Shown piece after piece: positions 1 through 64,000 of a DNA stretch of 64,000 nucleotides. The position numbers were made by a program, and so were the translations under genes. The stretch's first letter is position 1, and each line of letters opens with the position of its first letter. The stretch lies in the IMG/VR virus record IMGVR_UViG_3300043446_002182. One strand, given 5' to 3'. The DNA comes from an uncultured virus (IMG/VR IMGVR_UViG_3300043446_002182). Lineage: Duplodnaviria > Heunggongvirae > Uroviricota > Caudoviricetes. The notes beneath the pieces were generated by a model. That model searched no databases. It saw nothing but the letters and a program-made list of their open reading frames with translations, and was not told the DNA's origin.

Positions 1-2995
1 TATTTTGCCGTTAGGTAGTTCAATTGGTTCACCGTCTCAAAAATTTTCAACGGTCTATGCCGATAACATATATGGCACTGCATCCATTGCTGTCAGTGCT
101 TCATATGCTCCCGGTGCGCCGTCAATCAGTGCTTCATATGCTTTAACTGCTTCATATGCATTAAATGGTGGAAATGGAGGAAGTGGAACTGGTTCGGCAT
201 CAACGGCAAGCATTGGACTGGTATCTCTTGATTCAAATATGGCGACGAAAGTTCCATTTTTTAGTCAAGACAATTCTCTATCGGCATCAAAAGTTTCGGT
301 GACAAATGGATTGACCGTAAACGTTTATACTGATTCCCATACCGCACCGCCAATGGAACGGGTGTTGTATATCGGTCGTGACGGAAACGTGAATACTTGG
401 GCAGCGATGGGGTTCTATAACGATGCTGGTGGAACCAATGCAAAGTATTGGTTGAACTATGCCGACCAAGTAAACAATCTTGAATGGTCTGCTGTTAGCG
501 ATGATTTTTCAATTGTGAGTCCGTGGTTGACGGTAACTCGTTCTGGCTCGGCTATTTCTCAAATCCTTTTCCAAACAGATACTTCAATCAAAGGCAATTT
601 ACTTCCATCAACAAACCTGACCCGTTCTTTAGGAACTGCATCATTGCAATGGAAAAATGCATGGATTCAAAACGTATTTGGAACTGCGTCTTTTGCAAAC
701 ACGGCATCATTCATTACTTCTTCTGCAATCTCAGGCAAGATAACCAACGCAGTTGTGTCGGCATCATTCGCTTCGATGTCAATCAGCGCATCCTATGCGC
801 CATCCGCACCATCAGTTAGTGCGTCCTACGCTGCGACTTCTTCCTATGCTTACAACGCTGGAACGGCAAGTTTGTTGCTTGGTTCGATTGAAAGTGCTTC
901 GTATGCGTTGTCGGCATCCTTTGCTCAGACTGCATCGTTCATTACAACCGCAGCCACAGCATCGTTCGTATCAGCTTCGGCAATTTCGGGAAAAATAACC
1001 AATGCGGTAGTGACTGCTTCGTGGGCTTCGGCATCACAGACTGCGGTCACTGCGACAAGTGCTAACACCGCAACCACGGCTACGACTGCTTCGTGGGCGG
1101 CAACGGTAACGGCTTCAGGAATCATCGGGAATCCACAAATAGCTTTGTCAGCATCGTGGACTTCCGCCTCACTTTCGTCAAGTTATTCCCAAACAGCATC
1201 GTGGGCATTGTCAGCATCTTACGCACCATCCGCACCATCCATCAGTGCATCCTATGCTGAAACCGCCTCATATGCATATCAGGCAGGAACGGCAAGTTTG
1301 CTGCTTGGGTCGGTGGAAAGTGCGTCATACGCTTTGACCGCTTCGTTTGCATTTTCGTCATCGAATGCAATATCATCCAGCAATTCATTTTCGTCATCTT
1401 ATGCGGGAACGGCAAGTTTGCTGCTTGGGTCGGTGGAAAATGCAACTATCGCAGTTTCAGCATCGTTTGCTTCGGCTTCTATTTCTGCAAGCTATGCCTT
1501 GAGTTCTTCGGCTACGATTAGTGGCTCATATTCATTCAATGCAGTAAATGCCGAATCGTCATCATATCCTTGGGCGGTATTTTCAGGAAGTCCCGTCCAC
1601 ATTTCAAAACCAGTTGGAATTGGTGTCCAACAAATATCGGCTTCTCGACTTTCAATTCTGGAAACGACAAGTAATCATGTATCTGCCTCAGTTGTTACAA
1701 TCCACACAACTAGGACAGATACACAAGTAGGAACGTTAGATATTAGAAACTTGGCGTCATCGGCAAACGCAAACGCCCGTTCCGGCATCTTGCTTACGTT
1801 GGGGCCGACAGGGAGTCTTGAGGGTGGTAGTATTTTTGTAACTAGAACTGCCACTCCCGCACAAGGTCTGGTTAATGGTTTGAACATTACTCCGAACGCA
1901 GCCTCGGCGGACATTGGTATCCGAACTGGTGCGGCATTGAGTGGTTCCGTATCTGGTCCTCAACTGCAAATCAAAGCAAACGGAGCAATTGGTATGGGCG
2001 TTGCTACCCCCACCAATGCTCGTTTACATATCGGTGGAACAGAATTGGCATTCTACAACGCCACCATTCGTTTGACCAATGGTTCTGCTGGTGGTGCTGA
2101 CGTTTACATGGCTGCAACCGACGATGCGTGGGGAGGTTCGGTTACTGGAAAATTCTTGATTGGAACGGGCGACCCTTCGTCGGGAACTCCTATTCTTCAA
2201 CTTTTCCCAACCTCGGCAAGCGTTGGTATTGGTATTGCAAACAATCTTCAGCCTCAAGCTAAACTCCATGTCCAAGGAAATATCAGTGCAAGCTTGGTCA
2301 CAGCATCTTTGGCGGGAACGGCAAGTTGGGCAAACAATGCTCTCACTTCAAATACGGCCTCTTTTGTTTTAACAGCATCGTTTGCATTCCAAGCAACCAG
2401 TGCATCATGGGCACCCTCGGCTGCATCAGATATAGCAGTCTCAGCGTCTTGGGCGTCTCAATCATTAAGTTCATCATATGCCACTACTGCATCGTATAGT
2501 ATCAGTTCGTCGGCAAGTAACACTGCCTCGTTCGCTTTCTCAGCATCATATGCCCCCGGTGCTCCTGCTATCACAGCATCGTTTGCAATTACTGCTTCAT
2601 ATGCGTTGAATGCCTCGGGGCAAAATGCAGCAAGTTCGAGAGCAATGGTTTTGTGTGCAGGTTTCACACCATATTTGACTGGTGCTGACGTGGCCGAAAT
2701 TCCAGTTCCATATTCAAGCGATGGAACAACACCGTTATCATGGTCCGTCAACCGTGTCAATTTGAGAGTTCAACTCTCAGGCAGTACGACTTCATCCGTA
2801 ACGATACAGAAATCATCAGATGCAACTGTTTTCAATCCCGTCTTTGTTACATCAATGAGTTTGAATTCAAGTTCTTACCAAACCTACACGGGGTCATTGG
2901 TTGGTGTAGTGAGTGGCGACAAACTCCGTTTCTTCGTGAATACCATAGGAACCGCACAGTATTGGACAATTACTACCGAAATCACATCGTTATAA
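1..2995 (+). CDS. Ser/Ala/Thr-rich tail fibre-like protein (5' end probably outside window)
   Basis: Frame is open from the window edge. Many SASYA/TASFA/SASWA repeats and fibre-type motifs (VGIG...P.AKLHVQGNISAS). Lies upstream of tail genes. Confidence 0.75.
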   Translation, partial: ILPLGSSIGSPSQKFSTVYADNIYGTASIAVSASYAPGAPSISASYALTASYALNGGNGGSGTGSASTASIGLVSLDSNMATKVPFFSQDNSLSASKVSVTNGLTVNVYTDSHTAPPMERVLYIGRDGNVNTWAAMGFYNDAGGTNAKYWLNYADQVNNLEWSAVSDDFSIVSPWLTVTRSGSAISQILFQTDTSIKGNLLPSTNLTRSLGTASLQWKNAWIQNVFGTASFANTASFITSSAISGKITNAVVSASFASMSISASYAPSAPSVSASYAATSSYAYNAGTASLLLGSIESASYALSASFAQTASFITTAATASFVSASAISGKITNAVVTASWASASQTAVTATSANTATTATTASWAATVTASGIIGNPQIALSASWTSASLSSSYSQTASWALSASYAPSAPSISASYAETASYAYQAGTASLLLGSVESASYALTASFAFSSSNAISSSNSFSSSYAGTASLLLGSVENATIAVSASFASASISASYALSSSATISGSYSFNAVNAESSSYPWAVFSGSPVHISKPVGIGVQQISASRLSILETTSNHVSASVVTIHTTRTDTQVGTLDIRNLASSANANARSGILLTLGPTGSLEGGSIFVTRTATPAQGLVNGLNITPNAASADIGIRTGAALSGSVSGPQLQIKANGAIGMGVATPTNARLHIGGTELAFYNATIRLTNGSAGGADVYMAATDDAWGGSVTGKFLIGTGDPSSGTPILQLFPTSASVGIGIANNLQPQAKLHVQGNISASLVTASLAGTASWANNALTSNTASFVLTASFAFQATSASWAPSAASDIAVSASWASQSLSSSYATTASYSISSSASNTASFAFSASYAPGAPAITASFAITASYALNASGQNAASSRAMVLCAGFTPYLTGADVAEIPVPYSSDGTTPLSWSVNRVNLRVQLSGSTTSSVTIQKSSDATVFNPVFVTSMSLNSSSYQTYTGSLVGVVSGDKLRFFVNTIGTAQYWTITTEITSL
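860..1439 (+). repeat. Direct repeats in fibre gene encoding GTASLLLGS(I/V)E, three copies
   Basis: ggaacggcaagtttgctgcttgggtcggtggaaa is identical at about 1286-1319 and 1406-1439, with a diverged copy at about 860-893. Confidence 0.9.
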
Positions 2996-3031
2996 TAAAG
3001 GAAATTTCCATCGGTTTCACTATGTAATGTT

Positions 3032-4129
3032 ATGGCAGCGAGTCAATTCAAAGTTTATGATTGGGGCGACCCCGGAGCACCGACATTAGATGGAACATCT
3101 GGTTCTCTCATTCGTGTTTTGGAAGGATGTCTCGTCAATGGTTATGGCACAAAAACCCCTGTGGGATGGACACAGCCCATTCCAACCATTTCAGCAAGTT
3201 GGGGTTACATGGCATGTTTCAAACAACCTTCGGGGTCGGGATGCACGTTGATGATTAACGATGGTGCCCCTACCGGTAGTTTGAGTGGTAGCGGTGTTCC
3301 CGTCGGAAGTCAAATTTACGGAACAATGGAAGCATGGGCAACGGGCTGGGAAACTCTTCTTGGGTTTACTGGTTCTGCCACAGGTAACACTGGTAGTGGT
3401 CAAATTGGAACAGGTAGTGGTCAGTTTCCCCTACCCAGCATGACAGGATTGGGTGATGGGCTTGATACATCTGGTTCGGTTGAATGGTTGAAAGCCGCAA
3501 ATCTTGGAAGTCGTCAGCAGAGACCGTGGAGAATTTATGCGGACGCATACACAATGTATTTTTTTGTAGGTCATGGCACAGTTGATGAGTTTGCCTATTC
3601 TCTTTATGGGTTTGGTGACATTTACTCGTTCAAACCTACTTCCGACAGATACAAGTGTATGATTATGGGAAGAATACGGCGTATTGTTGCCACCACTCCA
3701 CAATTTGACACCAGTGATTTCTTTGTATCAATCACTGCCACAGGAATTGCTCCTGTATTTTTTCAACGCTCGTTCACGGGTATCCCGGGAGCTATAGCGG
3801 GTAATAAAATTGGAAGTTCTAACTTTTGTAATATGGCACTTGGTTCTACCAACTATTCTCCGATGGTTGGAATAGTAAGAAGCACCGGACAAAACGAAAA
3901 TATATGTCCAATCACGCCGATATTAACAACCGATGGAACTACTGCTATCCGAGGAAAGTTTCGTGGACTGTGGTTTCCAAGCCATCACTCTACAACTTTG
4001 CTTGATGGTCAGATTATTTCTGGAAGTAATCATAACAACGGACGAATTTTCCAAGTTATCCGCCGTGGCCCTGCAAACGGAATATGGGCGATGGAAATTT
4101 CAAACACAATTGAAACGAACGACAACTAA
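3032..4129 (+). CDS. Putative virion/tail protein, paralog 1
   Basis: N-terminal D.GAPTL.G..GSL..VL..CLVNGYG motif of the kind seen in phage tail-associated proteins; C-terminus EISNTIETNDN. Confidence 0.65.
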   Translation: MAASQFKVYDWGDPGAPTLDGTSGSLIRVLEGCLVNGYGTKTPVGWTQPIPTISASWGYMACFKQPSGSGCTLMINDGAPTGSLSGSGVPVGSQIYGTMEAWATGWETLLGFTGSATGNTGSGQIGTGSGQFPLPSMTGLGDGLDTSGSVEWLKAANLGSRQQRPWRIYADAYTMYFFVGHGTVDEFAYSLYGFGDIYSFKPTSDRYKCMIMGRIRRIVATTPQFDTSDFFVSITATGIAPVFFQRSFTGIPGAIAGNKIGSSNFCNMALGSTNYSPMVGIVRSTGQNENICPITPILTTDGTTAIRGKFRGLWFPSHHSTTLLDGQIISGSNHNNGRIFQVIRRGPANGIWAMEISNTIETNDN

Positions 4130-4132
4130 AAT

Positions 4133-5158
4133 ATGACATCACAGTTTACAATATATTCGGCATCGGACCCTGCTGCACCACAACTAAATGGATTGTCGGG
4201 TTCTTTAATTGATGTTCTCAATGGTTGTCTATACACTGGTTATGGGACAAAAACTCCATTGAAATGGCTTAAGCCAATTCCCGACGACCCTGTGTATGAT
4301 GTTGCATGTTGGCAGCAACCCTCGGGGTCTGGTCTTATTCTTCATATCAACGATACGGGACCGTTTTCTTCTTCTGTTGCGTGGACTCAAGAAGCATGGG
4401 CAACTGGATATGAATCTATTTTGGGACTTACTGGAAGTTTTCCAAACGGAACTGGTTTTGGTCAGTTTCCATACCCCGGCCAAACTGGACTTTCAAACTT
4501 TCCATCTTCAACTTCGGGGTCGGTAATTTGGAGGAAGAGCGACATTCGTTCAAACGCATCCCGCCATTGGATTTTGTTTGGGGATGCATATGGATTCTAC
4601 CTTTTCGTCGCACATAACCAAACGCAGTATTCTCTATACACATTTGGTGATATATTCTCATTCAAACCCGGAAGAGATGCATACAAATGTGTTTTAAGCG
4701 GAAGAATTCAAAGTTCCAACGCAAACAGCATTACGATTGACCAATCCGATTACGTATTTCAACCCGACTTTGGAACTTATCCAATGTATGCTGCTCGGTC
4801 ATCTGGTGGTGGAGGACGCTCAATTCGTATGGTCAAAAATGGGGATGCAGGTAAATGTAGTATGGCATCAGGAGTTCAATACGTTCTGATGGCTGGATTG
4901 ATTCCCGCACCAAATGCGGTTGATGGTGCGATTTATATGAGTCCATTGTGGGCATGTGAAGTTGATAGCTCGTCTTTGCGTGGACGCTTCCGTGGGCTAT
5001 GGTTTCCAACTCATTTAGTTTCAAACTTTGGAGACGGTCAAACGTTTTCTGGAACAGGTGAACTTTCGGGAAAAACATTCATGATAATAAGCCCCGGAGT
5101 AAACAGCGGGCACTTTGCAGTTGAAATTTCAAACACCGTTGAAACCAACGATAACTAA
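4133..5158 (+). CDS. Putative virion/tail protein, paralog 2
   Basis: Same N-terminal motif, FGDIFSFKP, RGRFRGLWFP and EISNTVETNDN as paralog 1. Confidence 0.65.
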   Translation: MTSQFTIYSASDPAAPQLNGLSGSLIDVLNGCLYTGYGTKTPLKWLKPIPDDPVYDVACWQQPSGSGLILHINDTGPFSSSVAWTQEAWATGYESILGLTGSFPNGTGFGQFPYPGQTGLSNFPSSTSGSVIWRKSDIRSNASRHWILFGDAYGFYLFVAHNQTQYSLYTFGDIFSFKPGRDAYKCVLSGRIQSSNANSITIDQSDYVFQPDFGTYPMYAARSSGGGGRSIRMVKNGDAGKCSMASGVQYVLMAGLIPAPNAVDGAIYMSPLWACEVDSSSLRGRFRGLWFPTHLVSNFGDGQTFSGTGELSGKTFMIISPGVNSGHFAVEISNTVETNDN

Positions 5159-5161
5159 CAT

Positions 5162-6136
5162 ATGGCACAATTCACAATTTATCAATCAACCGACTCGGGC
5201 GCACCAACATTGACTGGTTTGACTGGTTCTTTGCTTACGGTTTTGGATGCCATCCTTGTCAATGGATATGGAACCCAGCCGGGGGCTGGGTGGCTAAAAC
5301 CTATGGCAAATACCAGTAGTTACGGTATCTATCAATTGCCATCTGGCTCAACTGGTCATTATTTATTCGTTGATGATGCTGGTTCTGGAAGTGCATTGGG
5401 TACGGAAGCTCGTCTGCAAGGATGGGACAGCATTACTACATTCGATAACGGTGCAGTGACAGGAAGCAATCAATTTCCAACATTGGCACAACTGGCTATC
5501 GGACGTGGCTCTGTTATTGCGAGAAAAAGCACTGCTCCAACTGCTGTAGCAAGAACGTGGATTGCGTTTGCAGATAGTCGGTCGTTGTATTTCAATGTTC
5601 TAACGGGCGATGTTGCCAACAACTATTTTTCGTTTATGTTTGGCGAGTTCTTTTCAATCAAATCTGGTTCTGTAGATACTGGTAGAACTATGATTGCAGG
5701 AAGAAGCGTTGCAAGTAGTTCTCTGGCGGCGACAGAAAAGCTTGATACGTTAAGTTACACGATTACAACGGCAGTAGCAGGGAATTTTGCGGCACATGCT
5801 TTTGGTGGTGGTGGTTCCTCAATTACATTGAATAAACATGGTGATGCAGGGAAAAGTAACTCTGCAACGTCGCTATTGGGAACTGTTCAGTATTTCAATT
5901 CTGCGGATTCTGGTCTTTACATATCACCTGTTTGGGTTGTAGATAATGCAACTTCAACTGTAAGAGGAAGAATGCGGGGATTCCACCAATTCTTACATGC
6001 AATTTCAAACGTTTCAGATGGACAAGTGTTTACTGGTTCTGGTGAGTTTGCAGGACGAAATTTCCAAGTTGTAAAACAAACCGGAAACTCTGGTGTCTAT
6101 TTCATGGAGACTACCAATACATTGGAAACAAATTGA
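5162..6136 (+). CDS. Putative virion/tail protein, paralog 3
   Basis: STDSGAPTLTGLTGSLLTVLDAILVNGYG...RGRMRGF...ETTNTLETN aligns with paralogs 1 and 2. Confidence 0.65.
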   Translation: MAQFTIYQSTDSGAPTLTGLTGSLLTVLDAILVNGYGTQPGAGWLKPMANTSSYGIYQLPSGSTGHYLFVDDAGSGSALGTEARLQGWDSITTFDNGAVTGSNQFPTLAQLAIGRGSVIARKSTAPTAVARTWIAFADSRSLYFNVLTGDVANNYFSFMFGEFFSIKSGSVDTGRTMIAGRSVASSSLAATEKLDTLSYTITTAVAGNFAAHAFGGGGSSITLNKHGDAGKSNSATSLLGTVQYFNSADSGLYISPVWVVDNATSTVRGRMRGFHQFLHAISNVSDGQVFTGSGEFAGRNFQVVKQTGNSGVYFMETTNTLETN

Positions 6137-6137
6137 T

Positions 6138-6659
6138 ATGGCTATCACCAAAGGACTATTAACAAAAAAAGCAGTGGACTTAATTCCAAACTCATATGCT
6201 TTGAATCCAAGTGGTAGTTCTGCTCCGGTATTACGTGGTATTGCAACAAATGCGCCATCATCAATGGAAGGGGATGATTCGTCAGGCATAAGAAACTACG
6301 TCTATGGATTGTCAAAAGAACTAAGTGAGGGGAGTCCGTCTGCACCGTGTATTAGACTTGAATATCCTTCGTTTTGGAGATTTCGCTGGGTGGTAAAGCC
6401 CGGGCAACGTCAAATTTCAGTTCGGGTAAAACAAGTGAAAGCATTCACGGGGCAGCGTCCGATATTGACTGTCAAAGCCAATTCAAACGTTGGATTAACT
6501 ACTGACCAAGTAGCGGTCGCACCTAATGGGACGGATTGGGTAGTAGTTGGGCCTATCATTTTTACAGCAACGGGAACAGATATGGTTTATGTTGAAGTTG
6601 AAAATCGGCTTCAGATGACCAATGGGCCTTTGTTTATTGACCGAATAGTAGCAACATGA
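6138..6659 (+). CDS. Hypothetical beta-rich protein, probably tail-associated
   Basis: ATG at 6138 directly after the stop of paralog 3; beta-strand-like C-terminal half. Confidence 0.6.
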   Translation: MAITKGLLTKKAVDLIPNSYALNPSGSSAPVLRGIATNAPSSMEGDDSSGIRNYVYGLSKELSEGSPSAPCIRLEYPSFWRFRWVVKPGQRQISVRVKQVKAFTGQRPILTVKANSNVGLTTDQVAVAPNGTDWVVVGPIIFTATGTDMVYVEVENRLQMTNGPLFIDRIVAT

Positions 6660-6712
6660 TAATTCCACACGAACTTTTAGTATGGTATTTGGATGCTCCC
6701 GTAGTATGTATA

Positions 6713-6818
6713 GGCACTGATTTCGAGATTGATACCCGTAATCAGTTGTCACTTAGCGGGTCAATGCACGATATTGATGAGAGCTATGCTCTCGACCGTC
6801 GGCGTGCCGACATTTTTT
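6713..6818 (+). ncRNA. Candidate structured RNA or attenuator leader (pseudoknot plus hairpins)
   Basis: Follows TATGTATA (6705-6712). Stems ACTGATT/AATCAGT, loop ACCCG/CGGGT, GAGAGC/GCTCTC, GTCGG/CCGAC followed by T6. Confidence 0.5.
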
Positions 6819-6835
6819 AACCACAAAGGAAAGTT

Positions 6836-7120
6836 ATGAGCGAAGCAGTAAAGATAGACGAAAACATCATTGCAGAAATCAAGATGTTGCAATCCAAGTT
6901 TCAAGAAAGCATCTACAAGATGGGCAACCTCCACGTCGAAAAAATGGAGTTGGACCGTCTGGTGAACGAGTTCGTTGAAAAGGAAAAGAAAATCAACGAA
7001 GAGTGGACAAGCCTTCAAAAACTCGAACAAGGTCTCATGGACAAGATTGTTCAAAAGTATGGTGAAGGAAACTTGAACATGGCTGATGGAACTTTTGTTC
7101 CCGCAGCACCCCCAAAGTAA
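6836..7120 (+). CDS. Small coiled-coil hypothetical protein
   Basis: 94 aa with AAGGA SD upstream; heptad pattern; ends KYGEGNLNMADGTF. Confidence 0.8.
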   Translation: MSEAVKIDENIIAEIKMLQSKFQESIYKMGNLHVEKMELDRLVNEFVEKEKKINEEWTSLQKLEQGLMDKIVQKYGEGNLNMADGTFVPAAPPK

Positions 7121-7123
7121 TGT

Positions 7124-7702
7124 ATGACGCCGGAAGAGTTCATCTTCGAGTATCTTGAGGCCGACCAAGATACGGGTGCTGGGTCGTATGAGAAGATGAT
7201 TTCCGAAATTCAAACTCTTGATTGGGAAAAAGTCAAGCCTCACATTCTGAAACTTCGTTACTTCTACTTTCTGAAGACATCCTACTGGATGATTATCTCG
7301 TCAGAAGTAAAGCGGAGAAGTAAGTGGAAGTGCAATTCCTGTTTCGGTAGAGTTGGTCTTCAAGTTCACCATGAAACCGAGGGCGATGCCAACCACGGGC
7401 AAGAACATCTTCTTTTGCTGGGCGGTCTTATTCGTGGGCTTCGTTGTGTTTGTGAAAAGTGTCATGAAAAAGAACACGGCCCTGCAATCAAAGTGAAAGA
7501 TGCAGAAAAGAAACGGCAGAAGAATCTTCGCAAAGAAAACATTCTCAACCAACTTCCTTATTACCCCGGTCGGATTCCCGAAGAAAGCATCAGCGGTTCA
7601 TCGTTTGTGTTGACTCGAAAGTTATTGGAAGAACTTGAGCACGAACGGAAAATCATGATAGAGCGGAAGCTTTATGATGGTTGGAAAATTCATCGTCTAT
7701 AA
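7124..7702 (+). CDS. HNH-family endonuclease-like protein
   Basis: CNSC...LQVHH...CVCEKCHEKEH motif. Confidence 0.7.
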   Translation: MTPEEFIFEYLEADQDTGAGSYEKMISEIQTLDWEKVKPHILKLRYFYFLKTSYWMIISSEVKRRSKWKCNSCFGRVGLQVHHETEGDANHGQEHLLLLGGLIRGLRCVCEKCHEKEHGPAIKVKDAEKKRQKNLRKENILNQLPYYPGRIPEESISGSSFVLTRKLLEELEHERKIMIERKLYDGWKIHRL

Positions 7703-7833
7703 AAAAGAAACGCTCCCCCGAGGGAGCGTTTCAGTTGAAGAGTAGAGCGGTGGCAGTCAAAAACAATGAACATTGTTATATTCCAACCGCCGTTCTCCTA
7801 TGCGTAACTTCTTGGTTGATGAGAACCAACCAA
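7700..7833 (-). ncRNA. Candidate structured small RNA
   Basis: Minus-strand TATTTATA at 7835-7842, no convincing ORF, several stems, ends at a terminator. Confidence 0.5.
7701..7733. terminator. Intrinsic terminator hairpin, strongest on - strand
   Basis: gaaacgctccc-ccga-gggagcgtttc with an upstream A-run (T-run on - strand). Confidence 0.8.
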
Positions 7834-7922
7834 ATATAAATAGTATCTAAAACCGGAAATCTTTTAAGTTGACTAAATAAACAAATAGTTTATTTTGACA
7901 AACATATCTGATATTTATCAAC

Positions 7923-8351
7923 ATGACAAAAGAAGAACGGTCGGCTTACAACAAGGCATATAACGAAAAGAACAAAGAGAAAATTCTCCTTCGCAAAAAA
8001 CAGTTCTATCAATCCAACAAAAAACGTCTTACCAAAGTTCAAACTGAATATAATAAAGCACACTATGCTGAAATGCGGGAATATCAGAGAACATACTACC
8101 GACTAAAATGCTATGGTATAGACAAAGCAACATTCGATAAAATGTTGCATGATCAACAGGGAAAATGTGTTATATGTGAAGTATTGTTTGATTTGAATAG
8201 TAAAGTGACCAGTCCACATGTTGACCATAACCATGCCACAGGCAAAGTAAGGTCGCTTCTCTGCCACAAATGTAATTTGGGATTGGGGAACTTTTTAGAG
8301 AGACCAGATTCTCTCATCAAAGCGGCGGAATACCTTAAGTATCATGCTTGA
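7923..8351 (+). CDS. Endonuclease VII-like HNH homing endonuclease
   Basis: CVIC...HVDHNHATGKVRSLLCHKCNLGLG; basic helical N-terminal repeats. Confidence 0.85.
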   Translation: MTKEERSAYNKAYNEKNKEKILLRKKQFYQSNKKRLTKVQTEYNKAHYAEMREYQRTYYRLKCYGIDKATFDKMLHDQQGKCVICEVLFDLNSKVTSPHVDHNHATGKVRSLLCHKCNLGLGNFLERPDSLIKAAEYLKYHA

Positions 8352-8382
8352 TAGATTTTTTGTCTTTCAAAAAATCGAAGCA

Positions 8383-8390
8383 TATTTATA
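8383..8390 (+). promoter_or_regulatory. Putative late promoter TATTTATA upstream of sheath (representative copy)
   Basis: The motif recurs upstream of about 20 transcription units on both strands. Confidence 0.7.
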
Positions 8391-8429
8391 GTTAAGTCAA
8401 ATCCATGAACCAATCGAAGGATACAATTT

Positions 8430-11400
8430 ATGCCAATCACTGAAGGTGGAAGATTTACCCCCAATGACCGCATCGTAAGCCCGGGTGTATTCACCCGTGA
8501 AAATGACCTATCTGGTATCGCTCAAGGCGTTGCCGACATCGGAGGCGTGGTATTAGCCCCGTTTGCAAAAGGTCCGGGTTTCTCACCAACACTTGTTCGC
8601 AGTGTTTCAGAACTTGAAAGCAAGTTCGGAACTGCTGACGGAACTCTCTATGGTCCATACACGGCCAAGCAATACATTCAAGAAAAAGGATTTGTCACGG
8701 TCTGTCGTGTCGGTGCTTTGACTGGTTATCACCAGAAGTATCCTTGGGTCATTTGGGCAGAAAAGGGAACGTGGATTCGTCAACAAGACTCAGCATCAAT
8801 TGTTGCTGGTTCTTCTACGTTGAGCCAAACTGGTTTGACTTGGGTAACTGCTGGTCAACAGACCAGTGCTTCCGTAAGTTCCTACACTGGTTCTGTGACT
8901 TTGGTCAGCCAATCCGTCACCCTTGGTCTCACGGGCAGCACTCTTTACAACAACACAACTGTTGTTGGCACGATTAGCGGTAAGTTCAGCTTCACTGGTT
9001 CATTGAACCTTTCGACTGCTTCTGCAACCTCGGCTTCTATCTTGGAAGCAATCTTCGATGCAGGATATTTCACTGGCTCACTTGCTGGTGCAACTTTCTT
9101 GAGCAGCCAAACCCCATTCGATGCCGCATTCTTGACGAATGCATGGCACTTGACTGGTGTTAGCCAATCCGTTGATTCTTGCAACAATCTCACCTTGAAT
9201 GTTTCGGGTGATATTTCGGGAAGCATCGGTAACTACAACGGCAACTTCGTCAGTGGTTCTGGCACATTCGACCCTTGCACGGGAACGTGGACAATGGGTG
9301 GAACGGAATACAAGATTCTCGCCGTTCTTGCCGACACGCAAAACGCAACCATCAATTCTGATTTGGAAGCACCCGGCTTCTATGGTTCAACCCAATCCTA
9401 TGCTCCTTCGCCTTCTGGAAGCGATTCTGTTGGTGTGGCATTCGACTTGGCTTTGAGCGCATCTGAAAATGGTGGCTACGGCATTTACAACTTCTCACTT
9501 GACCCAAACAGCGTCAAGTATATCACCAACGTATTCGGTGCTGATGCACAAGCTGGCGACCCTGACACGTATGTTGCAGGAACCAAGCGTGAAGCAGCAT
9601 ACCTTTACAAAGTGTTTGAAGACGACATTGCAACGGTCTCTGGAAATTCTTCGCAATGGAGAATCAACGGAACGGCAATGCCATCAGGCTCATGGACTGG
9701 TGAACCTCTCAAGTTTGTTGACCAATGGTCATTGGACTTGCTGAATGGTGACTCGGCCTATGGTCTTACCAACGCTTACACTCCTTGGGTTGTTTCCCAA
9801 AAGGTCTCTCCTTGGAATGGTGGAACTTCGACTCGTTTCCCATTGTTCCGTCTCTTGACGTTGAGCGATGGCACGAACCAGAATACCTCGTTCAAGATTG
9901 AAATCTCCCAAGTCAAGTTGGCTGGCACGGTTGCTGGCAGCGATTGGGGAACTTTCACCCTCACGGTGCGTGATTACAGCGACACCGACAAGAAGCCAAA
10001 GATTTTGGAGCAGTTCAACAACTGTAACCTCGACCCTGACTCTCCAAACTTCGTGGCTCGCAAAATCGGCGACCGCTACAACTACATCCGCTTCGATGGT
10101 AAAATCATCGAATTTGGAACGTATGACAATCTCAGCAAGTATATTCGTGTTGAAATGTCATCGAATCCTTGGCCAACCACGGCTGTTCCTTACGGCTTCC
10201 AAGCCTACACGGTTCCAGTCAACGGCGCACTTGGTCAGCAATGCAATCCAATTGCATACACCAAGGCATCGGTCTATGGATTGTTCCCCGGCAAGTATCC
10301 ATCGGGTATTGACTTCGGTGGTGCTCCTGCGGGTGCAGATAGCCAACTCACCGCATTGTATCCAACCTCTTCGGCTGGTGTCGAACATTACAGAGACAAT
10401 CTGCAATACTTCGCCCCTGTGCCAGATGGTGCTACGGTGGGTAACAACACACTCTTTGCTCTTGATGAAGAAATCACTGCAAATGGTATCGGAACTGGTT
10501 CTTACATCAGCGCAAGCAACGTAGTGCCAGCCATCTATGACGCAGCAAATGAAACCACCTACATCAAGATGCGTAAGTTCGTCTTCGGATTCCAAGGTGG
10601 ATTTGATGGTCAATCGCCAGCTATTCCGCTGAATCTCGGTGCAGACATCACTGCGGGCAACACCCAAGGTTTGAACTGCGCTAACAGCACGACAGCAGGT
10701 TCGATTGCATACAATCAATGTATTGGCGCACTCGGAAATGCAGACGAGTTCGACATCAACTTGATTGTAACTCCGGGTATCATCTACTCGTTGCACAGCT
10801 ACGTCACCAACACGGTGGTTGAAATGTGCGAACGCCGTGGTGATTGCTTCTACATCGCCGACCTCTACCAAGATGATGGCAACCCAACGTCGGGTCAAAT
10901 TGATGAAGTCGTAAGTTTGGCTTCTGAGTTCGACACGTCCTACGCTGGAACTTACTATCCTTGGATTAAGATTAAGGATACAAACACGAACAAAATCGTG
11001 ACTGTTCCTCCTTCGGTAGTGATGCCAGCAGTTTACGCAGCCAACGACCGTGTGGCTGGTGAATGGTGGGCAGTAGCAGGTTTGAACCGTGGTGGTATTC
11101 CAGTGGCAACACAAGTCACCGACCGCACGACCCACGTTGAGCGTGATACGCTCTATGAAGGCCGTGTCAACCCAATCGCAGCATTCCCCGGTCAGGGTAT
11201 CTGTGTGTGGGGTCAGAAGACCTTGCAAGTCGAGTCATCGGCTCTTGACCGCATCAACGTCCGTCGTTTGTTGATTGAAATCAAGAAGTTCTTCGCTTCG
11301 ACTGCACGCTACTTGGTGTTCGAGCAAAACACGGCTGCAACACGCAACAAGTTCTTGGCAATCGTCAACCCTTACTTGGAGAGCGTGCAGCAACGCAGTG

Positions 11401-11567
11401 GTTTGTATGCCTTCCAAGTCGTAATGGATGACAGCAACAACACGCCTGACTTGGTTGACCGTAACATCCTGTATGGTCAAATCTACTTGAAGCCAACCAA
11501 GGCCGCTGAATTCATCGTCTTGGACTTCAACGTTCTGCCAACGGGCGCAACGTTCCCAACGGCCTAA
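8430..11567 (+). CDS. Tail sheath protein (T4 gp18-like)
   Basis: SPGVFTRENDLS N-terminus; YYPW, PPS, W.AVAGLNRG, RVNPI, WGQKTL, RINVRRL, FEQN, KPTKAAEFI motifs. Confidence 0.95.
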   Translation: MPITEGGRFTPNDRIVSPGVFTRENDLSGIAQGVADIGGVVLAPFAKGPGFSPTLVRSVSELESKFGTADGTLYGPYTAKQYIQEKGFVTVCRVGALTGYHQKYPWVIWAEKGTWIRQQDSASIVAGSSTLSQTGLTWVTAGQQTSASVSSYTGSVTLVSQSVTLGLTGSTLYNNTTVVGTISGKFSFTGSLNLSTASATSASILEAIFDAGYFTGSLAGATFLSSQTPFDAAFLTNAWHLTGVSQSVDSCNNLTLNVSGDISGSIGNYNGNFVSGSGTFDPCTGTWTMGGTEYKILAVLADTQNATINSDLEAPGFYGSTQSYAPSPSGSDSVGVAFDLALSASENGGYGIYNFSLDPNSVKYITNVFGADAQAGDPDTYVAGTKREAAYLYKVFEDDIATVSGNSSQWRINGTAMPSGSWTGEPLKFVDQWSLDLLNGDSAYGLTNAYTPWVVSQKVSPWNGGTSTRFPLFRLLTLSDGTNQNTSFKIEISQVKLAGTVAGSDWGTFTLTVRDYSDTDKKPKILEQFNNCNLDPDSPNFVARKIGDRYNYIRFDGKIIEFGTYDNLSKYIRVEMSSNPWPTTAVPYGFQAYTVPVNGALGQQCNPIAYTKASVYGLFPGKYPSGIDFGGAPAGADSQLTALYPTSSAGVEHYRDNLQYFAPVPDGATVGNNTLFALDEEITANGIGTGSYISASNVVPAIYDAANETTYIKMRKFVFGFQGGFDGQSPAIPLNLGADITAGNTQGLNCANSTTAGSIAYNQCIGALGNADEFDINLIVTPGIIYSLHSYVTNTVVEMCERRGDCFYIADLYQDDGNPTSGQIDEVVSLASEFDTSYAGTYYPWIKIKDTNTNKIVTVPPSVVMPAVYAANDRVAGEWWAVAGLNRGGIPVATQVTDRTTHVERDTLYEGRVNPIAAFPGQGICVWGQKTLQVESSALDRINVRRLLIEIKKFFASTARYLVFEQNTAATRNKFLAIVNPYLESVQQRSGLYAFQVVMDDSNNTPDLVDRNILYGQIYLKPTKAAEFIVLDFNVLPTGATFPTA

Positions 11568-11582
11568 ACGGTATAATAATTC

Positions 11583-11612
11583 AAAAGGGGCGGAAAATTC
11601 CGCCCCTTTTTT
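11583..11612. terminator. Bidirectional intrinsic terminator
   Basis: aaaaggggcggaa-aa-ttccgcccctttttt between convergent genes. Confidence 0.85.
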
Positions 11613-12040
11613 TATTGCACTTGCAACTTTAACTTATTCAGGATTTCTCTAAGGGTATATTTTTGTTCGAGTTCATTCTGGTCGAAAGTGTTTTCGAGAA
11701 GGTTTATCGCTGAAAGTAATTCTGTTTTATGGGCATGTATTGAATTTTCGGTAACTGAATTCCATTCAAGATTGTCTGCTTTATTATCCAGTTTGTTTCG
11801 ATTTTTATGATTGACAACAGACTTTTTTGAAGGGTTTGGTATAAATGCCAATGCTACTAATCGGTTTACACGATGCGTAGATGGTATTCCTTGTTTGTAT
11901 AAATGAACTACGGCATACCCTGTTTTCACTATACCTGCCTTAAGTATTCTTTTGGACTTTATTCTCCTAATACGTCCTAAATTTGATACTTCGTATATGG
12001 AGTCATATCCATCAATTGCTTTCCATTTTTCTTGTCTCAT
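11612..12040 (-). CDS. NUMOD4-HNH homing endonuclease
   Basis: EKWKAIDGY...YEVSNLGRIR (NUMOD4); RLVALAFIPNP...VNHKNRNKLDNKADNLEW (HNH). Start placed at ATG 12040, after the TATTTAT motif. Confidence 0.9.
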   Translation of the reverse strand: MRQEKWKAIDGYDSIYEVSNLGRIRRIKSKRILKAGIVKTGYAVVHLYKQGIPSTHRVNRLVALAFIPNPSKKSVVNHKNRNKLDNKADNLEWNSVTENSIHAHKTELLSAINLLENTFDQNELEQKYTLREILNKLKLQVQ

Positions 12041-12131
12041 TGCAATAAATAGGCGTCTCAAACGGAAGGACGCCCTTCTTCTTTTATAGAATGTTGACGG
12101 GAAGGTGGTTTTATGCCATATTTATTTACGT

Positions 12132-14537
12132 ATGGACAAAGAATACTTGCAGAACATCGCTGGCTCTCCCCATGTTAATGAAGGTCTCGGAGACCGCATC
12201 TTGGCTCGTGGCTCATCTGGCCTCCAAAGAGTGTCTGCCATGACCGGTGGAAACATCGAAGACCTTAACTACAAAAAGGTCAGCACCCTCTTCAACGGAT
12301 TCATCAAAAAGCTTACTGGCATCCTTAAGGATTTCGCCGAAGGTCCAAACAGCGTTGCCAATCGTCTTGAGCAAATGCGTCCAGCAATTACCCCTGCTCA
12401 GAAAGCGTCCATCCAGCAACTTCGTGATTTGTATTCAACTCTTGTTCCAACTGGTTTTCAACAGCATCAGCTTGGACAAAGCGTGCTCAATCCTCGTCAA
12501 CAAAATCGTTCGGCATTGACTGAAATGTTGAAGGAAGGTATTTTTTCCCGTGACTTGTCATTGAACAAAGCTTTGCAGTCAAACAATCCCGCCACGATTC
12601 TTTCGGCCTACACCAACGAAATCAAAAAGGCATATGATTCTTTCATTCGTGATGCCATGAAAGTTACAGGTGCTCCCCGTGATTACGTTAAACGAGTGGT
12701 TGGTAATTTTGATAAGAAATGGGCACCAATTTTGAACAAGGTGGAACAAACGATAAATCAACCAGCAGTTCCACCAGTCATTCCTCCGTCTGCCCCGCCA
12801 GCCGATGCAAGTGCAGTTCCTCCTGTAATCCCAGCAGCAGGCCAAGCTGCTCCAACGGCACAAACAGCAATTCAGGCCAAACCAGCCGCTTCAAGTGAAG
12901 AGGATTTGGTTGTCATCATTACCAAAGTGGCTGACATCGTTATCGAAGCAGTCAAGGGCGATATGGAACGTGCTGCTCCATATTTCAAACCCGGAAGTGG
13001 TGGAAATGAATATGAAGATTTGCCTCAAGATTGGGATGCGCCTGCGGTAACAAAGGAAGCCGAAGACCCCGAGTCAGACGGCCCAAGCGATGCTGAAAAA
13101 GCAGCTATGAAAGATGCTCCCGAAGGCGAGCAAAACGAATTTCTTTACAACTTCCACTCATTGTATCGTAAGCAACGTCACTTTGCTATCGAAGTTCCAC
13201 AGACTAAGCAATTCACTTACACAAGTCGTGACAAAAAGAGCCTGAACAAGATTGAAGTTGTGTGGGCAAACAATAGTCACGAAAACACCATCTATGCCAA
13301 GCACACACCTGTAAAGGTTGAAAAAGATGCTGAAACGCAAGATGACGTTTTCACGCCTACAGGTAAGTCGGGCGATGTTGCCATTTTCAAGTTTTGGGAT
13401 GACCAAGTGAATCCTCGAACCGCCGAATCCAAGAAGTTCACCATTCAGACTTTGTTTGACCAAGCCAACAAGAACATCAAAGATATTGTTCGTAAAGTAG
13501 AGAAGAAGAATCCCGGTTTGATTATGGAAATGAACAAACGAGAGAAGCCACTCCAACGTGCTCTCTATGCTACGGTCAGCCGTAAGCGCATGGAATTCAA
13601 ACCTAAGAAGGCAGTTTCCTTACAGTTGAAAGATGGAGAAGTTTTCCTCAAAGGCAAGCAGGTTAGCCAGACCGAATTGCGTCAGAAGTTGTTCAGTAGC
13701 AACATCGTTGAAGCAAACAACTGGATTGGGGCTTTGGATGATATTGATTACTTTGCCTCTCATCCAGAAATGATTGAGACCCGAAATAAGGCCGAAGCAA
13801 TTGTGCAATTGGCAAATGCAAATCATTTGCAAGCTGATGCTGCCGAAGCAGTGGGCAATGTAACAAAGACGATGAAGCCAGAAGAAATGCAAGTCAACAA
13901 TATCATCACGTTGGCGAAGCAATATCTTTTGAAAAAGAAAGATGCAATGTCGGCAGAAGCCAAAGACGCTGTGTTATCCTTGGTGAAACTTGGGTATAAA
14001 GAACCCGATGCACAAAACAAAGTCAAGCAGGCAATTGTTCAAATTGGGGACGATAAAACTGCCGAGGAATATACCAAGACCGCATTGGCTGGGCCAAAAG
14101 CAACAACCGCCACAGGAAATACGTCGAACGTTCCAGTATCAACTCCTGCCCCAAGCGCACCAGTATCAGCACCCGTGAGTGCTCCTGTTTCTGCACCTGT
14201 AAGTTCGCCAGTGAGTGCTCCTGTTTCTGCACCTGTAAGCGCACCAGTATCAAAAGAAAAGCCACAGCCCGAAAAGGCAAAAGAAAAATCTACAGTGACT
14301 ATTTCAGACGATGGGGCAATCTCTGGCATTGACCCAAAGTCGGGTCAGGTAAAAAGCTGGAAAGTGGGACAAATGATTCCAAAAACAATTGCGTCAGCAA
14401 TCATGAACGACCCCGACTTGAAGAAGAAATTTTCCGACTTGATGGCAAAGCGTGCTGCTGCGAAAGCAGCTAAGACAGGAAACACTGACTTGAAGGAAGA
14501 GTTTGTCAATCCCTTCAACCCTTCCAACTTTCTCTAA
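12132..14537 (+). CDS. Large putative head/internal protein with RuvA C-terminal-like domain and SAPV repeats
   Basis: Late motif 6 nt upstream; VNEG/LKEG/LKEE sites; DAVLSLVKLGYKEPDA...AEEYTKTAL. Confidence 0.6.
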   Translation: MDKEYLQNIAGSPHVNEGLGDRILARGSSGLQRVSAMTGGNIEDLNYKKVSTLFNGFIKKLTGILKDFAEGPNSVANRLEQMRPAITPAQKASIQQLRDLYSTLVPTGFQQHQLGQSVLNPRQQNRSALTEMLKEGIFSRDLSLNKALQSNNPATILSAYTNEIKKAYDSFIRDAMKVTGAPRDYVKRVVGNFDKKWAPILNKVEQTINQPAVPPVIPPSAPPADASAVPPVIPAAGQAAPTAQTAIQAKPAASSEEDLVVIITKVADIVIEAVKGDMERAAPYFKPGSGGNEYEDLPQDWDAPAVTKEAEDPESDGPSDAEKAAMKDAPEGEQNEFLYNFHSLYRKQRHFAIEVPQTKQFTYTSRDKKSLNKIEVVWANNSHENTIYAKHTPVKVEKDAETQDDVFTPTGKSGDVAIFKFWDDQVNPRTAESKKFTIQTLFDQANKNIKDIVRKVEKKNPGLIMEMNKREKPLQRALYATVSRKRMEFKPKKAVSLQLKDGEVFLKGKQVSQTELRQKLFSSNIVEANNWIGALDDIDYFASHPEMIETRNKAEAIVQLANANHLQADAAEAVGNVTKTMKPEEMQVNNIITLAKQYLLKKKDAMSAEAKDAVLSLVKLGYKEPDAQNKVKQAIVQIGDDKTAEEYTKTALAGPKATTATGNTSNVPVSTPAPSAPVSAPVSAPVSAPVSSPVSAPVSAPVSAPVSKEKPQPEKAKEKSTVTISDDGAISGIDPKSGQVKSWKVGQMIPKTIASAIMNDPDLKKKFSDLMAKRAAAKAAKTGNTDLKEEFVNPFNPSNFL
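14154..14252 (+). repeat. 12-nt tandem repeats encoding (SAPV)x8
   Basis: gtgagtgctcctgtttctgcacctgtaag is duplicated exactly at about 14175 and 14211. Confidence 0.9.
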
Positions 14538-14592
14538 GTACTTAGGATCTATTGATTAAGTACTTTCATATTATTATGATCTGATTCTGATC

Positions 14593-14621
14593 ATAGTACT
14601 TTAGAATAAAAGAATAGTCAA
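14593..14621 (-). promoter_or_regulatory. Sigma70-like promoter pointing into a palindrome-rich island
   Basis: TTGACT-N17-TACTAT on - strand. Confidence 0.55.
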
Positions 14622-14639
14622 GTTTTTTTAACAAACAAA

Positions 14640-15215
14640 ATGCAAGCCGTTACAGAAAATAAAAATAGTGACTCCATCCTGTATTTAGACATGGATAGGG
14701 TTCTGGTTGATTTTGACAAGTCATATGAACAATTGACGGGTGGTCTTAGCCTCCGTGCTTATTCAAAAAAAGTCGGAGACCGTAAGGCTCATGACATTTT
14801 TTTAGAGGCTGGTACAAAGTATTGGGCTGACATGGATTGGATTCAAGGTGGTCGGGAACTTCTGGCAGCAGCAGAAAACCTTTTTTCAAACGTCTGGATT
14901 CTGTCTTCCGCAGGCACTACAAGTCCCGAACTGGCCAAAACCGTTATTGCTGGCAAGCAGGAATGGCTTAAGAGACACGTTCCTTCAATTCCCATGTCCA
15001 AGGTGCTTATCGTCCTCGGACGCCACAGGAAGAAGGAATACGCTGCAAAGAACGCTATTCTGGTAGATGACATGCCCGACACCATCGAAAGTTGGAACAA
15101 AAAGGGTGGTGATGGCATCCTTCACAGCCATTTGACATATAAAAACTCGATTGAAGCGTTGGAAGATTTGGCCAAACCAATCAAGTTAAGTGAGCTTGCG
15201 AAGCGAAATCACTGA
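14640..15215 (+). CDS. HAD-superfamily 5'(3')-deoxyribonucleotidase-like protein
   Basis: LYLDMDRVLVDF, ILSS, K..WL, ILVDD...W...GG.GILH motifs. Confidence 0.85.
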   Translation: MQAVTENKNSDSILYLDMDRVLVDFDKSYEQLTGGLSLRAYSKKVGDRKAHDIFLEAGTKYWADMDWIQGGRELLAAAENLFSNVWILSSAGTTSPELAKTVIAGKQEWLKRHVPSIPMSKVLIVLGRHRKKEYAAKNAILVDDMPDTIESWNKKGGDGILHSHLTYKNSIEALEDLAKPIKLSELAKRNH

Positions 15216-15229
15216 TATTTATAAGATGC

Positions 15230-18200
15230 ATGGACACCGACCTTAAAAAAATCATAGACGAGACAATCGAACAATTCTTCGAGAATGCTCCTATCAAGAT
15301 GATTGAAAAAGGTGTTCGGGAAGAAACGTTTGACGTTTGTCCTCATTGCAAGAAAGAAATCTACGAGAAACACGAATACACCGAAGACGGTGGAAAAACG
15401 TGGCGTCATAGTGATTGCAAAGGCTTGATTCGTCGCCCGCCGCTTGACCCAGCATCTATCCCCGACTGGCTTCGTCCATATATGGATAACAGCCTCAACG
15501 AGTATTTCGGCAGCGACCCGTCTAAGATTGGAATTGAGAGTGGTGAGAAAAAGTATTCCGAGCAAGAGCCGGGTGGACAAATGGCCGCAGTAAATTGCAA
15601 CGAAACTGCGTTCCGTGTTTACAACGAAACACTTTGCCCCGCTCTGTGGGACGAACAACAACACCTTGACCCCGAGGTTCGTTTGAATCTTCTCCGCATG
15701 GCACAAGACTTCTACGAGAAGACCAAATTCACCGCTCCAATTCTGGATGTCTATTTGATGGGTTCGATTGCCAACTACAATTGGACGCCTGATAGTGACG
15801 CCGATGTTCATGTCATCATTGATTTTACCCAACTTCAAATGCCGAACGAAACGGCTTCCAAAGTTGCCAAGTCCGCTGGGGCACAATGGAATCTCGAACA
15901 CAATGCGACCGTAAAAGGCCACAAGGTCGAAATCAACATTCAAAGTGTCAAAGCCGAAAAACCACACGTCACGGGAATTTATTCCTTGATGAAAGACGCA
16001 TGGATTCGTAAGCCAACAAAGATGAATGTGCAAGTGAACAAACCATTGATTCAAGTTCACTACACTGAAATCAAGAAATTTGTCGAGAGTGCTATTCAGT
16101 CTGGCGACCGTGAAAAGATGAAGACTGCAAAGGACTATCTGGACGATTATCGCCAGCATGGTTTGGACACCGCAGGAGAGTTGAGCACGCAGAACATTGT
16201 TTACAAGATTCTTCGTGCCAAGGGACTTATCAAGACTTTGAAGGATGCTATCATCGTTGCCTACGATAAGGAAATGTCAGTGGACGAGGCGGAAGCCCCA
16301 ACCATGACCAAGAAAGATTACATCGGAAGTATTATTGATGGAGAAGTGCGTGGCGAACCCGTCCCAGCAGGTAAGGTGAAGTTCTACATGCATAACGATT
16401 TTCCCGGGTTGATTTCAGGAATGAATTCGACCAACTGGCGGTATAATGCTGAGAAGAATAGGGTGTTGTGGAACACGCAGCCCGAAGAAGAAAGCAAATC
16501 CAAAGTGACCGACTTTTTGACAAAGCGTGGCATTGTGAACCCGATTCACAAAAACATGTATAACTTTGAAGAAGTCACACAGGCAGACATCAAAGACCGC
16601 CACCCTCACCCCTTTGCTCCCCAAAAGTTGTCACCCGACAATGAACTCGTTCCCGATTTGGAAATGATGACGCTTGACAACCTGAAATCGTTGATGAAGA
16701 AGGCTGGACGTGAATGGCGTTATGCTCGTGCTCATGAAGATTCTGAAGGCTGTAAACGAGCACTTGAAAAGTCGAAGCTTTTCCATGATGAAATCAAACG
16801 TCGTCTTGCTTACATCAATAAGCCCGTGGCTGAAATGGCTAACATTTCGTTGCAAGGAAAACAGGCATTTGCCAATGACAACCCGTTGAAAAATGCTACG
16901 GTTGAAGATGTGAGCGGGAATGTTGTGCTTTTCAGGTCAGATACGGGTGGGTTTTTCGCACCCGGGTTTACGTTGGTGTATTTCATGGATTCCGATGAAT
17001 CGGCACAAGCCATGAAAGATGGGAAGATTCCATATTTGATGGTTCCTCGTGGCACGTTTCATTCAGGTGGAAATCCAATCACCGACATCTGGAAGAAAAA
17101 GTTTCAGAAGCCCGGAACGGAACATATTCTCGGCGTTGTCGAAGGTAATTCCAATGAGAATGAGATTTACATTGACATGATTACGGTTCGCCCCGGCTGG
17201 CAGCGTAACAGCATTGCCCGTAAGATGATTGAGATTCTGAAAAAGAATTTCCCAAAGGCCAAGCTTGAAACTTCAAGCACAACCGACAAAGGTGCAAAGT
17301 TCTTCAAGGCTGTAAATGAATCCGTTGGCTATGAACGTGACCCAAACTATCGGTCATCTGCTGATTTTTTGGAACGACGGGACAGGCAAATGTGTGAGAT
17401 TGCTACTTTTCTAAAAGAAAACCCCGGAACAACCCCTATTCCTTGGAAAACCATTCCCGCATCACTATTGAAGAAAACGTGGCTTATATTCGGGAAACGA
17501 AACATAGTTCATGAGAATGCGATTGATAAGATTGCAGACCAGATATTGACGAACATTGCACGTCTCTATGTGTCCAATGAGTTTGCAGGCCACAGCACCA
17601 ACTATCACATGCCCGAAGAAGTGTTGGAGAATTGCGGTATTGAGTTTTCGGAGAAGGAATGGGATAAAAATTGTTGGCGGTTCGAGAACATTTCCGACTA
17701 TGGAATGAAACCGTTACAAAAAATCTACCACCAAATCTTCGAGGCCGACACGCCCGAGGAAAAGCTTTACGCATGTGACCGAGCATTAAACGTTGTTCAT
17801 CAACGCAGTGACTTAGCATCAATTTTTGTTGAGGGTGGGACTGCTACTCTGAATGCTGTTGCTGAACAAGGTGGCTATGATTCTGGATATTCTTACGGCG
17901 ATGTCAACCGAATGATGCAGAAAGTCAATGAGAGAATGGTCCATTCTTTTGAAACTGATTATGGTCGTGGTCCAACGTATGTTGAAATCTTTCAGAACCC
18001 AACTACAAAAGAACTTCGGGAATGTAAGCCCCACTATGAAATTGGAGCATTATTGACAGATAAAGACATCTATGTATGGAATCGAGAAAAAGCATACCAC
18101 AACAATGTTAAGACGCAATTGAAGTTGCCAGAAGCTTTGTCATTGATGCTTATTCCTGATAACAGCAACATTAACCGAATGGATATTCTTGTGACTGATG

Positions 18201-18526
18201 CCGTTAAAGGAACAAAGTGGGATAACAATCCACAGACCGAAAATTTCATCCGCAATCATCCATTCTTTCGTGGCAAACAAATTGACCAAATAATGTATTG
18301 GAACGAAGACATTGTAGGTGACTGGTCCGCTCTAAAAGATGAAGTCGCTGAAGGTTATGGTGCAGGAGTTCCCGAAGATGATAGGTTGCATATTCCAGAC
18401 CACCGCTGGCAGATTCGCAGTAAAGATGCTCCAAAGACTCCAAAGATGCCATCTGAACAATTGACTGAGACTGAAAAAGAGGCAATCAATGAACTCGTTG
18501 ACCAAGTAATTGCTGGGATGTTATGA
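15230..18526 (+). CDS. Multi-domain (polyvalent) protein: Zn ribbon, Pol-beta-type nucleotidyltransferase, GNAT-like domain and unknown domains
   Basis: CPHC..HSDC; LMGSIANYNWTPDSDADVHVIID; IYIDMITVRPGWQRNSIARKMI...TDKGAKFF. Confidence 0.75.
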   Translation: MDTDLKKIIDETIEQFFENAPIKMIEKGVREETFDVCPHCKKEIYEKHEYTEDGGKTWRHSDCKGLIRRPPLDPASIPDWLRPYMDNSLNEYFGSDPSKIGIESGEKKYSEQEPGGQMAAVNCNETAFRVYNETLCPALWDEQQHLDPEVRLNLLRMAQDFYEKTKFTAPILDVYLMGSIANYNWTPDSDADVHVIIDFTQLQMPNETASKVAKSAGAQWNLEHNATVKGHKVEINIQSVKAEKPHVTGIYSLMKDAWIRKPTKMNVQVNKPLIQVHYTEIKKFVESAIQSGDREKMKTAKDYLDDYRQHGLDTAGELSTQNIVYKILRAKGLIKTLKDAIIVAYDKEMSVDEAEAPTMTKKDYIGSIIDGEVRGEPVPAGKVKFYMHNDFPGLISGMNSTNWRYNAEKNRVLWNTQPEEESKSKVTDFLTKRGIVNPIHKNMYNFEEVTQADIKDRHPHPFAPQKLSPDNELVPDLEMMTLDNLKSLMKKAGREWRYARAHEDSEGCKRALEKSKLFHDEIKRRLAYINKPVAEMANISLQGKQAFANDNPLKNATVEDVSGNVVLFRSDTGGFFAPGFTLVYFMDSDESAQAMKDGKIPYLMVPRGTFHSGGNPITDIWKKKFQKPGTEHILGVVEGNSNENEIYIDMITVRPGWQRNSIARKMIEILKKNFPKAKLETSSTTDKGAKFFKAVNESVGYERDPNYRSSADFLERRDRQMCEIATFLKENPGTTPIPWKTIPASLLKKTWLIFGKRNIVHENAIDKIADQILTNIARLYVSNEFAGHSTNYHMPEEVLENCGIEFSEKEWDKNCWRFENISDYGMKPLQKIYHQIFEADTPEEKLYACDRALNVVHQRSDLASIFVEGGTATLNAVAEQGGYDSGYSYGDVNRMMQKVNERMVHSFETDYGRGPTYVEIFQNPTTKELRECKPHYEIGALLTDKDIYVWNREKAYHNNVKTQLKLPEALSLMLIPDNSNINRMDILVTDAVKGTKWDNNPQTENFIRNHPFFRGKQIDQIMYWNEDIVGDWSALKDEVAEGYGAGVPEDDRLHIPDHRWQIRSKDAPKTPKMPSEQLTETEKEAINELVDQVIAGML

Positions 18527-19197
18527 TTACCCTCAAACATCTTGTTTGTGAATCTCGCCATGCTGAACGTCCAAACAAAAGTTTGGATTTGCACATTCTC
18601 AAAAACTGTCGGCATGTTTTTGACGGCACAGTTTACCACGGGTCTCCTGCCGATGGATTGAAAGACATGTTGACTCATGGAATTCATGGCACGGAGCATG
18701 GAGAACTAGCCGAGTATGAAACTCTCAGCACTTCAGTCAACTCCGAAGTTCTTCATCTTTTCTCTGATGGTCATGGCGATACTGGCGTTGAATTTGCGGT
18801 AAAGGGTATTAACCTCATTGTGCTCGACCAGTTCTTGACCAAACTTTTGGCCGAACTCCCCGGCTCTGGCATGGAACCAGAGGTAGATAACGAAGACGAG
18901 TTTGTGGAGTTTTGCATCAAACATGGAGTCCCACGGGGCGCATGGGGCAGAGACGAATTTTACCTTCCTTACAACTATCTCTCGTCGTTGGGAGTGGATG
19001 CCATGACTTATGACTACGTTTGGCGTCGAATTGACCAAGGAATGCCACCATCCCCAAGGGATGAGAGTGAGATTGCTTTTGTTGGTAAAGGTATAAAAAA
19101 GCTCGAAACGGCTGTGTCGGAGATATGGGTAGATGGTCAAACCTTTGAAATACGTGAAAAGGCACAAGCATTGGCTGCTATTGCAGAATATGCGTGA
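18523..19197 (+). CDS. Putative ADP-ribosyltransferase-fold protein
   Basis: VYHGS...LSTS...DESEIAF in the canonical ART motif order. Confidence 0.55.
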   Translation: MITLKHLVCESRHAERPNKSLDLHILKNCRHVFDGTVYHGSPADGLKDMLTHGIHGTEHGELAEYETLSTSVNSEVLHLFSDGHGDTGVEFAVKGINLIVLDQFLTKLLAELPGSGMEPEVDNEDEFVEFCIKHGVPRGAWGRDEFYLPYNYLSSLGVDAMTYDYVWRRIDQGMPPSPRDESEIAFVGKGIKKLETAVSEIWVDGQTFEIREKAQALAAIAEYA

Positions 19198-19258
19198 TTT
19201 TTTCTTCATTGGCATATATTTATAACCATAGACGAGAACCACAAGGAAAAAATAACCT

Positions 19259-19750
19259 ATGGCAGACTTACTGACAAACAACGAAATGTTTTATACGATT
19301 TGGGAACCCAAGACCAAGAATCGCTTCTTGATGTATGTGGATGGCATCCCAACGTATCTAATCCGCAAGACCGACCGTCCAAAGTGGACACAGGAACGCA
19401 AGACGATTGATTACATCAACTTGCAGTGGTTCTATAAGGGTAAGACAACTTGGCAAGAAATCACGCTTGAGTTGTTCGACCCAATCGTTCCTTCTGGTGC
19501 TCAGACCGTATTCGAGTGGTTCCGTCTATCCCACGAATCCGTGACTGGCCGTGATGGTTATCAAGACTTTTACAAGAAGGAAGTTACCATTGACGTTCTT
19601 GGCCCTGTCGGTGACAAGGTTGAAGAATGGACTCTCAAGGGTGCTTTCCCAACCTCATTCGATGGTGGTGAACTTAGTTGGGAAAATGGAGGCGATCCTG
19701 TTCTTATTACGATGAATCTGTCCTACGACTACGCCATCCTCCAATACTGA
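19259..19750 (+). CDS. Tail tube protein (T4 gp19-like)
   Basis: EPKTKNRF, WQEITLELFDPI, EW.LKGAFP, LSYDYA motifs; late motif at 19217. Confidence 0.9.
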   Translation: MADLLTNNEMFYTIWEPKTKNRFLMYVDGIPTYLIRKTDRPKWTQERKTIDYINLQWFYKGKTTWQEITLELFDPIVPSGAQTVFEWFRLSHESVTGRDGYQDFYKKEVTIDVLGPVGDKVEEWTLKGAFPTSFDGGELSWENGGDPVLITMNLSYDYAILQY

Positions 19751-19775
19751 TTCTCGTTTCTCGCAGAACCTATAC

Positions 19776-19804
19776 GAAAAGCCTCGCTTTGTGCGGGGCT
19801 TTTT
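19776..19804 (+). terminator. Intrinsic terminator after tube gene
   Basis: aaaagcctcgc-tttgt-gcggggcttttt. Confidence 0.8.
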
Positions 19805-19867
19805 CGTCTTATAAAAAGTTGACTTCTTTTGAACTTTTGATATTTATGTGGTGTCATATACGATGAC

Positions 19868-19928
19868 AAGTCTTACGCCTCTTGTGAGGGTAGGATTTTT
19901 AACAGACAAACCATTGTTGTTAGAAAGG
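19868..19928 (+). promoter_or_regulatory. Two-hairpin 5' leader of hsp20, possible RNA thermometer
   Basis: Second hairpin pairs U5 (19896-19900) with AGAAA of the AGAAAGG SD. Confidence 0.45.
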
Positions 19929-19936
19929 TACACGTT

Positions 19937-20425
19937 ATGAAAAACGCATTAACACGTTACAATCCTGCCGTTCCGTCTCTCTTCAATCGAGACGAGTTTT
20001 TGACCCCATTCTCATCGTTCTTCGATGAAATTTTCGGAAACCGTTTTCCAGAACTCCACTCCGACCTCGGAGCAGATTTCTTTGGAAAGGGCACCTATCC
20101 GAAAGTCAACATTCGGGATGAAGAAAACGAAATGGTCATTGAAGCGGAAATCCCGGGTTTGACCAAAGACCAAGTATCGGTTGAAATCCAAGATGGCATC
20201 CTTCGCATCAAGGGAGAAAAACGTCAGGAAGATGAAACGAAAAAGAAGAATTACGTTCATCGGGAGTTGAAGCAGTCATCCTTCTGTCGCTCATTCACGT
20301 TGAATGATAATCTCGACCAAAGCCAAGTAAACGCAAAGTTTAAAAACGGCTTGTTGGAAGTCAGCCTCAAGAAAGTAACCCCATCCCCTAAAAAGGAAGA
20401 GGTAAAGAAAATCGAGATTAAGTAA
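19937..20425 (+). CDS. Hsp20/alpha-crystallin small heat-shock protein
   Basis: PKVNIRD, AEIPGL, SFCRSFTL, AKFKNGLLEV motifs. Confidence 0.95.
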   Translation: MKNALTRYNPAVPSLFNRDEFLTPFSSFFDEIFGNRFPELHSDLGADFFGKGTYPKVNIRDEENEMVIEAEIPGLTKDQVSVEIQDGILRIKGEKRQEDETKKKNYVHRELKQSSFCRSFTLNDNLDQSQVNAKFKNGLLEVSLKKVTPSPKKEEVKKIEIK

Positions 20426-20437
20426 ACCCTCAGTCGC

Positions 20438-20464
20438 AAACCCCGCCGTTTGGCGGGGTTTTTT
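20438..20464 (+). terminator. Intrinsic terminator
   Basis: aaaccccgcc-gttt-ggcggggtttttt. Confidence 0.85.
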
Positions 20465-20477
20465 CATATTTATTGAC

Positions 20478-20780
20478 ATGTGGACATACAATGAAGCAAA
20501 GCCCTTCGCCGAAAAAATTGGCGGGAAGATTGTCGGGTCAGTAAAGACCAAGGGCAAGTCCGACCACGATTTAGACATCTTGGTTCCAGAATATAGCCAA
20601 AAGGTTGGGAACATTGTTTCAAGTTTGGGGTTCACATATATGGGCAGTCAAGTTGTTTCTCCCAAAGAAATCAAACGAAGCAGAAAATTTGGTGGAAAGG
20701 CCGATTTTTGGCTTAGAAACAGACGGTTTGAAAACCTGATTGACCATAGGGTTATCGAGGTTTGGGTGGTAGAAAAATAA
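20478..20780 (+). CDS. Minimal nucleotidyltransferase-like protein
   Basis: IVGSV...SDHDLDILV (GS plus DxD) and C-terminal IEVW strand; 100 aa. Confidence 0.65.
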   Translation: MWTYNEAKPFAEKIGGKIVGSVKTKGKSDHDLDILVPEYSQKVGNIVSSLGFTYMGSQVVSPKEIKRSRKFGGKADFWLRNRRFENLIDHRVIEVWVVEK

Positions 20781-20813
20781 GCTTTAGACCCCCGAAACGA
20801 TATTTATATGCGT

Positions 20814-21731
20814 ATGAAACCACAATTGCTTGAATACCTTGTGCGTGCTTGCACTCGGGAAGTCCTAAAACAACTCAATGAAGGTGTAGAAACTGTTGCT
20901 CAAGCGCATGGCATCACACCTGTAAATGACAAGGAATTTTATTCCGACAAACATGGGACATGGTGTAACAAATGTGGTAGTGGGGTAACAACTGTAAAGA
21001 CCAAAAAAGGCATTGCTTACAAGTGTAATTCAAACAATGGTAAGGCCAATTGTGCAAATTCACGAGTAGATGAGGATGAAACAAAAGGCGCAGCCGCCCC
21101 TCCCGCCGATGGTCAAGGAACAGCCGACCAACCAGCCGTGCCAAAAGCAGAACCAGCCGCAGCACAGCCCGAAGCAAAGCCATCCCAACCCGAAACTCCA
21201 AAGCTTAAGCCAATCAAGGGCATCAACGTAGTCAATCCTCGGGAAAAGTCTGAAATCAAACTATTGGATTTTCGTGGAAAGAAAGACCCAGCTTCCATCG
21301 AACGCACTCTTTACAGCCGTGCATCAGCAATGGCAGGTTCAAAGGTAAAGGTTGCACTGTCCACTATTCGTGCGGTGACAAAGGCACTTGATAACCCAAA
21401 CACTCCACTTTTTCTTTACATCGGCCAATATGACCCACAGTCCGAAGAATTGTATTTGATGGCTGATAGCAGCATTGACGTTGCCAAAGACGCCTCCGTA
21501 AATCCTGAAGAGTTGGCCGCTGGCGAACTTTCAACTTATCACTCTACCGACCCAGCCGACCCAGCAGAATATGACCCTGAAACAATGGGTACTGCATACG
21601 TTCAAAAAAGCCCGGGATTCAACGACCGTTCACAACATGAACCAGAAGTTGAGTTTGGCGACAATTCGATTGATGAAGAAATTCGCCAGTTGATTAAGCG
21701 CATGGTCAACGAAACTCTCGACCCAAGATGA
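20814..21731 (+). CDS. Hypothetical putative head protein with Zn ribbon
   Basis: CNKC...C...C; N-terminal LVRACTREVLKQLNE and C-terminal IDEEIRQLIKRMVNE. Start placed after TATTTATA (20801). Confidence 0.7.
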   Translation: MKPQLLEYLVRACTREVLKQLNEGVETVAQAHGITPVNDKEFYSDKHGTWCNKCGSGVTTVKTKKGIAYKCNSNNGKANCANSRVDEDETKGAAAPPADGQGTADQPAVPKAEPAAAQPEAKPSQPETPKLKPIKGINVVNPREKSEIKLLDFRGKKDPASIERTLYSRASAMAGSKVKVALSTIRAVTKALDNPNTPLFLYIGQYDPQSEELYLMADSSIDVAKDASVNPEELAAGELSTYHSTDPADPAEYDPETMGTAYVQKSPGFNDRSQHEPEVEFGDNSIDEEIRQLIKRMVNETLDPR

Positions 21732-22072
21732 AAAATCTCGAACTCGAAACATTGATTAAAGGAATCGTCCGAAACATTTTGAAGGAATACGCTTCCTTGT
21801 CATCTTCAGACGTTCAACAGATGGTCAATTCTGACCCAACCCTTGACCCATCAGTTCCTCCAACGGACGCCCAAACCCCTGCTGAGAAAGCACGTATGGA
21901 ACGTGAGGCAGAATTGAATCGTCAAAAGGACATCAAGCAAAAGCAAAGCGAATTGGATTCCAAGAAGAAAGAAATGGATTTCAATAAGAAGAAGCTTGAC
22001 CAACAAAAACGATTTGAAGTTCCTACTCTGACCAAAGACCTTCAAAAACTCAAGGGTGCATCCCTCGAATAA
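21728..22072 (+). CDS. Hypothetical coiled-coil protein
   Basis: N-terminal LETLIKGIVRNILKEY; ATGA overlap with previous gene. Confidence 0.75.
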   Translation: MKNLELETLIKGIVRNILKEYASLSSSDVQQMVNSDPTLDPSVPPTDAQTPAEKARMEREAELNRQKDIKQKQSELDSKKKEMDFNKKKLDQQKRFEVPTLTKDLQKLKGASLE

Positions 22073-22080
22073 CGGTTGTG

Positions 22081-22608
22081 TTAAAATTTATTGTGTTGCA
22101 CTGCGGTTTCATAGAACATCTTTAATGCTTCATACATTCCCGAAACTGTTTCAACTCCTTTGAAGGAATTGATTCCCCAACAACAAAGAACAACATTTGT
22201 TGGAGTATATCCTTCGGTAGAGTTTATACGGTCGAGTGACATTGCAAATAGATTTCTTTCTTTTTCATCTTGTTGTCGAATTTTCATCGTCACTCCGGTA
22301 TAAAAGCATTTTCCTTTTTGTTCTTGATATTTTTTACGAACATCTTTAACTGTTAGAGAGAATGGAATCTTAACCCCTTTCTTTTTCCGTTGCATAGCCG
22401 ATGATATTAAGTCATAGAATCTTTTTGTCAATAAATCTTCTGGAGATCGACTTTCTCTTAAATCTTTGCGTGTTTGAACTGCTCTTGTTTTTCCACATGA
22501 CTTACACCACGATAGATAAACTTGGCGAACTTTGTTGAAGTAGAACTCATCAATAGGTTTTGTTGTCTGACATTTGGGACATGGTTTAGTTTGACGAATA
22601 TATTTCAT
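22081..22608 (-). CDS. HNH-like homing endonuclease
   Basis: CPKC...F...CKSC; CFYTG...SLDRINSTEGY..TNVVLCC..IN..K; late motif just upstream. Confidence 0.8.
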   Translation of the reverse strand: MKYIRQTKPCPKCQTTKPIDEFYFNKVRQVYLSWCKSCGKTRAVQTRKDLRESRSPEDLLTKRFYDLISSAMQRKKKGVKIPFSLTVKDVRKKYQEQKGKCFYTGVTMKIRQQDEKERNLFAMSLDRINSTEGYTPTNVVLCCWGINSFKGVETVSGMYEALKMFYETAVQHNKF

Positions 22609-22686
22609 GGTTATAAATATATTTTTAGTAAGAAAAAGTGAAAAAAAAGCGAATGGCGGTCTATGTATTGAAAAGGTCACAACTAT

Positions 22687-23520
22687 ATGTCAGATACGCC
22701 GCAACAAGTTATTTCAATCACCCGCCCAAGCGTGGGTGCCACCGTTCCACCCCCACAAAAGGCGGAATCCAAGTTCCCAACCGAGGTTATCAGCCTTCCA
22801 AGTAAGGGTTGGTTCTATCCTCCTGAGAGTCCTTTGGCCAGCGGCCAATTGGAACTCAAGATGATGACCGCCAAGGAAGAAGACATCCTCACGTCCAAGA
22901 ACCTTATCAATAAGAACATCGTTCTGGACAAGCTGTTGGAGTCTGTCGTCATTGACAAAACCATCAAATTGGACGACATGTTAATTGGCGACCGCAACGC
23001 AGCATTCTTTGCTTTGCGTCGGCTGGCCTATGGTGACATGTATGAAGCCACTTTGACCTGTGGTCGTTGTGGCAAAGACAATTCTCTGTCAATTGATTTG
23101 TCCAAGACGGACAACAAGCCATTTGACGAAACACAATTTCCCCGAGGCGAAAATAACTTCACCTTCAAACTTCCTCACACTGGCATCACGGTCACATACA
23201 AAATGTTGACTAAGAAAGATGAAAATGCGATTGAGGCTCAGTTGAAGGGTCTGGAAAAGGTAAGCAAAGACCTTAGCCGTGAAGTTACCACTCGTCTCTC
23301 TTACATCATCACAAGTGTTGAAGGCGATTCATCCAAGGCTCGTATTGTCAAGTTCATCAATGATGAACTGCAAGCCCGTGATAGCCTCGCCCTTCGCCGC
23401 CAAATCCGTGATACCATGCCTGACATTGACACCACATTTGATTTCGTGTGTTCTCATTGCGGTCTGGAACGGAAGGAGGAAACGCCGATGGGCGTGTCCT
23501 TTTTTTGGCCTAACGGATGA
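22687..23520 (+). CDS. Baseplate hub/tail assembly chaperone (T4 gp26-like)
   Basis: LPSKG..Y, MTAKEEDIL, GDR, YG..Y, two CxxC motifs, ends FFWP. Confidence 0.8.
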   Translation: MSDTPQQVISITRPSVGATVPPPQKAESKFPTEVISLPSKGWFYPPESPLASGQLELKMMTAKEEDILTSKNLINKNIVLDKLLESVVIDKTIKLDDMLIGDRNAAFFALRRLAYGDMYEATLTCGRCGKDNSLSIDLSKTDNKPFDETQFPRGENNFTFKLPHTGITVTYKMLTKKDENAIEAQLKGLEKVSKDLSREVTTRLSYIITSVEGDSSKARIVKFINDELQARDSLALRRQIRDTMPDIDTTFDFVCSHCGLERKEETPMGVSFFWPNG

Positions 23521-23746
23521 GTATAAGGTCAATCTCCACGAACTAATCTACGACTTGGCCAACATTGGCAAGTTGGGATATGACGCCGTTTATACCATGC
23601 CTGTGCATTACAGGTCTTTCTACATTCGCAAACTCACCCGAGACAAGGAAAAAGAAAAGGCGGCATACGAGAAAGCCCAAGGTATGCAGGATGGGGCATC
23701 CTCTTCCAAAATCGTTAAAGGCCCGCAGATTGGTCCACGGGTTTAA
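23501..23746 (+). CDS. gp51-like chaperone extension, probably reached by frameshift from the upstream gene
   Basis: +1 frame reads FFGLTDEYKVNLHELIYDL...VYTMPVHYRSFYIRKL; first in-frame ATG after the T-run is at 23597. Confidence 0.6.
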   Translation, partial: FFGLTDEYKVNLHELIYDLANIGKLGYDAVYTMPVHYRSFYIRKLTRDKEKEKAAYEKAQGMQDGASSSKIVKGPQIGPRV

Positions 23747-23750
23747 GGAT

Positions 23751-24029
23751 TTACCCGATGGCACTGATATGTCTTAGGTTTGCCACGACCAGAATTGTCC
23801 AAGAAACAACACAAATGCCCCACAATCCAATTTTTAGAATGGTGAGTTTGATATAGTAGGATGGGGACGGATATTGGATTTCTTCAGCAAGACTTCGGTA
23901 AAACATCGGGGCAACTAATCCTCCGACGAAGCAGGATAGAAGCAACATTATGGCAAGATGACTTCCAATACTCTTCAGTAAGGAGAAAATGTTATCTACT
24001 ATAGTTTCGTTTGAGTTTTCTGTTTTCAT
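23751..24029 (-). CDS. Small membrane protein (two hydrophobic segments)
   Basis: Own sigma70-like promoter whose -10 lies 6 nt upstream of the ATG. Confidence 0.6.
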   Translation of the reverse strand: MKTENSNETIVDNIFSLLKSIGSHLAIMLLLSCFVGGLVAPMFYRSLAEEIQYPSPSYYIKLTILKIGLWGICVVSWTILVVANLRHISAIG

Positions 24030-24035
24030 GTTCTC

Positions 24036-24063
24036 ACTATAGCAGACTGCTATAAAAAGTCAA
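24036..24063 (-). promoter_or_regulatory. Sigma70-like promoter with overlapping palindrome
   Basis: TTGACT-N16-TATAGT with extended TG; TATAGCAG-A-CTGCTATA at 24038-24054. Confidence 0.65.
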
Positions 24064-24070
24064 GGAAAAG

Positions 24071-24310
24071 TTACCATTGAATGATGTATGCGTTTATCGT
24101 TATACCCTCATAGTATTCGATGGTGTATTTCGCCTTGAACAAATATCTTAAGATAGGCCATATTTGATGGTTTGGAATGTTATTATAATACGAAGAAACA
24201 GGCCAAACGAAATGCTTATATCCTTTCGATTTCCGGTCTTCAATGATTTTTAATATCATTTTCAACTCTCGTTTAAGGGAAATTGGTGTGTGTGGCATAT
24301 GAGATTTCAT
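24071..24310 (-). CDS. Small hypothetical protein
   Basis: ATG 24310 lies 6 nt after TTGCAA-N16-TATAAT (24317-24344, - strand). Confidence 0.6.
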   Translation of the reverse strand: MKSHMPHTPISLKRELKMILKIIEDRKSKGYKHFVWPVSSYYNNIPNHQIWPILRYLFKAKYTIEYYEGITINAYIIQW

Positions 24311-24356
24311 AGTTGGATTATAGCACAAATCTCAAGGGTTGCAACTATTTATAATC

Positions 24357-26825
24357 ATGGCTGACACTTATACATCTGACATCAAATCCGCTATTTCTCA
24401 AAAAACCGAGGTTCAGGAACTTGGTGCTGCGTGGCTTAATGTAGCCGATATTCAGAAAAAGATTACCGACTCATATAATGAAGAAGTGAATGTTCTTCAA
24501 AAAATGGTTGGGGTTGAGGGACTTCTTAAAAAAAATGTTATTGACCGATTTAAGGATGAGATGACCCTCAAATCCAAATTGAAAAACCTCGAATCTCAAA
24601 TTACAACCTTAAAAGAAAAGTCTCATTCTATTGTTGATGCGGCGACGAGAGACGAGGCCAAATTATCTCTGGAAGGTATGTTGCAGAGAAAATTAGCGTG
24701 GGAAAAAGAAGCCGAAATGCTAAACAAAATAAACCGAACGGGTTTAGGTGTATTTTTGTTTTTCTTGAGTAACGCTGTTTCACTATTCAAAAAATTGGAT
24801 TCGGAAGCATGGGAGTTTAGGAAAGCGGTTGGAATGTCTCGGGATCAATCTGAACATTTGAAAGATATTGTCCAAGGAGTTTCTATAGAATATACCCATA
24901 TTGGAGTTACTGCTAAAAATGTAAATTCAGCAATCATTTCGGCTGGACAAGCAATGGGCAGTATGCATAACGTTACAAGAAAAGTTGCTTCAACAATTTC
25001 TATCCTTGAGGCTCAGTTAGGAGTCGCCGCAGAAGACACCACCACCATACTCCGTAATTTTGCGGTAATGTCTGGAACTACAATGGAAACGCAGAATAAC
25101 ATGGTGTATTTTGCTCAAGCACTATCTGCCGCTGGGGGCGTAAGTTTTACACAGATTGCAAAAGATTTTAGAAGTATGAAGGATACTACGTTTCTAATGG
25201 TATCTCGTCTTCCATCTGTCATGGCAAAAACCGCAGTCGAATTAAGAAGAATGGGAACAGATATAAATTCGGCGGCAAGCTCATCTCGAAAACTTTTGGA
25301 TTTTACACAAAATGTTCAAGATGAAATGGAGGCTTCCGTATTACTTGGTCATTCAATTAACCTTCAAAAAGCAAGAGAATTGGCATATAATAGGGACATA
25401 GAAGGCAGCACTAAAGAAATTTTACGATTGGCGAAACAATCAAACTTTGCACATGGTATGGATACGTTTCAAATGGAGGCGTTTGCTAAAGCAACTGGTA
25501 GAAGTGTGGAAGATTTACTGAGTATGGTTCAGGCAAGTGAAGAAATGGATAAGGCATTGTCATCTTCCGACCCAAAAATAAAAACAATGGCCCAAGAGTA
25601 TCAGAGATTGAAAAATGCAAATGAAGCGGCAGCACAAGCAGCCGGAAAAAACGTAGAGTATCAGCTTATGCTAAAAGCAAATCAAGAACGATTGACTGCA
25701 ATTTCTCAAAAATGGGAACAGATGCTTGCTCGGGTTAGTCAATGGTTTTTACCTATTATTGATGGAGCATTATCATTTGTAGATGCTATTATGCCTGCCG
25801 TTCCGTTACTCATGGGAATGACTTCATTTTTTGAAAAAATTGGTGAAATAATATCAAATAAAGTAACTCTTTCGTTAATGAACGCTGTCCGATATGGGGA
25901 AAAGTTATCGTTTATTGCAAAAGTTTTTACTTCTGTTCAAAAAGCATTTTCATGGATTGGAAGTATAGCTAAAGTTGGTGGCTTCATCGGAAGCTGGGCA
26001 CCGTTGGTATTCAAGTTTGTCGCTCCATTCTTTAAGCTTTTAGGCCCAATTGGATGGATTATCACGGCATTCCAAGCCATCAGCGGATTTGTTCGTGGGT
26101 TTAAAGAGGGTGGATTGCTTGGTGGATTGAAGGGAGCGTTTACATCAATTATACCGTTTGGTGACAAAATTTGGGATTTCATATCTAAGTTGTGGAATGC
26201 AATTGGTCCAATTGGGCAAGCAATTATCAAATGGACCAATCCACTATATTTGGTATATCGTGCAGTTCAAGCTATAATAAATGTTATTCCCAAAATTGGG
26301 GCCGTCATCAAAGAAACATTTTCTAATGCGTGGAATGGAATTAAAGATTGGCTTGGATTTTCACCATCTAATCTCGGATTGCGAATTGTTAAAGGAATAT
26401 TATCTATTCAAACAATGTTATTTGATGCTATAACATATCCTTGGAGACACGCTTTCGCATGGATTGCGGACAAACTACCCGGTATGGGTAAGATAGCAGA
26501 AAAGCTTCGGGGTGGGTTTGGGGGAATGACCAATTCAATTGAATCTAAAGTTACACAACAACAAATTCAACCTACTCAAATTGCTGAGAAGCCTGCTCAA
26601 GTTACCACCCCAACTCAAGCCCCAGCACAGGCACAAACTGCCGAGGCTCAAGCAACCACACAGGATAATGGAAAATTGTTGGCCAGCATCTTGGAGTCCA
26701 TCAACATTTTGAACAAAAATTTGGAATCAGGAAAGATTGGTTTCTATGTGGATGGCCAATTGCTTTCTGCAACCATTGCCCGCCAAACGGAATTCCGTGG
26801 TGGCTATGGAGTGAATAAGGTATAA
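24357..26825 (+). CDS. Tail tape measure protein
   Basis: Long helical Ala/Gln/Leu-rich protein with Trp/Gly amphipathic repeats, located between chaperone and baseplate genes. Confidence 0.85.
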   Translation: MADTYTSDIKSAISQKTEVQELGAAWLNVADIQKKITDSYNEEVNVLQKMVGVEGLLKKNVIDRFKDEMTLKSKLKNLESQITTLKEKSHSIVDAATRDEAKLSLEGMLQRKLAWEKEAEMLNKINRTGLGVFLFFLSNAVSLFKKLDSEAWEFRKAVGMSRDQSEHLKDIVQGVSIEYTHIGVTAKNVNSAIISAGQAMGSMHNVTRKVASTISILEAQLGVAAEDTTTILRNFAVMSGTTMETQNNMVYFAQALSAAGGVSFTQIAKDFRSMKDTTFLMVSRLPSVMAKTAVELRRMGTDINSAASSSRKLLDFTQNVQDEMEASVLLGHSINLQKARELAYNRDIEGSTKEILRLAKQSNFAHGMDTFQMEAFAKATGRSVEDLLSMVQASEEMDKALSSSDPKIKTMAQEYQRLKNANEAAAQAAGKNVEYQLMLKANQERLTAISQKWEQMLARVSQWFLPIIDGALSFVDAIMPAVPLLMGMTSFFEKIGEIISNKVTLSLMNAVRYGEKLSFIAKVFTSVQKAFSWIGSIAKVGGFIGSWAPLVFKFVAPFFKLLGPIGWIITAFQAISGFVRGFKEGGLLGGLKGAFTSIIPFGDKIWDFISKLWNAIGPIGQAIIKWTNPLYLVYRAVQAIINVIPKIGAVIKETFSNAWNGIKDWLGFSPSNLGLRIVKGILSIQTMLFDAITYPWRHAFAWIADKLPGMGKIAEKLRGGFGGMTNSIESKVTQQQIQPTQIAEKPAQVTTPTQAPAQAQTAEAQATTQDNGKLLASILESINILNKNLESGKIGFYVDGQLLSATIARQTEFRGGYGVNKV

Positions 26826-26828
26826 CCT

Positions 26829-29126
26829 ATGGGAAGCCAACAATCAATTCAACCGACCCCATCGTTAATTTCGATTCCGTCGAATTATCCCCACTTCCCT
26901 ACTCCGGGTAAGTTGCAAATTTTGTGGGAAGGTAACAGCAAGAGCCTGTATCATCGTCTTTCTCCCTATGTGAGTTATGACCAAAACAGCGGCTTGATTA
27001 AGGGATTTACCATTCAACCATATTGGTATGTTTATCCCGATGAAAACAAGAAGGGATTGAATGCTCTCAAGAGATATGAATCTCGTGTTTTTCCAATTGG
27101 TTCTGCTCCAATTGATGTTGTCCGAACCGCAAAATTCTTGGGTTCTGGCAATGGTATCATTTTCTTAGGCAAACAGTTCCTACTTCAAACTGGAAATCCA
27201 TACAACGAAACTCGTATTTATAACCCCTCATCACCCATTGTTGCAGCAGGAATGGGTCTGGCATTCAACACTGTTCGACCAAATCGTGCATTTGATACTT
27301 CTGCGGGGTTAGCGGGTGTCGCTGGTAGTCTTCTTGGTGGTCTCGGTTCAGCCATTTTTGGCAAATCTATTAACCCACCAGCAGGAACCAAGGGTGGTGC
27401 TCTTCCACTTATCAATGCCAAATCTGGCGGCAAAGGACTTCTCCGTGCCGGTACTGCAATTGGGGGCGTTGGCAATGTAGATGCGATGTGGAAAAAGAAG
27501 CAGGGGTTTGGATTCATCAAATCTCTTTTTGCAAACTTCATTCCTCAACGCCAAGATGAAAATGTGAAATATCGCAGTGATGAAGGCACATATGGCAAAA
27601 TGATTGCTGATGCGAATTTCAGATTGTGGATGGATAGAGCAAGTCCAACTATCGAACTAAAGTCGGCGAGAACTCCTCCGTTCCAGATGTGGGTTGCTGG
27701 TGGAACTTTGATGCGTAAGGATTCAGAAAACGTCAAGGTTTCTGTGCGGCAATTTGGATGCTACATGAATGAGGACGGAATGAATGCGTTTTACGCAACG
27801 GCAAAGTCCATAGAAAGTGGAAGGTACATCCCCACTGTCGGTCATGTCGGGTATGAACGCAAAGCGAGTACGAACGAACTTAAACCGGGCATACGATATA
27901 GTGATAACATTGGTGAAAGGGTCAATGCTGATTATGATGCATCCGACATCATGTATAACTATTCCTTTTATGCTGACCCACCAGAAAGGTTCTTAACCAA
28001 GAGAAGCGATACGGACATTGTTCGGACAACTAACCTGCAAATGACCAAACTCTTGAATAAAATCAAGGAGACGGGAGTTTATGATGTCACAATTCCAGAT
28101 GGGGCACGAGTTATCACGAGCAACCAACAGTCTGATAGCCCTGCGGGATATGACCGACTTTTCAAGACGGCTGAAAAAGGAAAATCTCCAATGAACTATC
28201 CATTGGGTGTCCTCAAGGATTACAGAACATCCCGAGTCGTAGATGACAAACTCACAACGAACCCCGGTGAAAAGTCGCTTAAACTGCCTACGGCTGGACG
28301 AATGGATGCTTTGAACACTTTGACAGTGCTTGGGAAAGACCAGAAAGTTCCTAACTCACTCGTGAAGGGATGGACCAAGTGGCAACCGTATGTTGACGAC
28401 CAAATTGCATTTTTCTTCTATGACGTAGTGAATGAGAAATACATACCATTCCGTTGCACCGTGAAGGGGCTGAATGAAAGTCTCGCAGCCTCATGGGAAG
28501 ACATGCAGTTCATTGGACGTGGTGACAAGGTGTATTCATACGGTGGATTCACTCGGAATCTTTCATTCGGAATGAAAATTGTCATTGGAAGCATCATTGA
28601 ACTCGCCCCCACATGGCAACGTATCAACTACCTTGCAACTTTGGTCAAACCCGCAAACTATACTTTTTCGCAACAGAATCAATCGTATAACCGCTTTATG
28701 GTTCCTCCGATGGTCATGCTGACGTTGGGTGATATGTATAAAGACCACCCAATACTCATCAACTCAATCAACATTGTTGTTCCCGATGATGCAGCATGGG
28801 AGACCCAACACCAAGTAAACAATGAGCAGTGGGAATACCTAGCCTCGTTTATCAAGAGCAAGTCTGCTTTGAAATTTGGCCAACTGCCACGGGAAATTGA
28901 AATCTCTGTCGGAGCAGTATTGTTGGAAAAGGAACGGGCAATTGTTGGTGGTGCAAACTTCGGACATGCCCCACGGCAAGATGATAATCCATATCGGTGG
29001 AATACCGATGCTGTCTTGAGTGCTACACAGATGACACCACTCGATAAGTCGCTTGTTGTGACGAAAGACAATGCGACCATCTATAGCGACGATGAAGCTG
29101 CTGCACAGGAAAGAGAGTTTAGTTAA
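26829..29126 (+). CDS. Baseplate/tail-tube initiator-like protein
   Basis: C-terminal FR..V.GL.E...W....IGRG..VY.YGGF.R.LSF and LTLGDMY tube-like motifs; position after tape measure. Confidence 0.7.
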   Translation: MGSQQSIQPTPSLISIPSNYPHFPTPGKLQILWEGNSKSLYHRLSPYVSYDQNSGLIKGFTIQPYWYVYPDENKKGLNALKRYESRVFPIGSAPIDVVRTAKFLGSGNGIIFLGKQFLLQTGNPYNETRIYNPSSPIVAAGMGLAFNTVRPNRAFDTSAGLAGVAGSLLGGLGSAIFGKSINPPAGTKGGALPLINAKSGGKGLLRAGTAIGGVGNVDAMWKKKQGFGFIKSLFANFIPQRQDENVKYRSDEGTYGKMIADANFRLWMDRASPTIELKSARTPPFQMWVAGGTLMRKDSENVKVSVRQFGCYMNEDGMNAFYATAKSIESGRYIPTVGHVGYERKASTNELKPGIRYSDNIGERVNADYDASDIMYNYSFYADPPERFLTKRSDTDIVRTTNLQMTKLLNKIKETGVYDVTIPDGARVITSNQQSDSPAGYDRLFKTAEKGKSPMNYPLGVLKDYRTSRVVDDKLTTNPGEKSLKLPTAGRMDALNTLTVLGKDQKVPNSLVKGWTKWQPYVDDQIAFFFYDVVNEKYIPFRCTVKGLNESLAASWEDMQFIGRGDKVYSYGGFTRNLSFGMKIVIGSIIELAPTWQRINYLATLVKPANYTFSQQNQSYNRFMVPPMVMLTLGDMYKDHPILINSINIVVPDDAAWETQHQVNNEQWEYLASFIKSKSALKFGQLPREIEISVGAVLLEKERAIVGGANFGHAPRQDDNPYRWNTDAVLSATQMTPLDKSLVVTKDNATIYSDDEAAAQEREFS

Positions 29127-29128
29127 GT

Positions 29129-29428
29129 ATGAAGAGATACACGAGCACACCAACTCAAAACAGGTTTGATGGAAAGCGAGTCTATAAGACTACCACATAT
29201 CCTGTGATTGTGCCCCTTCCAACCGACATTCAAGTTGTTTCCAATGAAGGAGATTATTTAGATTCCTTGGCATATAAATACTATGGAGACCCCACATTGT
29301 TTTGGGTGATTGCTTTGGCAAATAACCTCGGAAAAGGAAGATTGAGCGTTCCACCCGGATTAACACTACGTATTCCTGTCAATGTCAATGATTTGATAGA
29401 CCAATTCAACCGACTGAATTCACAATAA
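29129..29428 (+). CDS. LysM-like baseplate wedge protein (gp53/tail X-like)
   Basis: GDYLDSLAYKYYGDPTLFWVIALAN...GLTLRIP. Confidence 0.9.
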   Translation: MKRYTSTPTQNRFDGKRVYKTTTYPVIVPLPTDIQVVSNEGDYLDSLAYKYYGDPTLFWVIALANNLGKGRLSVPPGLTLRIPVNVNDLIDQFNRLNSQ

Positions 29429-29431
29429 GTT

Positions 29432-31906
29432 ATGGCAACGCCGTTAATACCGTGGGAACCATGTAACATCCCAGAAGAACTCCAAGGCGAGCTTAATCGT
29501 CGAAAAATCAACCGTAGTTTTCGGTTCATTGAAGGAGCAAAAGGAGAGTGGGACAAGGATGATGGTGAGTGGAACCAATATCGAGGCCCAATGACGCCGT
29601 GGGTTCGGTTTTGCTCAAATGGTTATGGCCGTGAAGACATGCAACCTCCAAAGCCGGGGTTTGTCTTCTTTGGAGGAAAAAACTTCTACAGTGGCTACGG
29701 GTTTGAAAAAAATACAAGTGGAGTTCAAGAGGGTGTTATTGGATATGTTCCTGATGGAAAAGGAACAACGCACACCATCATAAACGACCTCAATACAAGT
29801 GACTATCCGATTCACGTTCCACCACCCGAGATTGAGAAAATCACGGTCACAATCCAGAAAGAACTGTTCCGCCGTGCAACTGTGGAATGGACTTGCTTTT
29901 CCAAAAAACAGTTGGAGTATATGACTCCATACTTCCTCGTTCCCGGCATCACATGTGTTTTGGAATGGGGATGGAATCATTTTGACCCGACATCACTAAT
30001 TCGCCTCGATTTAGTTGATGAACTCAAACGGCTCAATAACAACCCATACCCACTTTACACCAAACACATTCTGAAATCGAAGGGAAACTACGATGTCCTT
30101 TTCGGAAAGATTACTCATTTCGAGTGGTCTGCCGATGGAAACAAGTTGAAGTGTAAGACTGAAATTACTTCACAAGACCGCATTTATGCTGGTCTAGTAG
30201 TTGATTCCAACGCCACAGCACAAAATCCAACCGATGATAAAAAAGACGAGGACGTGCGACCTCTCGACAACATGAAGCAGTTCGTTGAGAAATCGTTAGG
30301 ACAGTTCAAATCCGTTAAAGATACGGATCCTGCCAACATTGATGGGTTGCAAGATTTCGTGACATATCTCCAAGACCACCATCAGAAAAACTGGAAAGAG
30401 TATATCTATGCGGTTTTCTATGGCAGAGATATTAACGACACGAAACAAGACACCGTTCAGTTTGACAACAAGAAAGAAGACTTTGACAGAAAAAAGAACG
30501 ATGACGTTTGGTTGAGCATGGGATTGGTCATGGAGATTATCAACTACTTTGTGTCGCCCGCAAGGGGATACAAAGGAGCAGAGATGTTCCGTGTAGATAT
30601 TGACGACTGTGTTATCAGCGGGCATCCAAATCTCATTTCATCCGATGGAGAAGTTTTACTCATTCCAAATGCCGAAGCTCCGAAGTATTTCGTCGGTGTT
30701 CCGGGGCGAAACTCATTAGAGTCCGCTTCGGATAAAGAGAAGGATTATGATTCGGTAATGAACCAAACAACCAATCCAGATCCAGTGGTGAAGTGGATGA
30801 AGAAAGATGAAGCGGAAGCAAAGGGGATGCTTGCTGATTATCGAATACAGAAAATATGTCGTCCCACACAAAACGCAATCAAACGAGATAACCTCGACGA
30901 GTTGATTAACAAGATACGTTACGATAAGGCTGGAAGCGGCCAAACGTTTGAGTTTCCGTTTTTGAACGACGCATCACTTGTTCCCAACTCAAAACCATAC
31001 CCACGACGATACGCCGGGCTTTTGAAGAATCTTTACTTGAACACAAAATGTTTCAAGAAATGGGTAAACGATTCAAGCATCAAAACTTACCCTCAGCTTA
31101 TCGAAAAGCTTTTGGGCGAAATCAGTATTGCGGCAGGAAACTTTTGGGACTTCCGAATTGTATCCGGTACTGGACGTGATGGATTATTGCCAGATGAGCC
31201 AGCAACGATGAAGATTGTTGATAACCGATTCATGACCACTGCAAATCGTGGAACTCCATACTTCTTTGATTACTTCGATGCCGACAGTCTTCTCCAAGGA
31301 CTTAGCTTTAAGCCTACCTTGAGCAACGCTCAGGCAATCCGCACCATTTACGCCCAAACCAACAACCCCGACAAGAAGACGACATTGACAAATGGAGAAA
31401 ATGAGTTGTTGGATTACCATTTCCGTGACCGACTCTTCATGGATGAAAACAAGAAGAACACAAGACCCATCAAGACGTCAACTGATAACTTTGACAAGAC
31501 GATAACTGAACTTCAACAGTTATCCCCAATGGCAGGGTCATATCAAATGACGATGAAAAACAAAAATGGCGTCATCGTCGTTCGTCGTTTGTGTCTGCCC
31601 GCTTCGGATATTTTGAAGTTGTTGTTGGATGATGGTGACGAAGAGAGAAATCCCAAATACACTGGAATCATGCCGGGTATTCAGGCACAATTCACCATTC
31701 AGGGAATCGGGGGTCTCAGAACGTTTATGATGTTCTTGGTTCGCAATTTGCCAGAGCCATATTCGCACAAAAACATTGTTTTCCGAATCGTGGACGTTCA
31801 AGAGTCCATTGATATGAGTAAATGGACAACCACTGTGACCGCAGGCGTTATCCCGCTACGAGAACACATCAAGAAGCGTCTCCAAATCAACACGAAAACA
31901 AGTTGA
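29432..31906 (+). CDS. Probable baseplate hub protein
   Basis: Follows the LysM gene; C-terminal TIQGIGGL...F.I.DV..SI...WTT.V motif of hub-like proteins. Confidence 0.6.
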   Translation: MATPLIPWEPCNIPEELQGELNRRKINRSFRFIEGAKGEWDKDDGEWNQYRGPMTPWVRFCSNGYGREDMQPPKPGFVFFGGKNFYSGYGFEKNTSGVQEGVIGYVPDGKGTTHTIINDLNTSDYPIHVPPPEIEKITVTIQKELFRRATVEWTCFSKKQLEYMTPYFLVPGITCVLEWGWNHFDPTSLIRLDLVDELKRLNNNPYPLYTKHILKSKGNYDVLFGKITHFEWSADGNKLKCKTEITSQDRIYAGLVVDSNATAQNPTDDKKDEDVRPLDNMKQFVEKSLGQFKSVKDTDPANIDGLQDFVTYLQDHHQKNWKEYIYAVFYGRDINDTKQDTVQFDNKKEDFDRKKNDDVWLSMGLVMEIINYFVSPARGYKGAEMFRVDIDDCVISGHPNLISSDGEVLLIPNAEAPKYFVGVPGRNSLESASDKEKDYDSVMNQTTNPDPVVKWMKKDEAEAKGMLADYRIQKICRPTQNAIKRDNLDELINKIRYDKAGSGQTFEFPFLNDASLVPNSKPYPRRYAGLLKNLYLNTKCFKKWVNDSSIKTYPQLIEKLLGEISIAAGNFWDFRIVSGTGRDGLLPDEPATMKIVDNRFMTTANRGTPYFFDYFDADSLLQGLSFKPTLSNAQAIRTIYAQTNNPDKKTTLTNGENELLDYHFRDRLFMDENKKNTRPIKTSTDNFDKTITELQQLSPMAGSYQMTMKNKNGVIVVRRLCLPASDILKLLLDDGDEERNPKYTGIMPGIQAQFTIQGIGGLRTFMMFLVRNLPEPYSHKNIVFRIVDVQESIDMSKWTTTVTAGVIPLREHIKKRLQINTKTS

Positions 31907-31940
31907 CTTGCGTAACCATTTATGATAGTGTGCTCGACTG

Positions 31941-33287
31941 ATGATAGAGACACACGAGGATTTACAACGCTTTCATAGAGAAAATCTCGAAGGTGATTGG
32001 ATTGTACATATCGTCCCCACGGATGGCGAAGTTCACGCCGTTGCCTCAAAACCCTCTTTACTCTTCATCCGAAACCTTTCTACATCAAAGACTTACGGGT
32101 TTTCTTTCTGCCACCCAGATTCTATTCCAACTATCAGTCAGCAAGATATTTTGGCGGAACTGAGCATCCACAAAAATCAAAAATGGGCACTTGACAAAAA
32201 GATTGTTGACCAACTCTTGCCACTTGAAAATGTTCTTGATGCGAATCTTGCGGGCTACATGATGGACAACTCAATCATTGAACTTGCTGAGTATGAGACA
32301 CCTGCTCATGGCCTTATCAGACGAAACTCTCACGGTCACAATCGTCTAAATCAAGCCATACCAATGGTGAAGCATTTGGAAACGTTTGATGGGATGGCGG
32401 ACGATTTGACAAAGATGTTGAAACATTTCACGGTTGACACGGCCTTCACTCGGTTTAACTCGCTCATCATTGAAACCCTTGGTAGATTGGAGTCGGAAGG
32501 AATTTACGTGGATAAGGACTTGTTCCACAAACATTTTGACGTGGAGTGTGACGGTATGGTGTATAGTCAATACAACGTCTATACAGCCACGGGGCGTCCG
32601 AGCAATCGTTATGGTGGAGTGAACTATGCGGCACTGAATCAATCAGATGGTAGTCGGCGATGTTTCCGCTCTCGGTATGGTAACGACGGACGTATTGTTG
32701 TCATTGATTACACAGCATTTCATCCTCGGATTATCAGCACGCTAACGAAATACCCCATTGACGTTGACGTTGACATTTATGAGTATCTCGCCAAGCTTTT
32801 CTTTCAGAAAAAAGAGGTTGATGAAACTGATATTGCCAATGCAAAGCAGTTGACTTTTCGCCAACTCTACGGCGGCGTGGAAGAGAAATATGCTCACATA
32901 AAATACTTGGCAAATCTCAAAACGTTCATCAATGAACAATGGGAACTTTTTCAACAGCATGGGTATATTGAGACACCACTCTTCAAACGCAAGATTACCT
33001 CCCACCATATCCATGACCCTAATCCCGCCAAGCTTTTCAACTATATTCTTCAAGCCGTAGAGGGTGAGATTGCCATCCCCAAGCTCAAGAGTGTTCAAGA
33101 ATACTTGCAGGGTAAAAAGACCAAAGCCATTCTCTACACCTACGACGCAGTTCTGTATGACTTCCATAAGGAGGATGGATTGAAGACATTGAACGATATT
33201 CGGCGAATAATGAGTTTCGATGGGGCGTTTCCAATGAAAACTTACATAGGCGAGACCTATCAAGACGTGAAGTTGGTAAGCTTGTAA
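31941..33287 (+). CDS. Compact family-A DNA polymerase-like protein
   Basis: TATGRPSN; motif A IDYTAFHPR; motif B K.LTF..LYGG; FNYILQ; motif C YTYDAVLYD. Confidence 0.85.
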   Translation: MIETHEDLQRFHRENLEGDWIVHIVPTDGEVHAVASKPSLLFIRNLSTSKTYGFSFCHPDSIPTISQQDILAELSIHKNQKWALDKKIVDQLLPLENVLDANLAGYMMDNSIIELAEYETPAHGLIRRNSHGHNRLNQAIPMVKHLETFDGMADDLTKMLKHFTVDTAFTRFNSLIIETLGRLESEGIYVDKDLFHKHFDVECDGMVYSQYNVYTATGRPSNRYGGVNYAALNQSDGSRRCFRSRYGNDGRIVVIDYTAFHPRIISTLTKYPIDVDVDIYEYLAKLFFQKKEVDETDIANAKQLTFRQLYGGVEEKYAHIKYLANLKTFINEQWELFQQHGYIETPLFKRKITSHHIHDPNPAKLFNYILQAVEGEIAIPKLKSVQEYLQGKKTKAILYTYDAVLYDFHKEDGLKTLNDIRRIMSFDGAFPMKTYIGETYQDVKLVSL

Positions 33288-33333
33288 AATATGTTCTTTT
33301 GCCGATCCTTTGGCATATTTATATTTCAAAGGT

Positions 33334-34104
33334 ATGGCTAACATTGTTGATAGAGTATTTGCCGAGGTTTGTTTGGACGAACGCATCAAAGACGGCATTT
33401 TCCGATTAGAAGAAGAAGAGCACATGAATGCTCTTCGTGATTATTTCCTGAAGAGAGGAATTACGCAGGAGGCCGCTGTTGCTGTAACCAATCGCATGGT
33501 TGAAGGACGCTTCCCAGAACGTCAAGCCTACAATAAGGATGGCATTCTAGTCACATTCCCAACCCCACAGCACAAAGCAAAGGCTATTGCTCGGGGAACA
33601 CATTTTGAAAAGAATCCGGCTCCGCAGAATTCTACTCCACCGAAAGAAGAGCCAAAGCGTCCAGATTTGAAGCCGACCGATAAGGCTGATGATTTGCCGC
33701 CCAAAGAGCCTGCACAAGCCCCAGCCCCAAAGGAAGAGCCTGCTGGCGGCGTTGTGAACAAGGTTCAGCAAGGTGGAGTGGAGTTGGCAGTCGAACCGCC
33801 CCGTGGTGCTGAAAAGCCAGAATCCGCTCCCGTGCCCCAAGCACCCCAAGAGCCTCAAGCACCAAGAAGGCCTGAGAGAATTGCGGCAGAGAAAGAAGTC
33901 ATCAAACAAATTTTGGCGACTGATGATACGGCATTGAATCCCGTTGACCCAGCATTGAGTGAGAACAGCAATCCTGAGTTGGAGAAGAACATCCGAGAAA
34001 TGCGGGAGAAGATTGTGAAAGTGGTGGACAGCCTTCCATATCCTGAACTGAAAGAACTATACAACCGAGTGTTCATCAAATACGTTTACGGAGTGGGTAA
34101 ATAA
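33334..34104 (+). CDS. Hypothetical late protein with Pro/Glu-rich linker
   Basis: TATTTATA at 33316; ATG 33334. Confidence 0.7.
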   Translation: MANIVDRVFAEVCLDERIKDGIFRLEEEEHMNALRDYFLKRGITQEAAVAVTNRMVEGRFPERQAYNKDGILVTFPTPQHKAKAIARGTHFEKNPAPQNSTPPKEEPKRPDLKPTDKADDLPPKEPAQAPAPKEEPAGGVVNKVQQGGVELAVEPPRGAEKPESAPVPQAPQEPQAPRRPERIAAEKEVIKQILATDDTALNPVDPALSENSNPELEKNIREMREKIVKVVDSLPYPELKELYNRVFIKYVYGVGK

Positions 34105-34116
34105 GGTTTCAATTCT

Positions 34117-34515
34117 ATGAGTGACTTTGACAATCGCCAACTGTTGTGTACATTCACAACCACTAAAGATTTCCGTGAAGTCGTAGCTGAAGTTCAAAAG
34201 TTTTACGAGGTTTACAGCCAGCGTATTTTCGCCTTCACCAATGTCAAAAACCCCAAGGAAGTGTATCTGACGTATAACGTTGTGAACATGCAAAAGGGTG
34301 CTCCAAAATTTCCCAACACGATTCTGATTCATCGTAAAAAGCAAACCAACACGCTCTATACGTTGAACGCAATGAATCGTCTGATTGAAGAAGAAAATGG
34401 AAAGGCCGACAAGTCCTACGTGGTCAACTGGAAACTCTATTCCAACTCGTTGATTATCACGGGCGAAGTCTCCGTTCGCATTATTCCTCTGAAAATCTTC
34501 AATGTCTTCGAGTGA
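34117..34515 (+). CDS. Hypothetical phage protein
   Basis: 132-aa ORF with codon usage like neighbouring core genes. Confidence 0.75.
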   Translation: MSDFDNRQLLCTFTTTKDFREVVAEVQKFYEVYSQRIFAFTNVKNPKEVYLTYNVVNMQKGAPKFPNTILIHRKKQTNTLYTLNAMNRLIEEENGKADKSYVVNWKLYSNSLIITGEVSVRIIPLKIFNVFE

Positions 34516-34567
34516 CAGCACTTCAAATATAAAATCATTTTCACACATTTGATGCATATGTATTCAT

Positions 34568-35089
34568 ATGAAATCAAAAAATCAGAGAAGAGTTATTAAC
34601 GTTCCCAAAGAACAGTTTGATACAATCAAAGCGTATTGTGATGCACGAACTTTGGATATGCCTAAATGGGTAGTAAAAAATTCCCTTGAGAAAATCCCCA
34701 ACATCAATCAAGAAGATGATTTTTTATCTTTACTTGAAGATGACTCATCTATCAAGTTCAAAACATATGAAAACGTAGAACCAAGGTTTAGGTTTACAAA
34801 AGAGTTTATTTGTAATGTGTTATTTCCTGATACCGACCATGCGGCATGGAGTGTGGAAAAAATGCCCGAATATAAATGTTTTCATATAAAAGAAATAGTT
34901 ACATCTTCTCCGTTTTCTAAGCCGACTACTTATTATGGTGTAGGAGATTATGCATTTGTTGCAATACAGAATGCATATAAAGATTTGTGTGATAGTATTG
35001 AGTGGTGTATTGAGTTCGACCATAAGACAAAATTACCATATTGGGTGTATAGGCTTTTTACCAATGATAAATCATATTATGAGACGTAA
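34568..35089 (+). CDS. Hypothetical protein with possible N-terminal ribbon-helix-helix
   Basis: RRVINVPKEQFDTIKAYC...MPKWV strand-helix-helix pattern; AT-rich. Confidence 0.55.
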   Translation: MKSKNQRRVINVPKEQFDTIKAYCDARTLDMPKWVVKNSLEKIPNINQEDDFLSLLEDDSSIKFKTYENVEPRFRFTKEFICNVLFPDTDHAAWSVEKMPEYKCFHIKEIVTSSPFSKPTTYYGVGDYAFVAIQNAYKDLCDSIEWCIEFDHKTKLPYWVYRLFTNDKSYYET

Positions 35090-35534
35090 AAGACAAGAAT
35101 ATGCTCGTCAATACTATCTGAAGCATAAAGAGAAATTTCAGAAAAGAAGTGCAGAGTATTATTCAAAACATAAGGATGAGTATAAAATAAAATTTCAGGA
35201 TTACAACCGAGCATACTATCGGAAGAATAAAGAACGAATAAATCGGAATCGTAAGCGAGACAAGTCATACATGTCTAACTTCCATCTGCGAAGAAAATAT
35301 GGGATGAGTGAACATGACTATATCGAGATGTTTAGATTACAGACTGGCTGTTGTGCAATTTGCGGCAAGGAGGCGTTAAAATATAAGCGTAAACTTGCAG
35401 TTGACCATAATCATACAACCGGAAAAATTCGAGGACTGTTATGCGTAAAATGCAACGGTGGACTCGGATGTTTTGAAGAAAATCCCGTGTTGTTTGACAA
35501 GGCCAAAGAGTATCTGTCCAAATTTTCCACTTAA
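35079..35534 (+). CDS. Endonuclease VII-like HNH homing endonuclease
   Basis: CAICG...LAVDHNHTTGKIRGLLCVKCNGGLG. Confidence 0.85.
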   Translation: MRRKRQEYARQYYLKHKEKFQKRSAEYYSKHKDEYKIKFQDYNRAYYRKNKERINRNRKRDKSYMSNFHLRRKYGMSEHDYIEMFRLQTGCCAICGKEALKYKRKLAVDHNHTTGKIRGLLCVKCNGGLGCFEENPVLFDKAKEYLSKFST

Positions 35535-35659
35535 AATAAGTTGTGAATTTTCGTTTTCTGTGATAGGATGATATGTATAGTAGATAACTCGATTAGATGT
35601 AATCTTTGATTATTGATACTCCGATTATCTAACTTAAACCAATTATCTGATTAAAAACT

Positions 35660-36508
35660 ATGGCAATTAACATTGCAAAACTCGCCGCACGTCTCCAAGA
35701 ATTTGAAGACGGTAAGAAAGCCTCCGAATTCTCGAAGCTTCTCTGGAAACCAAAAGAAGGAACCCAACGGGTTCGCATCGTCCCCTACAAGTATAACCCT
35801 GAGTCTCCGTTCATCGAACTCTCGTTCTACTACAACCTCGGTGGCAAACACTACCTGTCTCCTTCCACCTTTGGCAAGCCCGACCCGATTCAGGAAGTCA
35901 TTGACGTTCTCCGCTCTAGCGGCAGCAACGAAGAGAAGGAAATCGCCAAGAAACTGCAAGCAACCCCTCGCACTTACGTCCCCATCATCGTCCGTGGTGA
36001 AGAAGACCAAGGTGTTCGTTATTGGGGCTTCGGCGTGCAGGTTTACAAGGAACTCTTGAAGTTGATGACCAACCCTGAGTGGGGTGATATTACCTCCTAC
36101 ACGGAAGGTAACGACATCGAAGTTACCTTCACGAAGGTCTCCAACAAGAAGAACGTCAAGACTGGTCAGGCATTCCCTGAAACCAAGATTTTGGCTCTTC
36201 CTCGCAAGACGCCCGTCGTTGACCCGACTCGTCGTGACTTGATGGAAAAGGTCAAGGAACAGACGGAAATCACCAAGATTTTCCCTCTGAAAACCTATGA
36301 AGAACTCAAGGACGCCGTTGAAAAATGGCTGCATCCCGAAGACGGTGCTGACGCCGCTGCTGCGCCTGAAGGCACTGACACCCAAGAGGTTCAGTCGGAG
36401 TCTCAAACCGCTGCTCCCGTAGCGGCTACCGCTCCTACAACCACGGCTGCTGCTCCCGCCCAAGGCGAAGCAATGGCTGCTGAGTTCGAGAAATTCTTCA
36501 AGAGTTAA
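35660..36508 (+). CDS. Single-stranded DNA-binding protein (T4 gp32-like)
   Basis: WKP...VRIVP...PF, D..EGNDI motifs, acidic/Ala-rich tail ending EFEKFF; upstream of UvsX. Confidence 0.85.
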   Translation: MAINIAKLAARLQEFEDGKKASEFSKLLWKPKEGTQRVRIVPYKYNPESPFIELSFYYNLGGKHYLSPSTFGKPDPIQEVIDVLRSSGSNEEKEIAKKLQATPRTYVPIIVRGEEDQGVRYWGFGVQVYKELLKLMTNPEWGDITSYTEGNDIEVTFTKVSNKKNVKTGQAFPETKILALPRKTPVVDPTRRDLMEKVKEQTEITKIFPLKTYEELKDAVEKWLHPEDGADAAAAPEGTDTQEVQSESQTAAPVAATAPTTTAAAPAQGEAMAAEFEKFFKS

Positions 36509-36532
36509 TCGCTCCGAAGAACAATCAATCAA

Positions 36533-36568
36533 AATCTTGGGGAGTAGCAAACACTACTCCCCAAGATT
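36533..36568. terminator. Strong 15-bp hairpin between SSB and UvsX (terminator or processing site)
   Basis: aatcttggggagtag-caaaca-ctactccccaagatt. Confidence 0.65.
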
Positions 36569-36598
36569 CCTACTCTCTCATTTTCAACCCAAAATTTT

Positions 36599-37777
36599 AT
36601 GGCTGCTGCAAAGAAATCTTCAAAACACGTAGAACTGGATACAAAAGGAGTCGCCCGTGACGACTTGGCACTTTTGCTTCAAAAGGAAATCAACAAATCT
36701 CAAAAGGATGGTAGCAAGGTTGCTTACTTCTTGGATGAAGAAGAAACTCCGTGGGACATCGTGGAATGGGTTTCTACTGGTGCAACCATGCTTGACTTGG
36801 CAATTTCCAATCGCCCTCACGGTGGTCTTCCCGTCGGAAAAATCATCGAGTTGAGTGGTTTGGAAGGAACTGGTAAGTCTCTGATTTGCGGCCACTTGAT
36901 TGCCGAAACACAGAAGCGTGGTGGCCAAGCAATCTTCTTCGACTCCGAATCCGCCATTGACAAGAATTACTGGCGAGCACTCGGGATTGATGTTGCTCAA
37001 GTTCCTTGCGTAGCATTCACTACTCTCGAAGAACTCTTCACCCGTCTCGAACTGGTCATCGGCACTTTCCGCAAAGTTGCGTCTGACCGATTGCTTACCA
37101 TTTTCGTGGACTCAGTTGCTCAAGCTTCCATTGAAAAGGAAATGGAAGCTGACCACGGTATTGATGGCTACAACACAGGTAAGTCACTCATTCTCGGCAA
37201 GGCAATGCGTAAGATTACAAATCTCATTGCCAAGCAACGCATCCTTCTCGTCTTCACCAATCAACTGCGTTACAACATGAATGCAGGTCCGTTCGGTGAC
37301 AAGTGGATTACTCCCGGTGGTAAGGCACTTTCATATTCTTGTTCAGTGCGCCTCCGTTTGGCAAATCTCGGCAAGGTCAAGAAGGGCGACGAAGTTATTG
37401 GTGTCGAGGCTCAGGCCCAAGTCATCAAGAATCGTTGCGGCCCTAACTACCGCATTGCTGCATTCCAGATTCACTACGATTCCGGCATTCAAGACTTGGC
37501 AAGCTGGCTCGGCTACATGAAGGACAATGGTCTTATCACGGGCACTGCGGCCAAATACACCTACAAGCGTCCAAGTGGTGAGGAACTCCAATTCAACACG
37601 GCAAAGTTTGTCGAGTTGGTGAACACAGATGCCGCTCTGAAAGAAGAAATCTATCAGGTCATCTGCAACAATTACATCATGAAGTATCGTGACCCGAACT
37701 CCAAAATCGTTGAGGATGTTGAGGTTACGGATAACGAAAATGACGACATCACCAAGAACGCTGTTAAAGATGAGTGA
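36599..37777 (+). CDS. uvsX: RecA/UvsX recombinase
   Basis: STG..LD, GLEGTGKS Walker A, DSE, VDSVA, FTNQLR, TPGGKAL, KNR motifs. Confidence 0.95.
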   Translation: MAAAKKSSKHVELDTKGVARDDLALLLQKEINKSQKDGSKVAYFLDEEETPWDIVEWVSTGATMLDLAISNRPHGGLPVGKIIELSGLEGTGKSLICGHLIAETQKRGGQAIFFDSESAIDKNYWRALGIDVAQVPCVAFTTLEELFTRLELVIGTFRKVASDRLLTIFVDSVAQASIEKEMEADHGIDGYNTGKSLILGKAMRKITNLIAKQRILLVFTNQLRYNMNAGPFGDKWITPGGKALSYSCSVRLRLANLGKVKKGDEVIGVEAQAQVIKNRCGPNYRIAAFQIHYDSGIQDLASWLGYMKDNGLITGTAAKYTYKRPSGEELQFNTAKFVELVNTDAALKEEIYQVICNNYIMKYRDPNSKIVEDVEVTDNENDDITKNAVKDE

Positions 37778-37919
37778 ACTTCCAGTAACGCAGGGGGACG
37801 AATGTCCCCCTGTGATTATTCCTGCGGAATTCCCTCGGACAAAAATCACCATTGGTGAACTCATAGACTACGTTGCTCAAGAGGCAACGAAAAAAGTCTT
37901 GAAGAACATTGATTCATGA
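37770..37919 (+). CDS. Small hypothetical protein (49 aa)
   Basis: ATG overlaps the end of uvsX; stop overlaps the next ATG. Confidence 0.45.
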   Translation: MSELPVTQGDECPPVIIPAEFPRTKITIGELIDYVAQEATKKVLKNIDS

Positions 37920-38332
37920 ACCCTTGTTTTGAATGTGGTAGTTCTGAAAATTTGGTGGAACACCATGTTGTTCCTCGTTCTCGGGGAGGAACTAAGACGA
38001 TAGTATTATGCCAACTTTGCCATGACAAAGTTCATGGTTGCCGTCAGAGAAATATCAGTATTTCTCAACTGTCCAAAGAAGGAATCGAGCGTGCTAGATT
38101 GAAAGGGAAAAAACTTGGAAACCCTCGGCCACAAGCGGCGTTTGCTAAAGCTATCATCACCATCAAAAATAAACGAAAGGCGTTCGTTGATAAAATGTCA
38201 GGCGAACTTTCAGGTTATCGTAGCTCTGGAATGACTTTGGATCAAATCGCACAAAAACTTAATGCGGATGGAGTTCCTACGGCTCGTTCTGGTAAATGGA
38301 CTCCAACTGCTGTTCGACGTATTTTAACATGA
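37916..38332 (+). CDS. HNH domain fused to serine-recombinase-type C-terminal DNA-binding region
   Basis: CFECG...HHVVPRSRGG...LCQLCHDKVH, then KEGIERARLKGKKLGNP and TLDQIAQKLN..GVPTARSGKW...VRRIL. Confidence 0.75.
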   Translation: MNPCFECGSSENLVEHHVVPRSRGGTKTIVLCQLCHDKVHGCRQRNISISQLSKEGIERARLKGKKLGNPRPQAAFAKAIITIKNKRKAFVDKMSGELSGYRSSGMTLDQIAQKLNADGVPTARSGKWTPTAVRRILT

Positions 38333-39411
38333 ACCTCTCAGCCGAAGACAGAAGCCGACTCTCGGGCATCCTTAAGAACTTGGGTAACAAGGTCACGGAC
38401 GCTCACAAGAACTGGTCTCGTTCAACCAATTCTGATATTCTGATAGTTGATGGCACGAACACCTTCATTCGTTGTTGGTCTGCAAACCCAGCAATGGATG
38501 AGAATGGCCATCACACAGGCGGCATAGTTGGCTTTCTTAAATCGGTCGGTTACGCCATTAAACTACTCGCACCGACCCGCTGCGTCATTGTGTTCGATGG
38601 CGTCGGCGGGTCTTTCAAACGTCGCCAAATCTTTCCTGAATACAAGGAGAAGCGCAAGGGACGCATCCGCCTCAATCGTGCCTACGAAGAATTAAGTGAT
38701 GTCACGACCGAAGAAGAAAGCTGCATCAAACAGTATCTTCGATTGTTGCATTATCTACAAGTTCTGCCAGTCAACATCCTTTCCATTGACCACGTAGAAG
38801 CTGATGATGTAATAGCTTATCTGGCAACGGACTACTTCAAAGATTCTCGGAAGACATATATCATGTCTTCGGACAAGGATTTTCTACAACTGGCGTCGGA
38901 CAAAATTGCTATTTATTCGCCAACGAAAAAACGAATTTATGGTCCTGCCGAAGTAGTTACTGATTACAACATCCACCCAAACAATTTCGTCCTGTTCCGA
39001 GCAATGGACGGGGATGACTCAGACAACATCAATGGTATTGAGGGTGCGGGCAACAAGACCATTGCTAAACATTTTCCGTGGCTGAATGAACCAGTTGTTC
39101 ATACAATTGATGAAATCGTGCAGAAGGCCGATGGACTCAAGAACAAATACAAGGTTTGCAGCCGAATCGTTGAAAACAAATCCATCATTGAGCGTAACTA
39201 CGCTTTGATGCAATTGAAAGAAACGATGCTGACTACTGTTGCACAGCTACATTGCAACGAAGTTTTGAAGACAGATAAGATTCCTCGGCTCGACCGTGGA
39301 GCGTTTTTCAAGTTGGTGCGTGAGGACTTGATTGATGCAAATTTACCAAACCATACCCAATGGGTAGGCGAAGTATTTAATCCACTGGACACCGTAACTA
39401 GAACTGAATGA
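38329..39411 (+). CDS. rnh: RNase H / 5'-3' exonuclease (T4 Rnh, FEN family)
   Basis: IVDGTN, VFDG, YK..R, EADDVIA, SSDKDFLQL, GD.SDNI.GI.G.G.KT motifs. Confidence 0.93.
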   Translation: MNLSAEDRSRLSGILKNLGNKVTDAHKNWSRSTNSDILIVDGTNTFIRCWSANPAMDENGHHTGGIVGFLKSVGYAIKLLAPTRCVIVFDGVGGSFKRRQIFPEYKEKRKGRIRLNRAYEELSDVTTEEESCIKQYLRLLHYLQVLPVNILSIDHVEADDVIAYLATDYFKDSRKTYIMSSDKDFLQLASDKIAIYSPTKKRIYGPAEVVTDYNIHPNNFVLFRAMDGDDSDNINGIEGAGNKTIAKHFPWLNEPVVHTIDEIVQKADGLKNKYKVCSRIVENKSIIERNYALMQLKETMLTTVAQLHCNEVLKTDKIPRLDRGAFFKLVREDLIDANLPNHTQWVGEVFNPLDTVTRTE

Positions 39412-39971
39412 ATATTATCTTAAATAATAAAGTATTGGATGCAATTGATATGTCGTTTGCAAATCCAACTATATCATTTTCATCCAAAAGTGGATATGAA
39501 CACTATCGGTTTTTAGCTTACATTTCGGGTCTTTTTGAAAATAAAATTTTAATTGATATTGGAACTCGTGTAGGTTCCTCTGCGATTGCAATGGCAAGAA
39601 GTGGAAAAACAATTGTTCATTCATTTGATATTGAAGATATTCCGGGAAAGGTAACTTTTCCGAATGTTACTTATCATGTGTGTGATGTTCTTAAGTCTGA
39701 CCATCAGACAATGATTTTGGGGTCTCCGTTCATTTCACTTGATACCGCACATGATGGTGTATTTGAACGTCAGTTTCTTGAGTTTTTACGACAGAATAAA
39801 TATAGGGGTATTCTGTATCTGGATGATATTAACACTGATATGTTTGGAGAAATGCGGAAGGTTTGGGCTGAAATTGGGGAAACAAAAATTGACATTACTA
39901 AATATGGTCATTTTTCCGGTTCCGGAATTGTTATTTTTGATACAGAAAATGTAAATGTTATTTGTGAATAA
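39408..39971 (+). CDS. Class I SAM-dependent methyltransferase
   Basis: IDIGTRVGSS, FDI, LDTAH, LDDI motifs. Confidence 0.8.
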   Translation: MNIILNNKVLDAIDMSFANPTISFSSKSGYEHYRFLAYISGLFENKILIDIGTRVGSSAIAMARSGKTIVHSFDIEDIPGKVTFPNVTYHVCDVLKSDHQTMILGSPFISLDTAHDGVFERQFLEFLRQNKYRGILYLDDINTDMFGEMRKVWAEIGETKIDITKYGHFSGSGIVIFDTENVNVICE

Positions 39972-39973
39972 AT

Positions 39974-40270
39974 ATGAAAAAGTATAAACTGCTTCGTTTC
40001 GGAAAATCTTACATCAACCGCACAGGGGATTTTGTGGTATCATTGATGTATGGTGACAAAAAACATGGTTATGTTTTTGCTGCCCAACACGCTAATCCTA
40101 CCGTATGGCTCGGTACGGTGCAAACACTAAGCCGTGTTGTGCCGAATGATGGTAACTGGATTGATATAACTCCTGAACAGTTCAATGTAGCGTCCGCATT
40201 GATGATTTCCGGGATGACCATGCAACTTACGGCTAATACTACAGTTGTTTCACCATTTTCAAACATATGA
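39974..40270 (+). CDS. Hypothetical protein
   Basis: 98-aa ORF tightly packed in the operon. Confidence 0.6.
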   Translation: MKKYKLLRFGKSYINRTGDFVVSLMYGDKKHGYVFAAQHANPTVWLGTVQTLSRVVPNDGNWIDITPEQFNVASALMISGMTMQLTANTTVVSPFSNI

Positions 40271-40620
40271 GATTACATCATCATTCCAGTAATGAGCGAA
40301 TTTCTGGAAGTTTTTGGTGGGGGATTCAAAAAAATGCCAAAAAGCGTGGACTTGTATTTGACCTTGATAAAAAAGCTATGTGGGATCTTTTTTTGATTCA
40401 AAATGGAAAATGTGCATTGAGCGGTGTAGAAATATATTTTGGAAAGGGATTAACTCGTAAAGGACAGACTGCCTCTATAGACCGAATTGATTCATCAAAA
40501 GGATACGTAATTGGAAATGTTAGATGGGTGCATAAAATAGTAAATCAAATGAAATGGTCTATTTCTGACGAGGATTTCTTGAATTGGATTAGATGTATAG
40601 CCAATCATCAGAAATTATGA
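40267..40620 (+). CDS. HNH-like endonuclease
   Basis: KCALSG...ASIDRIDSSKGYVIGNVRWVHKIVNQMK. Confidence 0.8.
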   Translation: MRLHHHSSNERISGSFWWGIQKNAKKRGLVFDLDKKAMWDLFLIQNGKCALSGVEIYFGKGLTRKGQTASIDRIDSSKGYVIGNVRWVHKIVNQMKWSISDEDFLNWIRCIANHQKL

Positions 40621-40736
40621 CTCGTCAATTTTTTATAATGAGAATAGACGCCACAATGTTTTCGGGTTCCAGTTATTATAAGTTTACTCCTTACCGATAT
40701 GTTGGTAAGATGTGGCAGTAAGATGAAAGAAGACCT

Positions 40737-42125
40737 ATGGATAATGTAACTCCTGAAGTGAACACACTGAAGACTTACGGGCCAGTGTTCCAAACAAAAT
40801 GTATCGCAAATCTCGTCTCCGACCGAGCGTTCTTGGAACGGATTGTGGACATTCTGTCGCCCGATTATTTTGAGACCGACGCTCACAAGTGGATTGTTAA
40901 GTTCGTTTCCGAATACTTTCCCAAGTATCGGGAAATCCCGACGATGGAAGTTTTCGCCGTTGAAATTCAACGCCTTCCTGATGCTGTTCTCCAAGAAGCC
41001 GTCAAAGCACAAGTCACGGCGGCATACAAAGTCGTATCGTCCACCGACCGAGAACACATCAAAGAAACCGTTCTTCAATTCTGTAAAAACCAGAAGTTGA
41101 AGAATGCCATTTGGGATGCTCATGAGTATTTGAAAAAGGGTGATTATGACAGCATTTGGCATGTCATCAACGAAGCCTCCCGAGCGGGTATGGAACGCAA
41201 CCTTGGGCATGATTACATGCTTGACGTTGACCAGCGATTCTCTGCCGCCGCCCGTGACGTGATTAAGACCAATTGGCCAATCATTGACACCCATTTGGAT
41301 GGTGGACTCGGTAAGGGTGAACTCGGATTCATCGTCGCTCCTGCTGGTAGCGGTAAGTCGTGGTTCTTGGCTCGCCTTGGTGCGGAAGCCATGAAGCAAG
41401 GCAAGAATGTGATGCATATCACTCTTGAGTTGAATGAGAAGTATGTCGGCCTTCGTTACGATGCAATCTTCTCTGGCATCGCTTTCCAAGAAGTTCGGAA
41501 CAACATTCCTGCGGTCAAGAAATCCCTCGAAGGAATCCCCGGCAAATTGTTCATCAAATACTTCCCCATCAAGACTGCATCGGCAGCGACCATCAAGATG
41601 CATATTGACCGTCTGCAACTGATAATGGGTATCAAGATTGACCTGTTGGTTGTGGATTATGCCGACTTGCTTCGCCCGTTTGTTCATGACAAGAATGCCA
41701 ACTCCTACAGTGATGGCGGCAGTGTCTATGAAGAAATTCGTGCGGTTCTCGGTGAATTGCAAATTCCCGGTTGGACTGCTTCTCAGTCGAATCGTGGCGC
41801 ACACGAAGAGGAAGTCATCGAAGCCCACAACGTTTCCGAAAGCTACAAGAAAATCATGACTGGTGATTTCATCATGTCGCTGTCACGTAAGACAGAAGAC
41901 AAGATGGCGGGCACTGGTCGTATTCTTGTGATGAAGAATCGTTTCGGTCCCGATGGACTTATCTACCCCTGCGAGTTTGACACGTCATGTGGCAAAATCA
42001 ACATCTACGACAAAGACTCGGTTGAAGGCATGGAAATTCTTTCCAAGGCCAAGACTGCTCAAGAAAGTATGAAGGACATCGTTCGCAAGCGTTGGAAAGA
42101 AACGCACGACGAATCTTCAGACTAA
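40737..42125 (+). CDS. Replicative helicase (T4 gp41/DnaB-like)
   Basis: APAGSGKS Walker A, TLEL, VVDYADLL, WTASQSNR, KNRFG motifs. Confidence 0.95.
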   Translation: MDNVTPEVNTLKTYGPVFQTKCIANLVSDRAFLERIVDILSPDYFETDAHKWIVKFVSEYFPKYREIPTMEVFAVEIQRLPDAVLQEAVKAQVTAAYKVVSSTDREHIKETVLQFCKNQKLKNAIWDAHEYLKKGDYDSIWHVINEASRAGMERNLGHDYMLDVDQRFSAAARDVIKTNWPIIDTHLDGGLGKGELGFIVAPAGSGKSWFLARLGAEAMKQGKNVMHITLELNEKYVGLRYDAIFSGIAFQEVRNNIPAVKKSLEGIPGKLFIKYFPIKTASAATIKMHIDRLQLIMGIKIDLLVVDYADLLRPFVHDKNANSYSDGGSVYEEIRAVLGELQIPGWTASQSNRGAHEEEVIEAHNVSESYKKIMTGDFIMSLSRKTEDKMAGTGRILVMKNRFGPDGLIYPCEFDTSCGKINIYDKDSVEGMEILSKAKTAQESMKDIVRKRWKETHDESSD

Positions 42126-42215
42126 ATATCTCCCGAAACTTTTGAAGTGCGTTGCTGAGAAAAATTTTTCAGCAACGTTACCTTCTATAAATATCTACTT
42201 ATACGTTACGCTAAA

Positions 42216-44219
42216 ATGCAAACGAAACTTTACACTATGGATAAATTCAGACTGACCGACACCTTCCTCGACAAATACAAAAGAACCAAACCCCCATTCG
42301 GATTCAACGGCCTCGGTGAACTTGTTTACTTACGAACATATTCACGCATCAAAGAGAACGGTGATAACGAAAAATGGTGGGAAACCGTGCAACGTGTTGT
42401 AGAAGGCACGTTTAACATGCAGAAAAAGTGGATTGAAACCCATCGCCTTGGGTGGAATGCCATGAAAGCACAAAAATCTGCCCAAGAAATGTATGACCGC
42501 ATGTTCAACATGAAGTTCCTTCCTCCGGGTCGGGGACTGTGGGCAATGGGCACTCCAATCACAGAAGAACGTGGCATCTTTGCTGCCCTTAACAACTGTG
42601 CATTCGTATCAACCGCAACAATTAAGGAGGACTTGTCCAAAGCATTTTGCTTTTTGATGGATATGTCCATGCTTGGGGTCGGCGTTGGATTCGACTGCAA
42701 AGGTGAGGGAAAGATTGAAGTCTGTAAGCCCACCGCAAGTGAAGACAACACGTTCGTCATCCCCGACACTCGTGAAGGATGGGTTGAAGCTACCAGACAA
42801 CTCATTGACTCCTATTTCCTTGGGACAAAAGAAATCAAGTTTGACTACTCTCAAATTCGCAAGGAAGGTCTGCCTATCAAGGGCTTCGGGGGCGTATCCT
42901 CTGGTCCTCAACCGTTGATTGAAGTCCACCGTGACATTCGCAAGGTTTTGGATAAGAACGCTGGCAAGCCAATTACAACCACTACCATCGTTGACATCAT
43001 GAACTTGATTGGTAAGTGTGTGGTGGCTGGTAACGTTCGCCGCACGGCTGAAATTGTGTTCGGTGATTACAAGTCATCTGAATACTTGGATTTGAAGAAT
43101 TACAAAGTCAATCCTCAACGTGAGGAATATGGTTGGACTTCCAACAACTCCATTTTCTGCGACCTCGGAATGGACTATACCGAGTCGGCCAATCGCACCA
43201 AGATTAACGGCGAGCCGGGGTTTGCTTGGCTGGAAAACATGAAGGGATATTCCCGCATGAACAACGGCAAAGACAACAAAGACCATCGGGTTGAAGGTGG
43301 AAATCCATGTTTGGAACAAAGCCTTGAATCGTATGAACTCTGCTGCTTGGTTGAAACCTTCCCATTCAATCATGATTCCCTCGAAGACTACTTGATTACC
43401 CTTAAGTATGCCTATCTTTACGCCAAGACAGTTACTCTTGGACAAACTCATTGGGCAGAAACCAATCGAGTCATGTTGCGTAACCGTCGTATCGGTTGCA
43501 GTATGAGCGGTATCGCACAGTTCGTTGGAAAGCATGGTTTGCATGAATTCAAGAACTGGTGTGAAACGGGCTACAAGAAGTTGGAATACTATGATGAAGT
43601 CTATTCGGATTGGCTGGCTATTCCGAAGAGCATCAAGAAGACTTCTATCAAACCATCGGGAACGGTCAGTTTGTTGGCTGGTGCGACTCCCGGCATCCAC
43701 TATCCTGAGAACGTGTATTACATTCGTCGTATGCGTCTCTCGAAGCACAGTGACTTGATTCAGCCGTTGAAAGACGCTGGCTACAAGATTGAGCCGTGCT
43801 ACGGGTCGGAAACAACCACGTTGGTTGTTGAGATTCCAGTCAAGATTGGTGACAACATTCGTCCTGTTCGTGACGTTAGCATTTGGGAGCAGGCAGCGAT
43901 GGCTGCGTTCTTGCAACGGTATTGGGCAGACAATCAGGTGTCCTGCACAATTTCTTTCCGTAAGGAAGAGGCGGAACAAATCAAGCATGTGCTCAACTTC
44001 TATCAATATCAGCTAAAAGGCATATCATTTTTGCCATTGCTGGAAAGTGGTGGAACGTATCGGCAAATGCCATATGAGGCCATTACGGAGAAGAAGTATA
44101 ACGAGTTGGTGGACAAACTCAGCCCAATTCGCTTCAAACACATCAAGAATGAAGAGGCGGACGTTGAGAAGTTCTGTAACAACGATGTCTGCGAAATAAA
44201 GCCAAAAGCCGCCAAATAA
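42216..44219 (+). CDS. nrdJ: Class II (adenosylcobalamin) ribonucleotide reductase, monomeric RTPR type
   Basis: RTYSR, PPGRGLW, NNC, GNVRRTAE, NPCLEQ, CCLVE, TSIKPSGTVS, C-terminal C....C. Start may be 42237. Confidence 0.92.
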   Translation: MQTKLYTMDKFRLTDTFLDKYKRTKPPFGFNGLGELVYLRTYSRIKENGDNEKWWETVQRVVEGTFNMQKKWIETHRLGWNAMKAQKSAQEMYDRMFNMKFLPPGRGLWAMGTPITEERGIFAALNNCAFVSTATIKEDLSKAFCFLMDMSMLGVGVGFDCKGEGKIEVCKPTASEDNTFVIPDTREGWVEATRQLIDSYFLGTKEIKFDYSQIRKEGLPIKGFGGVSSGPQPLIEVHRDIRKVLDKNAGKPITTTTIVDIMNLIGKCVVAGNVRRTAEIVFGDYKSSEYLDLKNYKVNPQREEYGWTSNNSIFCDLGMDYTESANRTKINGEPGFAWLENMKGYSRMNNGKDNKDHRVEGGNPCLEQSLESYELCCLVETFPFNHDSLEDYLITLKYAYLYAKTVTLGQTHWAETNRVMLRNRRIGCSMSGIAQFVGKHGLHEFKNWCETGYKKLEYYDEVYSDWLAIPKSIKKTSIKPSGTVSLLAGATPGIHYPENVYYIRRMRLSKHSDLIQPLKDAGYKIEPCYGSETTTLVVEIPVKIGDNIRPVRDVSIWEQAAMAAFLQRYWADNQVSCTISFRKEEAEQIKHVLNFYQYQLKGISFLPLLESGGTYRQMPYEAITEKKYNELVDKLSPIRFKHIKNEEADVEKFCNNDVCEIKPKAAK

Positions 44220-44232
44220 TCTGCTTAGGAAC

Positions 44233-44274
44233 AAAAGAGACCCGTGAACTTTTTTTAGGTTTACGGGTCTCTTT
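44233..44274. terminator. Hairpin terminator after nrdJ
   Basis: aaagagacccgtgaac...gtttacgggtctcttt. Confidence 0.75.
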
Positions 44275-44312
44275 CTATATTTATAACCATAACACAATGT
44301 CTGTGGATACCT

Positions 44313-44702
44313 ATGCTTGATGTCAATGTCTTAATCACAATTCTGCCGCCCATTTTGGCAGCAGTTTTTGCGTATTTGATTGCCCGCAAACGTAATGCGG
44401 CCTCGGAACGAGTCAATCGTGCCAAGATAGAGGCTGATGTCCAAACGCAGGCATTGCAAATAGTCCGGGGTGTAATGAATGACATGCGTGACGAGTTCAA
44501 GCGTGAAATTGACGCCCTTCACAATGAAAACAAATCTCTTCGAGAAGAGATTGAAGAAAACAAAAGCCGACTTATGGTCCTTCAGAAACAATTGGTTGCC
44601 AGCGATGAGTTGGTAGAAACCATGCGGTCGGAAATTTCAGCCCTCAAAAAGACTCTGGCTGTGTATGAAGCAGAGATTGAGCGTTTGAGAAAGAGCGAAT
44701 AA
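44313..44702 (+). CDS. N-terminal TM plus coiled-coil protein (possible holin-like)
   Basis: Hydrophobic N-terminus followed by RKR; late motif at 44278. Confidence 0.55.
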   Translation: MLDVNVLITILPPILAAVFAYLIARKRNAASERVNRAKIEADVQTQALQIVRGVMNDMRDEFKREIDALHNENKSLREEIEENKSRLMVLQKQLVASDELVETMRSEISALKKTLAVYEAEIERLRKSE

Positions 44703-44707
44703 AATCT

Positions 44708-45022
44708 ATGACTGGTTTATTGGTTAAGAAGTATCATGTAGCTGTTTTCTCGTCCGACGACGGCTTTGTGACTCAGGTTGTAAGTGCTCTCAAAGAATGG
44801 TATAACAACCAAGTCGTCATCAAAACTTACGGGGATACCCATGAGTTTTTCGAGGCAATCAACGTCAATAAAGCCAAGAAACAACCCTTTGACTGTGCGG
44901 TGCTTGCTCCCCGCAACGACGCCGAAAAAATGGTGCTTCGTCAGTCCAACCCAAATCTTCGGGTAATCGTTTGCAAGGATGCCCAAAACATCCCAGCACA
45001 GGTATCCCGAGGTATGTTATAA
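44708..45022 (+). CDS. Stand-alone pseudo-receiver (CheY-like) domain
   Basis: HVAVFSSDD...PFDCAVLA...LRQSNPNLRVIVC pattern; Ala at the expected phosphoacceptor position. Confidence 0.5.
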   Translation: MTGLLVKKYHVAVFSSDDGFVTQVVSALKEWYNNQVVIKTYGDTHEFFEAINVNKAKKQPFDCAVLAPRNDAEKMVLRQSNPNLRVIVCKDAQNIPAQVSRGML

Positions 45023-45081
45023 AATCACCTTTTCCGCAACCAGAGCCATATTTATAAGTAGCGAAATATAAATACACTGCC

Positions 45082-45813
45082 ATGCAACCAGACAAATTTC
45101 ACAATCTCGTTCGTCGTATTCTCAAGGAAGAAATGGAAAAGACTTCCGCAGTGGGAGTAAAGTCCCAAACCCGCCTTCCTGAAATGAATGGTAACGGCGT
45201 TGACCCCGAGAAGAAGACCAAGACGTTTGCGACCGACGCTAACAGCCGTGATGCCTCAAACAAAGAAGCTTTGCTTGCCGACTTGATTGATTTCGTTGGC
45301 AAGAAGGACGAGAGCGTAAGTATCGTGTGGGATGACCACGACGATATTATGGTCAATGGCCGTGATTTGAAATACATTCGTGTTTCGCCTCGGTGGGAAG
45401 ATTCCTATGTCGTCGAAATGATGACTCGGAACGAAGACCGAGTTCTAGTTACTGGATTGACTTGGAAGCAAGTTAAGGAATTCGTCAAGAACAACATTTC
45501 TGGCACTACAACTACTACTGAAAAAGCTTACGACAAATCATATCGTAATCGTGAAGACCAAACTCCTGCACCTGACAAGGGATTGCCACAAAAGGACAAG
45601 CCCGCAATTAAGCCGCTTACCAACGAAGACCCAAAGACTGCAAAGAACAAAGACAAAGACTTCACAGAAAAAGACGTTAAGAAGGAAGAAGATTTGCCAG
45701 ACAAGCCGATGAAAGAAGTTGGTGATTTCAAGAAACAAGATTCACACAAAGTCAAAGACCCGGTTAAACTTCGCAAACGCAAACCAGACACCAAGCTTAC
45801 GGTTAAACCCTGA
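45082..45813 (+). CDS. Hypothetical late protein with Lys/Asp-rich tail
   Basis: TATTTATA at 45049; N-terminal LVRRILKEE. Confidence 0.7.
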   Translation: MQPDKFHNLVRRILKEEMEKTSAVGVKSQTRLPEMNGNGVDPEKKTKTFATDANSRDASNKEALLADLIDFVGKKDESVSIVWDDHDDIMVNGRDLKYIRVSPRWEDSYVVEMMTRNEDRVLVTGLTWKQVKEFVKNNISGTTTTTEKAYDKSYRNREDQTPAPDKGLPQKDKPAIKPLTNEDPKTAKNKDKDFTEKDVKKEEDLPDKPMKEVGDFKKQDSHKVKDPVKLRKRKPDTKLTVKP

Positions 45814-45831
45814 TTCATTTTCAATCTTCAA

Positions 45832-45860
45832 CAGCACGTCCTTCGGGACGTGCTTTTTTG
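45832..45860 (+). terminator. Intrinsic terminator
   Basis: agcacgtcc-ttcg-ggacgtgct-ttttt. Confidence 0.85.
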
Positions 45861-45896
45861 TTGACTTCCAACCCGAGTTATGCCATACTCGGTAGA

Positions 45897-46820
45897 ATGA
45901 GTGAAGTAGATTTTGACAAAATCATCCGCAACGCTGCCTCCACAAAACCCAAAGAACTGATTATCAGTGATTTGAAGTGGAAGTATTTGCTGCGAGCCGT
46001 TTTACGGGGTAAAAACGTGATGATTGTAGGCCCGTCGGGGTGCGCCAAGACAATGGCAGCACGATGCGTTGCCGCCCAACTTGGGCGACCATTTGAGAAG
46101 TTCAACATTGGCTCAACGCAAGATGCCCGTGCAACGTTGATTGGCAACACGACCTACAAAAAGGAATTGGGCACAGTCTTCCACCAATCGGCATTTGTCA
46201 AAGCCATCACTACACCCAACACCGTCGTTCTCCTTGACGAATTTACTCGTGGCACACACGACGCATGGAACATTCTGATGACCGTCACAGACCCAATTCA
46301 GCGTTGCCTTCGCCTTGATGAATCGGAAGACAGTCAAGTTATCACTGTTGCCGATGGAGTGTGTTTCATTGCTACAGCAAACATTGGTAACGAATATACG
46401 GCAACCAAAGTTCTTGACAAGGCATCTGCCCGTCGTTTCCCAATCAAGTTGGAAATGAATCCACTCTCGGCACAGGAACTCAGGAATTTGTTTACGATTC
46501 TCTTCGACCTTCGGACTCCCGAACAGGAAAAGTTGATGACGTTGCTCACCAATGTCTATGAAGATTTGATTGAACAATCTCGGATGGAAGACGCCTCCAT
46601 TTCAACTATCATCCCTCCTGCCAACATGGTCGAAATGGCTGAGTTGGTGATGGATGGGTTTAACCTTGAAGAGATTGCCGAGGCTGCTATTTATCCAGAG
46701 TATCCCGATGAAGGTGGGGCAGACAGCGAACGGGCGTTCGTGAAATCCATTTTGCAGAAGTATTTCCCCAAGGATGTCAAGAGTCCCATCAATGACCCTC
46801 GGAAAAAGAAGCCGTTTTAA
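45897..46820 (+). CDS. MoxR-family AAA+ ATPase (CbbQ/NirQ/CobS-like)
   Basis: GPSGCAKT, LLDEFTR, ATAN, LDKA..RRF motifs; sigma70-like TTGACT-N17-CATACT just upstream. Confidence 0.9.
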   Translation: MSEVDFDKIIRNAASTKPKELIISDLKWKYLLRAVLRGKNVMIVGPSGCAKTMAARCVAAQLGRPFEKFNIGSTQDARATLIGNTTYKKELGTVFHQSAFVKAITTPNTVVLLDEFTRGTHDAWNILMTVTDPIQRCLRLDESEDSQVITVADGVCFIATANIGNEYTATKVLDKASARRFPIKLEMNPLSAQELRNLFTILFDLRTPEQEKLMTLLTNVYEDLIEQSRMEDASISTIIPPANMVEMAELVMDGFNLEEIAEAAIYPEYPDEGGADSERAFVKSILQKYFPKDVKSPINDPRKKKPF

Positions 46821-49099
46821 TGAGCCACATACTGTCACCAGCCGAAGCAGACTTTTGGTTGGATGCTGAAAAGTATGCCAACTATTTTGAAGAGCAGACT
46901 GACCCTGCTAACGGAAGTGTTGTGTTCAGCATTGACATGGTTCGGCTTTCATCCATTCGGAAAGCCATCGCAAATTTCGTTCGCATTCTTACCCGTCAAA
47001 ACATCCCCGTCTATTTCAATGACCAAGACGCTACGGTAAACTTCGGTGGCAAGACCATTTACATTTCGGCTCAAATCACCAATAAGTATGATTTTGATGT
47101 CGCTGTAGGTCAAGCCCTCCACGAAGCTGCCCATACTCTCAAGACTGACTTCGACTCGGTGAAGATTGCATGGACAAACATTCCCCATCATATTTTTGCC
47201 AAGGCAGACTCCAAGAACATTTGGCGTCCATCATTGGAGAAGTTCATCCATACCATGTGGAATGTCATCGAAGACCGCTATATTGATGACTATGTGTTCA
47301 ATGAAGCACCGGGCTATCGGGGCTACTATGTGGCACTCTATGACCGATTCTTCAACGCTCCCGAAATTGATGAATATCTGGCCAGCGACATGTTTCGCTA
47401 TCCAAGTCTGGATTCCTATTCTTTTCGTATCATCAATTTCACCAACGAGAACAGTGATTTGATGGCTTTGCCTCGGCTTGATGAAATCGCCGACGTGATT
47501 GACATCAGCAACATTTCTCGACTCAAGCGCACCGAAGACCGATTGGAAGTTGCGTTCAAAGTTGTGGAGATTGTCTTGGATTGCTTAGAGAAAGAAGACC
47601 CAAAGCAGCAACAAGGCAGTCAAGGGCAGGGAAAGCCACAACAAGGCGGTGGATTGGCGAAGCCCGAAGACTTCTTTGACTTCGGTGATGGACAAGAATC
47701 ACAAGAAGACGAAAAGTCTGAAAAGGAATCCAAAGACGAGCCAAAGGCCGATAAGGAACAAAAAGGCAAGGATAAGCCTAAGAAGGAATCGCAAGAGGAC
47801 AAGTCCGACGAAGAGGGTGATGAAGATGAAGAAGTAGATGTCAGTAAGAAGATGATTGAAGACATGTCGGATGTCATGATGGGTAAAGACCCCGACCCAA
47901 CCGACCACAAAGAGAACAAGCGCATCGTAAACAAAGTCGCCGACCAAGACCTTGACAAAGATGCCAGCAAGCAAATCAAAGACCTTGTGGAAAGCCAGCG
48001 CAAATTCTTGCGGGGTGAAATGCCCAAGGCTCAAGTCACGCCACAGCAAAAGGAACTGCTTGACTTGATTGAGAAACATGGTATTGTGCTGGTCAGAGTA
48101 GATTGCCCGGAAATGCTTTTGGGTGATGATGGTAACTTGAAAGTGGATTGCATCGTTGTCCAGCAAATGACCAAAGAACTTGTCCTCTCGGGACAAGACA
48201 TGTTCCCTTTATGCGGCGTCAAAAAGTTTGGTCTTGGAAAAGATGACCCCGAACCTCCCAAAGACGTTGCGGATGCAGTCAAGAAGGGAATCGCCATCGG
48301 CACGAAGCTTGGTCGCAAGTTGCAGATTCGCAACGAAGTCAATCCTATCAAAATCGTTCGCAAGCAGAATGGGAAAATCAATCGTCGGCAATTGCATGAA
48401 GCTGCTTTTGATGCCGAAGATTTGTTCTTCAAGACCCGAATTGAACAGCATAATAAAGCCAGTCTGCATATCACCGTTGACGCCAGTAGTTCAATGTCAG
48501 GCGACAAATGGAATCAGACTATGACCGCTGTAGTTGCCATCTGCCGAGCAACTTCCATGATTGATAATGTCCATGTCACCGTCTCCTTCCGTGCCACTCA
48601 ACAGACCGCAGGCACAGAATTGCCGTATGTGGTATTGGCATACGATTCAAGCGTGGACAGATTCTCAAAAGTGAAAAATCTCTTCCCCTACCTCGTTCCA
48701 AATGGCTGCACCCCCGAGGGACTGGCTTTCGGGGCAATCATGAGCCTTTTCGAGAATATCACCCCTGACGAGGAAGACCGCTATTTCCTGAACCTCTCCG
48801 ATGGCGAGCCTTGCTACGTCATCAGGATGCCCGGACAGGGCGTTAGACTGTCCTACATGCGTGAGACTGGCACAACCCACACAAAGGCTCAGGTGGACAA
48901 GATTAGAGCCAAAGGCGTGGACATTATGAGCTACTTCATCACAGAGCAAAAGACCGATGTCAAGAATGAATATGCCGATACCTTGAAAAAGGACTTCCAG
49001 AAGATGTATGGCAAAAATGCACAGTTCATTAACCCCGAAAGCCTTGTGGACTTGGCCAAGACGATGAACAAGCTTTTTTTAACTCGGGCGACACAGTAG
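46820..49099 (+). CDS. vWA protein with N-terminal HExxH domain (MoxR partner, CobT-like)
   Basis: LHEAAH, NVIEDRYI, acidic linker, MIDAS DASSSM..T..LSDGEP. Confidence 0.88.
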   Translation: MSHILSPAEADFWLDAEKYANYFEEQTDPANGSVVFSIDMVRLSSIRKAIANFVRILTRQNIPVYFNDQDATVNFGGKTIYISAQITNKYDFDVAVGQALHEAAHTLKTDFDSVKIAWTNIPHHIFAKADSKNIWRPSLEKFIHTMWNVIEDRYIDDYVFNEAPGYRGYYVALYDRFFNAPEIDEYLASDMFRYPSLDSYSFRIINFTNENSDLMALPRLDEIADVIDISNISRLKRTEDRLEVAFKVVEIVLDCLEKEDPKQQQGSQGQGKPQQGGGLAKPEDFFDFGDGQESQEDEKSEKESKDEPKADKEQKGKDKPKKESQEDKSDEEGDEDEEVDVSKKMIEDMSDVMMGKDPDPTDHKENKRIVNKVADQDLDKDASKQIKDLVESQRKFLRGEMPKAQVTPQQKELLDLIEKHGIVLVRVDCPEMLLGDDGNLKVDCIVVQQMTKELVLSGQDMFPLCGVKKFGLGKDDPEPPKDVADAVKKGIAIGTKLGRKLQIRNEVNPIKIVRKQNGKINRRQLHEAAFDAEDLFFKTRIEQHNKASLHITVDASSSMSGDKWNQTMTAVVAICRATSMIDNVHVTVSFRATQQTAGTELPYVVLAYDSSVDRFSKVKNLFPYLVPNGCTPEGLAFGAIMSLFENITPDEEDRYFLNLSDGEPCYVIRMPGQGVRLSYMRETGTTHTKAQVDKIRAKGVDIMSYFITEQKTDVKNEYADTLKKDFQKMYGKNAQFINPESLVDLAKTMNKLFLTRATQ

Positions 49100-49221
49100 A
49101 GTTTTTATAAAATCCCTTTTTATAACGACTTGCATGAAAAAAGGTCTTGACATATTATAGAACTTTTGATAACCTCACAGGCGTCACTGCAAGGTGAACA
49201 CAATTAACACAATTCAAATTT

Positions 49222-49611
49222 ATGAAACAACCTCAACGTAAGAATAACACAAATCGTGATTTGTCGCTGCCAACTTCATCGGCAACGTATTTTACAATTC
49301 AAGATTTGGTGAAGCTCAATTCCAATCTGCTCACTGCTTCCAAGTCTGACATCACCATTCGGGTGAAGCTGACAAAAAAGATTGAAGATGGAAAAGTCGT
49401 CGAGATTGGCAGTCTCACTGGCGGCAAAGGCAGACCCCAAAAAGTCTTCGTCGTCGCTCCTGTGACCCAACTCGTTATCAACAAGGCCAAGGCCGATTCA
49501 ATCAACTTGGTTGATAATGCCGACAAACTGGTGAATGCCATCAGCGTCAGCACTCCTACCCAAACTGCCACCGTTCCTACTGCTCCGACAACGGTCACTT
49601 CCGCAGTGTAA
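49222..49611 (+). CDS. Probable winged-HTH DNA-binding protein
   Basis: FTIQDL...TIRVKL...GKV...GKGRPQKVF; TTGACA promoter upstream. Confidence 0.55.
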   Translation: MKQPQRKNNTNRDLSLPTSSATYFTIQDLVKLNSNLLTASKSDITIRVKLTKKIEDGKVVEIGSLTGGKGRPQKVFVVAPVTQLVINKAKADSINLVDNADKLVNAISVSTPTQTATVPTAPTTVTSAV

Positions 49612-49639
49612 CCCCACAACAATGCCGTGTATCTTGATT

Positions 49640-49846
49640 ATGGCGAAGTCAAAGAAACCATCGAAGAAGGAAATTCTCAAAGCCCTCAAACCTTCGACAT
49701 ACAAGATATACGGCATTTATGACTTCCAAGAGAAGCGACTTGTCTATGTCCATTTGGATGAAGAACAAGTTGAGTTGGAATTTGACTTGGAAGACTACGA
49801 CGGGGAGCGGTTCGACGTAGTTTCGTTTGAAGTTTGTCTGCTTTAA
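49640..49846 (+). CDS. Small hypothetical protein
   Basis: MAKSKKPSKKEILKALKP...; ATG 49640. Confidence 0.6.
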   Translation: MAKSKKPSKKEILKALKPSTYKIYGIYDFQEKRLVYVHLDEEQVELEFDLEDYDGERFDVVSFEVCLL

Positions 49847-50148
49847 TAGCGACGAATGTATTTTCCGATGGTCTCGATTGGACCATTGTAGGTATCAATT
49901 CTCCGATACCCATCCGCCGTCAAGATGTAGGAATAAATCCTAACCTTGGCGGCTTTTTGCACACCCATCAATTCATCAATGCCTTTCAAGGTTGTCATGA
50001 CAACGTTCTTAGACCCCCAAATGATTGGCTGGGTGAAGTCACGGTCGAAGAGAACCGCATGATTCAGGTCGGGATAGAACAGGTGGAATACTTGACCGAG
50101 GACTTTTCCGCCCTTCTTTTCCGAGTTGACAACGTTTTGTGCGAGCAT
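49843..50148 (-). CDS. Hypothetical protein
   Basis: Preceded by - strand TATTTAT (50153-50159). Confidence 0.65.
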   Translation of the reverse strand: MLAQNVVNSEKKGGKVLGQVFHLFYPDLNHAVLFDRDFTQPIIWGSKNVVMTTLKGIDELMGVQKAAKVRIYSYILTADGYRRIDTYNGPIETIGKYIRRY

Positions 50149-50231
50149 ATTGATAAATAGTCCTCGGGAGTTAAAATAACTTGATGGATATAGGGGGATG
50201 TGGTAGGATGCGTTAAACAGAAGAAAAGCCT

Positions 50232-50399
50232 ATGGGCAAGTCTTACAAGCAAAATGACCGTCACTTTGTAAAAAGTGGGAAGACCTTTACCAAGCCCCGC
50301 AAACACGGGGCAGACCGCCGAATCAACTTCGACAAAATCAAACAAGTCATTCGCCAACCAAACGAGGATTTGTATGATGATTTGAGAGGACTATCTTAA
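50232..50399 (+). CDS. Small basic protein (55 aa, below ORF-track cutoff)
   Basis: MGKSYKQNDRHF...DDLRGLS; TAATG overlap with the next gene. Confidence 0.6.
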   Translation: MGKSYKQNDRHFVKSGKTFTKPRKHGADRRINFDKIKQVIRQPNEDLYDDLRGLS

Positions 50400-50677
50400 T
50401 GCTCGCTACCATTGCCACTATTTGTGTTGCACTCTACTTGGCAGGACTCACAGTCCTGTTCTTTTTTCTGAACAAACGTCAGGAGAAGGAAGCCGAGTTG
50501 ATTGAACAACTCACCAAGACCCTCGACGACCTAAAGCCTCAAATCTTGCTGCTTCAAGAGAACCAGCAGACCTTGCGGGCGAACGATGAAATTTTAGCCA
50601 AAGACCTCGAAACATTCTTCCATGAGTTCAAAGCCACTGAAAAGAAAGTCAAAATCCTCCGACAGCAGCAAAGTTGA
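50399..50677 (+). CDS. Membrane-anchored coiled-coil protein
   Basis: N-terminal TM segment followed by heptads. Confidence 0.65.
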   Translation: MLATIATICVALYLAGLTVLFFFLNKRQEKEAELIEQLTKTLDDLKPQILLLQENQQTLRANDEILAKDLETFFHEFKATEKKVKILRQQQS

Positions 50678-51140
50678 AGGACCAAAGAAGCGCACGCTTT
50701 TTGACCATGTGAAGCACATTCGACAGGTGCAGGATCCAGATTACTATACTAATCTGTCCGACGAAGACCGCAAGAGTTTCAATCACTTCATGATTATTCG
50801 TGCCTTATCAATGGACGAAGAAATCTTGGAGACGATGGCACAACTCTACCAGATTTTTGACAAGATTCCTTCTCCCCAATTCTACAAACTCTTGATTGCA
50901 CTTGTTCCAAAGAGCAATCGCTTCTTCCCGTGGGTTAAATCCAAGCGGATGAAGCACAGCAAGGAACTGTTGGGCTACGTTGCCAAACGATTCCAAGTTG
51001 CCAAGTATCAGGCCAACGAGTATGTCAACTTACTCCTTCGCACTGAGGCTGGTCAAGGCGAATTGGTGAACATCTGTAAAGCATTCGGGCTTGAAGACAA
51101 AGAGATTGAAGACTTGTTTGATGAAAAATCGGACGACTGA
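50622..51140 (+). CDS. Clamp-loader small subunit (T4 gp62-like)
   Basis: LFD....I, F..FMI.RALS, Y..L...VPK..RF.PW.K pattern. Confidence 0.7.
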   Translation: MSSKPLKRKSKSSDSSKVEGPKKRTLFDHVKHIRQVQDPDYYTNLSDEDRKSFNHFMIIRALSMDEEILETMAQLYQIFDKIPSPQFYKLLIALVPKSNRFFPWVKSKRMKHSKELLGYVAKRFQVAKYQANEYVNLLLRTEAGQGELVNICKAFGLEDKEIEDLFDEKSDD

Positions 51141-51145
51141 AATCT

Positions 51146-51835
51146 ATGAAAGTAATCGGTATTGGCGGCTTCGCTCGTGCAGGCAAAGATGCGTTTGTCA
51201 GCATTGCAAAAAACATTCTTGAGAAGAATGGATACACTTCCCGGCGGTTTGCGTTTGCCGACAATCTGAAACTTGAAGTTGGAAGTATGCTCAAGGCCAA
51301 CTGCTTTGAGTTGGATGTTTACACCAGCGATTCCAACGCTAAGAGCAAACTTCGCCCCTTGATGGTCTGGTGGGGCTGCGCTCGCCGAGATTTGAGTAAT
51401 GGTGGACTGTATTGGGTGGAACAAGTTCACAAGCAGTTGGAGGCGGTTCAGGCACAATTAGCTGCCACTGGAATGAGCGATGACCGCTTCGTAGCACTCA
51501 TTTCCGATGTTCGGTTTGTCAATGAGGCCAAATGGCTTCACGAGAAGTGGGATGGACAATTTGTCCATCTTCGTCGGTTCTCCATGCAAGATTGCCGTGA
51601 CGGATACGGCGATACTGTTCAAGGCAAGGTATTCGACCCAGCCCCCAACGAAGAAGAAGCCAAGAATGACCCTCTCATTCAGGAAATGGCCGATGTCAAG
51701 GTGGAATGGGAAAGTCGAAGAATTGCTCCGGGTGGATGCGTTACCAAAGACCCATATCTTCAAGGAAAAGTTTTGGAAGCATTGAACTCAACCACTTACT
51801 TCAAGCATACGACTACCGGGATATTATCAGTATGA
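51146..51835 (+). CDS. Deoxynucleoside monophosphate kinase (T4 gp1-like)
   Basis: IGIGGFARAGKD, FADNLK, R.L...G, ISDVRFVNE motifs. Confidence 0.85.
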   Translation: MKVIGIGGFARAGKDAFVSIAKNILEKNGYTSRRFAFADNLKLEVGSMLKANCFELDVYTSDSNAKSKLRPLMVWWGCARRDLSNGGLYWVEQVHKQLEAVQAQLAATGMSDDRFVALISDVRFVNEAKWLHEKWDGQFVHLRRFSMQDCRDGYGDTVQGKVFDPAPNEEEAKNDPLIQEMADVKVEWESRRIAPGGCVTKDPYLQGKVLEALNSTTYFKHTTTGILSV

Positions 51836-52106
51836 GTTGGTTCTGTTCCGAGTAGAAGGCAACCTGTCTCTCACCCGTTTTGGATAGAAACTCGTTTTTG
51901 AAACGAGATACAACATGGCGGACCCCATCCAAATACATCTTCGTGCAAGTCCGATAAAGGTCATCTTTATCGGATTTTTTGTGGCAGTTGCATGAAGCTG
52001 CGTAGTTGTTTATACAATGCACCAACTGAATGAAGCTCTGGTCAAGTTGAACCAGATTGTTGGCACTTAAGAAGCGTGCCATTTCGGTTGGATTGTTGAT
52101 ATTCAT
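51813..52106 (-). CDS. Hypothetical protein
   Basis: Last gene of the - strand block; Cys-containing. Confidence 0.6.
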   Translation of the reverse strand: MNINNPTEMARFLSANNLVQLDQSFIQLVHCINNYAASCNCHKKSDKDDLYRTCTKMYLDGVRHVVSRFKNEFLSKTGERQVAFYSEQNQLILIISR

Positions 52107-52109
52107 TTC

Positions 52110-52508
52110 TTACCCGAGTAGTCGGTCAATGACTACAAACACAAACACACTTCCAAGAATCAAGAGTGGAAGTTCACATGCAAGCCCGAAGAGGGTCATC
52201 AGAATCGTCAGGAAGCCCACCCCAACGAGGGATGCCAGCAAGAACAGAATGCACTTCCCCAGCAAATAGAATAGGCATAGCCACACTGCAAGACAAATCG
52301 GGCACGTAATCAGGCGCACGAAAAAGCAGTTGTGGTAACGACGTAGGTAGATGTGATACGTCAACGATACGTCTTGGTATTGTTTGGCATCGAAGTCTTT
52401 GTAGAACGACAGGAAGTTAAGACCGAACAAGCGGCAATACTCAACCCACACGTCGGTTCTGAACCACAGAAGTAGAATGAGACTTATTATAGAACATGCT
52501 AGTATCAT
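52110..52508 (-). CDS. Membrane protein with CPIC..VW motif
   Basis: Hydrophobic segments, LITCPICLAVW; late motif 3 nt upstream. Confidence 0.65.
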   Translation of the reverse strand: MILACSIISLILLLWFRTDVWVEYCRLFGLNFLSFYKDFDAKQYQDVSLTYHIYLRRYHNCFFVRLITCPICLAVWLCLFYLLGKCILFLLASLVGVGFLTILMTLFGLACELPLLILGSVFVFVVIDRLLG

Positions 52509-52522
52509 GTCTATAAATAGCC

Positions 52523-53821
52523 TTACAGAAGTCGAAAATTTATGTCATCAATGGGAGGATTGTTGACGACCAGAGCCTCTTGAATTCGATTCCTCACAGG
52601 GACGTTGGCAATGTTTACGGTGATGCTGCCTAACTCAAACGTTCCCACTTCCAATGAAGCGTTGTTCTCATGTATGATGTCGTTGATTTTGACAATGACC
52701 ACATCATTGAAGATATTCTCACTTTGCGTCATATCCACGTTCAACACTACGTCGTCTTGCACGGGGAAGTCCACAAAGACATCCTCGGCCTTGAGCGTTC
52801 GGTAGTATTTCTTGTAGAGTTCCCAATCCGAAGGGCTGATATTCAACAACTGGTTGGCAAAGTCGTGGAATTTGTTGAACGAATCACGGAACTGTTGACG
52901 CACTACGAAGTTGTCAACGTAGATGCGTTGAAACCGATAGTAGTTCTGAATGATAGGCGCAGCGTTGTGCGGGGTGACATTGGTAAAGTTTGCACTGACC
53001 CAATACTTGTATTCTTTTTCAGGGTCAAATGTCGTGTCATGTTTGAACGTAGGCCATTTCTGTAAGAAGCGGGTCATTTCCACCATGTCGGCCTGCTGTT
53101 GCAATGCCGTGCGTGCCTTGGCCTTTTCCGTCCACCATTCGATGCCTCGGGATGACGTGCAGGTAAAGTGATAGACCAGAGCATTCCATGCTTGTTCAAT
53201 CTTCAGCCCCTTCATTGTGAAGCGATACAGAAGGTCAGAGTCTTCACGAGACCGACGGAAAAGTGTGTCATGACCACCAATCTCTAACCAATGTTTTTTG
53301 TAGAGGGTGAAGGGAGCAAACCAGTAGTTTGTGATTCGGTCTTGCTTTCGTTGGTTGGCAAATCTGGTGAAAGCGTCCAAGTCGAATGCCCGTGGGTTGA
53401 GTCCGAAATCGTGAGTAATCTTCTCGGGCGATTCAGGATGTAATGGTGGTTCAATGCGGGTGGACGATATGATGTTTGATTCATTTAAGTGCTTAAGAAC
53501 TTCCAAGTCGTAATCAGTCGAAATTACCATATCACTCTGTAAATATGATACAATTGGATACTTAGCCATTTCAAACATCAGGTTGATGTTTCGGGCATAT
53601 CCAATAGGTATTGGTAATGGGTTTACGACAATTTTTAGATCGGAGAAAATAGATTTTTGAGTCTTCAAAAACTCAACTGTACCTTGGTTGTCATTCTCAA
53701 CATAAACAATGATTTCATGGTCATGTCGTGATAGATTTCTATGCAATGAACGAAACAGTAGTTCCAAATGAAATCGTTCGTTTCTGGCAGTATTGATACA
53801 AAATGTAATTTGGTTAGACAT
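52523..53821 (-). CDS. Glycosyltransferase family 2
   Basis: HEIIVY, N...EMAK, QSDM, IGGHD..F...EDSDL..R, VYH motifs. Confidence 0.85.
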   Translation of the reverse strand: MSNQITFCINTARNERFHLELLFRSLHRNLSRHDHEIIVYVENDNQGTVEFLKTQKSIFSDLKIVVNPLPIPIGYARNINLMFEMAKYPIVSYLQSDMVISTDYDLEVLKHLNESNIISSTRIEPPLHPESPEKITHDFGLNPRAFDLDAFTRFANQRKQDRITNYWFAPFTLYKKHWLEIGGHDTLFRRSREDSDLLYRFTMKGLKIEQAWNALVYHFTCTSSRGIEWWTEKAKARTALQQQADMVEMTRFLQKWPTFKHDTTFDPEKEYKYWVSANFTNVTPHNAAPIIQNYYRFQRIYVDNFVVRQQFRDSFNKFHDFANQLLNISPSDWELYKKYYRTLKAEDVFVDFPVQDDVVLNVDMTQSENIFNDVVIVKINDIIHENNASLEVGTFELGSITVNIANVPVRNRIQEALVVNNPPIDDINFRLL

Positions 53822-54272
53822 GACGTATGTTCTTTATTTTTCGGATGGTCTTTCCCATAAGTAGCATTTCATCGTGAGTGAACACATTACTCTTTACGCC
53901 ATTACACATTGGGCAGCAGACGCAACAATTTTTTACTGAATACCCTCGATTACTGTCTATTCGGTCAAGATAGTAATTATAGTGGTTCTCTCTCCGGTTA
54001 CGAGCGTGAGGTTGCCATTCTATATCACATCCACAATAACTACAAGATTTTATATCAGTAAACCTGACGAATTCTTGATATGTTATGTTGCAGGGCACAT
54101 TACGTTTTTTGGCTTTGTGTCGAAGTGTTGTAAGTAAAAATTCATATGGCCTATTTTTGTGGCTACAACTCGTGCAGGTAAGATTAAGACGGATTGATTT
54201 TAAGAGGTTGCTCCGATGTGTGTAGGTCATCAATCCCCCACACTTGGGGCAGTCTTTGGAAAGAGTAGTCAT
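53814..54272 (-). CDS. HNH-like homing endonuclease
   Basis: CSYCG...LDRIDSNRGY...N...CC..CN..K. Confidence 0.8.
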   Translation of the reverse strand: MTTLSKDCPKCGGLMTYTHRSNLLKSIRLNLTCTSCSHKNRPYEFLLTTLRHKAKKRNVPCNITYQEFVRFTDIKSCSYCGCDIEWQPHARNRRENHYNYYLDRIDSNRGYSVKNCCVCCPMCNGVKSNVFTHDEMLLMGKTIRKIKNIRHV

Positions 54273-55120
54273 GTTAATTCTTCAACCATTCGGACAATGC
54301 CTTGTTCGAGACCATACAAGTCATAGCCTTGTTGTGCCAATACGATACCGTTACCAGTGTAAGGGTTATCCAGTCCGGGGGTCTTGATTTCAAAGTTGTC
54401 AAGTTTACCCATGACGTGACAAATGTTTTTAGCAAGGTCAGACAGCAGAACTTTTTTCTGATAGACCAAGTTCATATGCCGAGTATCACTTTCTTGGTCT
54501 GTGATAACACGGTCAACGACCGCAGCAACGTCGTCAATGTAAAAGAAATCCATGTATTTGTCCTTGAGGATTTCAATTGGCAAACCTTGCTTCAACCGAT
54601 TGATGGAACGTTTGATGAATCGAAAATCAGGTTCATCTGCTCCAAAGCAGCCGAACAGACGAAGTAAGAATGGATTGCTAACATCCCACCCGTCGTCATA
54701 TGTGCCATTGACAAAGCGACGAGAAATGATGTTCTTGGTCAACCCATACAAATCCAAGGGGTAGTTGTGAAAGAGTTCAACTTCACGAGCATCATCAATT
54801 GGGAAACGACGGTCAAATTCTGCGCCCGAACCAAAAATAATCGTCGGACGCTCAATCGAGTCGGCCATGTAGATGTTTTCATACATGGTTAGGTTGGAAA
54901 CCAAATCACTCTCAGTGTTTTGAGCCGAGAAATGGCCTTTGAATGCAGTATGTATGATGGCGTCGGGACAATGACGATTCAAATACTCGACATATCCCTC
55001 GTAATTGGTCATATCCAACTCTTGACGAGTTGGAGCGAGAACTGTGTGGTCGTATTTGGGAAGTATGCGGGCAAGATTTCTACCAACAAATCCACCCCCA
55101 CCTGTGATTAGAACTCTCAT
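54269..55120 (-). CDS. NAD-dependent sugar epimerase/reductase (extended SDR)
   Basis: ITGGGGFVG, GSGAE, YGLTK, DFFYIDD motifs. Confidence 0.88.
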   Translation of the reverse strand: MRVLITGGGGFVGRNLARILPKYDHTVLAPTRQELDMTNYEGYVEYLNRHCPDAIIHTAFKGHFSAQNTESDLVSNLTMYENIYMADSIERPTIIFGSGAEFDRRFPIDDAREVELFHNYPLDLYGLTKNIISRRFVNGTYDDGWDVSNPFLLRLFGCFGADEPDFRFIKRSINRLKQGLPIEILKDKYMDFFYIDDVAAVVDRVITDQESDTRHMNLVYQKKVLLSDLAKNICHVMGKLDNFEIKTPGLDNPYTGNGIVLAQQGYDLYGLEQGIVRMVEELT

Positions 55121-55593
55121 TTTGACAAATTCATGTAGGATGGACGACCATTATTGATGAAATGATGCATTGCATGAGCCATTGCTTCTTCGGACTCGGG
55201 TTTGTAAAGCGCAATGTTGCTCAAAGTTGACAAAACTGTGATGTCTTCATCTGCCCAATGGGTGTAGCCGAGGTATCCATAGTCTTTGTTGCGTCCACCG
55301 CCGACGATTTTGATGGGCGTGTTCTCAAAATGCATGTAGTTGCGGATGAACTCGAATGGCCGATAGATGGCAAATGGGGTGATTGAATAACAAACAGGCA
55401 CACGACCCTCCAACGCCATGCCACAGGCTGCGCCAATCATGAGTTGTTCGGCAGAACCAACGTTGAAGAAGCGAGTTGGATAGGTATCCCGCACAGCATC
55501 CCATAGACCATAGCCCATGTCGGCAGTAATCAGCACAATGGATTCATTTTGACCCATGAGCGACAACAAATTGGCAGCAAATGCTTTTCTCAT
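55117..55593 (-). CDS. Transketolase pyrimidine-binding domain protein
   Basis: TADMG, FNVGSAEQ, RPFEFIR, GYTH..ED motifs. Confidence 0.88.
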   Translation of the reverse strand: MRKAFAANLLSLMGQNESIVLITADMGYGLWDAVRDTYPTRFFNVGSAEQLMIGAACGMALEGRVPVCYSITPFAIYRPFEFIRNYMHFENTPIKIVGGGRNKDYGYLGYTHWADEDITVLSTLSNIALYKPESEEAMAHAMHHFINNGRPSYMNLSK

Positions 55594-56291
55594 TACTGTG
55601 GTGCTCCTTCGACAATCGTTGCCCCAGCGACCAATGGCATTTCCTTGGTCAATTCCAGTGCTACAAGATAGTCTGGTTCTTTCATGATATGATAGTGGGC
55701 ATTCATACCTTTCAAAAACGGAAATTCTTCGGTTGCTCTCTGAATGCCATGAACAATGGTGATGTTTCCATTGCTATTGAACGGTGCGAGACGGGCAGCA
55801 AACGTATTCAGAGGAATCTCACGATATGCCCCGAATCCATTGTGCATGATGTAAACCTTGATGTTTGGAATCTTCTCGTCGGCGATGAATCGGAGGCTTT
55901 CCCACACGACTCCCTCGGCGCATTCACCATCACTGAGCATGACATATACCTTGCGAGAAGGATTTGCCAAGGCCCGACCTACAGCGACAGAAATTCCCAT
56001 TCCAAGACTACCAGTGGAGCACCAGATGAAGTTGTCGGGGTCTAAGTGAGGATGACCACCATGTTTCTTGAATAGTTTCTCGGCATCTACGCCGTGGTGT
56101 TTTTCCAGAACGACGTATTGTGCCAAGGCTGCGTGGCCGTTTGAAAGGATGAAGATGTCTTCGGGAGACTTCTGGTTGAAAATCATTTCGATGGTGTCCA
56201 CACAAGACATATAGCTGCCCAAGTGGGACAGTTTGTTCTTGTATGCAATCTCAATGATGCGGCGTTTCAGGTCTTTGTTCAGAGTTACCAT
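55593..56291 (-). CDS. Transketolase N-terminal (ThDP-binding) subunit
   Basis: SHLGS..S, LSNGH, GHP, TGSLG.G, SDGE..EG..WE motifs; start ATG 56291. Confidence 0.88.
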   Translation of the reverse strand: MVTLNKDLKRRIIEIAYKNKLSHLGSYMSCVDTIEMIFNQKSPEDIFILSNGHAALAQYVVLEKHHGVDAEKLFKKHGGHPHLDPDNFIWCSTGSLGMGISVAVGRALANPSRKVYVMLSDGECAEGVVWESLRFIADEKIPNIKVYIMHNGFGAYREIPLNTFAARLAPFNSNGNITIVHGIQRATEEFPFLKGMNAHYHIMKEPDYLVALELTKEMPLVAGATIVEGAPQ

Positions 56292-57229
56292 ACAAAATGG
56301 TCGGTGTAATGTTCCACGATGCTGCGTAATTGGTAGTCGAATTGTTTTTTCGGCTTCCATCCCAAAGCTTTAAGCTTGGAGTCATCCAACGCATAGCGGA
56401 CATCTTGACCATCACGAGAATACGTGAAATCGCAGAATTGTTCAACATTTTTTATTCCATACATGATGTGGACAATTCGTTCGACAACTTCGATGTTCTG
56501 TAACTCCTGATTTCCTGAGATATTATAGATTTCGTTCGTAACACCTGATTCTATGATGGTTACGACTGCCTCTGCCGTATCCGCAGCATGTAGCCACATG
56601 CGATAGGGCTTGCCTCCGTTGTGAAGGGGAATCTTTCGGTCCAAGTTCAGATATTTTACTGTCTTGGGAATCAGTTTCTCAACGTATTGGCCGATACCGT
56701 AATTGTTGGTTGGCCGGACAATGATGTAGGGGACTTTGAAGGTTCGTGCCCAAGCCAAAATGAGCATGTCAGCAGCCGCCTTGGTTGCTGAATATGGGTT
56801 GGAGGGCTTGAGAAGGTCTTTCTCGGTGTGTGCGCCTTCGGAAATGTCGCCATACACTTCATCAGTGCTGAAATGAAGCAAGGTGGGCATCTTAAAGAGA
56901 CCCTTTTGCCGAATCAGTTCCAACAAATGTTTGACACCATTGATGTTTGAGTGGAGAAATTCATCGCTGCTTACGATAGAGTTGTCAACGTGCGTTTCTG
57001 CCGCAGTATTGATAACATAGTCACAATCCAACAAGGATGTCAGGTCGTTGATGTCAGACTTGATGAACTTGAAGTTGGGGTTCTTTTGAAAGGCTTCCAG
57101 ACGGTCTGGTTGAGAAGCATATGTCATCTTGTCAACGCCAATGACATACCAGCCTTTGTCAAGGCAGGCTTGCGTGACATATGCCCCAATGAATCCGAGG
57201 CATCCCGTGACATATACAATCTTTTTCAT
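56285..57229 (-). CDS. rfbB: dTDP-glucose 4,6-dehydratase
   Basis: TGCLGFIG, DKMTYA, AAETHVDNSI, STDEVYG, PYSATKAA, NNYG..Q..EKLIP motifs. Confidence 0.92.
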   Translation of the reverse strand: MKKIVYVTGCLGFIGAYVTQACLDKGWYVIGVDKMTYASQPDRLEAFQKNPNFKFIKSDINDLTSLLDCDYVINTAAETHVDNSIVSSDEFLHSNINGVKHLLELIRQKGLFKMPTLLHFSTDEVYGDISEGAHTEKDLLKPSNPYSATKAAADMLILAWARTFKVPYIIVRPTNNYGIGQYVEKLIPKTVKYLNLDRKIPLHNGGKPYRMWLHAADTAEAVVTIIESGVTNEIYNISGNQELQNIEVVERIVHIMYGIKNVEQFCDFTYSRDGQDVRYALDDSKLKALGWKPKKQFDYQLRSIVEHYTDHFVW

Positions 57230-57462
57230 ACTCCGTCTTGCTTTTGTTTGCGCTTCTTGGCAATGAATTTGCGAATCAATTCAAGTTGAACTTCAACTGA
57301 GAAGCCATTTTTGACTCCCGTTTCTAAGTCTTCGTCCAACTGTTCCATTGTAACGCCCATGCTTTTCAGAAGTTCGCTCTTGACGTAATCCTTGTCTTCT
57401 TGGGACATCCAAGGCTCGTAGAGCATTTCAAAAATCTGGTTTAGTGATGCTTCGTGTTTCAT
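57226..57462 (-). CDS. Small hypothetical protein
   Basis: ATGA overlaps on both sides. Confidence 0.6.
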   Translation of the reverse strand: MKHEASLNQIFEMLYEPWMSQEDKDYVKSELLKSMGVTMEQLDEDLETGVKNGFSVEVQLELIRKFIAKKRKQKQDGV

Positions 57463-58154
57463 ACCTTTTTCTTCAATACAAAATACCAATTCCAACTGGT
57501 TCTTAGTTCTTCGGGCATTTCTTCTTCGGCCTGCAACCGTGGGTAATCAGGTGTTTGTAGGGGTGACGGGTAAACCGAATCCACCACAAACCCATGAATG
57601 TAGAAGAAATACAACACGTTGTCGTAATCCCACAGTCCACGGTAGAGAAATTGATGCCCCATTCTCCAATTGGGCACGCTGATTAAGACCTGAGAGGTTT
57701 CAGTCGTCAGAGCATGAATCTTACGTAACACATTAGAGGGAGCGAGCAAATGCTCCAATACATCATTACATATCACCAAGTCATAGGAAGAGTTCAACCC
57801 ATTTGTATCAAGGTCAATGGCGATGTCTTTGACGAAGAACTTGCCCTTAAAATTATTCTCCTTGAAGAATTTCTCAGCAAATGGCTTATCCACCAGATGA
57901 TAGTCAATCTCAAGGTCTTTTTGAACCAGTTGGCTCAAATGTCCCGGTCCAGACCCAATTTCAAGGACAGTCTTGGCCGACCCTTCCTTGATTACTTCAC
58001 GGACAAGCTGGGCTTCATATTCATAACGAATTTCCCATCCCTTCTCGTGGACACGGGTTGTGTTTTCCCATTCATTTGAATCCAAGGTGTCAAGGTCTTT
58101 GTGGACGTTGAAATCTCGTTCAAACGGGACGTGTTGTAATCGGAAGACGCTCAT
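57459..58154 (-). CDS. Class I SAM-dependent methyltransferase
   Basis: VLEIGSGPG, YDLVICNDVLEHL, ISVPN motifs. Confidence 0.88.
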   Translation of the reverse strand: MSVFRLQHVPFERDFNVHKDLDTLDSNEWENTTRVHEKGWEIRYEYEAQLVREVIKEGSAKTVLEIGSGPGHLSQLVQKDLEIDYHLVDKPFAEKFFKENNFKGKFFVKDIAIDLDTNGLNSSYDLVICNDVLEHLLAPSNVLRKIHALTTETSQVLISVPNWRMGHQFLYRGLWDYDNVLYFFYIHGFVVDSVYPSPLQTPDYPRLQAEEEMPEELRTSWNWYFVLKKKV

Positions 58155-59500
58155 AGGGCTTTGAAAAACTCGTTGACCTTTGTTTCTACGTAATCAAGTT
58201 GGTTATGGTTGATGACGGGGCTTGTTCCCAAGAATAATGTGTCGGTGGTAACTTTGGTTGCCACTGGATATGCTGTCTTAGCATTGGAAATAGTTGCTCC
58301 ACTCCAATGATATGAATTCAATCCCTTGGTTAGTTCGCTATATGCTGGTTGTAAGAGAATGTTCCCACCAAAATAGTTGCGTGTCTGAATTTTGTTACCT
58401 TCCAAGAATTGTGTCAAAGTTGACCGCTTAAAAGGAGCAGAGTCACGGACTGTGATTGGAAATGCGAACCACGACGGGTCAGAAAGCAGAGTCGCCCCGT
58501 GCATGTGGAAGTATTGCTCATAGGGGTTGAATATCTGTGACAGTCGGCGGTGATTAAACTTGCGACGTGAATGGATTTCAGGCAACTTATCCATTTGTGC
58601 CAGACCCATTGAGCATTGAAGTTCGATTGGCTTCAGATTGTAGCCAATGTTGTCATAGACGTATTTGTGGTCGAAGATTTCATCTGGAATCTCAGGAATC
58701 CATGCGCTGAAGCGGCAACCACAGCTTCCTTTGGTTGAAAGGTTTGCTTTCTTACCAACACAGAAGCAACCACGTCCCCATTCACGGAGACTGCGGGCAA
58801 TCTTTTCTTGAATGTCATTGGAGCAGGCAACAAACCCACCTTCACCCATTGTCATGTGATGGGCAGGATAGAATGAGCAAGTAGCCATATCTGCCGTAGA
58901 ACCGACAGGAATGCCCTCGTAGGTTGTTCCCAAAGCATCGCAGCAGTCTTCCAATACAATCAGACCATACTTTGATTTGATAGCATCAAGACGGGTCATG
59001 TCGGGAGGATTTCCAAGAACATGTGCGAACATCAAGACCCGTGCCCCATTCTTGGCTGCTTCCTCAACTTGGTCGAGGTTCAGGTTGAGTGTGCTCAACT
59101 CAATATCAACAAACACAGGTGTAAGCTTGGCTTGAATGATGGGATTAACGGTTGTAGGGAAACCAGCCGCAGGAACGATGACTTTAGTGCCATCTTCCCA
59201 CTTGAAGTATTTCTTGGCAGTCAGCACCATGATAAGATTGGCACTGGAACCACTGTTTACGACAATACCGTGCTTTTTTCCGAGCAACGGTGGGAACTTG
59301 CTTTCAAACTTCATGGCATCTTCGCCAAGAACCAACCACTCGTTGAGAAGTGAGCCGATGGCGTTGACGTATTCTTTCTCGTCGAAGTACGCACCAGCAT
59401 ATTGAACCCAATCTACTCCGGGCGTCCACTTCTTTGCCGCTTGCTTTTCCAAAATGTATTCAGCGACATCCTTGAGAATTTCATCTTTACTTTTTGCCAT
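58151..59500 (-). CDS. rfbH: CDP-4-keto-6-deoxyglucose 3-dehydrase (RfbH/DdhC, DegT family)
   Basis: NSGSSANL, FPTTVNPI, EDCCDALG, SFYPAHH.TMGEGG (His at the PLP-Lys position), WGR.CFC..CGCRF, DHKY.Y..IGYNLK. Confidence 0.9.
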   Translation of the reverse strand: MAKSKDEILKDVAEYILEKQAAKKWTPGVDWVQYAGAYFDEKEYVNAIGSLLNEWLVLGEDAMKFESKFPPLLGKKHGIVVNSGSSANLIMVLTAKKYFKWEDGTKVIVPAAGFPTTVNPIIQAKLTPVFVDIELSTLNLNLDQVEEAAKNGARVLMFAHVLGNPPDMTRLDAIKSKYGLIVLEDCCDALGTTYEGIPVGSTADMATCSFYPAHHMTMGEGGFVACSNDIQEKIARSLREWGRGCFCVGKKANLSTKGSCGCRFSAWIPEIPDEIFDHKYVYDNIGYNLKPIELQCSMGLAQMDKLPEIHSRRKFNHRRLSQIFNPYEQYFHMHGATLLSDPSWFAFPITVRDSAPFKRSTLTQFLEGNKIQTRNYFGGNILLQPAYSELTKGLNSYHWSGATISNAKTAYPVATKVTTDTLFLGTSPVINHNQLDYVETKVNEFFKAL

Positions 59501-60494
59501 TGGTCATTTGGTCGTAAATCCACGCATAGGTCTTTTCCAAGCCTTCACGCATGGTGATGCTTGGTTCCCAGCCCAACACTTGCTTGATAAGCGTGTTGTC
59601 CGAATTGCGGCCACGAACACCCTTCGGTGCGTCGAGCTTGTAAGAACGCTTTAGCTTGATGCCAGCGATGTCTTCCACCGTGTCAACCAATTGGTTGATT
59701 GAAATAAGGTCTTCTCGACCAAGATTGATAGGTTGTGAGAAGTCTGAATCCATCAGCTTGTTAATGCCGAGAACACAGTCATCAACATACATAAAGCTAC
59801 GAGTCTGCTCACCATCACCCCAAATTTCGATGTTGTGATTGCCTGAAAGCTTGGCAGCAATGACTTTGCGACAAATTGCGGCTGGTGCTTTCTCACGTCC
59901 ACCTTCATATGTGCCCTTTGGCCCATAGACGTTATGGAAGCGGGCTACCCGAACCTGAATGCCGTAGTCTTCCATGAAGTGTCGGCACATACGCTCACTG
60001 AAAAGCTTTTCCCATCCGTAGCCATCTTCGGCCATAGCAGGATAAGCATCAGCTTCTTTGAGAGCAACAATGTCTGTGGTGGTTTGCTTGTCATGAGCAT
60101 AGACACAGGCAGACGAAGCGTAGAAGAACTTCTTCACACCAGCTTCCTTAGCTGCCAGAATCAAGTGTGTATTGATAAGCACGGAAAGCATACATTCGGC
60201 TTTATGAGTTTCGATGAAACCCATTCCACCCATGTCCGCAGCAAGGTTGTAAACTTCATCAACTCCGTTGTCTTTCCAATTTCCAACCAGTCCATGATTC
60301 TTGGTGACAGCATAACGGCACATACCAAGGTCTTTCATATCCAATTGAATGTTTTCAGCACCACTAAATGCTTGATACCATTCGGTGACTGGTTTGATGT
60401 CCACGGCACGAACTTCATAACCTTTGGATAGTAAATCTTTGACGAGAAATCCGCCAATGAATCCGCCTGCACCTGCGACTAGAACTTTTTTCAT
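59487..60494 (-). CDS. GDP-mannose 3,5-epimerase-like protein
   Basis: GAGGFIG, LAADMGGMGFI, SSACVY, YGWEK, GGREKAPAA.CRK, GVRGRNSDN motifs. Confidence 0.9.
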   Translation of the reverse strand: MKKVLVAGAGGFIGGFLVKDLLSKGYEVRAVDIKPVTEWYQAFSGAENIQLDMKDLGMCRYAVTKNHGLVGNWKDNGVDEVYNLAADMGGMGFIETHKAECMLSVLINTHLILAAKEAGVKKFFYASSACVYAHDKQTTTDIVALKEADAYPAMAEDGYGWEKLFSERMCRHFMEDYGIQVRVARFHNVYGPKGTYEGGREKAPAAICRKVIAAKLSGNHNIEIWGDGEQTRSFMYVDDCVLGINKLMDSDFSQPINLGREDLISINQLVDTVEDIAGIKLKRSYKLDAPKGVRGRNSDNTLIKQVLGWEPSITMREGLEKTYAWIYDQMTNGKK

Positions 60495-60498
60495 AACT

Positions 60499-61197
60499 TT
60501 ATGGTTTGACTGCCCACGTTGTATCCCATTCCAATTCCTCGGCTGGAATGTCTTTCTCATCGGTCACGATTTGTCCAATGCGACCAAGCACGATTGCTTC
60601 GATTTGATAGTTTGGCTCCAAAATAGCTTTGAAACCGGAAAACTTGTTGTCCAACCCTTCATACAGTTGAACATCTGCAAAAGTCTCAAGGTGAAGCTTC
60701 TTGATTTTCTTTTGTGATAGATAATCACCCATCGTTCGGAGAATTGTCAAATCACTGCCTTGACAGTCCGACACGTAGTAATCAATAGTGTCAACCCCTT
60801 TTGCTTTGAGGAATTCGCCGAGGTTAATGGTTTCAACTTCGACTTGTTTGATGGATTTGTCGTTGGGATGATAACGACCAGTATCTCCACCATAAGGAGT
60901 TCCAGCAGGACACCAGATAGCAGCACTTTCACCCAAAGACGTGGCTACACGATTTGGTGTGATGTAAAGAGTGGCCTTTCCATTTTTGTCAGAGCAGGCC
61001 AGATTGAAAATGTGAGCACCACTAATTCCATCCATTATTCCCTTACACATGGCGAACATTTCAGGGTCAGGCTCGAAGGCATAAATGGTTTCGTATTGTC
61101 GTGCTAATGCCCGCAGCGAATTGCCATTGTTAGTTCCACAATAGACGAGGGTCTTTCCTTTGGAAGTAATGTCACCATTGAGTTGATACGTTATCAT
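60499..61197 (-). CDS. FkbM-family methyltransferase
   Basis: G.N.G, AFEPDP, A.SD..G, ID...D.QG.DL.IL motifs. Confidence 0.8.
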   Translation of the reverse strand: MITYQLNGDITSKGKTLVYCGTNNGNSLRALARQYETIYAFEPDPEMFAMCKGIMDGISGAHIFNLACSDKNGKATLYITPNRVATSLGESAAIWCPAGTPYGGDTGRYHPNDKSIKQVEVETINLGEFLKAKGVDTIDYYVSDCQGSDLTILRTMGDYLSQKKIKKLHLETFADVQLYEGLDNKFSGFKAILEPNYQIEAIVLGRIGQIVTDEKDIPAEELEWDTTWAVKP

Positions 61198-62012
61198 TGG
61201 TAGTGCTTGATTATCTCGACCAAGCCTTCATTGATTTCCGTGGTAGGTTTCCACAGATTCAAGATGTATTGGTCTGGTTCGTTACGTTGTCCCTTTTGAA
61301 CAGTGTCTTTGTCCACTCCGGGCACAATTGGAACGTTACCACATAGTTTAGAGATATTCTGTGCAATGTCAATAATTTTTAACCACTTAAATGTGGTAAT
61401 GTGAAGCTCTTGGTCACGAGGAACGTTTTTATACTGTTCGGCGAGCGTCAGAAGACATTCTGAGCAGTCACGGGCATATAAAAACTGGCGTTCTTCTTCC
61501 CCATCGGTTCGCATCCGAATTTCCTTCTTGTCCAGAGCCATCTTCACGAAGTCCGTAATGACGTGCGTCTTGGCGGGGTCATGTTCTACCCCATACACGT
61601 TCCAAAACTTCACCACAAGCCCGCCAAGCGTCTTGGCGTAGTATTCCCCGAGGGCTTTAAGAACCCCATAGCTGGAAAACGACATATTTGACATCTGGCT
61701 CGACGCAAAGATGAAGGGCTTATTATATCTCCGCAAGGCATCGAATGTCACTTGCATGAGGCGGGTGTTGTTGTCAATGAACTGGAAGGTGTGTTGGTAA
61801 GCCTTCAAATACGTTGAACCACCGACATCAAATGCCAAGAAGAACACAAAGTCGGCTTCTTGCATGTAATTGTCAATGCGACCAGCCACTCGCAAGTCTT
61901 CCACTGCTGTTCGGGCAATGTCAAAGTGACGGACTTGATGGCCTTCCGATTTCAAATAGGTTGCGAGTGCCGCACCGATTTGACCTGACGAACCTAAGAC
62001 GAGACATTTCAT
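61194..62012 (-). CDS. NAD-dependent epimerase/dehydratase
   Basis: LGSSGQIG, FASS, YGVLK, NVYG, RQFLY..D motifs. Confidence 0.85.
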   Translation of the reverse strand: MKCLVLGSSGQIGAALATYLKSEGHQVRHFDIARTAVEDLRVAGRIDNYMQEADFVFFLAFDVGGSTYLKAYQHTFQFIDNNTRLMQVTFDALRRYNKPFIFASSQMSNMSFSSYGVLKALGEYYAKTLGGLVVKFWNVYGVEHDPAKTHVITDFVKMALDKKEIRMRTDGEEERQFLYARDCSECLLTLAEQYKNVPRDQELHITTFKWLKIIDIAQNISKLCGNVPIVPGVDKDTVQKGQRNEPDQYILNLWKPTTEINEGLVEIIKHYQ

Positions 62013-62881
62013 AGTGATTCAAATTTCTGTTTGTAATTGTTGAAGACCCAATCGAACCGAGTGTTGTAGGCTCGTGCCTTCTCAACATTCTCTTGCACCG
62101 CAGCAATCTTGCTGTGATACAGTTCGGGAGTCAGGGTAGGCAACAAAGCATCCAACTCTTCAATTGTGTTGAATGAAATGATGCCATCGGGATTGAAATA
62201 CTTTCCGATGTTATCTGTGCCCCACCAAATCGGAATTGTTCCTGCGGCCAATACGTCGGTAAGGATTTCCGTAAAGTAATCATCAGACTTCGAGTTCATG
62301 ATGGCGAATGAAAAATAGTAGGGAGCTACCGCCAGAATTTTACCAAGTCGTCCACCATTGTAGTTGTCAATGATGTTGTTGTAGCCACTACCATACGTCT
62401 CAATTTTGCCGGGATAACGATTGACGACGACGTGACGAAGCTTGTGTCCTTCCGTCCATTGTTTGTGGGAAGCAACGATTGAAATCAATCGTTCTTTTTC
62501 ATACATACCAAACTCTTCGAGTTTGATGCGATTGCCGCCCGCAGGCATCCACAGATAACGGTCGCCCACCAAGTCTTTGAGCCACGTTTGAGGACTCATG
62601 ACATAGGTGAAATGTTGGTGGTTCTCTCGAATCCACTTGTAGGGATGAAACAAAGAGGGATTGTTGCCGCAACAGAAGTCGTAGATAGCAGGGGCTTCGA
62701 CGATGGCTGCAATTTTGATTTTGTTGGGATGCTGAACGTGGTTGGGGAGGAATGTGTCCTCGAAAATGTGAACGTCACCATCAGGAGTTCCCTTTACCCA
62801 ATCCCAAACTTCTTGGGCAGGAGGAATCATGTCAACGTAGTTGGAACGCTCTTCGGCTGTGTGATATGTAACTTTTTTCAT
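62009..62881 (-). CDS. Glycosyltransferase, GT10 (fucosyltransferase)-like
   Basis: S.K....GH.LR, Y.FS.A..N...DYFTE, GTIPIWWG motifs. Confidence 0.7.
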   Translation of the reverse strand: MKKVTYHTAEERSNYVDMIPPAQEVWDWVKGTPDGDVHIFEDTFLPNHVQHPNKIKIAAIVEAPAIYDFCCGNNPSLFHPYKWIRENHQHFTYVMSPQTWLKDLVGDRYLWMPAGGNRIKLEEFGMYEKERLISIVASHKQWTEGHKLRHVVVNRYPGKIETYGSGYNNIIDNYNGGRLGKILAVAPYYFSFAIMNSKSDDYFTEILTDVLAAGTIPIWWGTDNIGKYFNPDGIISFNTIEELDALLPTLTPELYHSKIAAVQENVEKARAYNTRFDWVFNNYKQKFESL

Positions 62882-63786
62882 ATGTTTGATGCAAGTATTG
62901 TTCCGATATTTGAAAACTCCGTGTATGGTATTCTTAATAACTGAACTTGATTGTTTTTAGCCCATTTAGTCTTTAAGGAGTCTCTACGTTGATTGTTTTT
63001 TAACTCCCGATTGGTCATTTTGTGTCTTCCATGATGTATGCATTTGAAATGTTGTTCGCCATCATATTCAATCAATATATTTTTTAATGGAATAAAAAAA
63101 TCAAATGGTAATTTCTTATTTGTTTTTGGATTCCGCAAATCATCGAAAGTTTTCTGTCGTATGTAATTGACGTGGTTATCTTTTAACCACTTTTCAATTT
63201 TCAATTCTCCCCGTGAAGAGTTACATATCGGACATCCATGCCCCTTTAGATGATTGTGTGGAGTTTGTAAAAAATCCCCATGAATTTTACATGTGATAGT
63301 AATGTCAGAATGTGCCGATGAATAATCTACTTTAGAGTAGTCATACAAATCTCCATGTTGTTGAATTGCATTTTCAATAAAATCTTTTGAAGATTTTTTG
63401 AAATTTCCATAACATACCGGACACCCCTGCTCTCCATATAAATGGTTTACGGGTGATTGGAAAAAATATCCATGAATTTTACAACCTATAGTTATTTTTT
63501 CATATCTATTTTTATATTCCGATTTAGAGTAATCATACTTGTTCCCATGAATTTCTTTGGCACGTTTAATAAATTCTTGCGTAGTCAATTTCAAATTATT
63601 ACTACATGATTTACACCCAAATCCTTGCAAATGTGCTCCTGCGGATTGTCTAAAATCTCCATGTTTATTGCACGTTATTACAATCTTTTCTTTTACTCCA
63701 GAATAAATAGATTTGGAATAATCATATTTATTTCCATGCGTTTTAGAGGCTCGGGCTATAAAATCTTTAGTTGTTAATTTTCGCAT
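62878..63786 (-). CDS. Homing endonuclease with three Zn-binding repeats and C-terminal PD-(D/E)XK nuclease
   Basis: Three copies of KYDYSK...I.C..HG.F.Q....HL.G.GC..C; LPFDF..IEYDGEQH..RD..K. Confidence 0.85.
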   Translation of the reverse strand: MRKLTTKDFIARASKTHGNKYDYSKSIYSGVKEKIVITCNKHGDFRQSAGAHLQGFGCKSCSNNLKLTTQEFIKRAKEIHGNKYDYSKSEYKNRYEKITIGCKIHGYFFQSPVNHLYGEQGCPVCYGNFKKSSKDFIENAIQQHGDLYDYSKVDYSSAHSDITITCKIHGDFLQTPHNHLKGHGCPICNSSRGELKIEKWLKDNHVNYIRQKTFDDLRNPKTNKKLPFDFFIPLKNILIEYDGEQHFKCIHHGRHKMTNRELKNNQRRDSLKTKWAKNNQVQLLRIPYTEFSNIGTILASNI

Positions 63787-64000
63787 TTCACTATATTCCA
63801 TTCTGGAAGAATCAAATCATTATAATTAAATCCTTCATCCAACAATGCTTTTCCGTACCATATGGATGGAACATAAACATTAGATGCCTTAGATAAATAT
63901 GAACTCCACCATCCAAAACTACTATTGGAAATAATTATATTTTTGCACATAGATATTATGTATAACTCGATATAATCAGTGTCTGTGATGTATTGAACGG
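63774..64000 (-). CDS. Glycosyltransferase family 11 (alpha-1,2-fucosyltransferase-like), C-terminal part only
   Basis: Hand translation: DYIELYIISMCKNIIISNSSFGWWSSYL...P..W...DLILPEW; not in the ORF track. Confidence 0.8.
   Translation of the reverse strand, partial: VQYITDTDYIELYIISMCKNIIISNSSFGWWSSYLSKASNVYVPSIWYGKALLDEGFNYNDLILPEWNIVKCEN

Follow-up and report, generated by a model that had tools for sequence, protein, structure and literature searches.

The minus strand of positions 7834-7701 in the stretch of uncultured Caudoviricetes DNA analysed here (IMG/VR IMGVR_UViG_3300043446_002182; 64,000 nt, hereafter the window) may well carry a gene for a structured small RNA that acts as an antisense RNA on the leader of the neighbouring tail-sheath messenger, a reading based on comparison of related sequences and which we hold tentatively, as falling just short of probable. 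The putative RNA gene occurs as a single copy in the window and is placed between an optional gene for a 192-aa HNH-like protein and the tail-sheath gene, in the opposite orientation. Its transcript would start just 3' of the motif TATTTATA, of the type that precedes the structural genes of this phage, and would end at an intrinsic terminator abutting the stop codon of the convergent HNH-like gene, giving a predicted length of ~132 nt in the window and 111-158 nt in relatives. From 5' to 3', it would consist of an optional hairpin, P1, then a further hairpin, P4, enclosed by P2 and P3, which together make a long helix with a bulge, and finally a U-rich strand with a terminal UGACU. A preliminary description of this DNA had proposed a stand-alone minus-strand RNA of about 130 nt, a proposal that is consistent, at the level of comparison, with 26 homologues, a promoter-like motif, a strand bias in the terminator and compensatory changes in the helices. 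The parts of the element are as follows.

7835..7842, minus strand: promoter-like TATTTATA at the element's 5' edge, exact in 25 of the 26 homologues
7812..7833, minus strand: P1, 5' hairpin TTGGTTG/CAACCAA of the predicted fold, 7 bp, loop GTTCTCAT
7805..7809, minus strand: conserved AGUUA (RGUYA), possible pseudoknot partner of UGACU 7759-7755
7795..7798, minus strand: P2 5' arm GGAG, pairing with CUCU 7742-7739
7783..7790, minus strand: P3 5' arm GCGGU-(U)-GG with a one-base bulge, pairing with 7753-7747
7763..7776, minus strand: P4, an almost invariant hairpin ACAAU-GUUC-AUUGU (98% pairing in 20 sequences)
7755..7771, minus strand: RNA core GUUCAUUG-UUUU-UGACU, the most conserved part, complementary to the sheath leader motif
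7747..7753, minus strand: P3 3' arm CC-ACCGC, pairing with 7783-7790
7739..7742, minus strand: P2 3' arm CUCU, pairing with GGAG
7701..7732, minus strand: intrinsic terminator with an 11-bp stem, loop UCGG and UUUUUU, abutting the HNH stop codon at 7700-7702

Homologues and Database Searches

Scans with DNA patterns, scans anchored on proteins and a covariance model together yielded 26 distinct homologues of the element in related phage contigs, which belong to uncultured freshwater and wastewater phages; each homologue lies directly 3' of a gene for the 192-aa HNH-like protein and faces it. Many of these sequences are close kin, so that the counts given below are not counts of independent events, and several of them are based on smaller sets, either the first 17 homologues or loci or 20 aligned sequences, rather than on the full 26.

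Outside these contigs, the exact pattern of the element had two matches, both due to chance, in 185,579 bacterial and archaeal genomes, and neither a DNA similarity search with the region nor a tblastn search with the HNH protein gave a match in 50,697 phage records; the nearest virus record (G001) is without this region. Rfam 15 has no match to the whole window at gathering thresholds, and an E-value search of 7650-7900 returned terminator look-alikes as its best hits (tsr31, 24.6 bits against a threshold of 50; Phe_leader, 21.8 against 55). Three known classes of RNA were considered and rejected: ARAGORN finds no tRNA or tmRNA gene in the window; the hammerhead-like letters CUGAUGA are present in the window and not kept in the relative L002, with an Rfam hammerhead match of 12 bits; and a guide of the omega-RNA type would be on the wrong strand, next to an HNH protein that is too small. 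A listing-level search of the literature on the motif as a phage promoter, on homing endonucleases with small RNAs and on phage small RNAs with the tail sheath retrieved nothing on this RNA family. Among the 13 sequencing runs listed there are four RNA-library runs of one study (X9-X12), in which the contigs are those of a relative with ~87% identity and, possibly through DNA carry-over, cover the whole 2 kb, so that they are silent on a small RNA, its strand and its ends.

Predicted Secondary Structure and Strand of the Putative RNA

The element folds much more stably than its shuffled versions on both strands, with -46.9 kcal/mol on the minus strand (z -5.07) and -48.4 kcal/mol on the plus strand (z -6.58). 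Covariance modelling, named in the preliminary description as a way to check the RNA, was run, and the helices stay paired through changes on both sides. In 20 sequences, 92.7% of the helix cells are paired, versus 32-62% when the partners are slid, and two-sided changes affect 14 cells versus 4.0 in shuffles, none of 500 shuffles reaching 14; with all 26 sequences, RNAalifold recovers P3 and P4, with compensatory changes in 6 of 13 pairs. P3 is paired in 98-100% of its cells and changes on both sides in 5 of its 7 pairs (20 sequences), the form in L168 being GGUUAAU-A-GG/CC-AUUAACC. The outer stem proposed earlier, GGCGGTT/GACTGCC, can indeed form in the window, but what the relatives support at this place is GCGGT-(T)-GG/CC-ACCGC (7790-7783/7753-7747). 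The inner hairpin was recognized correctly, with ACAAT/ATTGT present at 7776-7763, and among the homologues it varies by a G·U pair in L091 and a one-base insertion in L099. P2 is the weakest helix, with 71.8% of cells paired in the model-fitted alignment, and individual sequences form duplexes of their own, such as GAAGU/ACUUC in L091 and AGGGU/ACUCU in L099. At the 5' end, the expected hairpin was found as the 7-bp TTGGTTG/CAACCAA at 7833-7812; among the first 17 homologues, 11 have a hairpin with other letters (CTGTTGG/CCAACAG, GGATGG/CCATCC) at this position, and in the other 6 it is weak or missing.

The pseudoknot GTTCTC/GAGAAC suggested for this hairpin loop is possible only in the near relatives of the window, the loop being GAAA, AGAT or ATTT elsewhere. 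From the comparison we infer a possible pseudoknot between AGUUA and UGACU, in which 95.7% of cells are paired in the set of 20 sequences, with U·G at the Y position in 17 of them and C-G in 3; since UGACU is nearly invariant, this pairing displays no two-sided covariation.

The GC-rich terminator with its T-run stood up well: a terminator scan places an 11-bp stem with 7 G-C pairs at 7732-7707, followed by TTTTTT. The hairpin is kept in all 26 homologues, with a weaker U-run in the L088 group, and its stems, read in the minus sense, total 318 Watson-Crick pairs and 33 G·U pairs with a single A·C; 17 of the 26 sequences contribute one or more of these G·U pairs. The ratio of 33 G·U to 1 A·C points to a minus-strand transcript. 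The minus-sense fold is also the lower one in 13 of 17 sequences (mean 5.8 kcal/mol), the plus-sense fold being better in the window, L089 and L134. P3 and P4 are strand-neutral (consensus of -8.5 versus -8.14 kcal/mol on either strand), and G·U versus A·C counts of 8:7 in P1 and 16:10 in P2 are not decisive for the strand.

The Promoter-Like Motif

As described earlier, TATTTATA is present at 7842-7835 on the minus strand. Together with its complement, it occurs 15 times in the window versus 1.10 expected, a number reached by none of 100 shuffles, and in sense orientation it lies 0-45 nt 5' of ~10 gene starts in the window, with TATAAATA before 1-2. In L155-L223, 43 of 49 distinct-leader or promoter-less cases also have it ahead of the sheath gene. 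At the RNA element, where L258 is the homologue without the exact motif, its position is constant whether the next plus-strand gene encodes Endonuclease VII, a GIY-YIG protein or the sheath, and in the L168 group, in which an IS200/IS605 element is located between the HNH gene and the RNA, the latter retains its own promoter motif and terminator. From these regularities of sequence we infer that TATTTATA is a promoter. At 42186, TATAAATA is found 22 nt upstream of a plus-strand gene (42216) having no TATTTATA, so that the motif may work in both orientations.

The Optional Block Upstream of the Tail-Sheath Gene

The neighbourhood of the element contains the following features.

7124..7702, plus strand: 192-aa HNH-like gene (PHROG 119 'HNH endonuclease', E 5.9e-08)
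7923..8351, plus strand: Endonuclease VII-type gene (Pfam PF02945, E 9.5e-19), between the putative promoters of the RNA and of the sheath gene
8383..8390, plus strand: TATTTATA of the tail-sheath gene (motif scan)
8395..8410, plus strand: motif in the sheath leader, AGTCAAATCCATGAAC (most relatives: AGTCATTCAATGAAC), a candidate target for the RNA core

In the HNH-like protein, which has no sequence match in Pfam or PDB, the columns CxxC..HH..H..CxxCH are invariant in 12 sequences, and strong conservation extends beyond the nuclease motif to the C-terminal 70 residues, which presumably resemble a DNA-binding domain. The gene was found in exactly 9 of 80 sheath-related loci, the same 9 that bear the RNA; the two always co-occur, adjacent in one block, so that linkage alone could explain why they travel together. 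One optional block, of ~1.3 kb in the window, comprises the HNH gene, the putative RNA gene and the promoter-leader region of the sheath gene. In a sheath tree of 67 rows (FastTree), this block is present in 18 rows, all within one clade of 30, and its distribution forces at least five gains or losses. The nearest sheath relatives of the window, L155 and L156 (83-84% identity), are without the block, and homology to relatives of this type stops at ~7102 and resumes at ~8416. Like a homing cassette, the block has an intact nuclease motif and a patchy presence at one intergenic site; patchiness within a clade is usual for free-standing homing-endonuclease insertions. In the best cultured sheath relative, Microcystis phage Mel-JY01 (43%), there is no HNH gene, and the 21 nt between a small gene and the sheath gene leave no room for the RNA.

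The Endonuclease VII-type gene is a separate, sporadic insert outside the RNA unit: among the compared loci, it occurs only in the window and L001, in L131, and in L088 and L150, and its position is taken by a GIY-YIG gene in L002 and L244.

The preliminary description had also paired the RNA with a second non-coding RNA at 6713-6818, of parallel layout, and with a 94-aa protein. The segment 6713-6818 lies in a 54-aa ORF (6656-6820) whose amino-acid sequence is conserved in L002, L147 and L131, and the presumed twin is thus a small protein gene; the link of the RNA to the 94-aa protein found no support.

The Sheath Leader as Candidate Target

In the proposed mechanism, the core GUUCAUUG-UUUU-UGACU would pair with AGUCA-N(1-4)-CAAUGAAC at the extreme 5' end of the sheath messenger, by two short helices of 5-7 and 6-8 bp. 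Such pairing would alter the stability or the translation of this abundant late messenger, in a direction that the sequence does not give. The leader motif is present in all of the first 17 loci and, when distinct leaders are counted, in 8 of 8 from RNA-bearing loci versus 0 of 35 from RNA-less ones; core and leader are ~130-600 nt apart in one block, and linkage could explain this co-occurrence. In each of the 26 pairs listed, core and sheath leader can be joined by blocks of 5-7 and 6-8 bp, and in 17 of 17 loci the predicted duplexes between core and cognate leader have energies of -14 to -21 kcal/mol (z -2.1 to -5.4 versus shuffled leaders). Apart from this, the sheath leaders are predicted to be mostly unpaired.

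Within the window, the sheath leader ranks second among 63 gene leaders for pairing with the core, and its duplex, with -14.1 kcal/mol, is outside the 25 best 30-nt windows of the 64 kb in a scan with a 31-nt core. The core is partly buried, since it lies partly within P4 and perhaps within the pseudoknot, and the base beside helix 1 pairs in just 7 of 17 loci. In L252 and L258, the RNA has CGAC or CGAU in place of UGAC and the leader has UCGA in place of GUCA, and the cognate duplexes are 2.9-4.6 kcal/mol better than those of the same RNA with the usual leader; in L175 and L238, a U-to-C change in the RNA is accompanied by no compensation in the leader. Over the 26 pairs, co-evolution of core and leader did not reach significance, cognate duplexes having a mean of -16.42 versus -16.09 kcal/mol for non-cognate ones (permutation p = 0.11). 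Many RNA-less relatives begin the sheath leader with a hairpin of its own, but others have short, unstructured leaders, so that a replacement of the leader's 5' hairpin in trans by the RNA is no more than a speculation.

Alternative Explanations

The minus-strand RNA could be real and have a purely local role, insulating the sheath gene from upstream transcription or restraining the HNH gene, which we regard as unlikely but worth serious consideration. Convergent transcription and the shared hairpin would then halt the HNH transcripts, the RNA being perfectly antisense to any read-through, and the resemblance to the sheath leader would have arisen incidentally, for instance through common descent. 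This agrees with the position of the terminator, which directly adjoins the HNH stop codon in all loci that lack an IS insert, and with a plus-sense hairpin that has A·C mismatches in 17 of 26 loci and a weak T-run in the window, which make HNH read-through plausible; a precedent, as far as the source describes it, is CfrI of cyanophage S-PM2, an antisense RNA tied to a homing-endonuclease gene (PMC12197685). What a local role leaves unexplained is that a central stretch of 25 nt in the RNA hardly varies whereas the HNH protein drops to 55% identity, that the sheath leader repeats the same 13 letters only in loci with the RNA, and that the L168 group keeps the RNA despite a 1.7 kb IS element separating it from the HNH gene. 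It is also conceivable, though quite unlikely in our judgement, that the core is a protein-binding site in DNA or RNA, occurring twice on the plus strand, as AGTCAAAAACAATGAAC at 7755-7771 and as AGTCAAATCCATGAAC at 8395-8410. The binder could be the HNH protein, with its strongly conserved C-terminal 70 residues, regulating itself and the sheath gene, or the copies could be remnants of recognition sites: both AGTCA..CAATGAAC copies have the same plus-strand orientation and flank the place at which other endonuclease genes are inserted, and the homing endonuclease I-TevI represses its own promoter via a site resembling its homing site. The lack of significant RNA-RNA co-evolution would be expected in this case. 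However, the half-motifs are spaced by 5-6 nt in the element versus 1-4 nt in the leader, which is unusual for a DNA site and tolerated in an RNA duplex, and a DNA site needs neither compensatory helices nor a minus-facing promoter nor a minus-biased terminator.

That there is no separate RNA gene at all, the element being the structured 3' UTR and terminator of the HNH messenger and TATAAATA at 7835-7842 the plus-strand promoter of the next gene, seems to us very unlikely. The plus strand folds as well as the minus strand in the window, P3 and P4 do not distinguish the strands, and TATAAATA, which we take to be the T4 late-promoter consensus, is found 80 nt upstream of the Endonuclease VII gene (7923), with another copy 22 nt before the gene at 42216. 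Against a plus-strand origin, the terminator has its 33 G·U and single A·C in the minus sense, in the window a long T-run follows the hairpin on the minus strand only, the motif is kept where no plus-strand gene intervenes between it and the sheath gene's own TATTTATA, and ~10 genes of the window have TATTTATA, and not TATAAATA, in sense orientation. As for coding potential, the earlier statement that no ORF exceeds 27 codons is true of the minus strand; on the opposite strand there is a TTG frame of 52 codons (7681-7839), which was rejected as a gene because it is broken by indels among the relatives. The 27-codon minus-strand frame itself (7773-7690) is hardly credible as a micro-protein gene. 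Its ATG is at the same position in 16 of 17 homologues, but it is removed in L099 by the one-base insertion, the peptides are alike only over the first 9 residues, encoded by invariant nucleotides, and then differ in sequence and in length (12 to >30), the frame passes through the terminator, and GGAGA, ~20 nt upstream, is too distant for a ribosome-binding site.

Comparison With Known Systems

If the minus-strand element is an antisense RNA gene, as we prefer to read it, it has several partial counterparts. The free-standing HNH cassettes of T4-like phages (mobA-E; the gene 18/19 insert) similarly include an optional HNH gene beside the tail sheath, with a patchy distribution; we know of no description in which such a cassette has a convergent small RNA gene with its own terminator, or a neighbouring gene with a matched leader. 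The omega RNAs of IscB and TnpB, and HEARO in Rfam, are likewise structured RNAs encoded beside an HNH-motif gene; they differ in that omega RNAs are on the same strand as a much larger nuclease, whereas here the RNA is on the opposite strand, the protein has 192 residues and no RuvC match, and the RNA matched no Rfam family. The c4 RNA of P1 and P7, a small promoter-to-terminator RNA that base-pairs with a neighbouring phage messenger, uses two short, separated blocks of complementarity, as is proposed here for the core.

Other short antisense regulators of phages are sar of P22 and OOP of lambda (PMC12197685). In the terms in which they are described there, sar and OOP resemble the putative RNA in being small promoter-to-terminator RNAs that base-pair with a neighbouring phage messenger. 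All three regulators, 70-130 nt in length, act in temperate phages on immunity or lysis-lysogeny genes, whereas the candidate target here is a major virion gene; moreover, the pairing site proposed here is the 5' end of the leader and not the ribosome-binding site, and the RNA rides on an optional nuclease block. The same source describes CfrI of cyanophage S-PM2 as an antisense RNA tied to psbA and to the endonuclease gene F-CphI (PMC12197685). Compared by description only, the two systems share a lytic myovirus in which a free-standing homing-endonuclease gene, next to a highly expressed gene, is accompanied by a non-coding RNA of the opposite strand. Unlike CfrI, as far as that description goes, the RNA proposed here overlaps the HNH frame by at most the stop codon (the U-run ends at 7701, the frame at 7702), and it has its own terminator and a trans complementarity to the leader of the gene that flanks it on the side away from the HNH gene.

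Biological Significance

To our knowledge, few small RNAs are known in strictly lytic phages, and hardly any with a structural gene as candidate target. The family described here, absent from Rfam, combines 26 sequences and a supported fold with a single obvious candidate target next door, and for this reason it is directly testable. A further idea, which we consider very doubtful, is that the block is a selfish cassette carrying both a small RNA and a substitute sheath leader dependent on this RNA, that is, an RNA-based 'addiction'; if it were true, the phage would have to retain the cassette in order to express an essential virion gene, through a regulator-target pair and not a toxin-antitoxin. 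Even if the proposed mechanism is wrong, the family provides a covariance model with which these uncultured myoviruses from freshwater and wastewater can be annotated, and it clearly exemplifies their TATTTATA promoter-like motif. If RNA and leader do cooperate, the block would show how an inserted selfish gene may repair or take over the expression of a neighbouring essential gene.

Genomic Setting of the Candidate RNA

Up to ~52 kb the genes of the window lie almost all on the plus strand, and the candidate small RNA, encoded on the minus strand, is situated between an HNH-like gene and an Endonuclease VII-type gene, which is followed by the tail-sheath gene.

7124-7702, plus strand, HNH-like gene, 192 aa (PHROG 119, E 5.9e-08)
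7833-7812, minus strand, 7-bp hairpin of the RNA (P1)
7776-7763, minus strand, inner hairpin ACAAU-GUUC-AUUGU of the RNA (P4)
7923-8351, plus strand, Endonuclease VII-type gene (PF02945)
8395-8410, plus strand, sheath leader motif AGTCAAATCCATGAAC
from 8430, plus strand, tail-sheath gene, 1045 aa (PF04984 and PF17482)

No cultured phage is close to the window: none matched in a DNA search, and the best-matching sheath protein from a cultured phage is that of Microcystis phage Mel-JY01 (43%). The neighborhood also contains three tandem paralogues of 324-365 aa (3032-6136, plus strand; mutual identity 31-44%; PHROG 9600 "tail assembly protein"), whose copy number differs between relatives, and, immediately past the sheath gene, a further endonuclease gene (11612-12061, minus strand; NUMOD4 and HNH_3).

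A Conserved, Structured Candidate RNA

Four diverged loci were reached via the HNH protein, and in them the region past the HNH stop codon is plainly conserved. Scanning with an exact pattern gave 14 true matches among 45 loci in viral contigs and 16 among 21 in metagenome contigs, the remainder being chance; in 185,579 bacterial and archaeal genomes the same pattern matched only twice, both times by chance. The covariance model built from 17 distinct sequences finds a single copy in the window and added more diverged members from loci retrieved by the sheath protein and by an HNH alignment, for a total of 26 distinct homologues. No Rfam family reached its gathering threshold, the sub-threshold hits all being terminator look-alikes, ARAGORN gave no match, and neither the RNA family nor the motif TATTTATA at its 5′ edge was found described in the literature.

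The fold comprises P1, which is optional (11 of the first 17 homologues); P2, a purine-rich arm pairing GGAG with CUCU and the weakest helix (71.8% of cells paired); P3, a bulged helix of GYGGU-N-GG with CC-ACCRC; and P4, a nearly invariant hairpin followed by a U-run ending in UGACU. In an alignment of 20 sequences, which was fitted to the model and so favors structure, 92.7% of cells are paired versus 32-62% when the partners are slid by 1-3 columns, two-sided changes affect 14 cells versus 4.0 in shuffles (0/500 shuffles), and five of the seven pairs in P3 show compensation. An independent MAFFT/RNAalifold analysis of the 26 sequences again predicts P3 and P4 and finds compensatory changes at 6 of 13 pairs, and in one relative (L168) the entire P3 is swapped for GGUUAAU-A-GG / CC-AUUAACC. 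We regard the element as very probably real, conserved and structured.

The outer stem GGCGGUU/GACUGCC of the preliminary description is favored by single-sequence folding but impossible in relatives with an altered P3, such as L168, because the UGACU strand stays unchanged, and the pseudoknot proposed between the loop GUUCUC and GAGAAC is confined to near kin of the window. The alternative tertiary pair RGUYA-UGACU can form in 95.7% of cells (variable position U·G in 17 sequences, C-G in 3) and, since two-sided covariation is absent, is left as a possibility.

An Optional Nuclease Block

Gene order is the same in every locus: tail-fibre genes, p188, a 94-aa gene (p94), the HNH gene, the convergent RNA, and the sheath gene, some loci having an extra endonuclease gene ahead of the sheath promoter. 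The RNA is found in 9 of the 80 loci retrieved by the sheath N-terminus (80 of 596 candidates), and the HNH gene in exactly the same nine and no others. The closest sheath relatives of the window, L155 and L156 (83-84% identity; p94 78%), have neither; their sheath gene follows ~107 nt after the 94-aa gene, and homology with the window breaks at ~7102 and resumes at ~8416, 14 nt ahead of the sheath ATG. In a FastTree phylogeny of 67 sheath proteins the block occupies 18 rows, all within one well-supported 30-row clade and interleaved with 12 block-less rows, and five or more gains or losses are required by the starred branches. The HNH alignment recovered 26 loci, all of them at this site; in the six new ones whose flank is long enough, the RNA immediately follows the gene. 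The HNH nuclease motif is intact. These sequence comparisons show the pattern expected of a free-standing homing-endonuclease insertion.

In the L168 group, where the RNA unit is intact, the HNH gene and the RNA are separated by an IS200/IS605 element (TnpA and TnpB). In L168 it occupies 481-2154 (the same contigs as L254 and L255), between the HNH stop and the RNA terminator, in one lineage, and encodes a 400-aa TnpB (PF07282, PF01385) and a Y1 transposase (PF01797), with flanking copies of the hairpin CTACGCTAAAGACGTAG. The gap between the RNA promoter and the sheath promoter, empty in most loci, is an insertion hot spot for additional endonuclease genes:

Endonuclease VII-type: window 7923-8351 (plus strand), L131, L088
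GIY-YIG: L002 4732-5580 (PF01541, E 4.7e-05)
GIY-YIG: L244 ~2320-3500 (by eye)

Strand and Predicted Transcript

The promoter motif previously described, TATTTATA, is present on the minus strand at 7842-7835 and points left. Together with its complement it occurs 15 times in the window versus 1.10 expected (0/100 shuffles), and sense copies lie 0-45 nt upstream of ~10 gene starts:

plus strand: 8430, 15230, 19259, 20808, ~24357, ~33338, 44313, 45082
minus strand: 22608, 52508

Because sense copies precede these starts, and TATAAATA is the sole such motif at one gene (42216; ambiguous for two others), we infer that TATTTATA is a promoter-like motif of the structural genes of this phage; the label "late" reflects the kind of genes downstream. 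Several genes start just 3 nt past it (22608-22619, 24346-24359 and 52508-52519; TATTTATAaccATG, TATTTATAatcATG and TATTTATAgacATG), a spacing which suggests leaderless or nearly leaderless messengers and a transcription start very near the motif. It also lies 6 nt upstream of the ATG of a 1098-aa protein (15230-18526, plus strand) with weak nucleotidyltransferase and GNAT acetyltransferase matches, all under the Pfam cut-offs. A second minus-facing copy (42193-42186), in a gap between plus-strand genes (42150-42193) and beside the hairpin GTTGCTGA..TCAGCAAC, may either be active as TATAAATA for gene 42216 or mark another short antisense transcript. Back-to-back motifs may have existed at this junction before the block, since a minus-facing TATTTATA (TATAAATA on the plus strand; ~2395-2450) is likewise found ~24 nt upstream of the sheath promoter in L155 and L156, which lack the block.

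TATTTATA is exact in 25 of the 26 homologues and is retained at the element's 5′ edge regardless of the plus-strand neighbor, be it Endonuclease VII (window, L131, L088), GIY-YIG (L002, L244) or the sheath promoter directly. The GC-rich terminator with T-run also stands: a terminator scan finds an 11-bp G+C-rich stem (7732-7707) with TTTTTT in the minus sense only, and upstream there is no other minus-strand gene that it could serve. With G·U and A·C scored equally, so that no strand is favored, and the 3′ hairpin read in the minus sense, the stems of the 26 sequences comprise 318 Watson-Crick and 33 G·U pairs and a single A·C; G·U pairs are present in 17 of the sequences. P3 and P4 are Watson-Crick and strand-neutral (consensus -8.5 vs -8.14 kcal/mol), counts in P1 and P2 do not decide the strand, and for 13 of 17 sequences the whole element folds to a lower energy in the minus sense (mean difference 5.8 kcal/mol), the reverse being true of L089, L134, L144 and the window. 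A separate minus-strand small RNA is the probable reading, with a predicted length of 111-158 nt (median 136; ~132 in the window). Material from RNA libraries consists of assembled contigs of a ~87% relative, spanning the whole region.

A conserved peptide gene was rejected: L099 lacks the ATG, and the shared part of the peptides is limited to the nine residues that the invariant nucleotides encode. The other ncRNA formerly placed at 6713-6818 proved to lie inside a 54-aa ORF (6656-6820, plus strand; MIIPHELLVWYLDAPVV...RRRADIF) that is conserved as protein, with amino-acid conservation and synonymous-type changes in L002, L147 and L131 and no Pfam match; a plus-strand hairpin with T-run (6798-6811) overlaps its end.

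Proposed Pairing With the Sheath Leader and Other Possible Roles

In every RNA-bearing locus the sheath leader, the 5′ end of the sheath messenger, carries AGTCATTCAATGAAC or a near variant 3-5 nt past its TATTTATA, complementary to the invariant core of the RNA, GUUCAUUG-UUUU-UGACU (7771-7755). The duplex predicted for core and leader consists of two helices, of 5-7 and 6-8 bp, separated by a small U-rich internal loop. The cognate duplexes have predicted energies of -14 to -21 kcal/mol (z -2.1 to -5.4 vs shuffled leaders, 17/17 loci), and apart from this pairing little structure is predicted in the leaders. With identical leaders counted once, the motif is in 8/8 leaders of RNA-bearing loci vs 0/35 of RNA-less ones (L155-L223); six further loci have no TATTTATA within 110 nt, and L224-L234 were excluded, their matches stopping short of the start codon. 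Of 63 leaders picked by hand from genes of the window, the sheath leader is the second-best partner of the core; by energy, the window duplex (-14.1) falls outside the 25 best sites of the 64 kb.

Covariation is scarce because both partners are almost invariant, and the difference between cognate and non-cognate duplexes is not significant (-16.42 vs -16.09 kcal/mol; p = 0.11, 26 pairs). L252 and L258 fit the pairing, with CGAC or CGAU for the usual UGAC in the RNA and UCGA for GUCA in the leader, their cognate duplex being 2.9-4.6 kcal/mol better than their own RNA with the usual leader; in L175 and L238 the RNA is changed and the leader is not. The core lies partly within P4, and since core and leader are neighbors in one block, their co-occurrence may be linkage. 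Within the sheath gene, GCAGTCGAAAGGTTCAATGAACCAG (8993-9025, minus strand) resembles the leader motif of relatives in antisense, probably by chance.

After leader pairing, the next in rank is a local function at the nuclease gene, as insulation or as antisense to read-through, which we consider unlikely. The closest precedent found in print is CfrI of cyanophage S-PM2, an antisense RNA that a review (PMC12197685) links to a homing-endonuclease gene. Somewhat less likely still, the two plus-strand copies of AGTCA..CAATGAAC would be a shared site bound by a protein, for example the HNH protein, which has a strongly conserved C-terminal 70 residues. A plus-strand 3′ UTR appears the least probable of the three; the minus-only terminator speaks against it, and the slightly better plus-sense fold of the window alone speaks for it. 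The best single mechanism, to which we give a little less than an even chance on the complementarity described, is that the RNA acts by pairing with the sheath leader.

Follow-up and report, generated by a model that had tools for sequence, protein, structure and literature searches.

An uncultured T4-like jumbo myovirus of ~350 kb encodes a modular polyprotein that is probably loaded into the capsid, where the prohead protease would split it into enzymes for injection. Its gene (P0001) lies in a 64,000-nucleotide stretch of DNA, the window, and its product would be a variant that joins two themes, those of the phage polyvalent proteins and of the T4 internal proteins. The open reading frame is as the earlier note on this DNA had described it, a plus-strand frame of 1098 codons that begins with ATG. 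Its parts, with the features that flank it, are as follows.

14640..15215, + strand: HAD 5'(3')-deoxyribonucleotidase-like gene, 191 aa, upstream of the polyprotein gene and without leader
15216..15223, + strand: TATTTATA motif, 6 nt 5' of the polyprotein ATG
15230..18526, + strand: modular polyprotein gene, 1098 aa, ATG start, stop codon included
15230..15262, + strand: leader, residues 1-11 (MDTDLKKIIDE), amphipathic, with I-D-E at its end; putative capsid-targeting signal and first site of cleavage
15263..15604, + strand: Zn ribbon (CPHC...HSDC) with disordered tail, residues 12-125, ending CNE125
15605..16288, + strand: pol-beta-type nucleotidyltransferase (NTase) module, residues 126-353, ending YDKEMSVDE353; stand-alone forms exist
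16289..16573, + strand: small beta-rich module, residues 354-448, ending FEE448; no function assigned
16574..16834, + strand: helical-hairpin module (VTQxDIK...YINxPVxE535), residues 449-535, found in most homologues
16835..17320, + strand: GNAT-like module, residues 536-697, with an atypical loop (QRNSIA), ending VNE697; stand-alone leader-bearing forms exist
17321..17932, + strand: all-alpha, highly conserved module, residues 698-901, ending VNE901; no function assigned
17933..18352, + strand: alpha/beta module, residues 902-1041, ending VAE1041; no function assigned
18353..18523, + strand: GYGAGVPE...RWQIRSKDAPKTPKM peptide module, residues 1042-1098, disordered with a terminal helix
18523..19197, + strand: downstream gene, 224 aa, overlapping the polyprotein stop (ATGA); N-terminus MITLKHLVCE

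The sheath gene of the tail (8430-11567) lies on one side of the polyprotein gene and the tube gene (19259-19750) on the other, the late or virion context typical of polyvalent proteins, and the synteny is the same in a relative, G007. The nearest record, G001, is a 51-kb fragment that overlaps the window. TATTTATA and its complement together occur 15 times where 1.1 would be expected; the motif also stands 5' of the sheath and tube genes and may be a common late-promoter-like element. Because the polyprotein gene lies between these two genes and shares their upstream motif, it would be expressed together with the structural genes.

The joints between modules carry the main evidence for cleavage. 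Across 89 long homologues of the 1098-aa protein, homology breaks exactly on E125, E353, E448, E535, E697, E901 and E1041. Internal ends of BLAST HSPs cluster at q353/354 (23), q535 (34), q694-700 (25) and q894-905 (17), and HSP starts cluster at q446-448 (12) and q1036-1041 (41). Whatever module precedes or follows, the joint has the consensus [V/I/L]-x-E↓: P1 is Glu in 71/77 sequences at site 353, 58/70 at 448, 78/79 at 535, 19/23 at 901 and 66/68 at 1041, and P3 is V, I, L, M or F. Where a foreign module lies upstream of the joint, the full motif is kept in 18/22, 10/10, 4/4 and 35/52 cases, the last with Glu in 51/52. The joint pattern exceeds chance, the background of [VILFMA]-x-E in these proteins being 0.024 per position. 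In one homologue, P0004, identity over residues 1-535 is 97%, and other modules follow exactly after E535. A point against the reading of the joints as protease cuts is the site before the NTase in P0001 itself, where P3 is Cys (CNE).

Six of the nine borders proposed in the earlier note coincide with true module borders: VDE351-353, FEE446-448, VAE533-535, VNE695-697, VNE899-901 and VAE1039-1041. VRE29-31 fell away, as it is not conserved (Glu in 2/7 homologues), and LNE89-91 is doubtful, with Glu in 5/17. The last, listed as LTE/INE, is doubtful too: INE1086-1088 is often conserved but lies within a predicted helix. Two sites had been missed, namely IDE9-11, which closes the N-terminal leader and keeps [ILV]-x-E in 8/8 homologues, and CNE123-125, the joint before the NTase, with Glu in 43/44. 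The earlier note had asked whether homologous domains occur alone or shuffled in other phages with the same borders; they are shuffled among the 89 long homologues and stand alone in short proteins, and the [V/I/L]-x-E borders are alike.

The note had also held that domain borders should coincide with the Glu sites, and the predicted structure is in keeping with this. In an AlphaFold2 model (mean pLDDT 76; 197/1098 residues below 50), the segments with pLDDT below 50 (83-127, 350-360, 532-555, 700-704, 884-901 and 1026-1078) fall at, or no more than 3 residues from, 6/7 internal joints. FEE448 has only a mild pLDDT dip (block mean 74), which counts against the match. As a control, we considered module 698-901 in the giant polyvalent proteins of other lineages, where its borders have no hydrophobic-x-E at a fixed place; comparison of these sequences therefore indicates that the joints are lineage-specific and no property of the fold.

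This control bears on whether the protein is cut at all. It could instead work whole, as one multidomain polyvalent enzyme whose joints are preferred linkers or footprints of cassette recombination, a reading that we regard as unlikely. Behind many unrelated upstream modules, the amino acids at P3 and P1 are kept, with P2 and the codon context differing; the same fold lacks the joints in other lineages; the motif is the known site of a protease family found in the clade; and split and fused gene forms are interchangeable. What speaks for an uncut enzyme is that classical polyvalent proteins, as far as the cited sections of PMC5512222 go, are thought to act whole or to be cut by their own MPTase, and that each module family ends in a conserved tail of its own (YDKEMTVxE and YINxPVxE, for instance). 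Stand-alone NTases retain this tail, and because they too end in [VIL]-x-E, a few residues before the stop, part of the motif could be structural.

A protease of the required type is seen in the relative only; neither the window nor two overlapping fragments hold a protease gene. G007 (353,772 bp, CheckV 100% complete) is syntenic, with a tube protein that is 75% identical, and encodes a Peptidase_S77 protein (79.7 bits) whose match to 5JBL, the structure of T4 gp21, has E 8.5e-12. The gp23-like capsid protein of G007 reads LIEE↓S ~25 residues before its conserved core, a position that we take to correspond to the cleavage position of T4 gp23. T4 gp21 cleaves at L/I-X-E, according to the section of PMC9026906 cited here. 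We found no S77 protease in six fragmentary or four partial relatives, whose low completeness (10-49%) makes this absence uninformative. Fold searches with P0001, in which three modules' fold stayed unassigned, gave no HExxH-type match.

The modules of the polyprotein also exist as single genes behind a 10-residue leader, MIKLKxLLxE. In single-module homologues of 173-245 aa, MIKLKxLLxE, MKYxDYYxxLLNE or MKFKEYILQE stands directly before the module, and leaders of this class occur in at least 37/186 family proteins. At the sequence level, MIKLKxLLxE resembles the T4 capsid-targeting sequence, given as MKTYQEFIAE in the cited part of bioRxiv 10.1101/2021.01.19.427310; P0001 itself begins with a short leader of the T4 type, ending L/I-x-E (MDTDLKKIIDE). 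In G007 the strict leader opens 9/528 ORF N-termini and follows 0/1765 internal Met residues. Six of these genes lie in tandem just 5' of the sheath gene and two just 3' of the capsid gene, and their cargoes include ART-PolyVal, a CCA-adding tRNA nucleotidyltransferase with an HD domain and a 2H/Acb1-like phosphoesterase. The gene downstream of the polyprotein bears a leader in 10 other loci; in the window its 224-aa product is a candidate co-packaged protein, because its N-terminus belongs to the same leader class. Against leader-based head loading, 51 homologues begin directly with the NTase and have no leader.

Taken with the ART-PolyVal domains of homologues, the shuffled modules, their borders, the relative's protease and the leaders lend support to the earlier note's proposal that proteolysis may release several effectors. 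By analogy with the T4 internal proteins, the leader MDTDLKKIIDE would carry the precursor inside the prohead's scaffolding core. A serine protease of the gp21 family would then cut after Glu in [V/I/L]-x-E at the sites indicated by comparison, E11, E125, E353, E448, E535, E697, E901 and E1041. The pieces so released would be a Zn-ribbon piece, the pol-beta nucleotidyltransferase and a GNAT-like acyltransferase, along with pieces 354-448, 698-901 and 902-1041, to which no function is assigned, the hairpin 449-535 and the C-terminal peptide. Enzyme-sized pieces would stay inside the head and be delivered along with the DNA to act early in the cell as effectors; the small modules that stay constant, 449-535 and 1042-1098, may resemble propeptides, serving in assembly or targeting and then being lost. 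With the protease separating the modules in any case, fusion, splitting and swapping at the joints would be free to occur, and the homologues show all three.

Packaging and cleavage could also serve the head itself, if the pieces were mainly structural or scaffold components, akin to inner-body proteins or propeptides, instead of effectors aimed at the host. In giant phages many head proteins undergo several cuts, and some of these proteins form an inner body (cited part of PMC9026906); our model shows a simple helical hairpin for 449-535 and disorder for 1042-1098. We consider this quite unlikely, given that the catalytic residues of the NTase are invariant, that leader-bearing genes of G007 encode enzymes (ART, CCA-adding enzyme and 2H phosphoesterase) and that ART-PolyVal occurs in homologues. 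This last domain, a hallmark of polyvalent proteins, scores above cut-off in 5/49 scanned homologues; in P0001 itself Pfam finds none of the hallmark domains, which besides ART-PolyVal include MuF and the LPDs.

The Zn ribbon named in the earlier note is present (C37-x2-C40 ... H60-x2-C63) and kept in G007, where, as in at least 8 other loci, the piece is a separate upstream ORF. The NTase with its G-S...D-x-D motif likewise held up: the motif and a third carboxylate, the hallmarks of the pol-beta superfamily (hG[GS]...[DE]h[DE]h for the motif), are invariant in 24 aligned sequences (G53, S54, D65, D67 and E109 in module numbering). Pfam matches are weak (NTP_transf_2, residues 166-200, E 1.4e-3, 19.4 bits against a cut-off of 21), and residues 131-350 match a phage family, phrog_36119, at E 2e-38. 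A PDB profile search gave E 0.027-0.13, Foldseek with the full-length model matched AAD(9), AadA and CD-NTases at E 5e-3 to 0.1, and VIA matched minimal NTases (Z 7.0 and 6.9) and TENT5 (Z 6.6). These matches point to no one subfamily. Helical hairpins dominated the fold-search results for the full-length model. Megablast of 12-22 kb against cultured phages gave no match, and tblastn against cultured or named phages matched the NTase module alone.

The neighbors of the NTase raise a different possibility, in which the protein belongs to a cytoplasmic set for nucleotide metabolism or nucleic-acid modification, working with the adjacent nucleotidase, and the leader has another role. In 46 loci, some of them with a stand-alone NTase, the nucleotidase gene lies directly 5' of the NTase gene, a pairing that suggests cytoplasmic nucleotide metabolism by the NTase and counts against head loading. 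In cultured phages, moreover, the stand-alone NTase is found among early or metabolic genes: that of Maribacter phage Molly adjoins a NUDIX gene, and those of Cr30 and S-CRM01 lie near tRNA and replication genes. Yet the nucleotidase lacks a leader, and the location between sheath and tube genes, the leader, the protease-type joints and the leader-bearing neighbors all point to the head, so that we judge a cytoplasmic set very unlikely.

For the GNAT-like domain, also named in the earlier note, a profile matches RibT, a GNAT protein, at E 1.4e-3, and the Pfam family Acetyltransf_10 (residues 631-703) reaches 22.9 bits, just short of its gathering threshold of 23.6. Foldseek gave local matches to 2atr (probability 1.00) and 5xxr (0.97) over 61-69 columns only. 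The acetyl-CoA loop does read QRNSIA, as the note stated; in 10 sequences it follows [QK]-R-N-x-I-[AGN], with R and N invariant, and departs from Q/R-x-x-G-x-G/A. Because the loop is atypical and the Pfam score is under cut-off, catalysis by this module appears doubtful. Beside the NTase and the GNAT-like module there are at least three others, and the protein thus combines disparate domains as polyvalent proteins do.

Module 698-901 is found in 820 representative clusters and is widespread in giant polyvalent proteins, being common to giant ART-PolyVal and LPD23 proteins; ART-PolyVal is present in 8/16 of the proteins of 2-4.7 thousand aa that contain the module. The VIA matches of this module to HEPN proteins, to HI0074 at Z 5.1 and to an AMPylated HEPN toxin at Z 4.6, lie below the tool's stated noise level, and its conserved motif is H-Q-R-N-D, compared with R-x4-6-H in HEPN. 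PDB profile searches with modules 449-535, 698-901 and 1042-1098 returned nothing below E 0.06. A two-module model of 698-1041 (pLDDT 83) had no PDB match (best Foldseek E 0.1, best VIA Z 5.7) and in BFVD matched only uncharacterised viral proteins; in the ESM Atlas, module 902-1041 matched unnamed viral clusters with scores of at most 0.76.

[quoted passage not shown] According to the same excerpts, an S77 serine protease cleaves them after Glu, as the genes suggest for P0001; mutually unrelated cargoes share only the leader, as in the P0001 clade; and the genes cluster in variable loci, with the cargo injected with the DNA, as it would be here. Each T4 protein, however, is cut once, beside the leader, whereas P0001 and its homologues have up to 8 cargo modules and, at each joint, a predicted site of cleavage. 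The leader consensus, MIKLKxLLxE or MDxDLKKIIxE, differs from that of T4; V or I prevails at P3; enzymes of 10-25 kDa make up the cargo, in contrast to the small basic inhibitors of T4; and the phage is ~2x the size of T4.

Polyvalent proteins, as the cited sections of PMC5512222 portray them, share with P0001 a single polypeptide built of disparate domains, a setting among late or structural genes and extreme shuffling of architectures. Autoprocessing by an MPTase domain has been proposed for classical members in those sections, whereas Pfam finds no internal peptidase family in P0001 at E<=1 and the joints match the head protease; a further difference is that the pol-beta NTase is the constant module of a phage family. 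In the giant phages phiKZ, 201phi2-1 and SPN3US, a protease related to gp21 cleaves single proteins several times, each time behind the Glu of a three-residue motif, and ejection proteins lose propeptides (excerpts of PMC9026906, PMC5694885, PMC10052503 and PMC7411985). The motif in those phiKZ-type phages is S/A-x-E, unlike the [V/I/L]-x-E joints of this T4-type phage, and the excerpts do not describe such cuts as freeing enzyme modules that shuffle independently and are found, too, as single genes with a leader. We found no paper that describes prohead-protease sites as the joints of polyvalent proteins, although the supplements of PMC5512222, outside the scope of our search, may list related architectures or an LPD that equals 698-901.

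If capsid loading and cleavage by the prohead protease are correct, P0001 joins T4-type leader and gp21 loading with shuffled polyvalent effectors, two themes that are separate in the literature, and the head protease, instead of the proposed self-cleaving peptidase, releases the modules. The free fusion, splitting and swapping of these genes would thereby be explained. Leader and joints would also give a sequence rule that predicts the packaged and injected proteins of uncultured jumbo phages, and hundreds of metagenomic 'hypothetical' modules, 698-901 for example, would become candidate early counter-defense or host-takeover enzymes.

A possible extension, to which we give somewhat less than an even chance, is that the ~350-kb T4-like jumbo-phage clade uses a two-part grammar, a leader 'zip code' and a 'cut here' joint, to load arbitrary enzymes, with the 449-535 hairpin and the GYGAGIPE peptide as discardable internal targeting or assembly modules for leaderless precursors. 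The zip code would tentatively be MIKLKxLLxE or MDxDLKKIIxE and the joint [V/I/L]-x-E, and the cargo may perhaps come either as single genes or as beads-on-a-string polyproteins. Such a grammar would make the injected arsenal of uncultured giant phages readable straight from sequence; among its enzymes would be those of the NTase, GNAT-like, ART, CCA-adding and 2H kinds, beside several domains with fold unassigned.

As a general targeting tag, the GYGAGIPE module was rejected, since it has a single copy in the window and a single one in G007, in this gene alone. The GYGAGVPE...RWQIRSKDAPKTPKM module is present in one copy per genome and stands nearly always directly after a cut site.

The 1,098-aa protein is a mosaic. 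A search of 5.8 billion proteins returned 89 homologues of 603–1459 aa, and BLAST against them shows its segments reappearing in other orders and combinations. The internal ends of homology stack on single residues (23 at residue 353/354, 34 at 535, 25 at 694–700 and 17 at 894–905), as do the starts (12 at 446–448 and 41 at 1036–1041), and these break positions are the glutamates of VDE353, FEE448, VAE535, VNE697, VNE901 and VAE1041. One homologue, P0004, is 97% identical to the protein through E535 and then continues into other modules, a recent module swap placed exactly at a joint. An earlier note had described a polyprotein with domains parted by x-x-E sites; its border list included these six, but also VRE31, which is unconserved (2/7), LNE91, which is weak (5/17), and INE1088, which is frequent in homologues yet falls within a terminal helix of the predicted structure.

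At the mapped joints, the residue just before the break is glutamate in 71/77 (353), 58/70 (448), 78/79 (535), 19/23 (901) and 66/68 (1041) homologue positions, and the residue two earlier is V, I, L, M or F; at site 697 glutamate occupies 18/33, but BLAST alignments there frequently drift into a different module's YINxPVxE tail, which is similar. With an unrelated module in front of the joint, the complete motif is still found in 18/22, 10/10, 4/4 and 35/52 cases (glutamate alone in 51/52 of the last set), against a background of 0.024 per position in the same proteins. Absent from the earlier list were CNE125, immediately before the nucleotidyltransferase (NTase) module, which keeps its glutamate in 43/44 homologues, mostly as I/L/V/A-x-E, and IDE11, which closes an N-terminal leader in 8/8.

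For the full-length protein, AlphaFold2 (53 aligned sequences, mean pLDDT 76) predicts confident domains parted by stretches of pLDDT<50 (residues 83–127, 350–360, 532–555, 700–704, 884–901 and 1026–1078). Six of the seven internal joints lie in such stretches, although just 197 of the 1,098 residues fall below 50, and at E448 the pLDDT drops less (block mean 74). The refuting outcome named in the earlier note, domain borders that miss the glutamate sites, is thus not what the model shows. The Zn ribbon proposed earlier is present and conserved (CPHC...HSDC, residues 37–63). The NTase module (126–353) is predicted to be a pol-beta fold with its catalytic set intact, bearing out the earlier GS..DxD reading: weak in Pfam, it matches phrog_36119 at E 2e-38, and none of 24 aligned sequences departs from G-S...D-x-D or from a third acidic residue. 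Searches for similar folds return a weak and heterogeneous set (aminoglycoside adenylyltransferases, CD-NTases, minimal NTases and TENT5), and the module occurs as a stand-alone gene in the cultured phages Maribacter Molly, Synechococcus S-CRM01 and Caulobacter Cr30, in Lak phages and in metagenomic relatives. Residues 449–535 are modeled as a helical hairpin. Module 536–697 had been called GNAT-like with an unusual acetyl-CoA loop; its Pfam score falls just under the cut-off, but its profile matches the GNAT RibT (E 1.4e-3), and the loop is indeed atypical. Module 698–901 is all-alpha, with 68% mean column identity and invariant H, R, D and E-G-G; a fold search gave no PDB match, the weak HEPN-like rows lying under the tool's stated noise level. 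Fold searches that barely covered the alpha/beta module 902–1041 gave no match for it. Module 1042–1098 is a conserved peptide (GYGAGIPE..RWQIRSKDAPKTPKM), disordered in the model, that stands nearly always just after a cut site and, in each genome where it was found, in this gene alone.

A profile of module 698–901 retrieved 820 representative clusters at E<=1e-3 (640 at 1e-10) among 1.84 billion proteins, including proteins of 2,000–5,678 aa. ART-PolyVal occurs in 8/16 scanned giants bearing the module and LPD23 in 1/16, which marks them as classical polyvalent proteins. Beside the module in these other lineages of giants we found no hydrophobic-x-E at a fixed place, whereas in the T4-like clade it does sit at a fixed place; the joints belong to the lineage, not to the fold. 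The flanks of this domain in giants of other lineages (P0204, P0210, P0217, P0246 and others) often hold an F/Y-M-P motif (FMPAPG, GFMP, FMPTE, FMPR), perhaps another kind of joint or cut site, specific to those lineages.

A second search, limited to proteins <603 aa, gave 96 relatives of residues 536–1098, many of them single modules (GNAT-like, 173–193 aa; 698–901-type, 200–245 aa) and some of these on contigs of up to 319 kb. Modules shuffled in the long homologues occur singly in short proteins, with the same [V/I/L]-x-E borders. In at least eight loci an ORF of its own, placed before an NTase-first ORF, carries the Zn-ribbon module and leader; in G007, a complete syntenic relative, the gene is likewise split into a Zn-ribbon ORF and an NTase polyprotein. 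The fused and split forms can therefore stand in for one another, as expected if a protease parts the modules anyway.

Single-module proteins start with a 10–13-residue leader closing in [IL]-x-E right before the module (slash, module start), such as MIKLKSLINE/, MIKLKTLLNE/, MIRLKQLLRE/, MKFKEYILQE/ and MKYKDYYNHLLNE/. The start of the 1,098-aa protein, MDTDLKKIIDE/T, is a variant that every Zn-ribbon-first homologue carries; the gene after it starts MITLKHLVCE, and a leader is present on the gene right after the polyprotein gene in 10 other loci. Across the G007 genome the strict leader occurs at 9/528 ORF starts versus 0/1765 internal methionines. Six of the nine genes form a tandem run just 5' of the sheath gene, two sit just 3' of the capsid gene, and the ninth is at another place. 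Among the proteins behind the leader are a 2H/Acb1-like phosphoesterase, an ART-PolyVal ADP-ribosyltransferase and a CCA-adding tRNA nucleotidyltransferase that also has an HD domain; one more has a ParB-C/EndoV-like region, and the other five gave no match. The T4 capsid-targeting sequence is MKTYQEFIAE, which gp21 removes and which causes any protein fused to it to be packaged (bioRxiv 10.1101/2021.01.19.427310; PMC9958956), and this leader is all that T-even internal proteins have in common (PMC12373910). Fifty-one NTase-first homologues have no leader; speculatively, 449–535, 1042–1098 or the separately encoded Zn-ribbon protein might load them. A 256–264-aa ORF (window 33310–34104) starts MANIVDRVFAE and a 222-aa G007 ORF (205191–205859) starts MESLFDYILSE; both may be additional members of the leader-bearing set, and neither gave a family match.

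The window comes from the genome of an uncultured myovirus and carries a T4-like gene set, including baseplate parts, a gp32-like SSB, UvsX, a DnaB/gp41-like helicase, clamp-loader subunits and ribonucleotide reductase. IMG/VR fragments overlapping it measure 39–51 kb and are rated 12–15% complete, which implies a genome of ~350 kb. The polyprotein gene lies between the sheath and tube genes, and a 224-aa ORF 3' of it has a start that overlaps its stop.

Genes around the polyprotein gene
8430–11567, tail sheath gene, T4-like
12105–14537, 810-aa ORF between the sheath and nucleotidase genes, 5' of the polyprotein gene
14640–15215, HAD-type 5'(3')-deoxyribonucleotidase-like gene, before the polyprotein gene
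15230–18526, + strand, polyprotein gene, intact ORF, 1098 aa
19259–19750, tail tube gene, T4-like

No prohead protease gene was found in the window. G007, a 353,772-bp IMG/VR record with a completeness rating of 100%, keeps the window's gene order here (sheath, 810-aa ORF homologue, nucleotidase, Zn-ribbon ORF, NTase polyprotein, tube, Hsp20, 307-aa ORF homologue), with tube proteins 75% identical. It encodes a Peptidase_S77 protein (79.7 bits), whose match to the T4 gp21 prohead protease structure 5JBL has E 8.5e-12, and a gp23-family capsid protein with LIEE/S ~25 residues ahead of the conserved core, roughly at the T4 gp23 cut position. This protease (291273–291899; 1402–2028, − strand, in locus L069) starts MNDINKKLLIE, which resembles a leader and closes in L-I-E, a form that fits the self-cleavage near the N-terminus described for T4 gp21. 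T4 gp21 cleaves after Glu in L/I-X-E, and for the diverged proteases of phiKZ-type giants the site is S/A-X-E (PMC9026906). A second gp23-family match in G007 (284836–285099; L074) has two in-frame TGA codons and may be either a pseudogene or a vertex-protein gene that an intron or homing element interrupts.

We propose that the polyprotein would be made late and taken by its leader into the prohead core, where the S77 protease would cut it at eight [V/I/L]-x-E sites, and that the enzyme-sized pieces would stay in the head to be ejected with the DNA. The comparison shows the conserved sites, the modules' behaviour, the leader class and a protease in a relative; from these, cleavage, packaging, injection and enzymatic targets are inferred. 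Head-packaged injected enzymes and shuffled polyvalent proteins are established concepts (PMC5512222; PMC9503650), as are the T4 leader-plus-gp21 system and multiple cuts in giant-phage head proteins. Within the published literature searched, we found no polyvalent family with a prohead-protease site at every module joint and modules alternating between polyprotein-embedded and leader-bearing single-gene forms. The 2017 polyvalent-protein paper proposes an internal MPTase, in contrast to the head protease proposed here, and its text names the pol-beta NTase for conjugative elements only (PMC5512222).

In 46 retrieved loci, some of them with a stand-alone 232–235-aa NTase, a deoxyribonucleotidase-like gene of this HAD type stands immediately 5' of the NTase gene; this constant pairing suggests a functional link, which the packaging model leaves unexplained. 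The 810-aa ORF has a (PVSA)n repeat close to its C-terminus and no PHROG match, and GSPHVNE/G in its N-terminal region pairs with GSPYINE/A of its G007 homologue, which has 547 aa; a further protease site may lie here, and the ORF may encode a further head protein. A 100-aa ORF (20478–20780), which shares 85% identity with its counterparts in the related loci L004 and L013, resembles a minimal nucleotidyltransferase (GS...DxD: GSVKTKGKSDHDLDILV). Many homing-nuclease genes are scattered among the core genes, and in G007 HNH/EndoVII-type genes likewise adjoin the capsid, protease and polyprotein genes. The sugar-nucleotide cluster would serve a pathway directed at either DNA or a surface glycan. 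The octamer TATAAATA, also the sequence of T4 late promoters, and its complement occur 15 times in the window, where 1.1 would be expected. In most of these copies the coding strand carries TATTTATA, 0–40 nt 5' of + strand start codons, among them those of the sheath, polyprotein and tube genes, making the octamer a candidate shared (perhaps late) promoter or initiation-region motif.

Further features of the window
7124–7702, 7923–8351, 11612–12061, 22081–22680, 34950–35534, 40267–40620, 53814–54272 and 62878–63801, HNH/EndoVII-type homing-endonuclease genes (at least eight)
54269–62881, − strand, sugar-nucleotide cluster: four nucleotide-sugar epimerase/dehydratase-like genes, an aminotransferase and a methyltransferase
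8383–8390, 15216–15223, 19217–19224, 20801–20808, 24346–24353, 33316–33323, 44278–44285 and 45049–45056, octamer copies, among others
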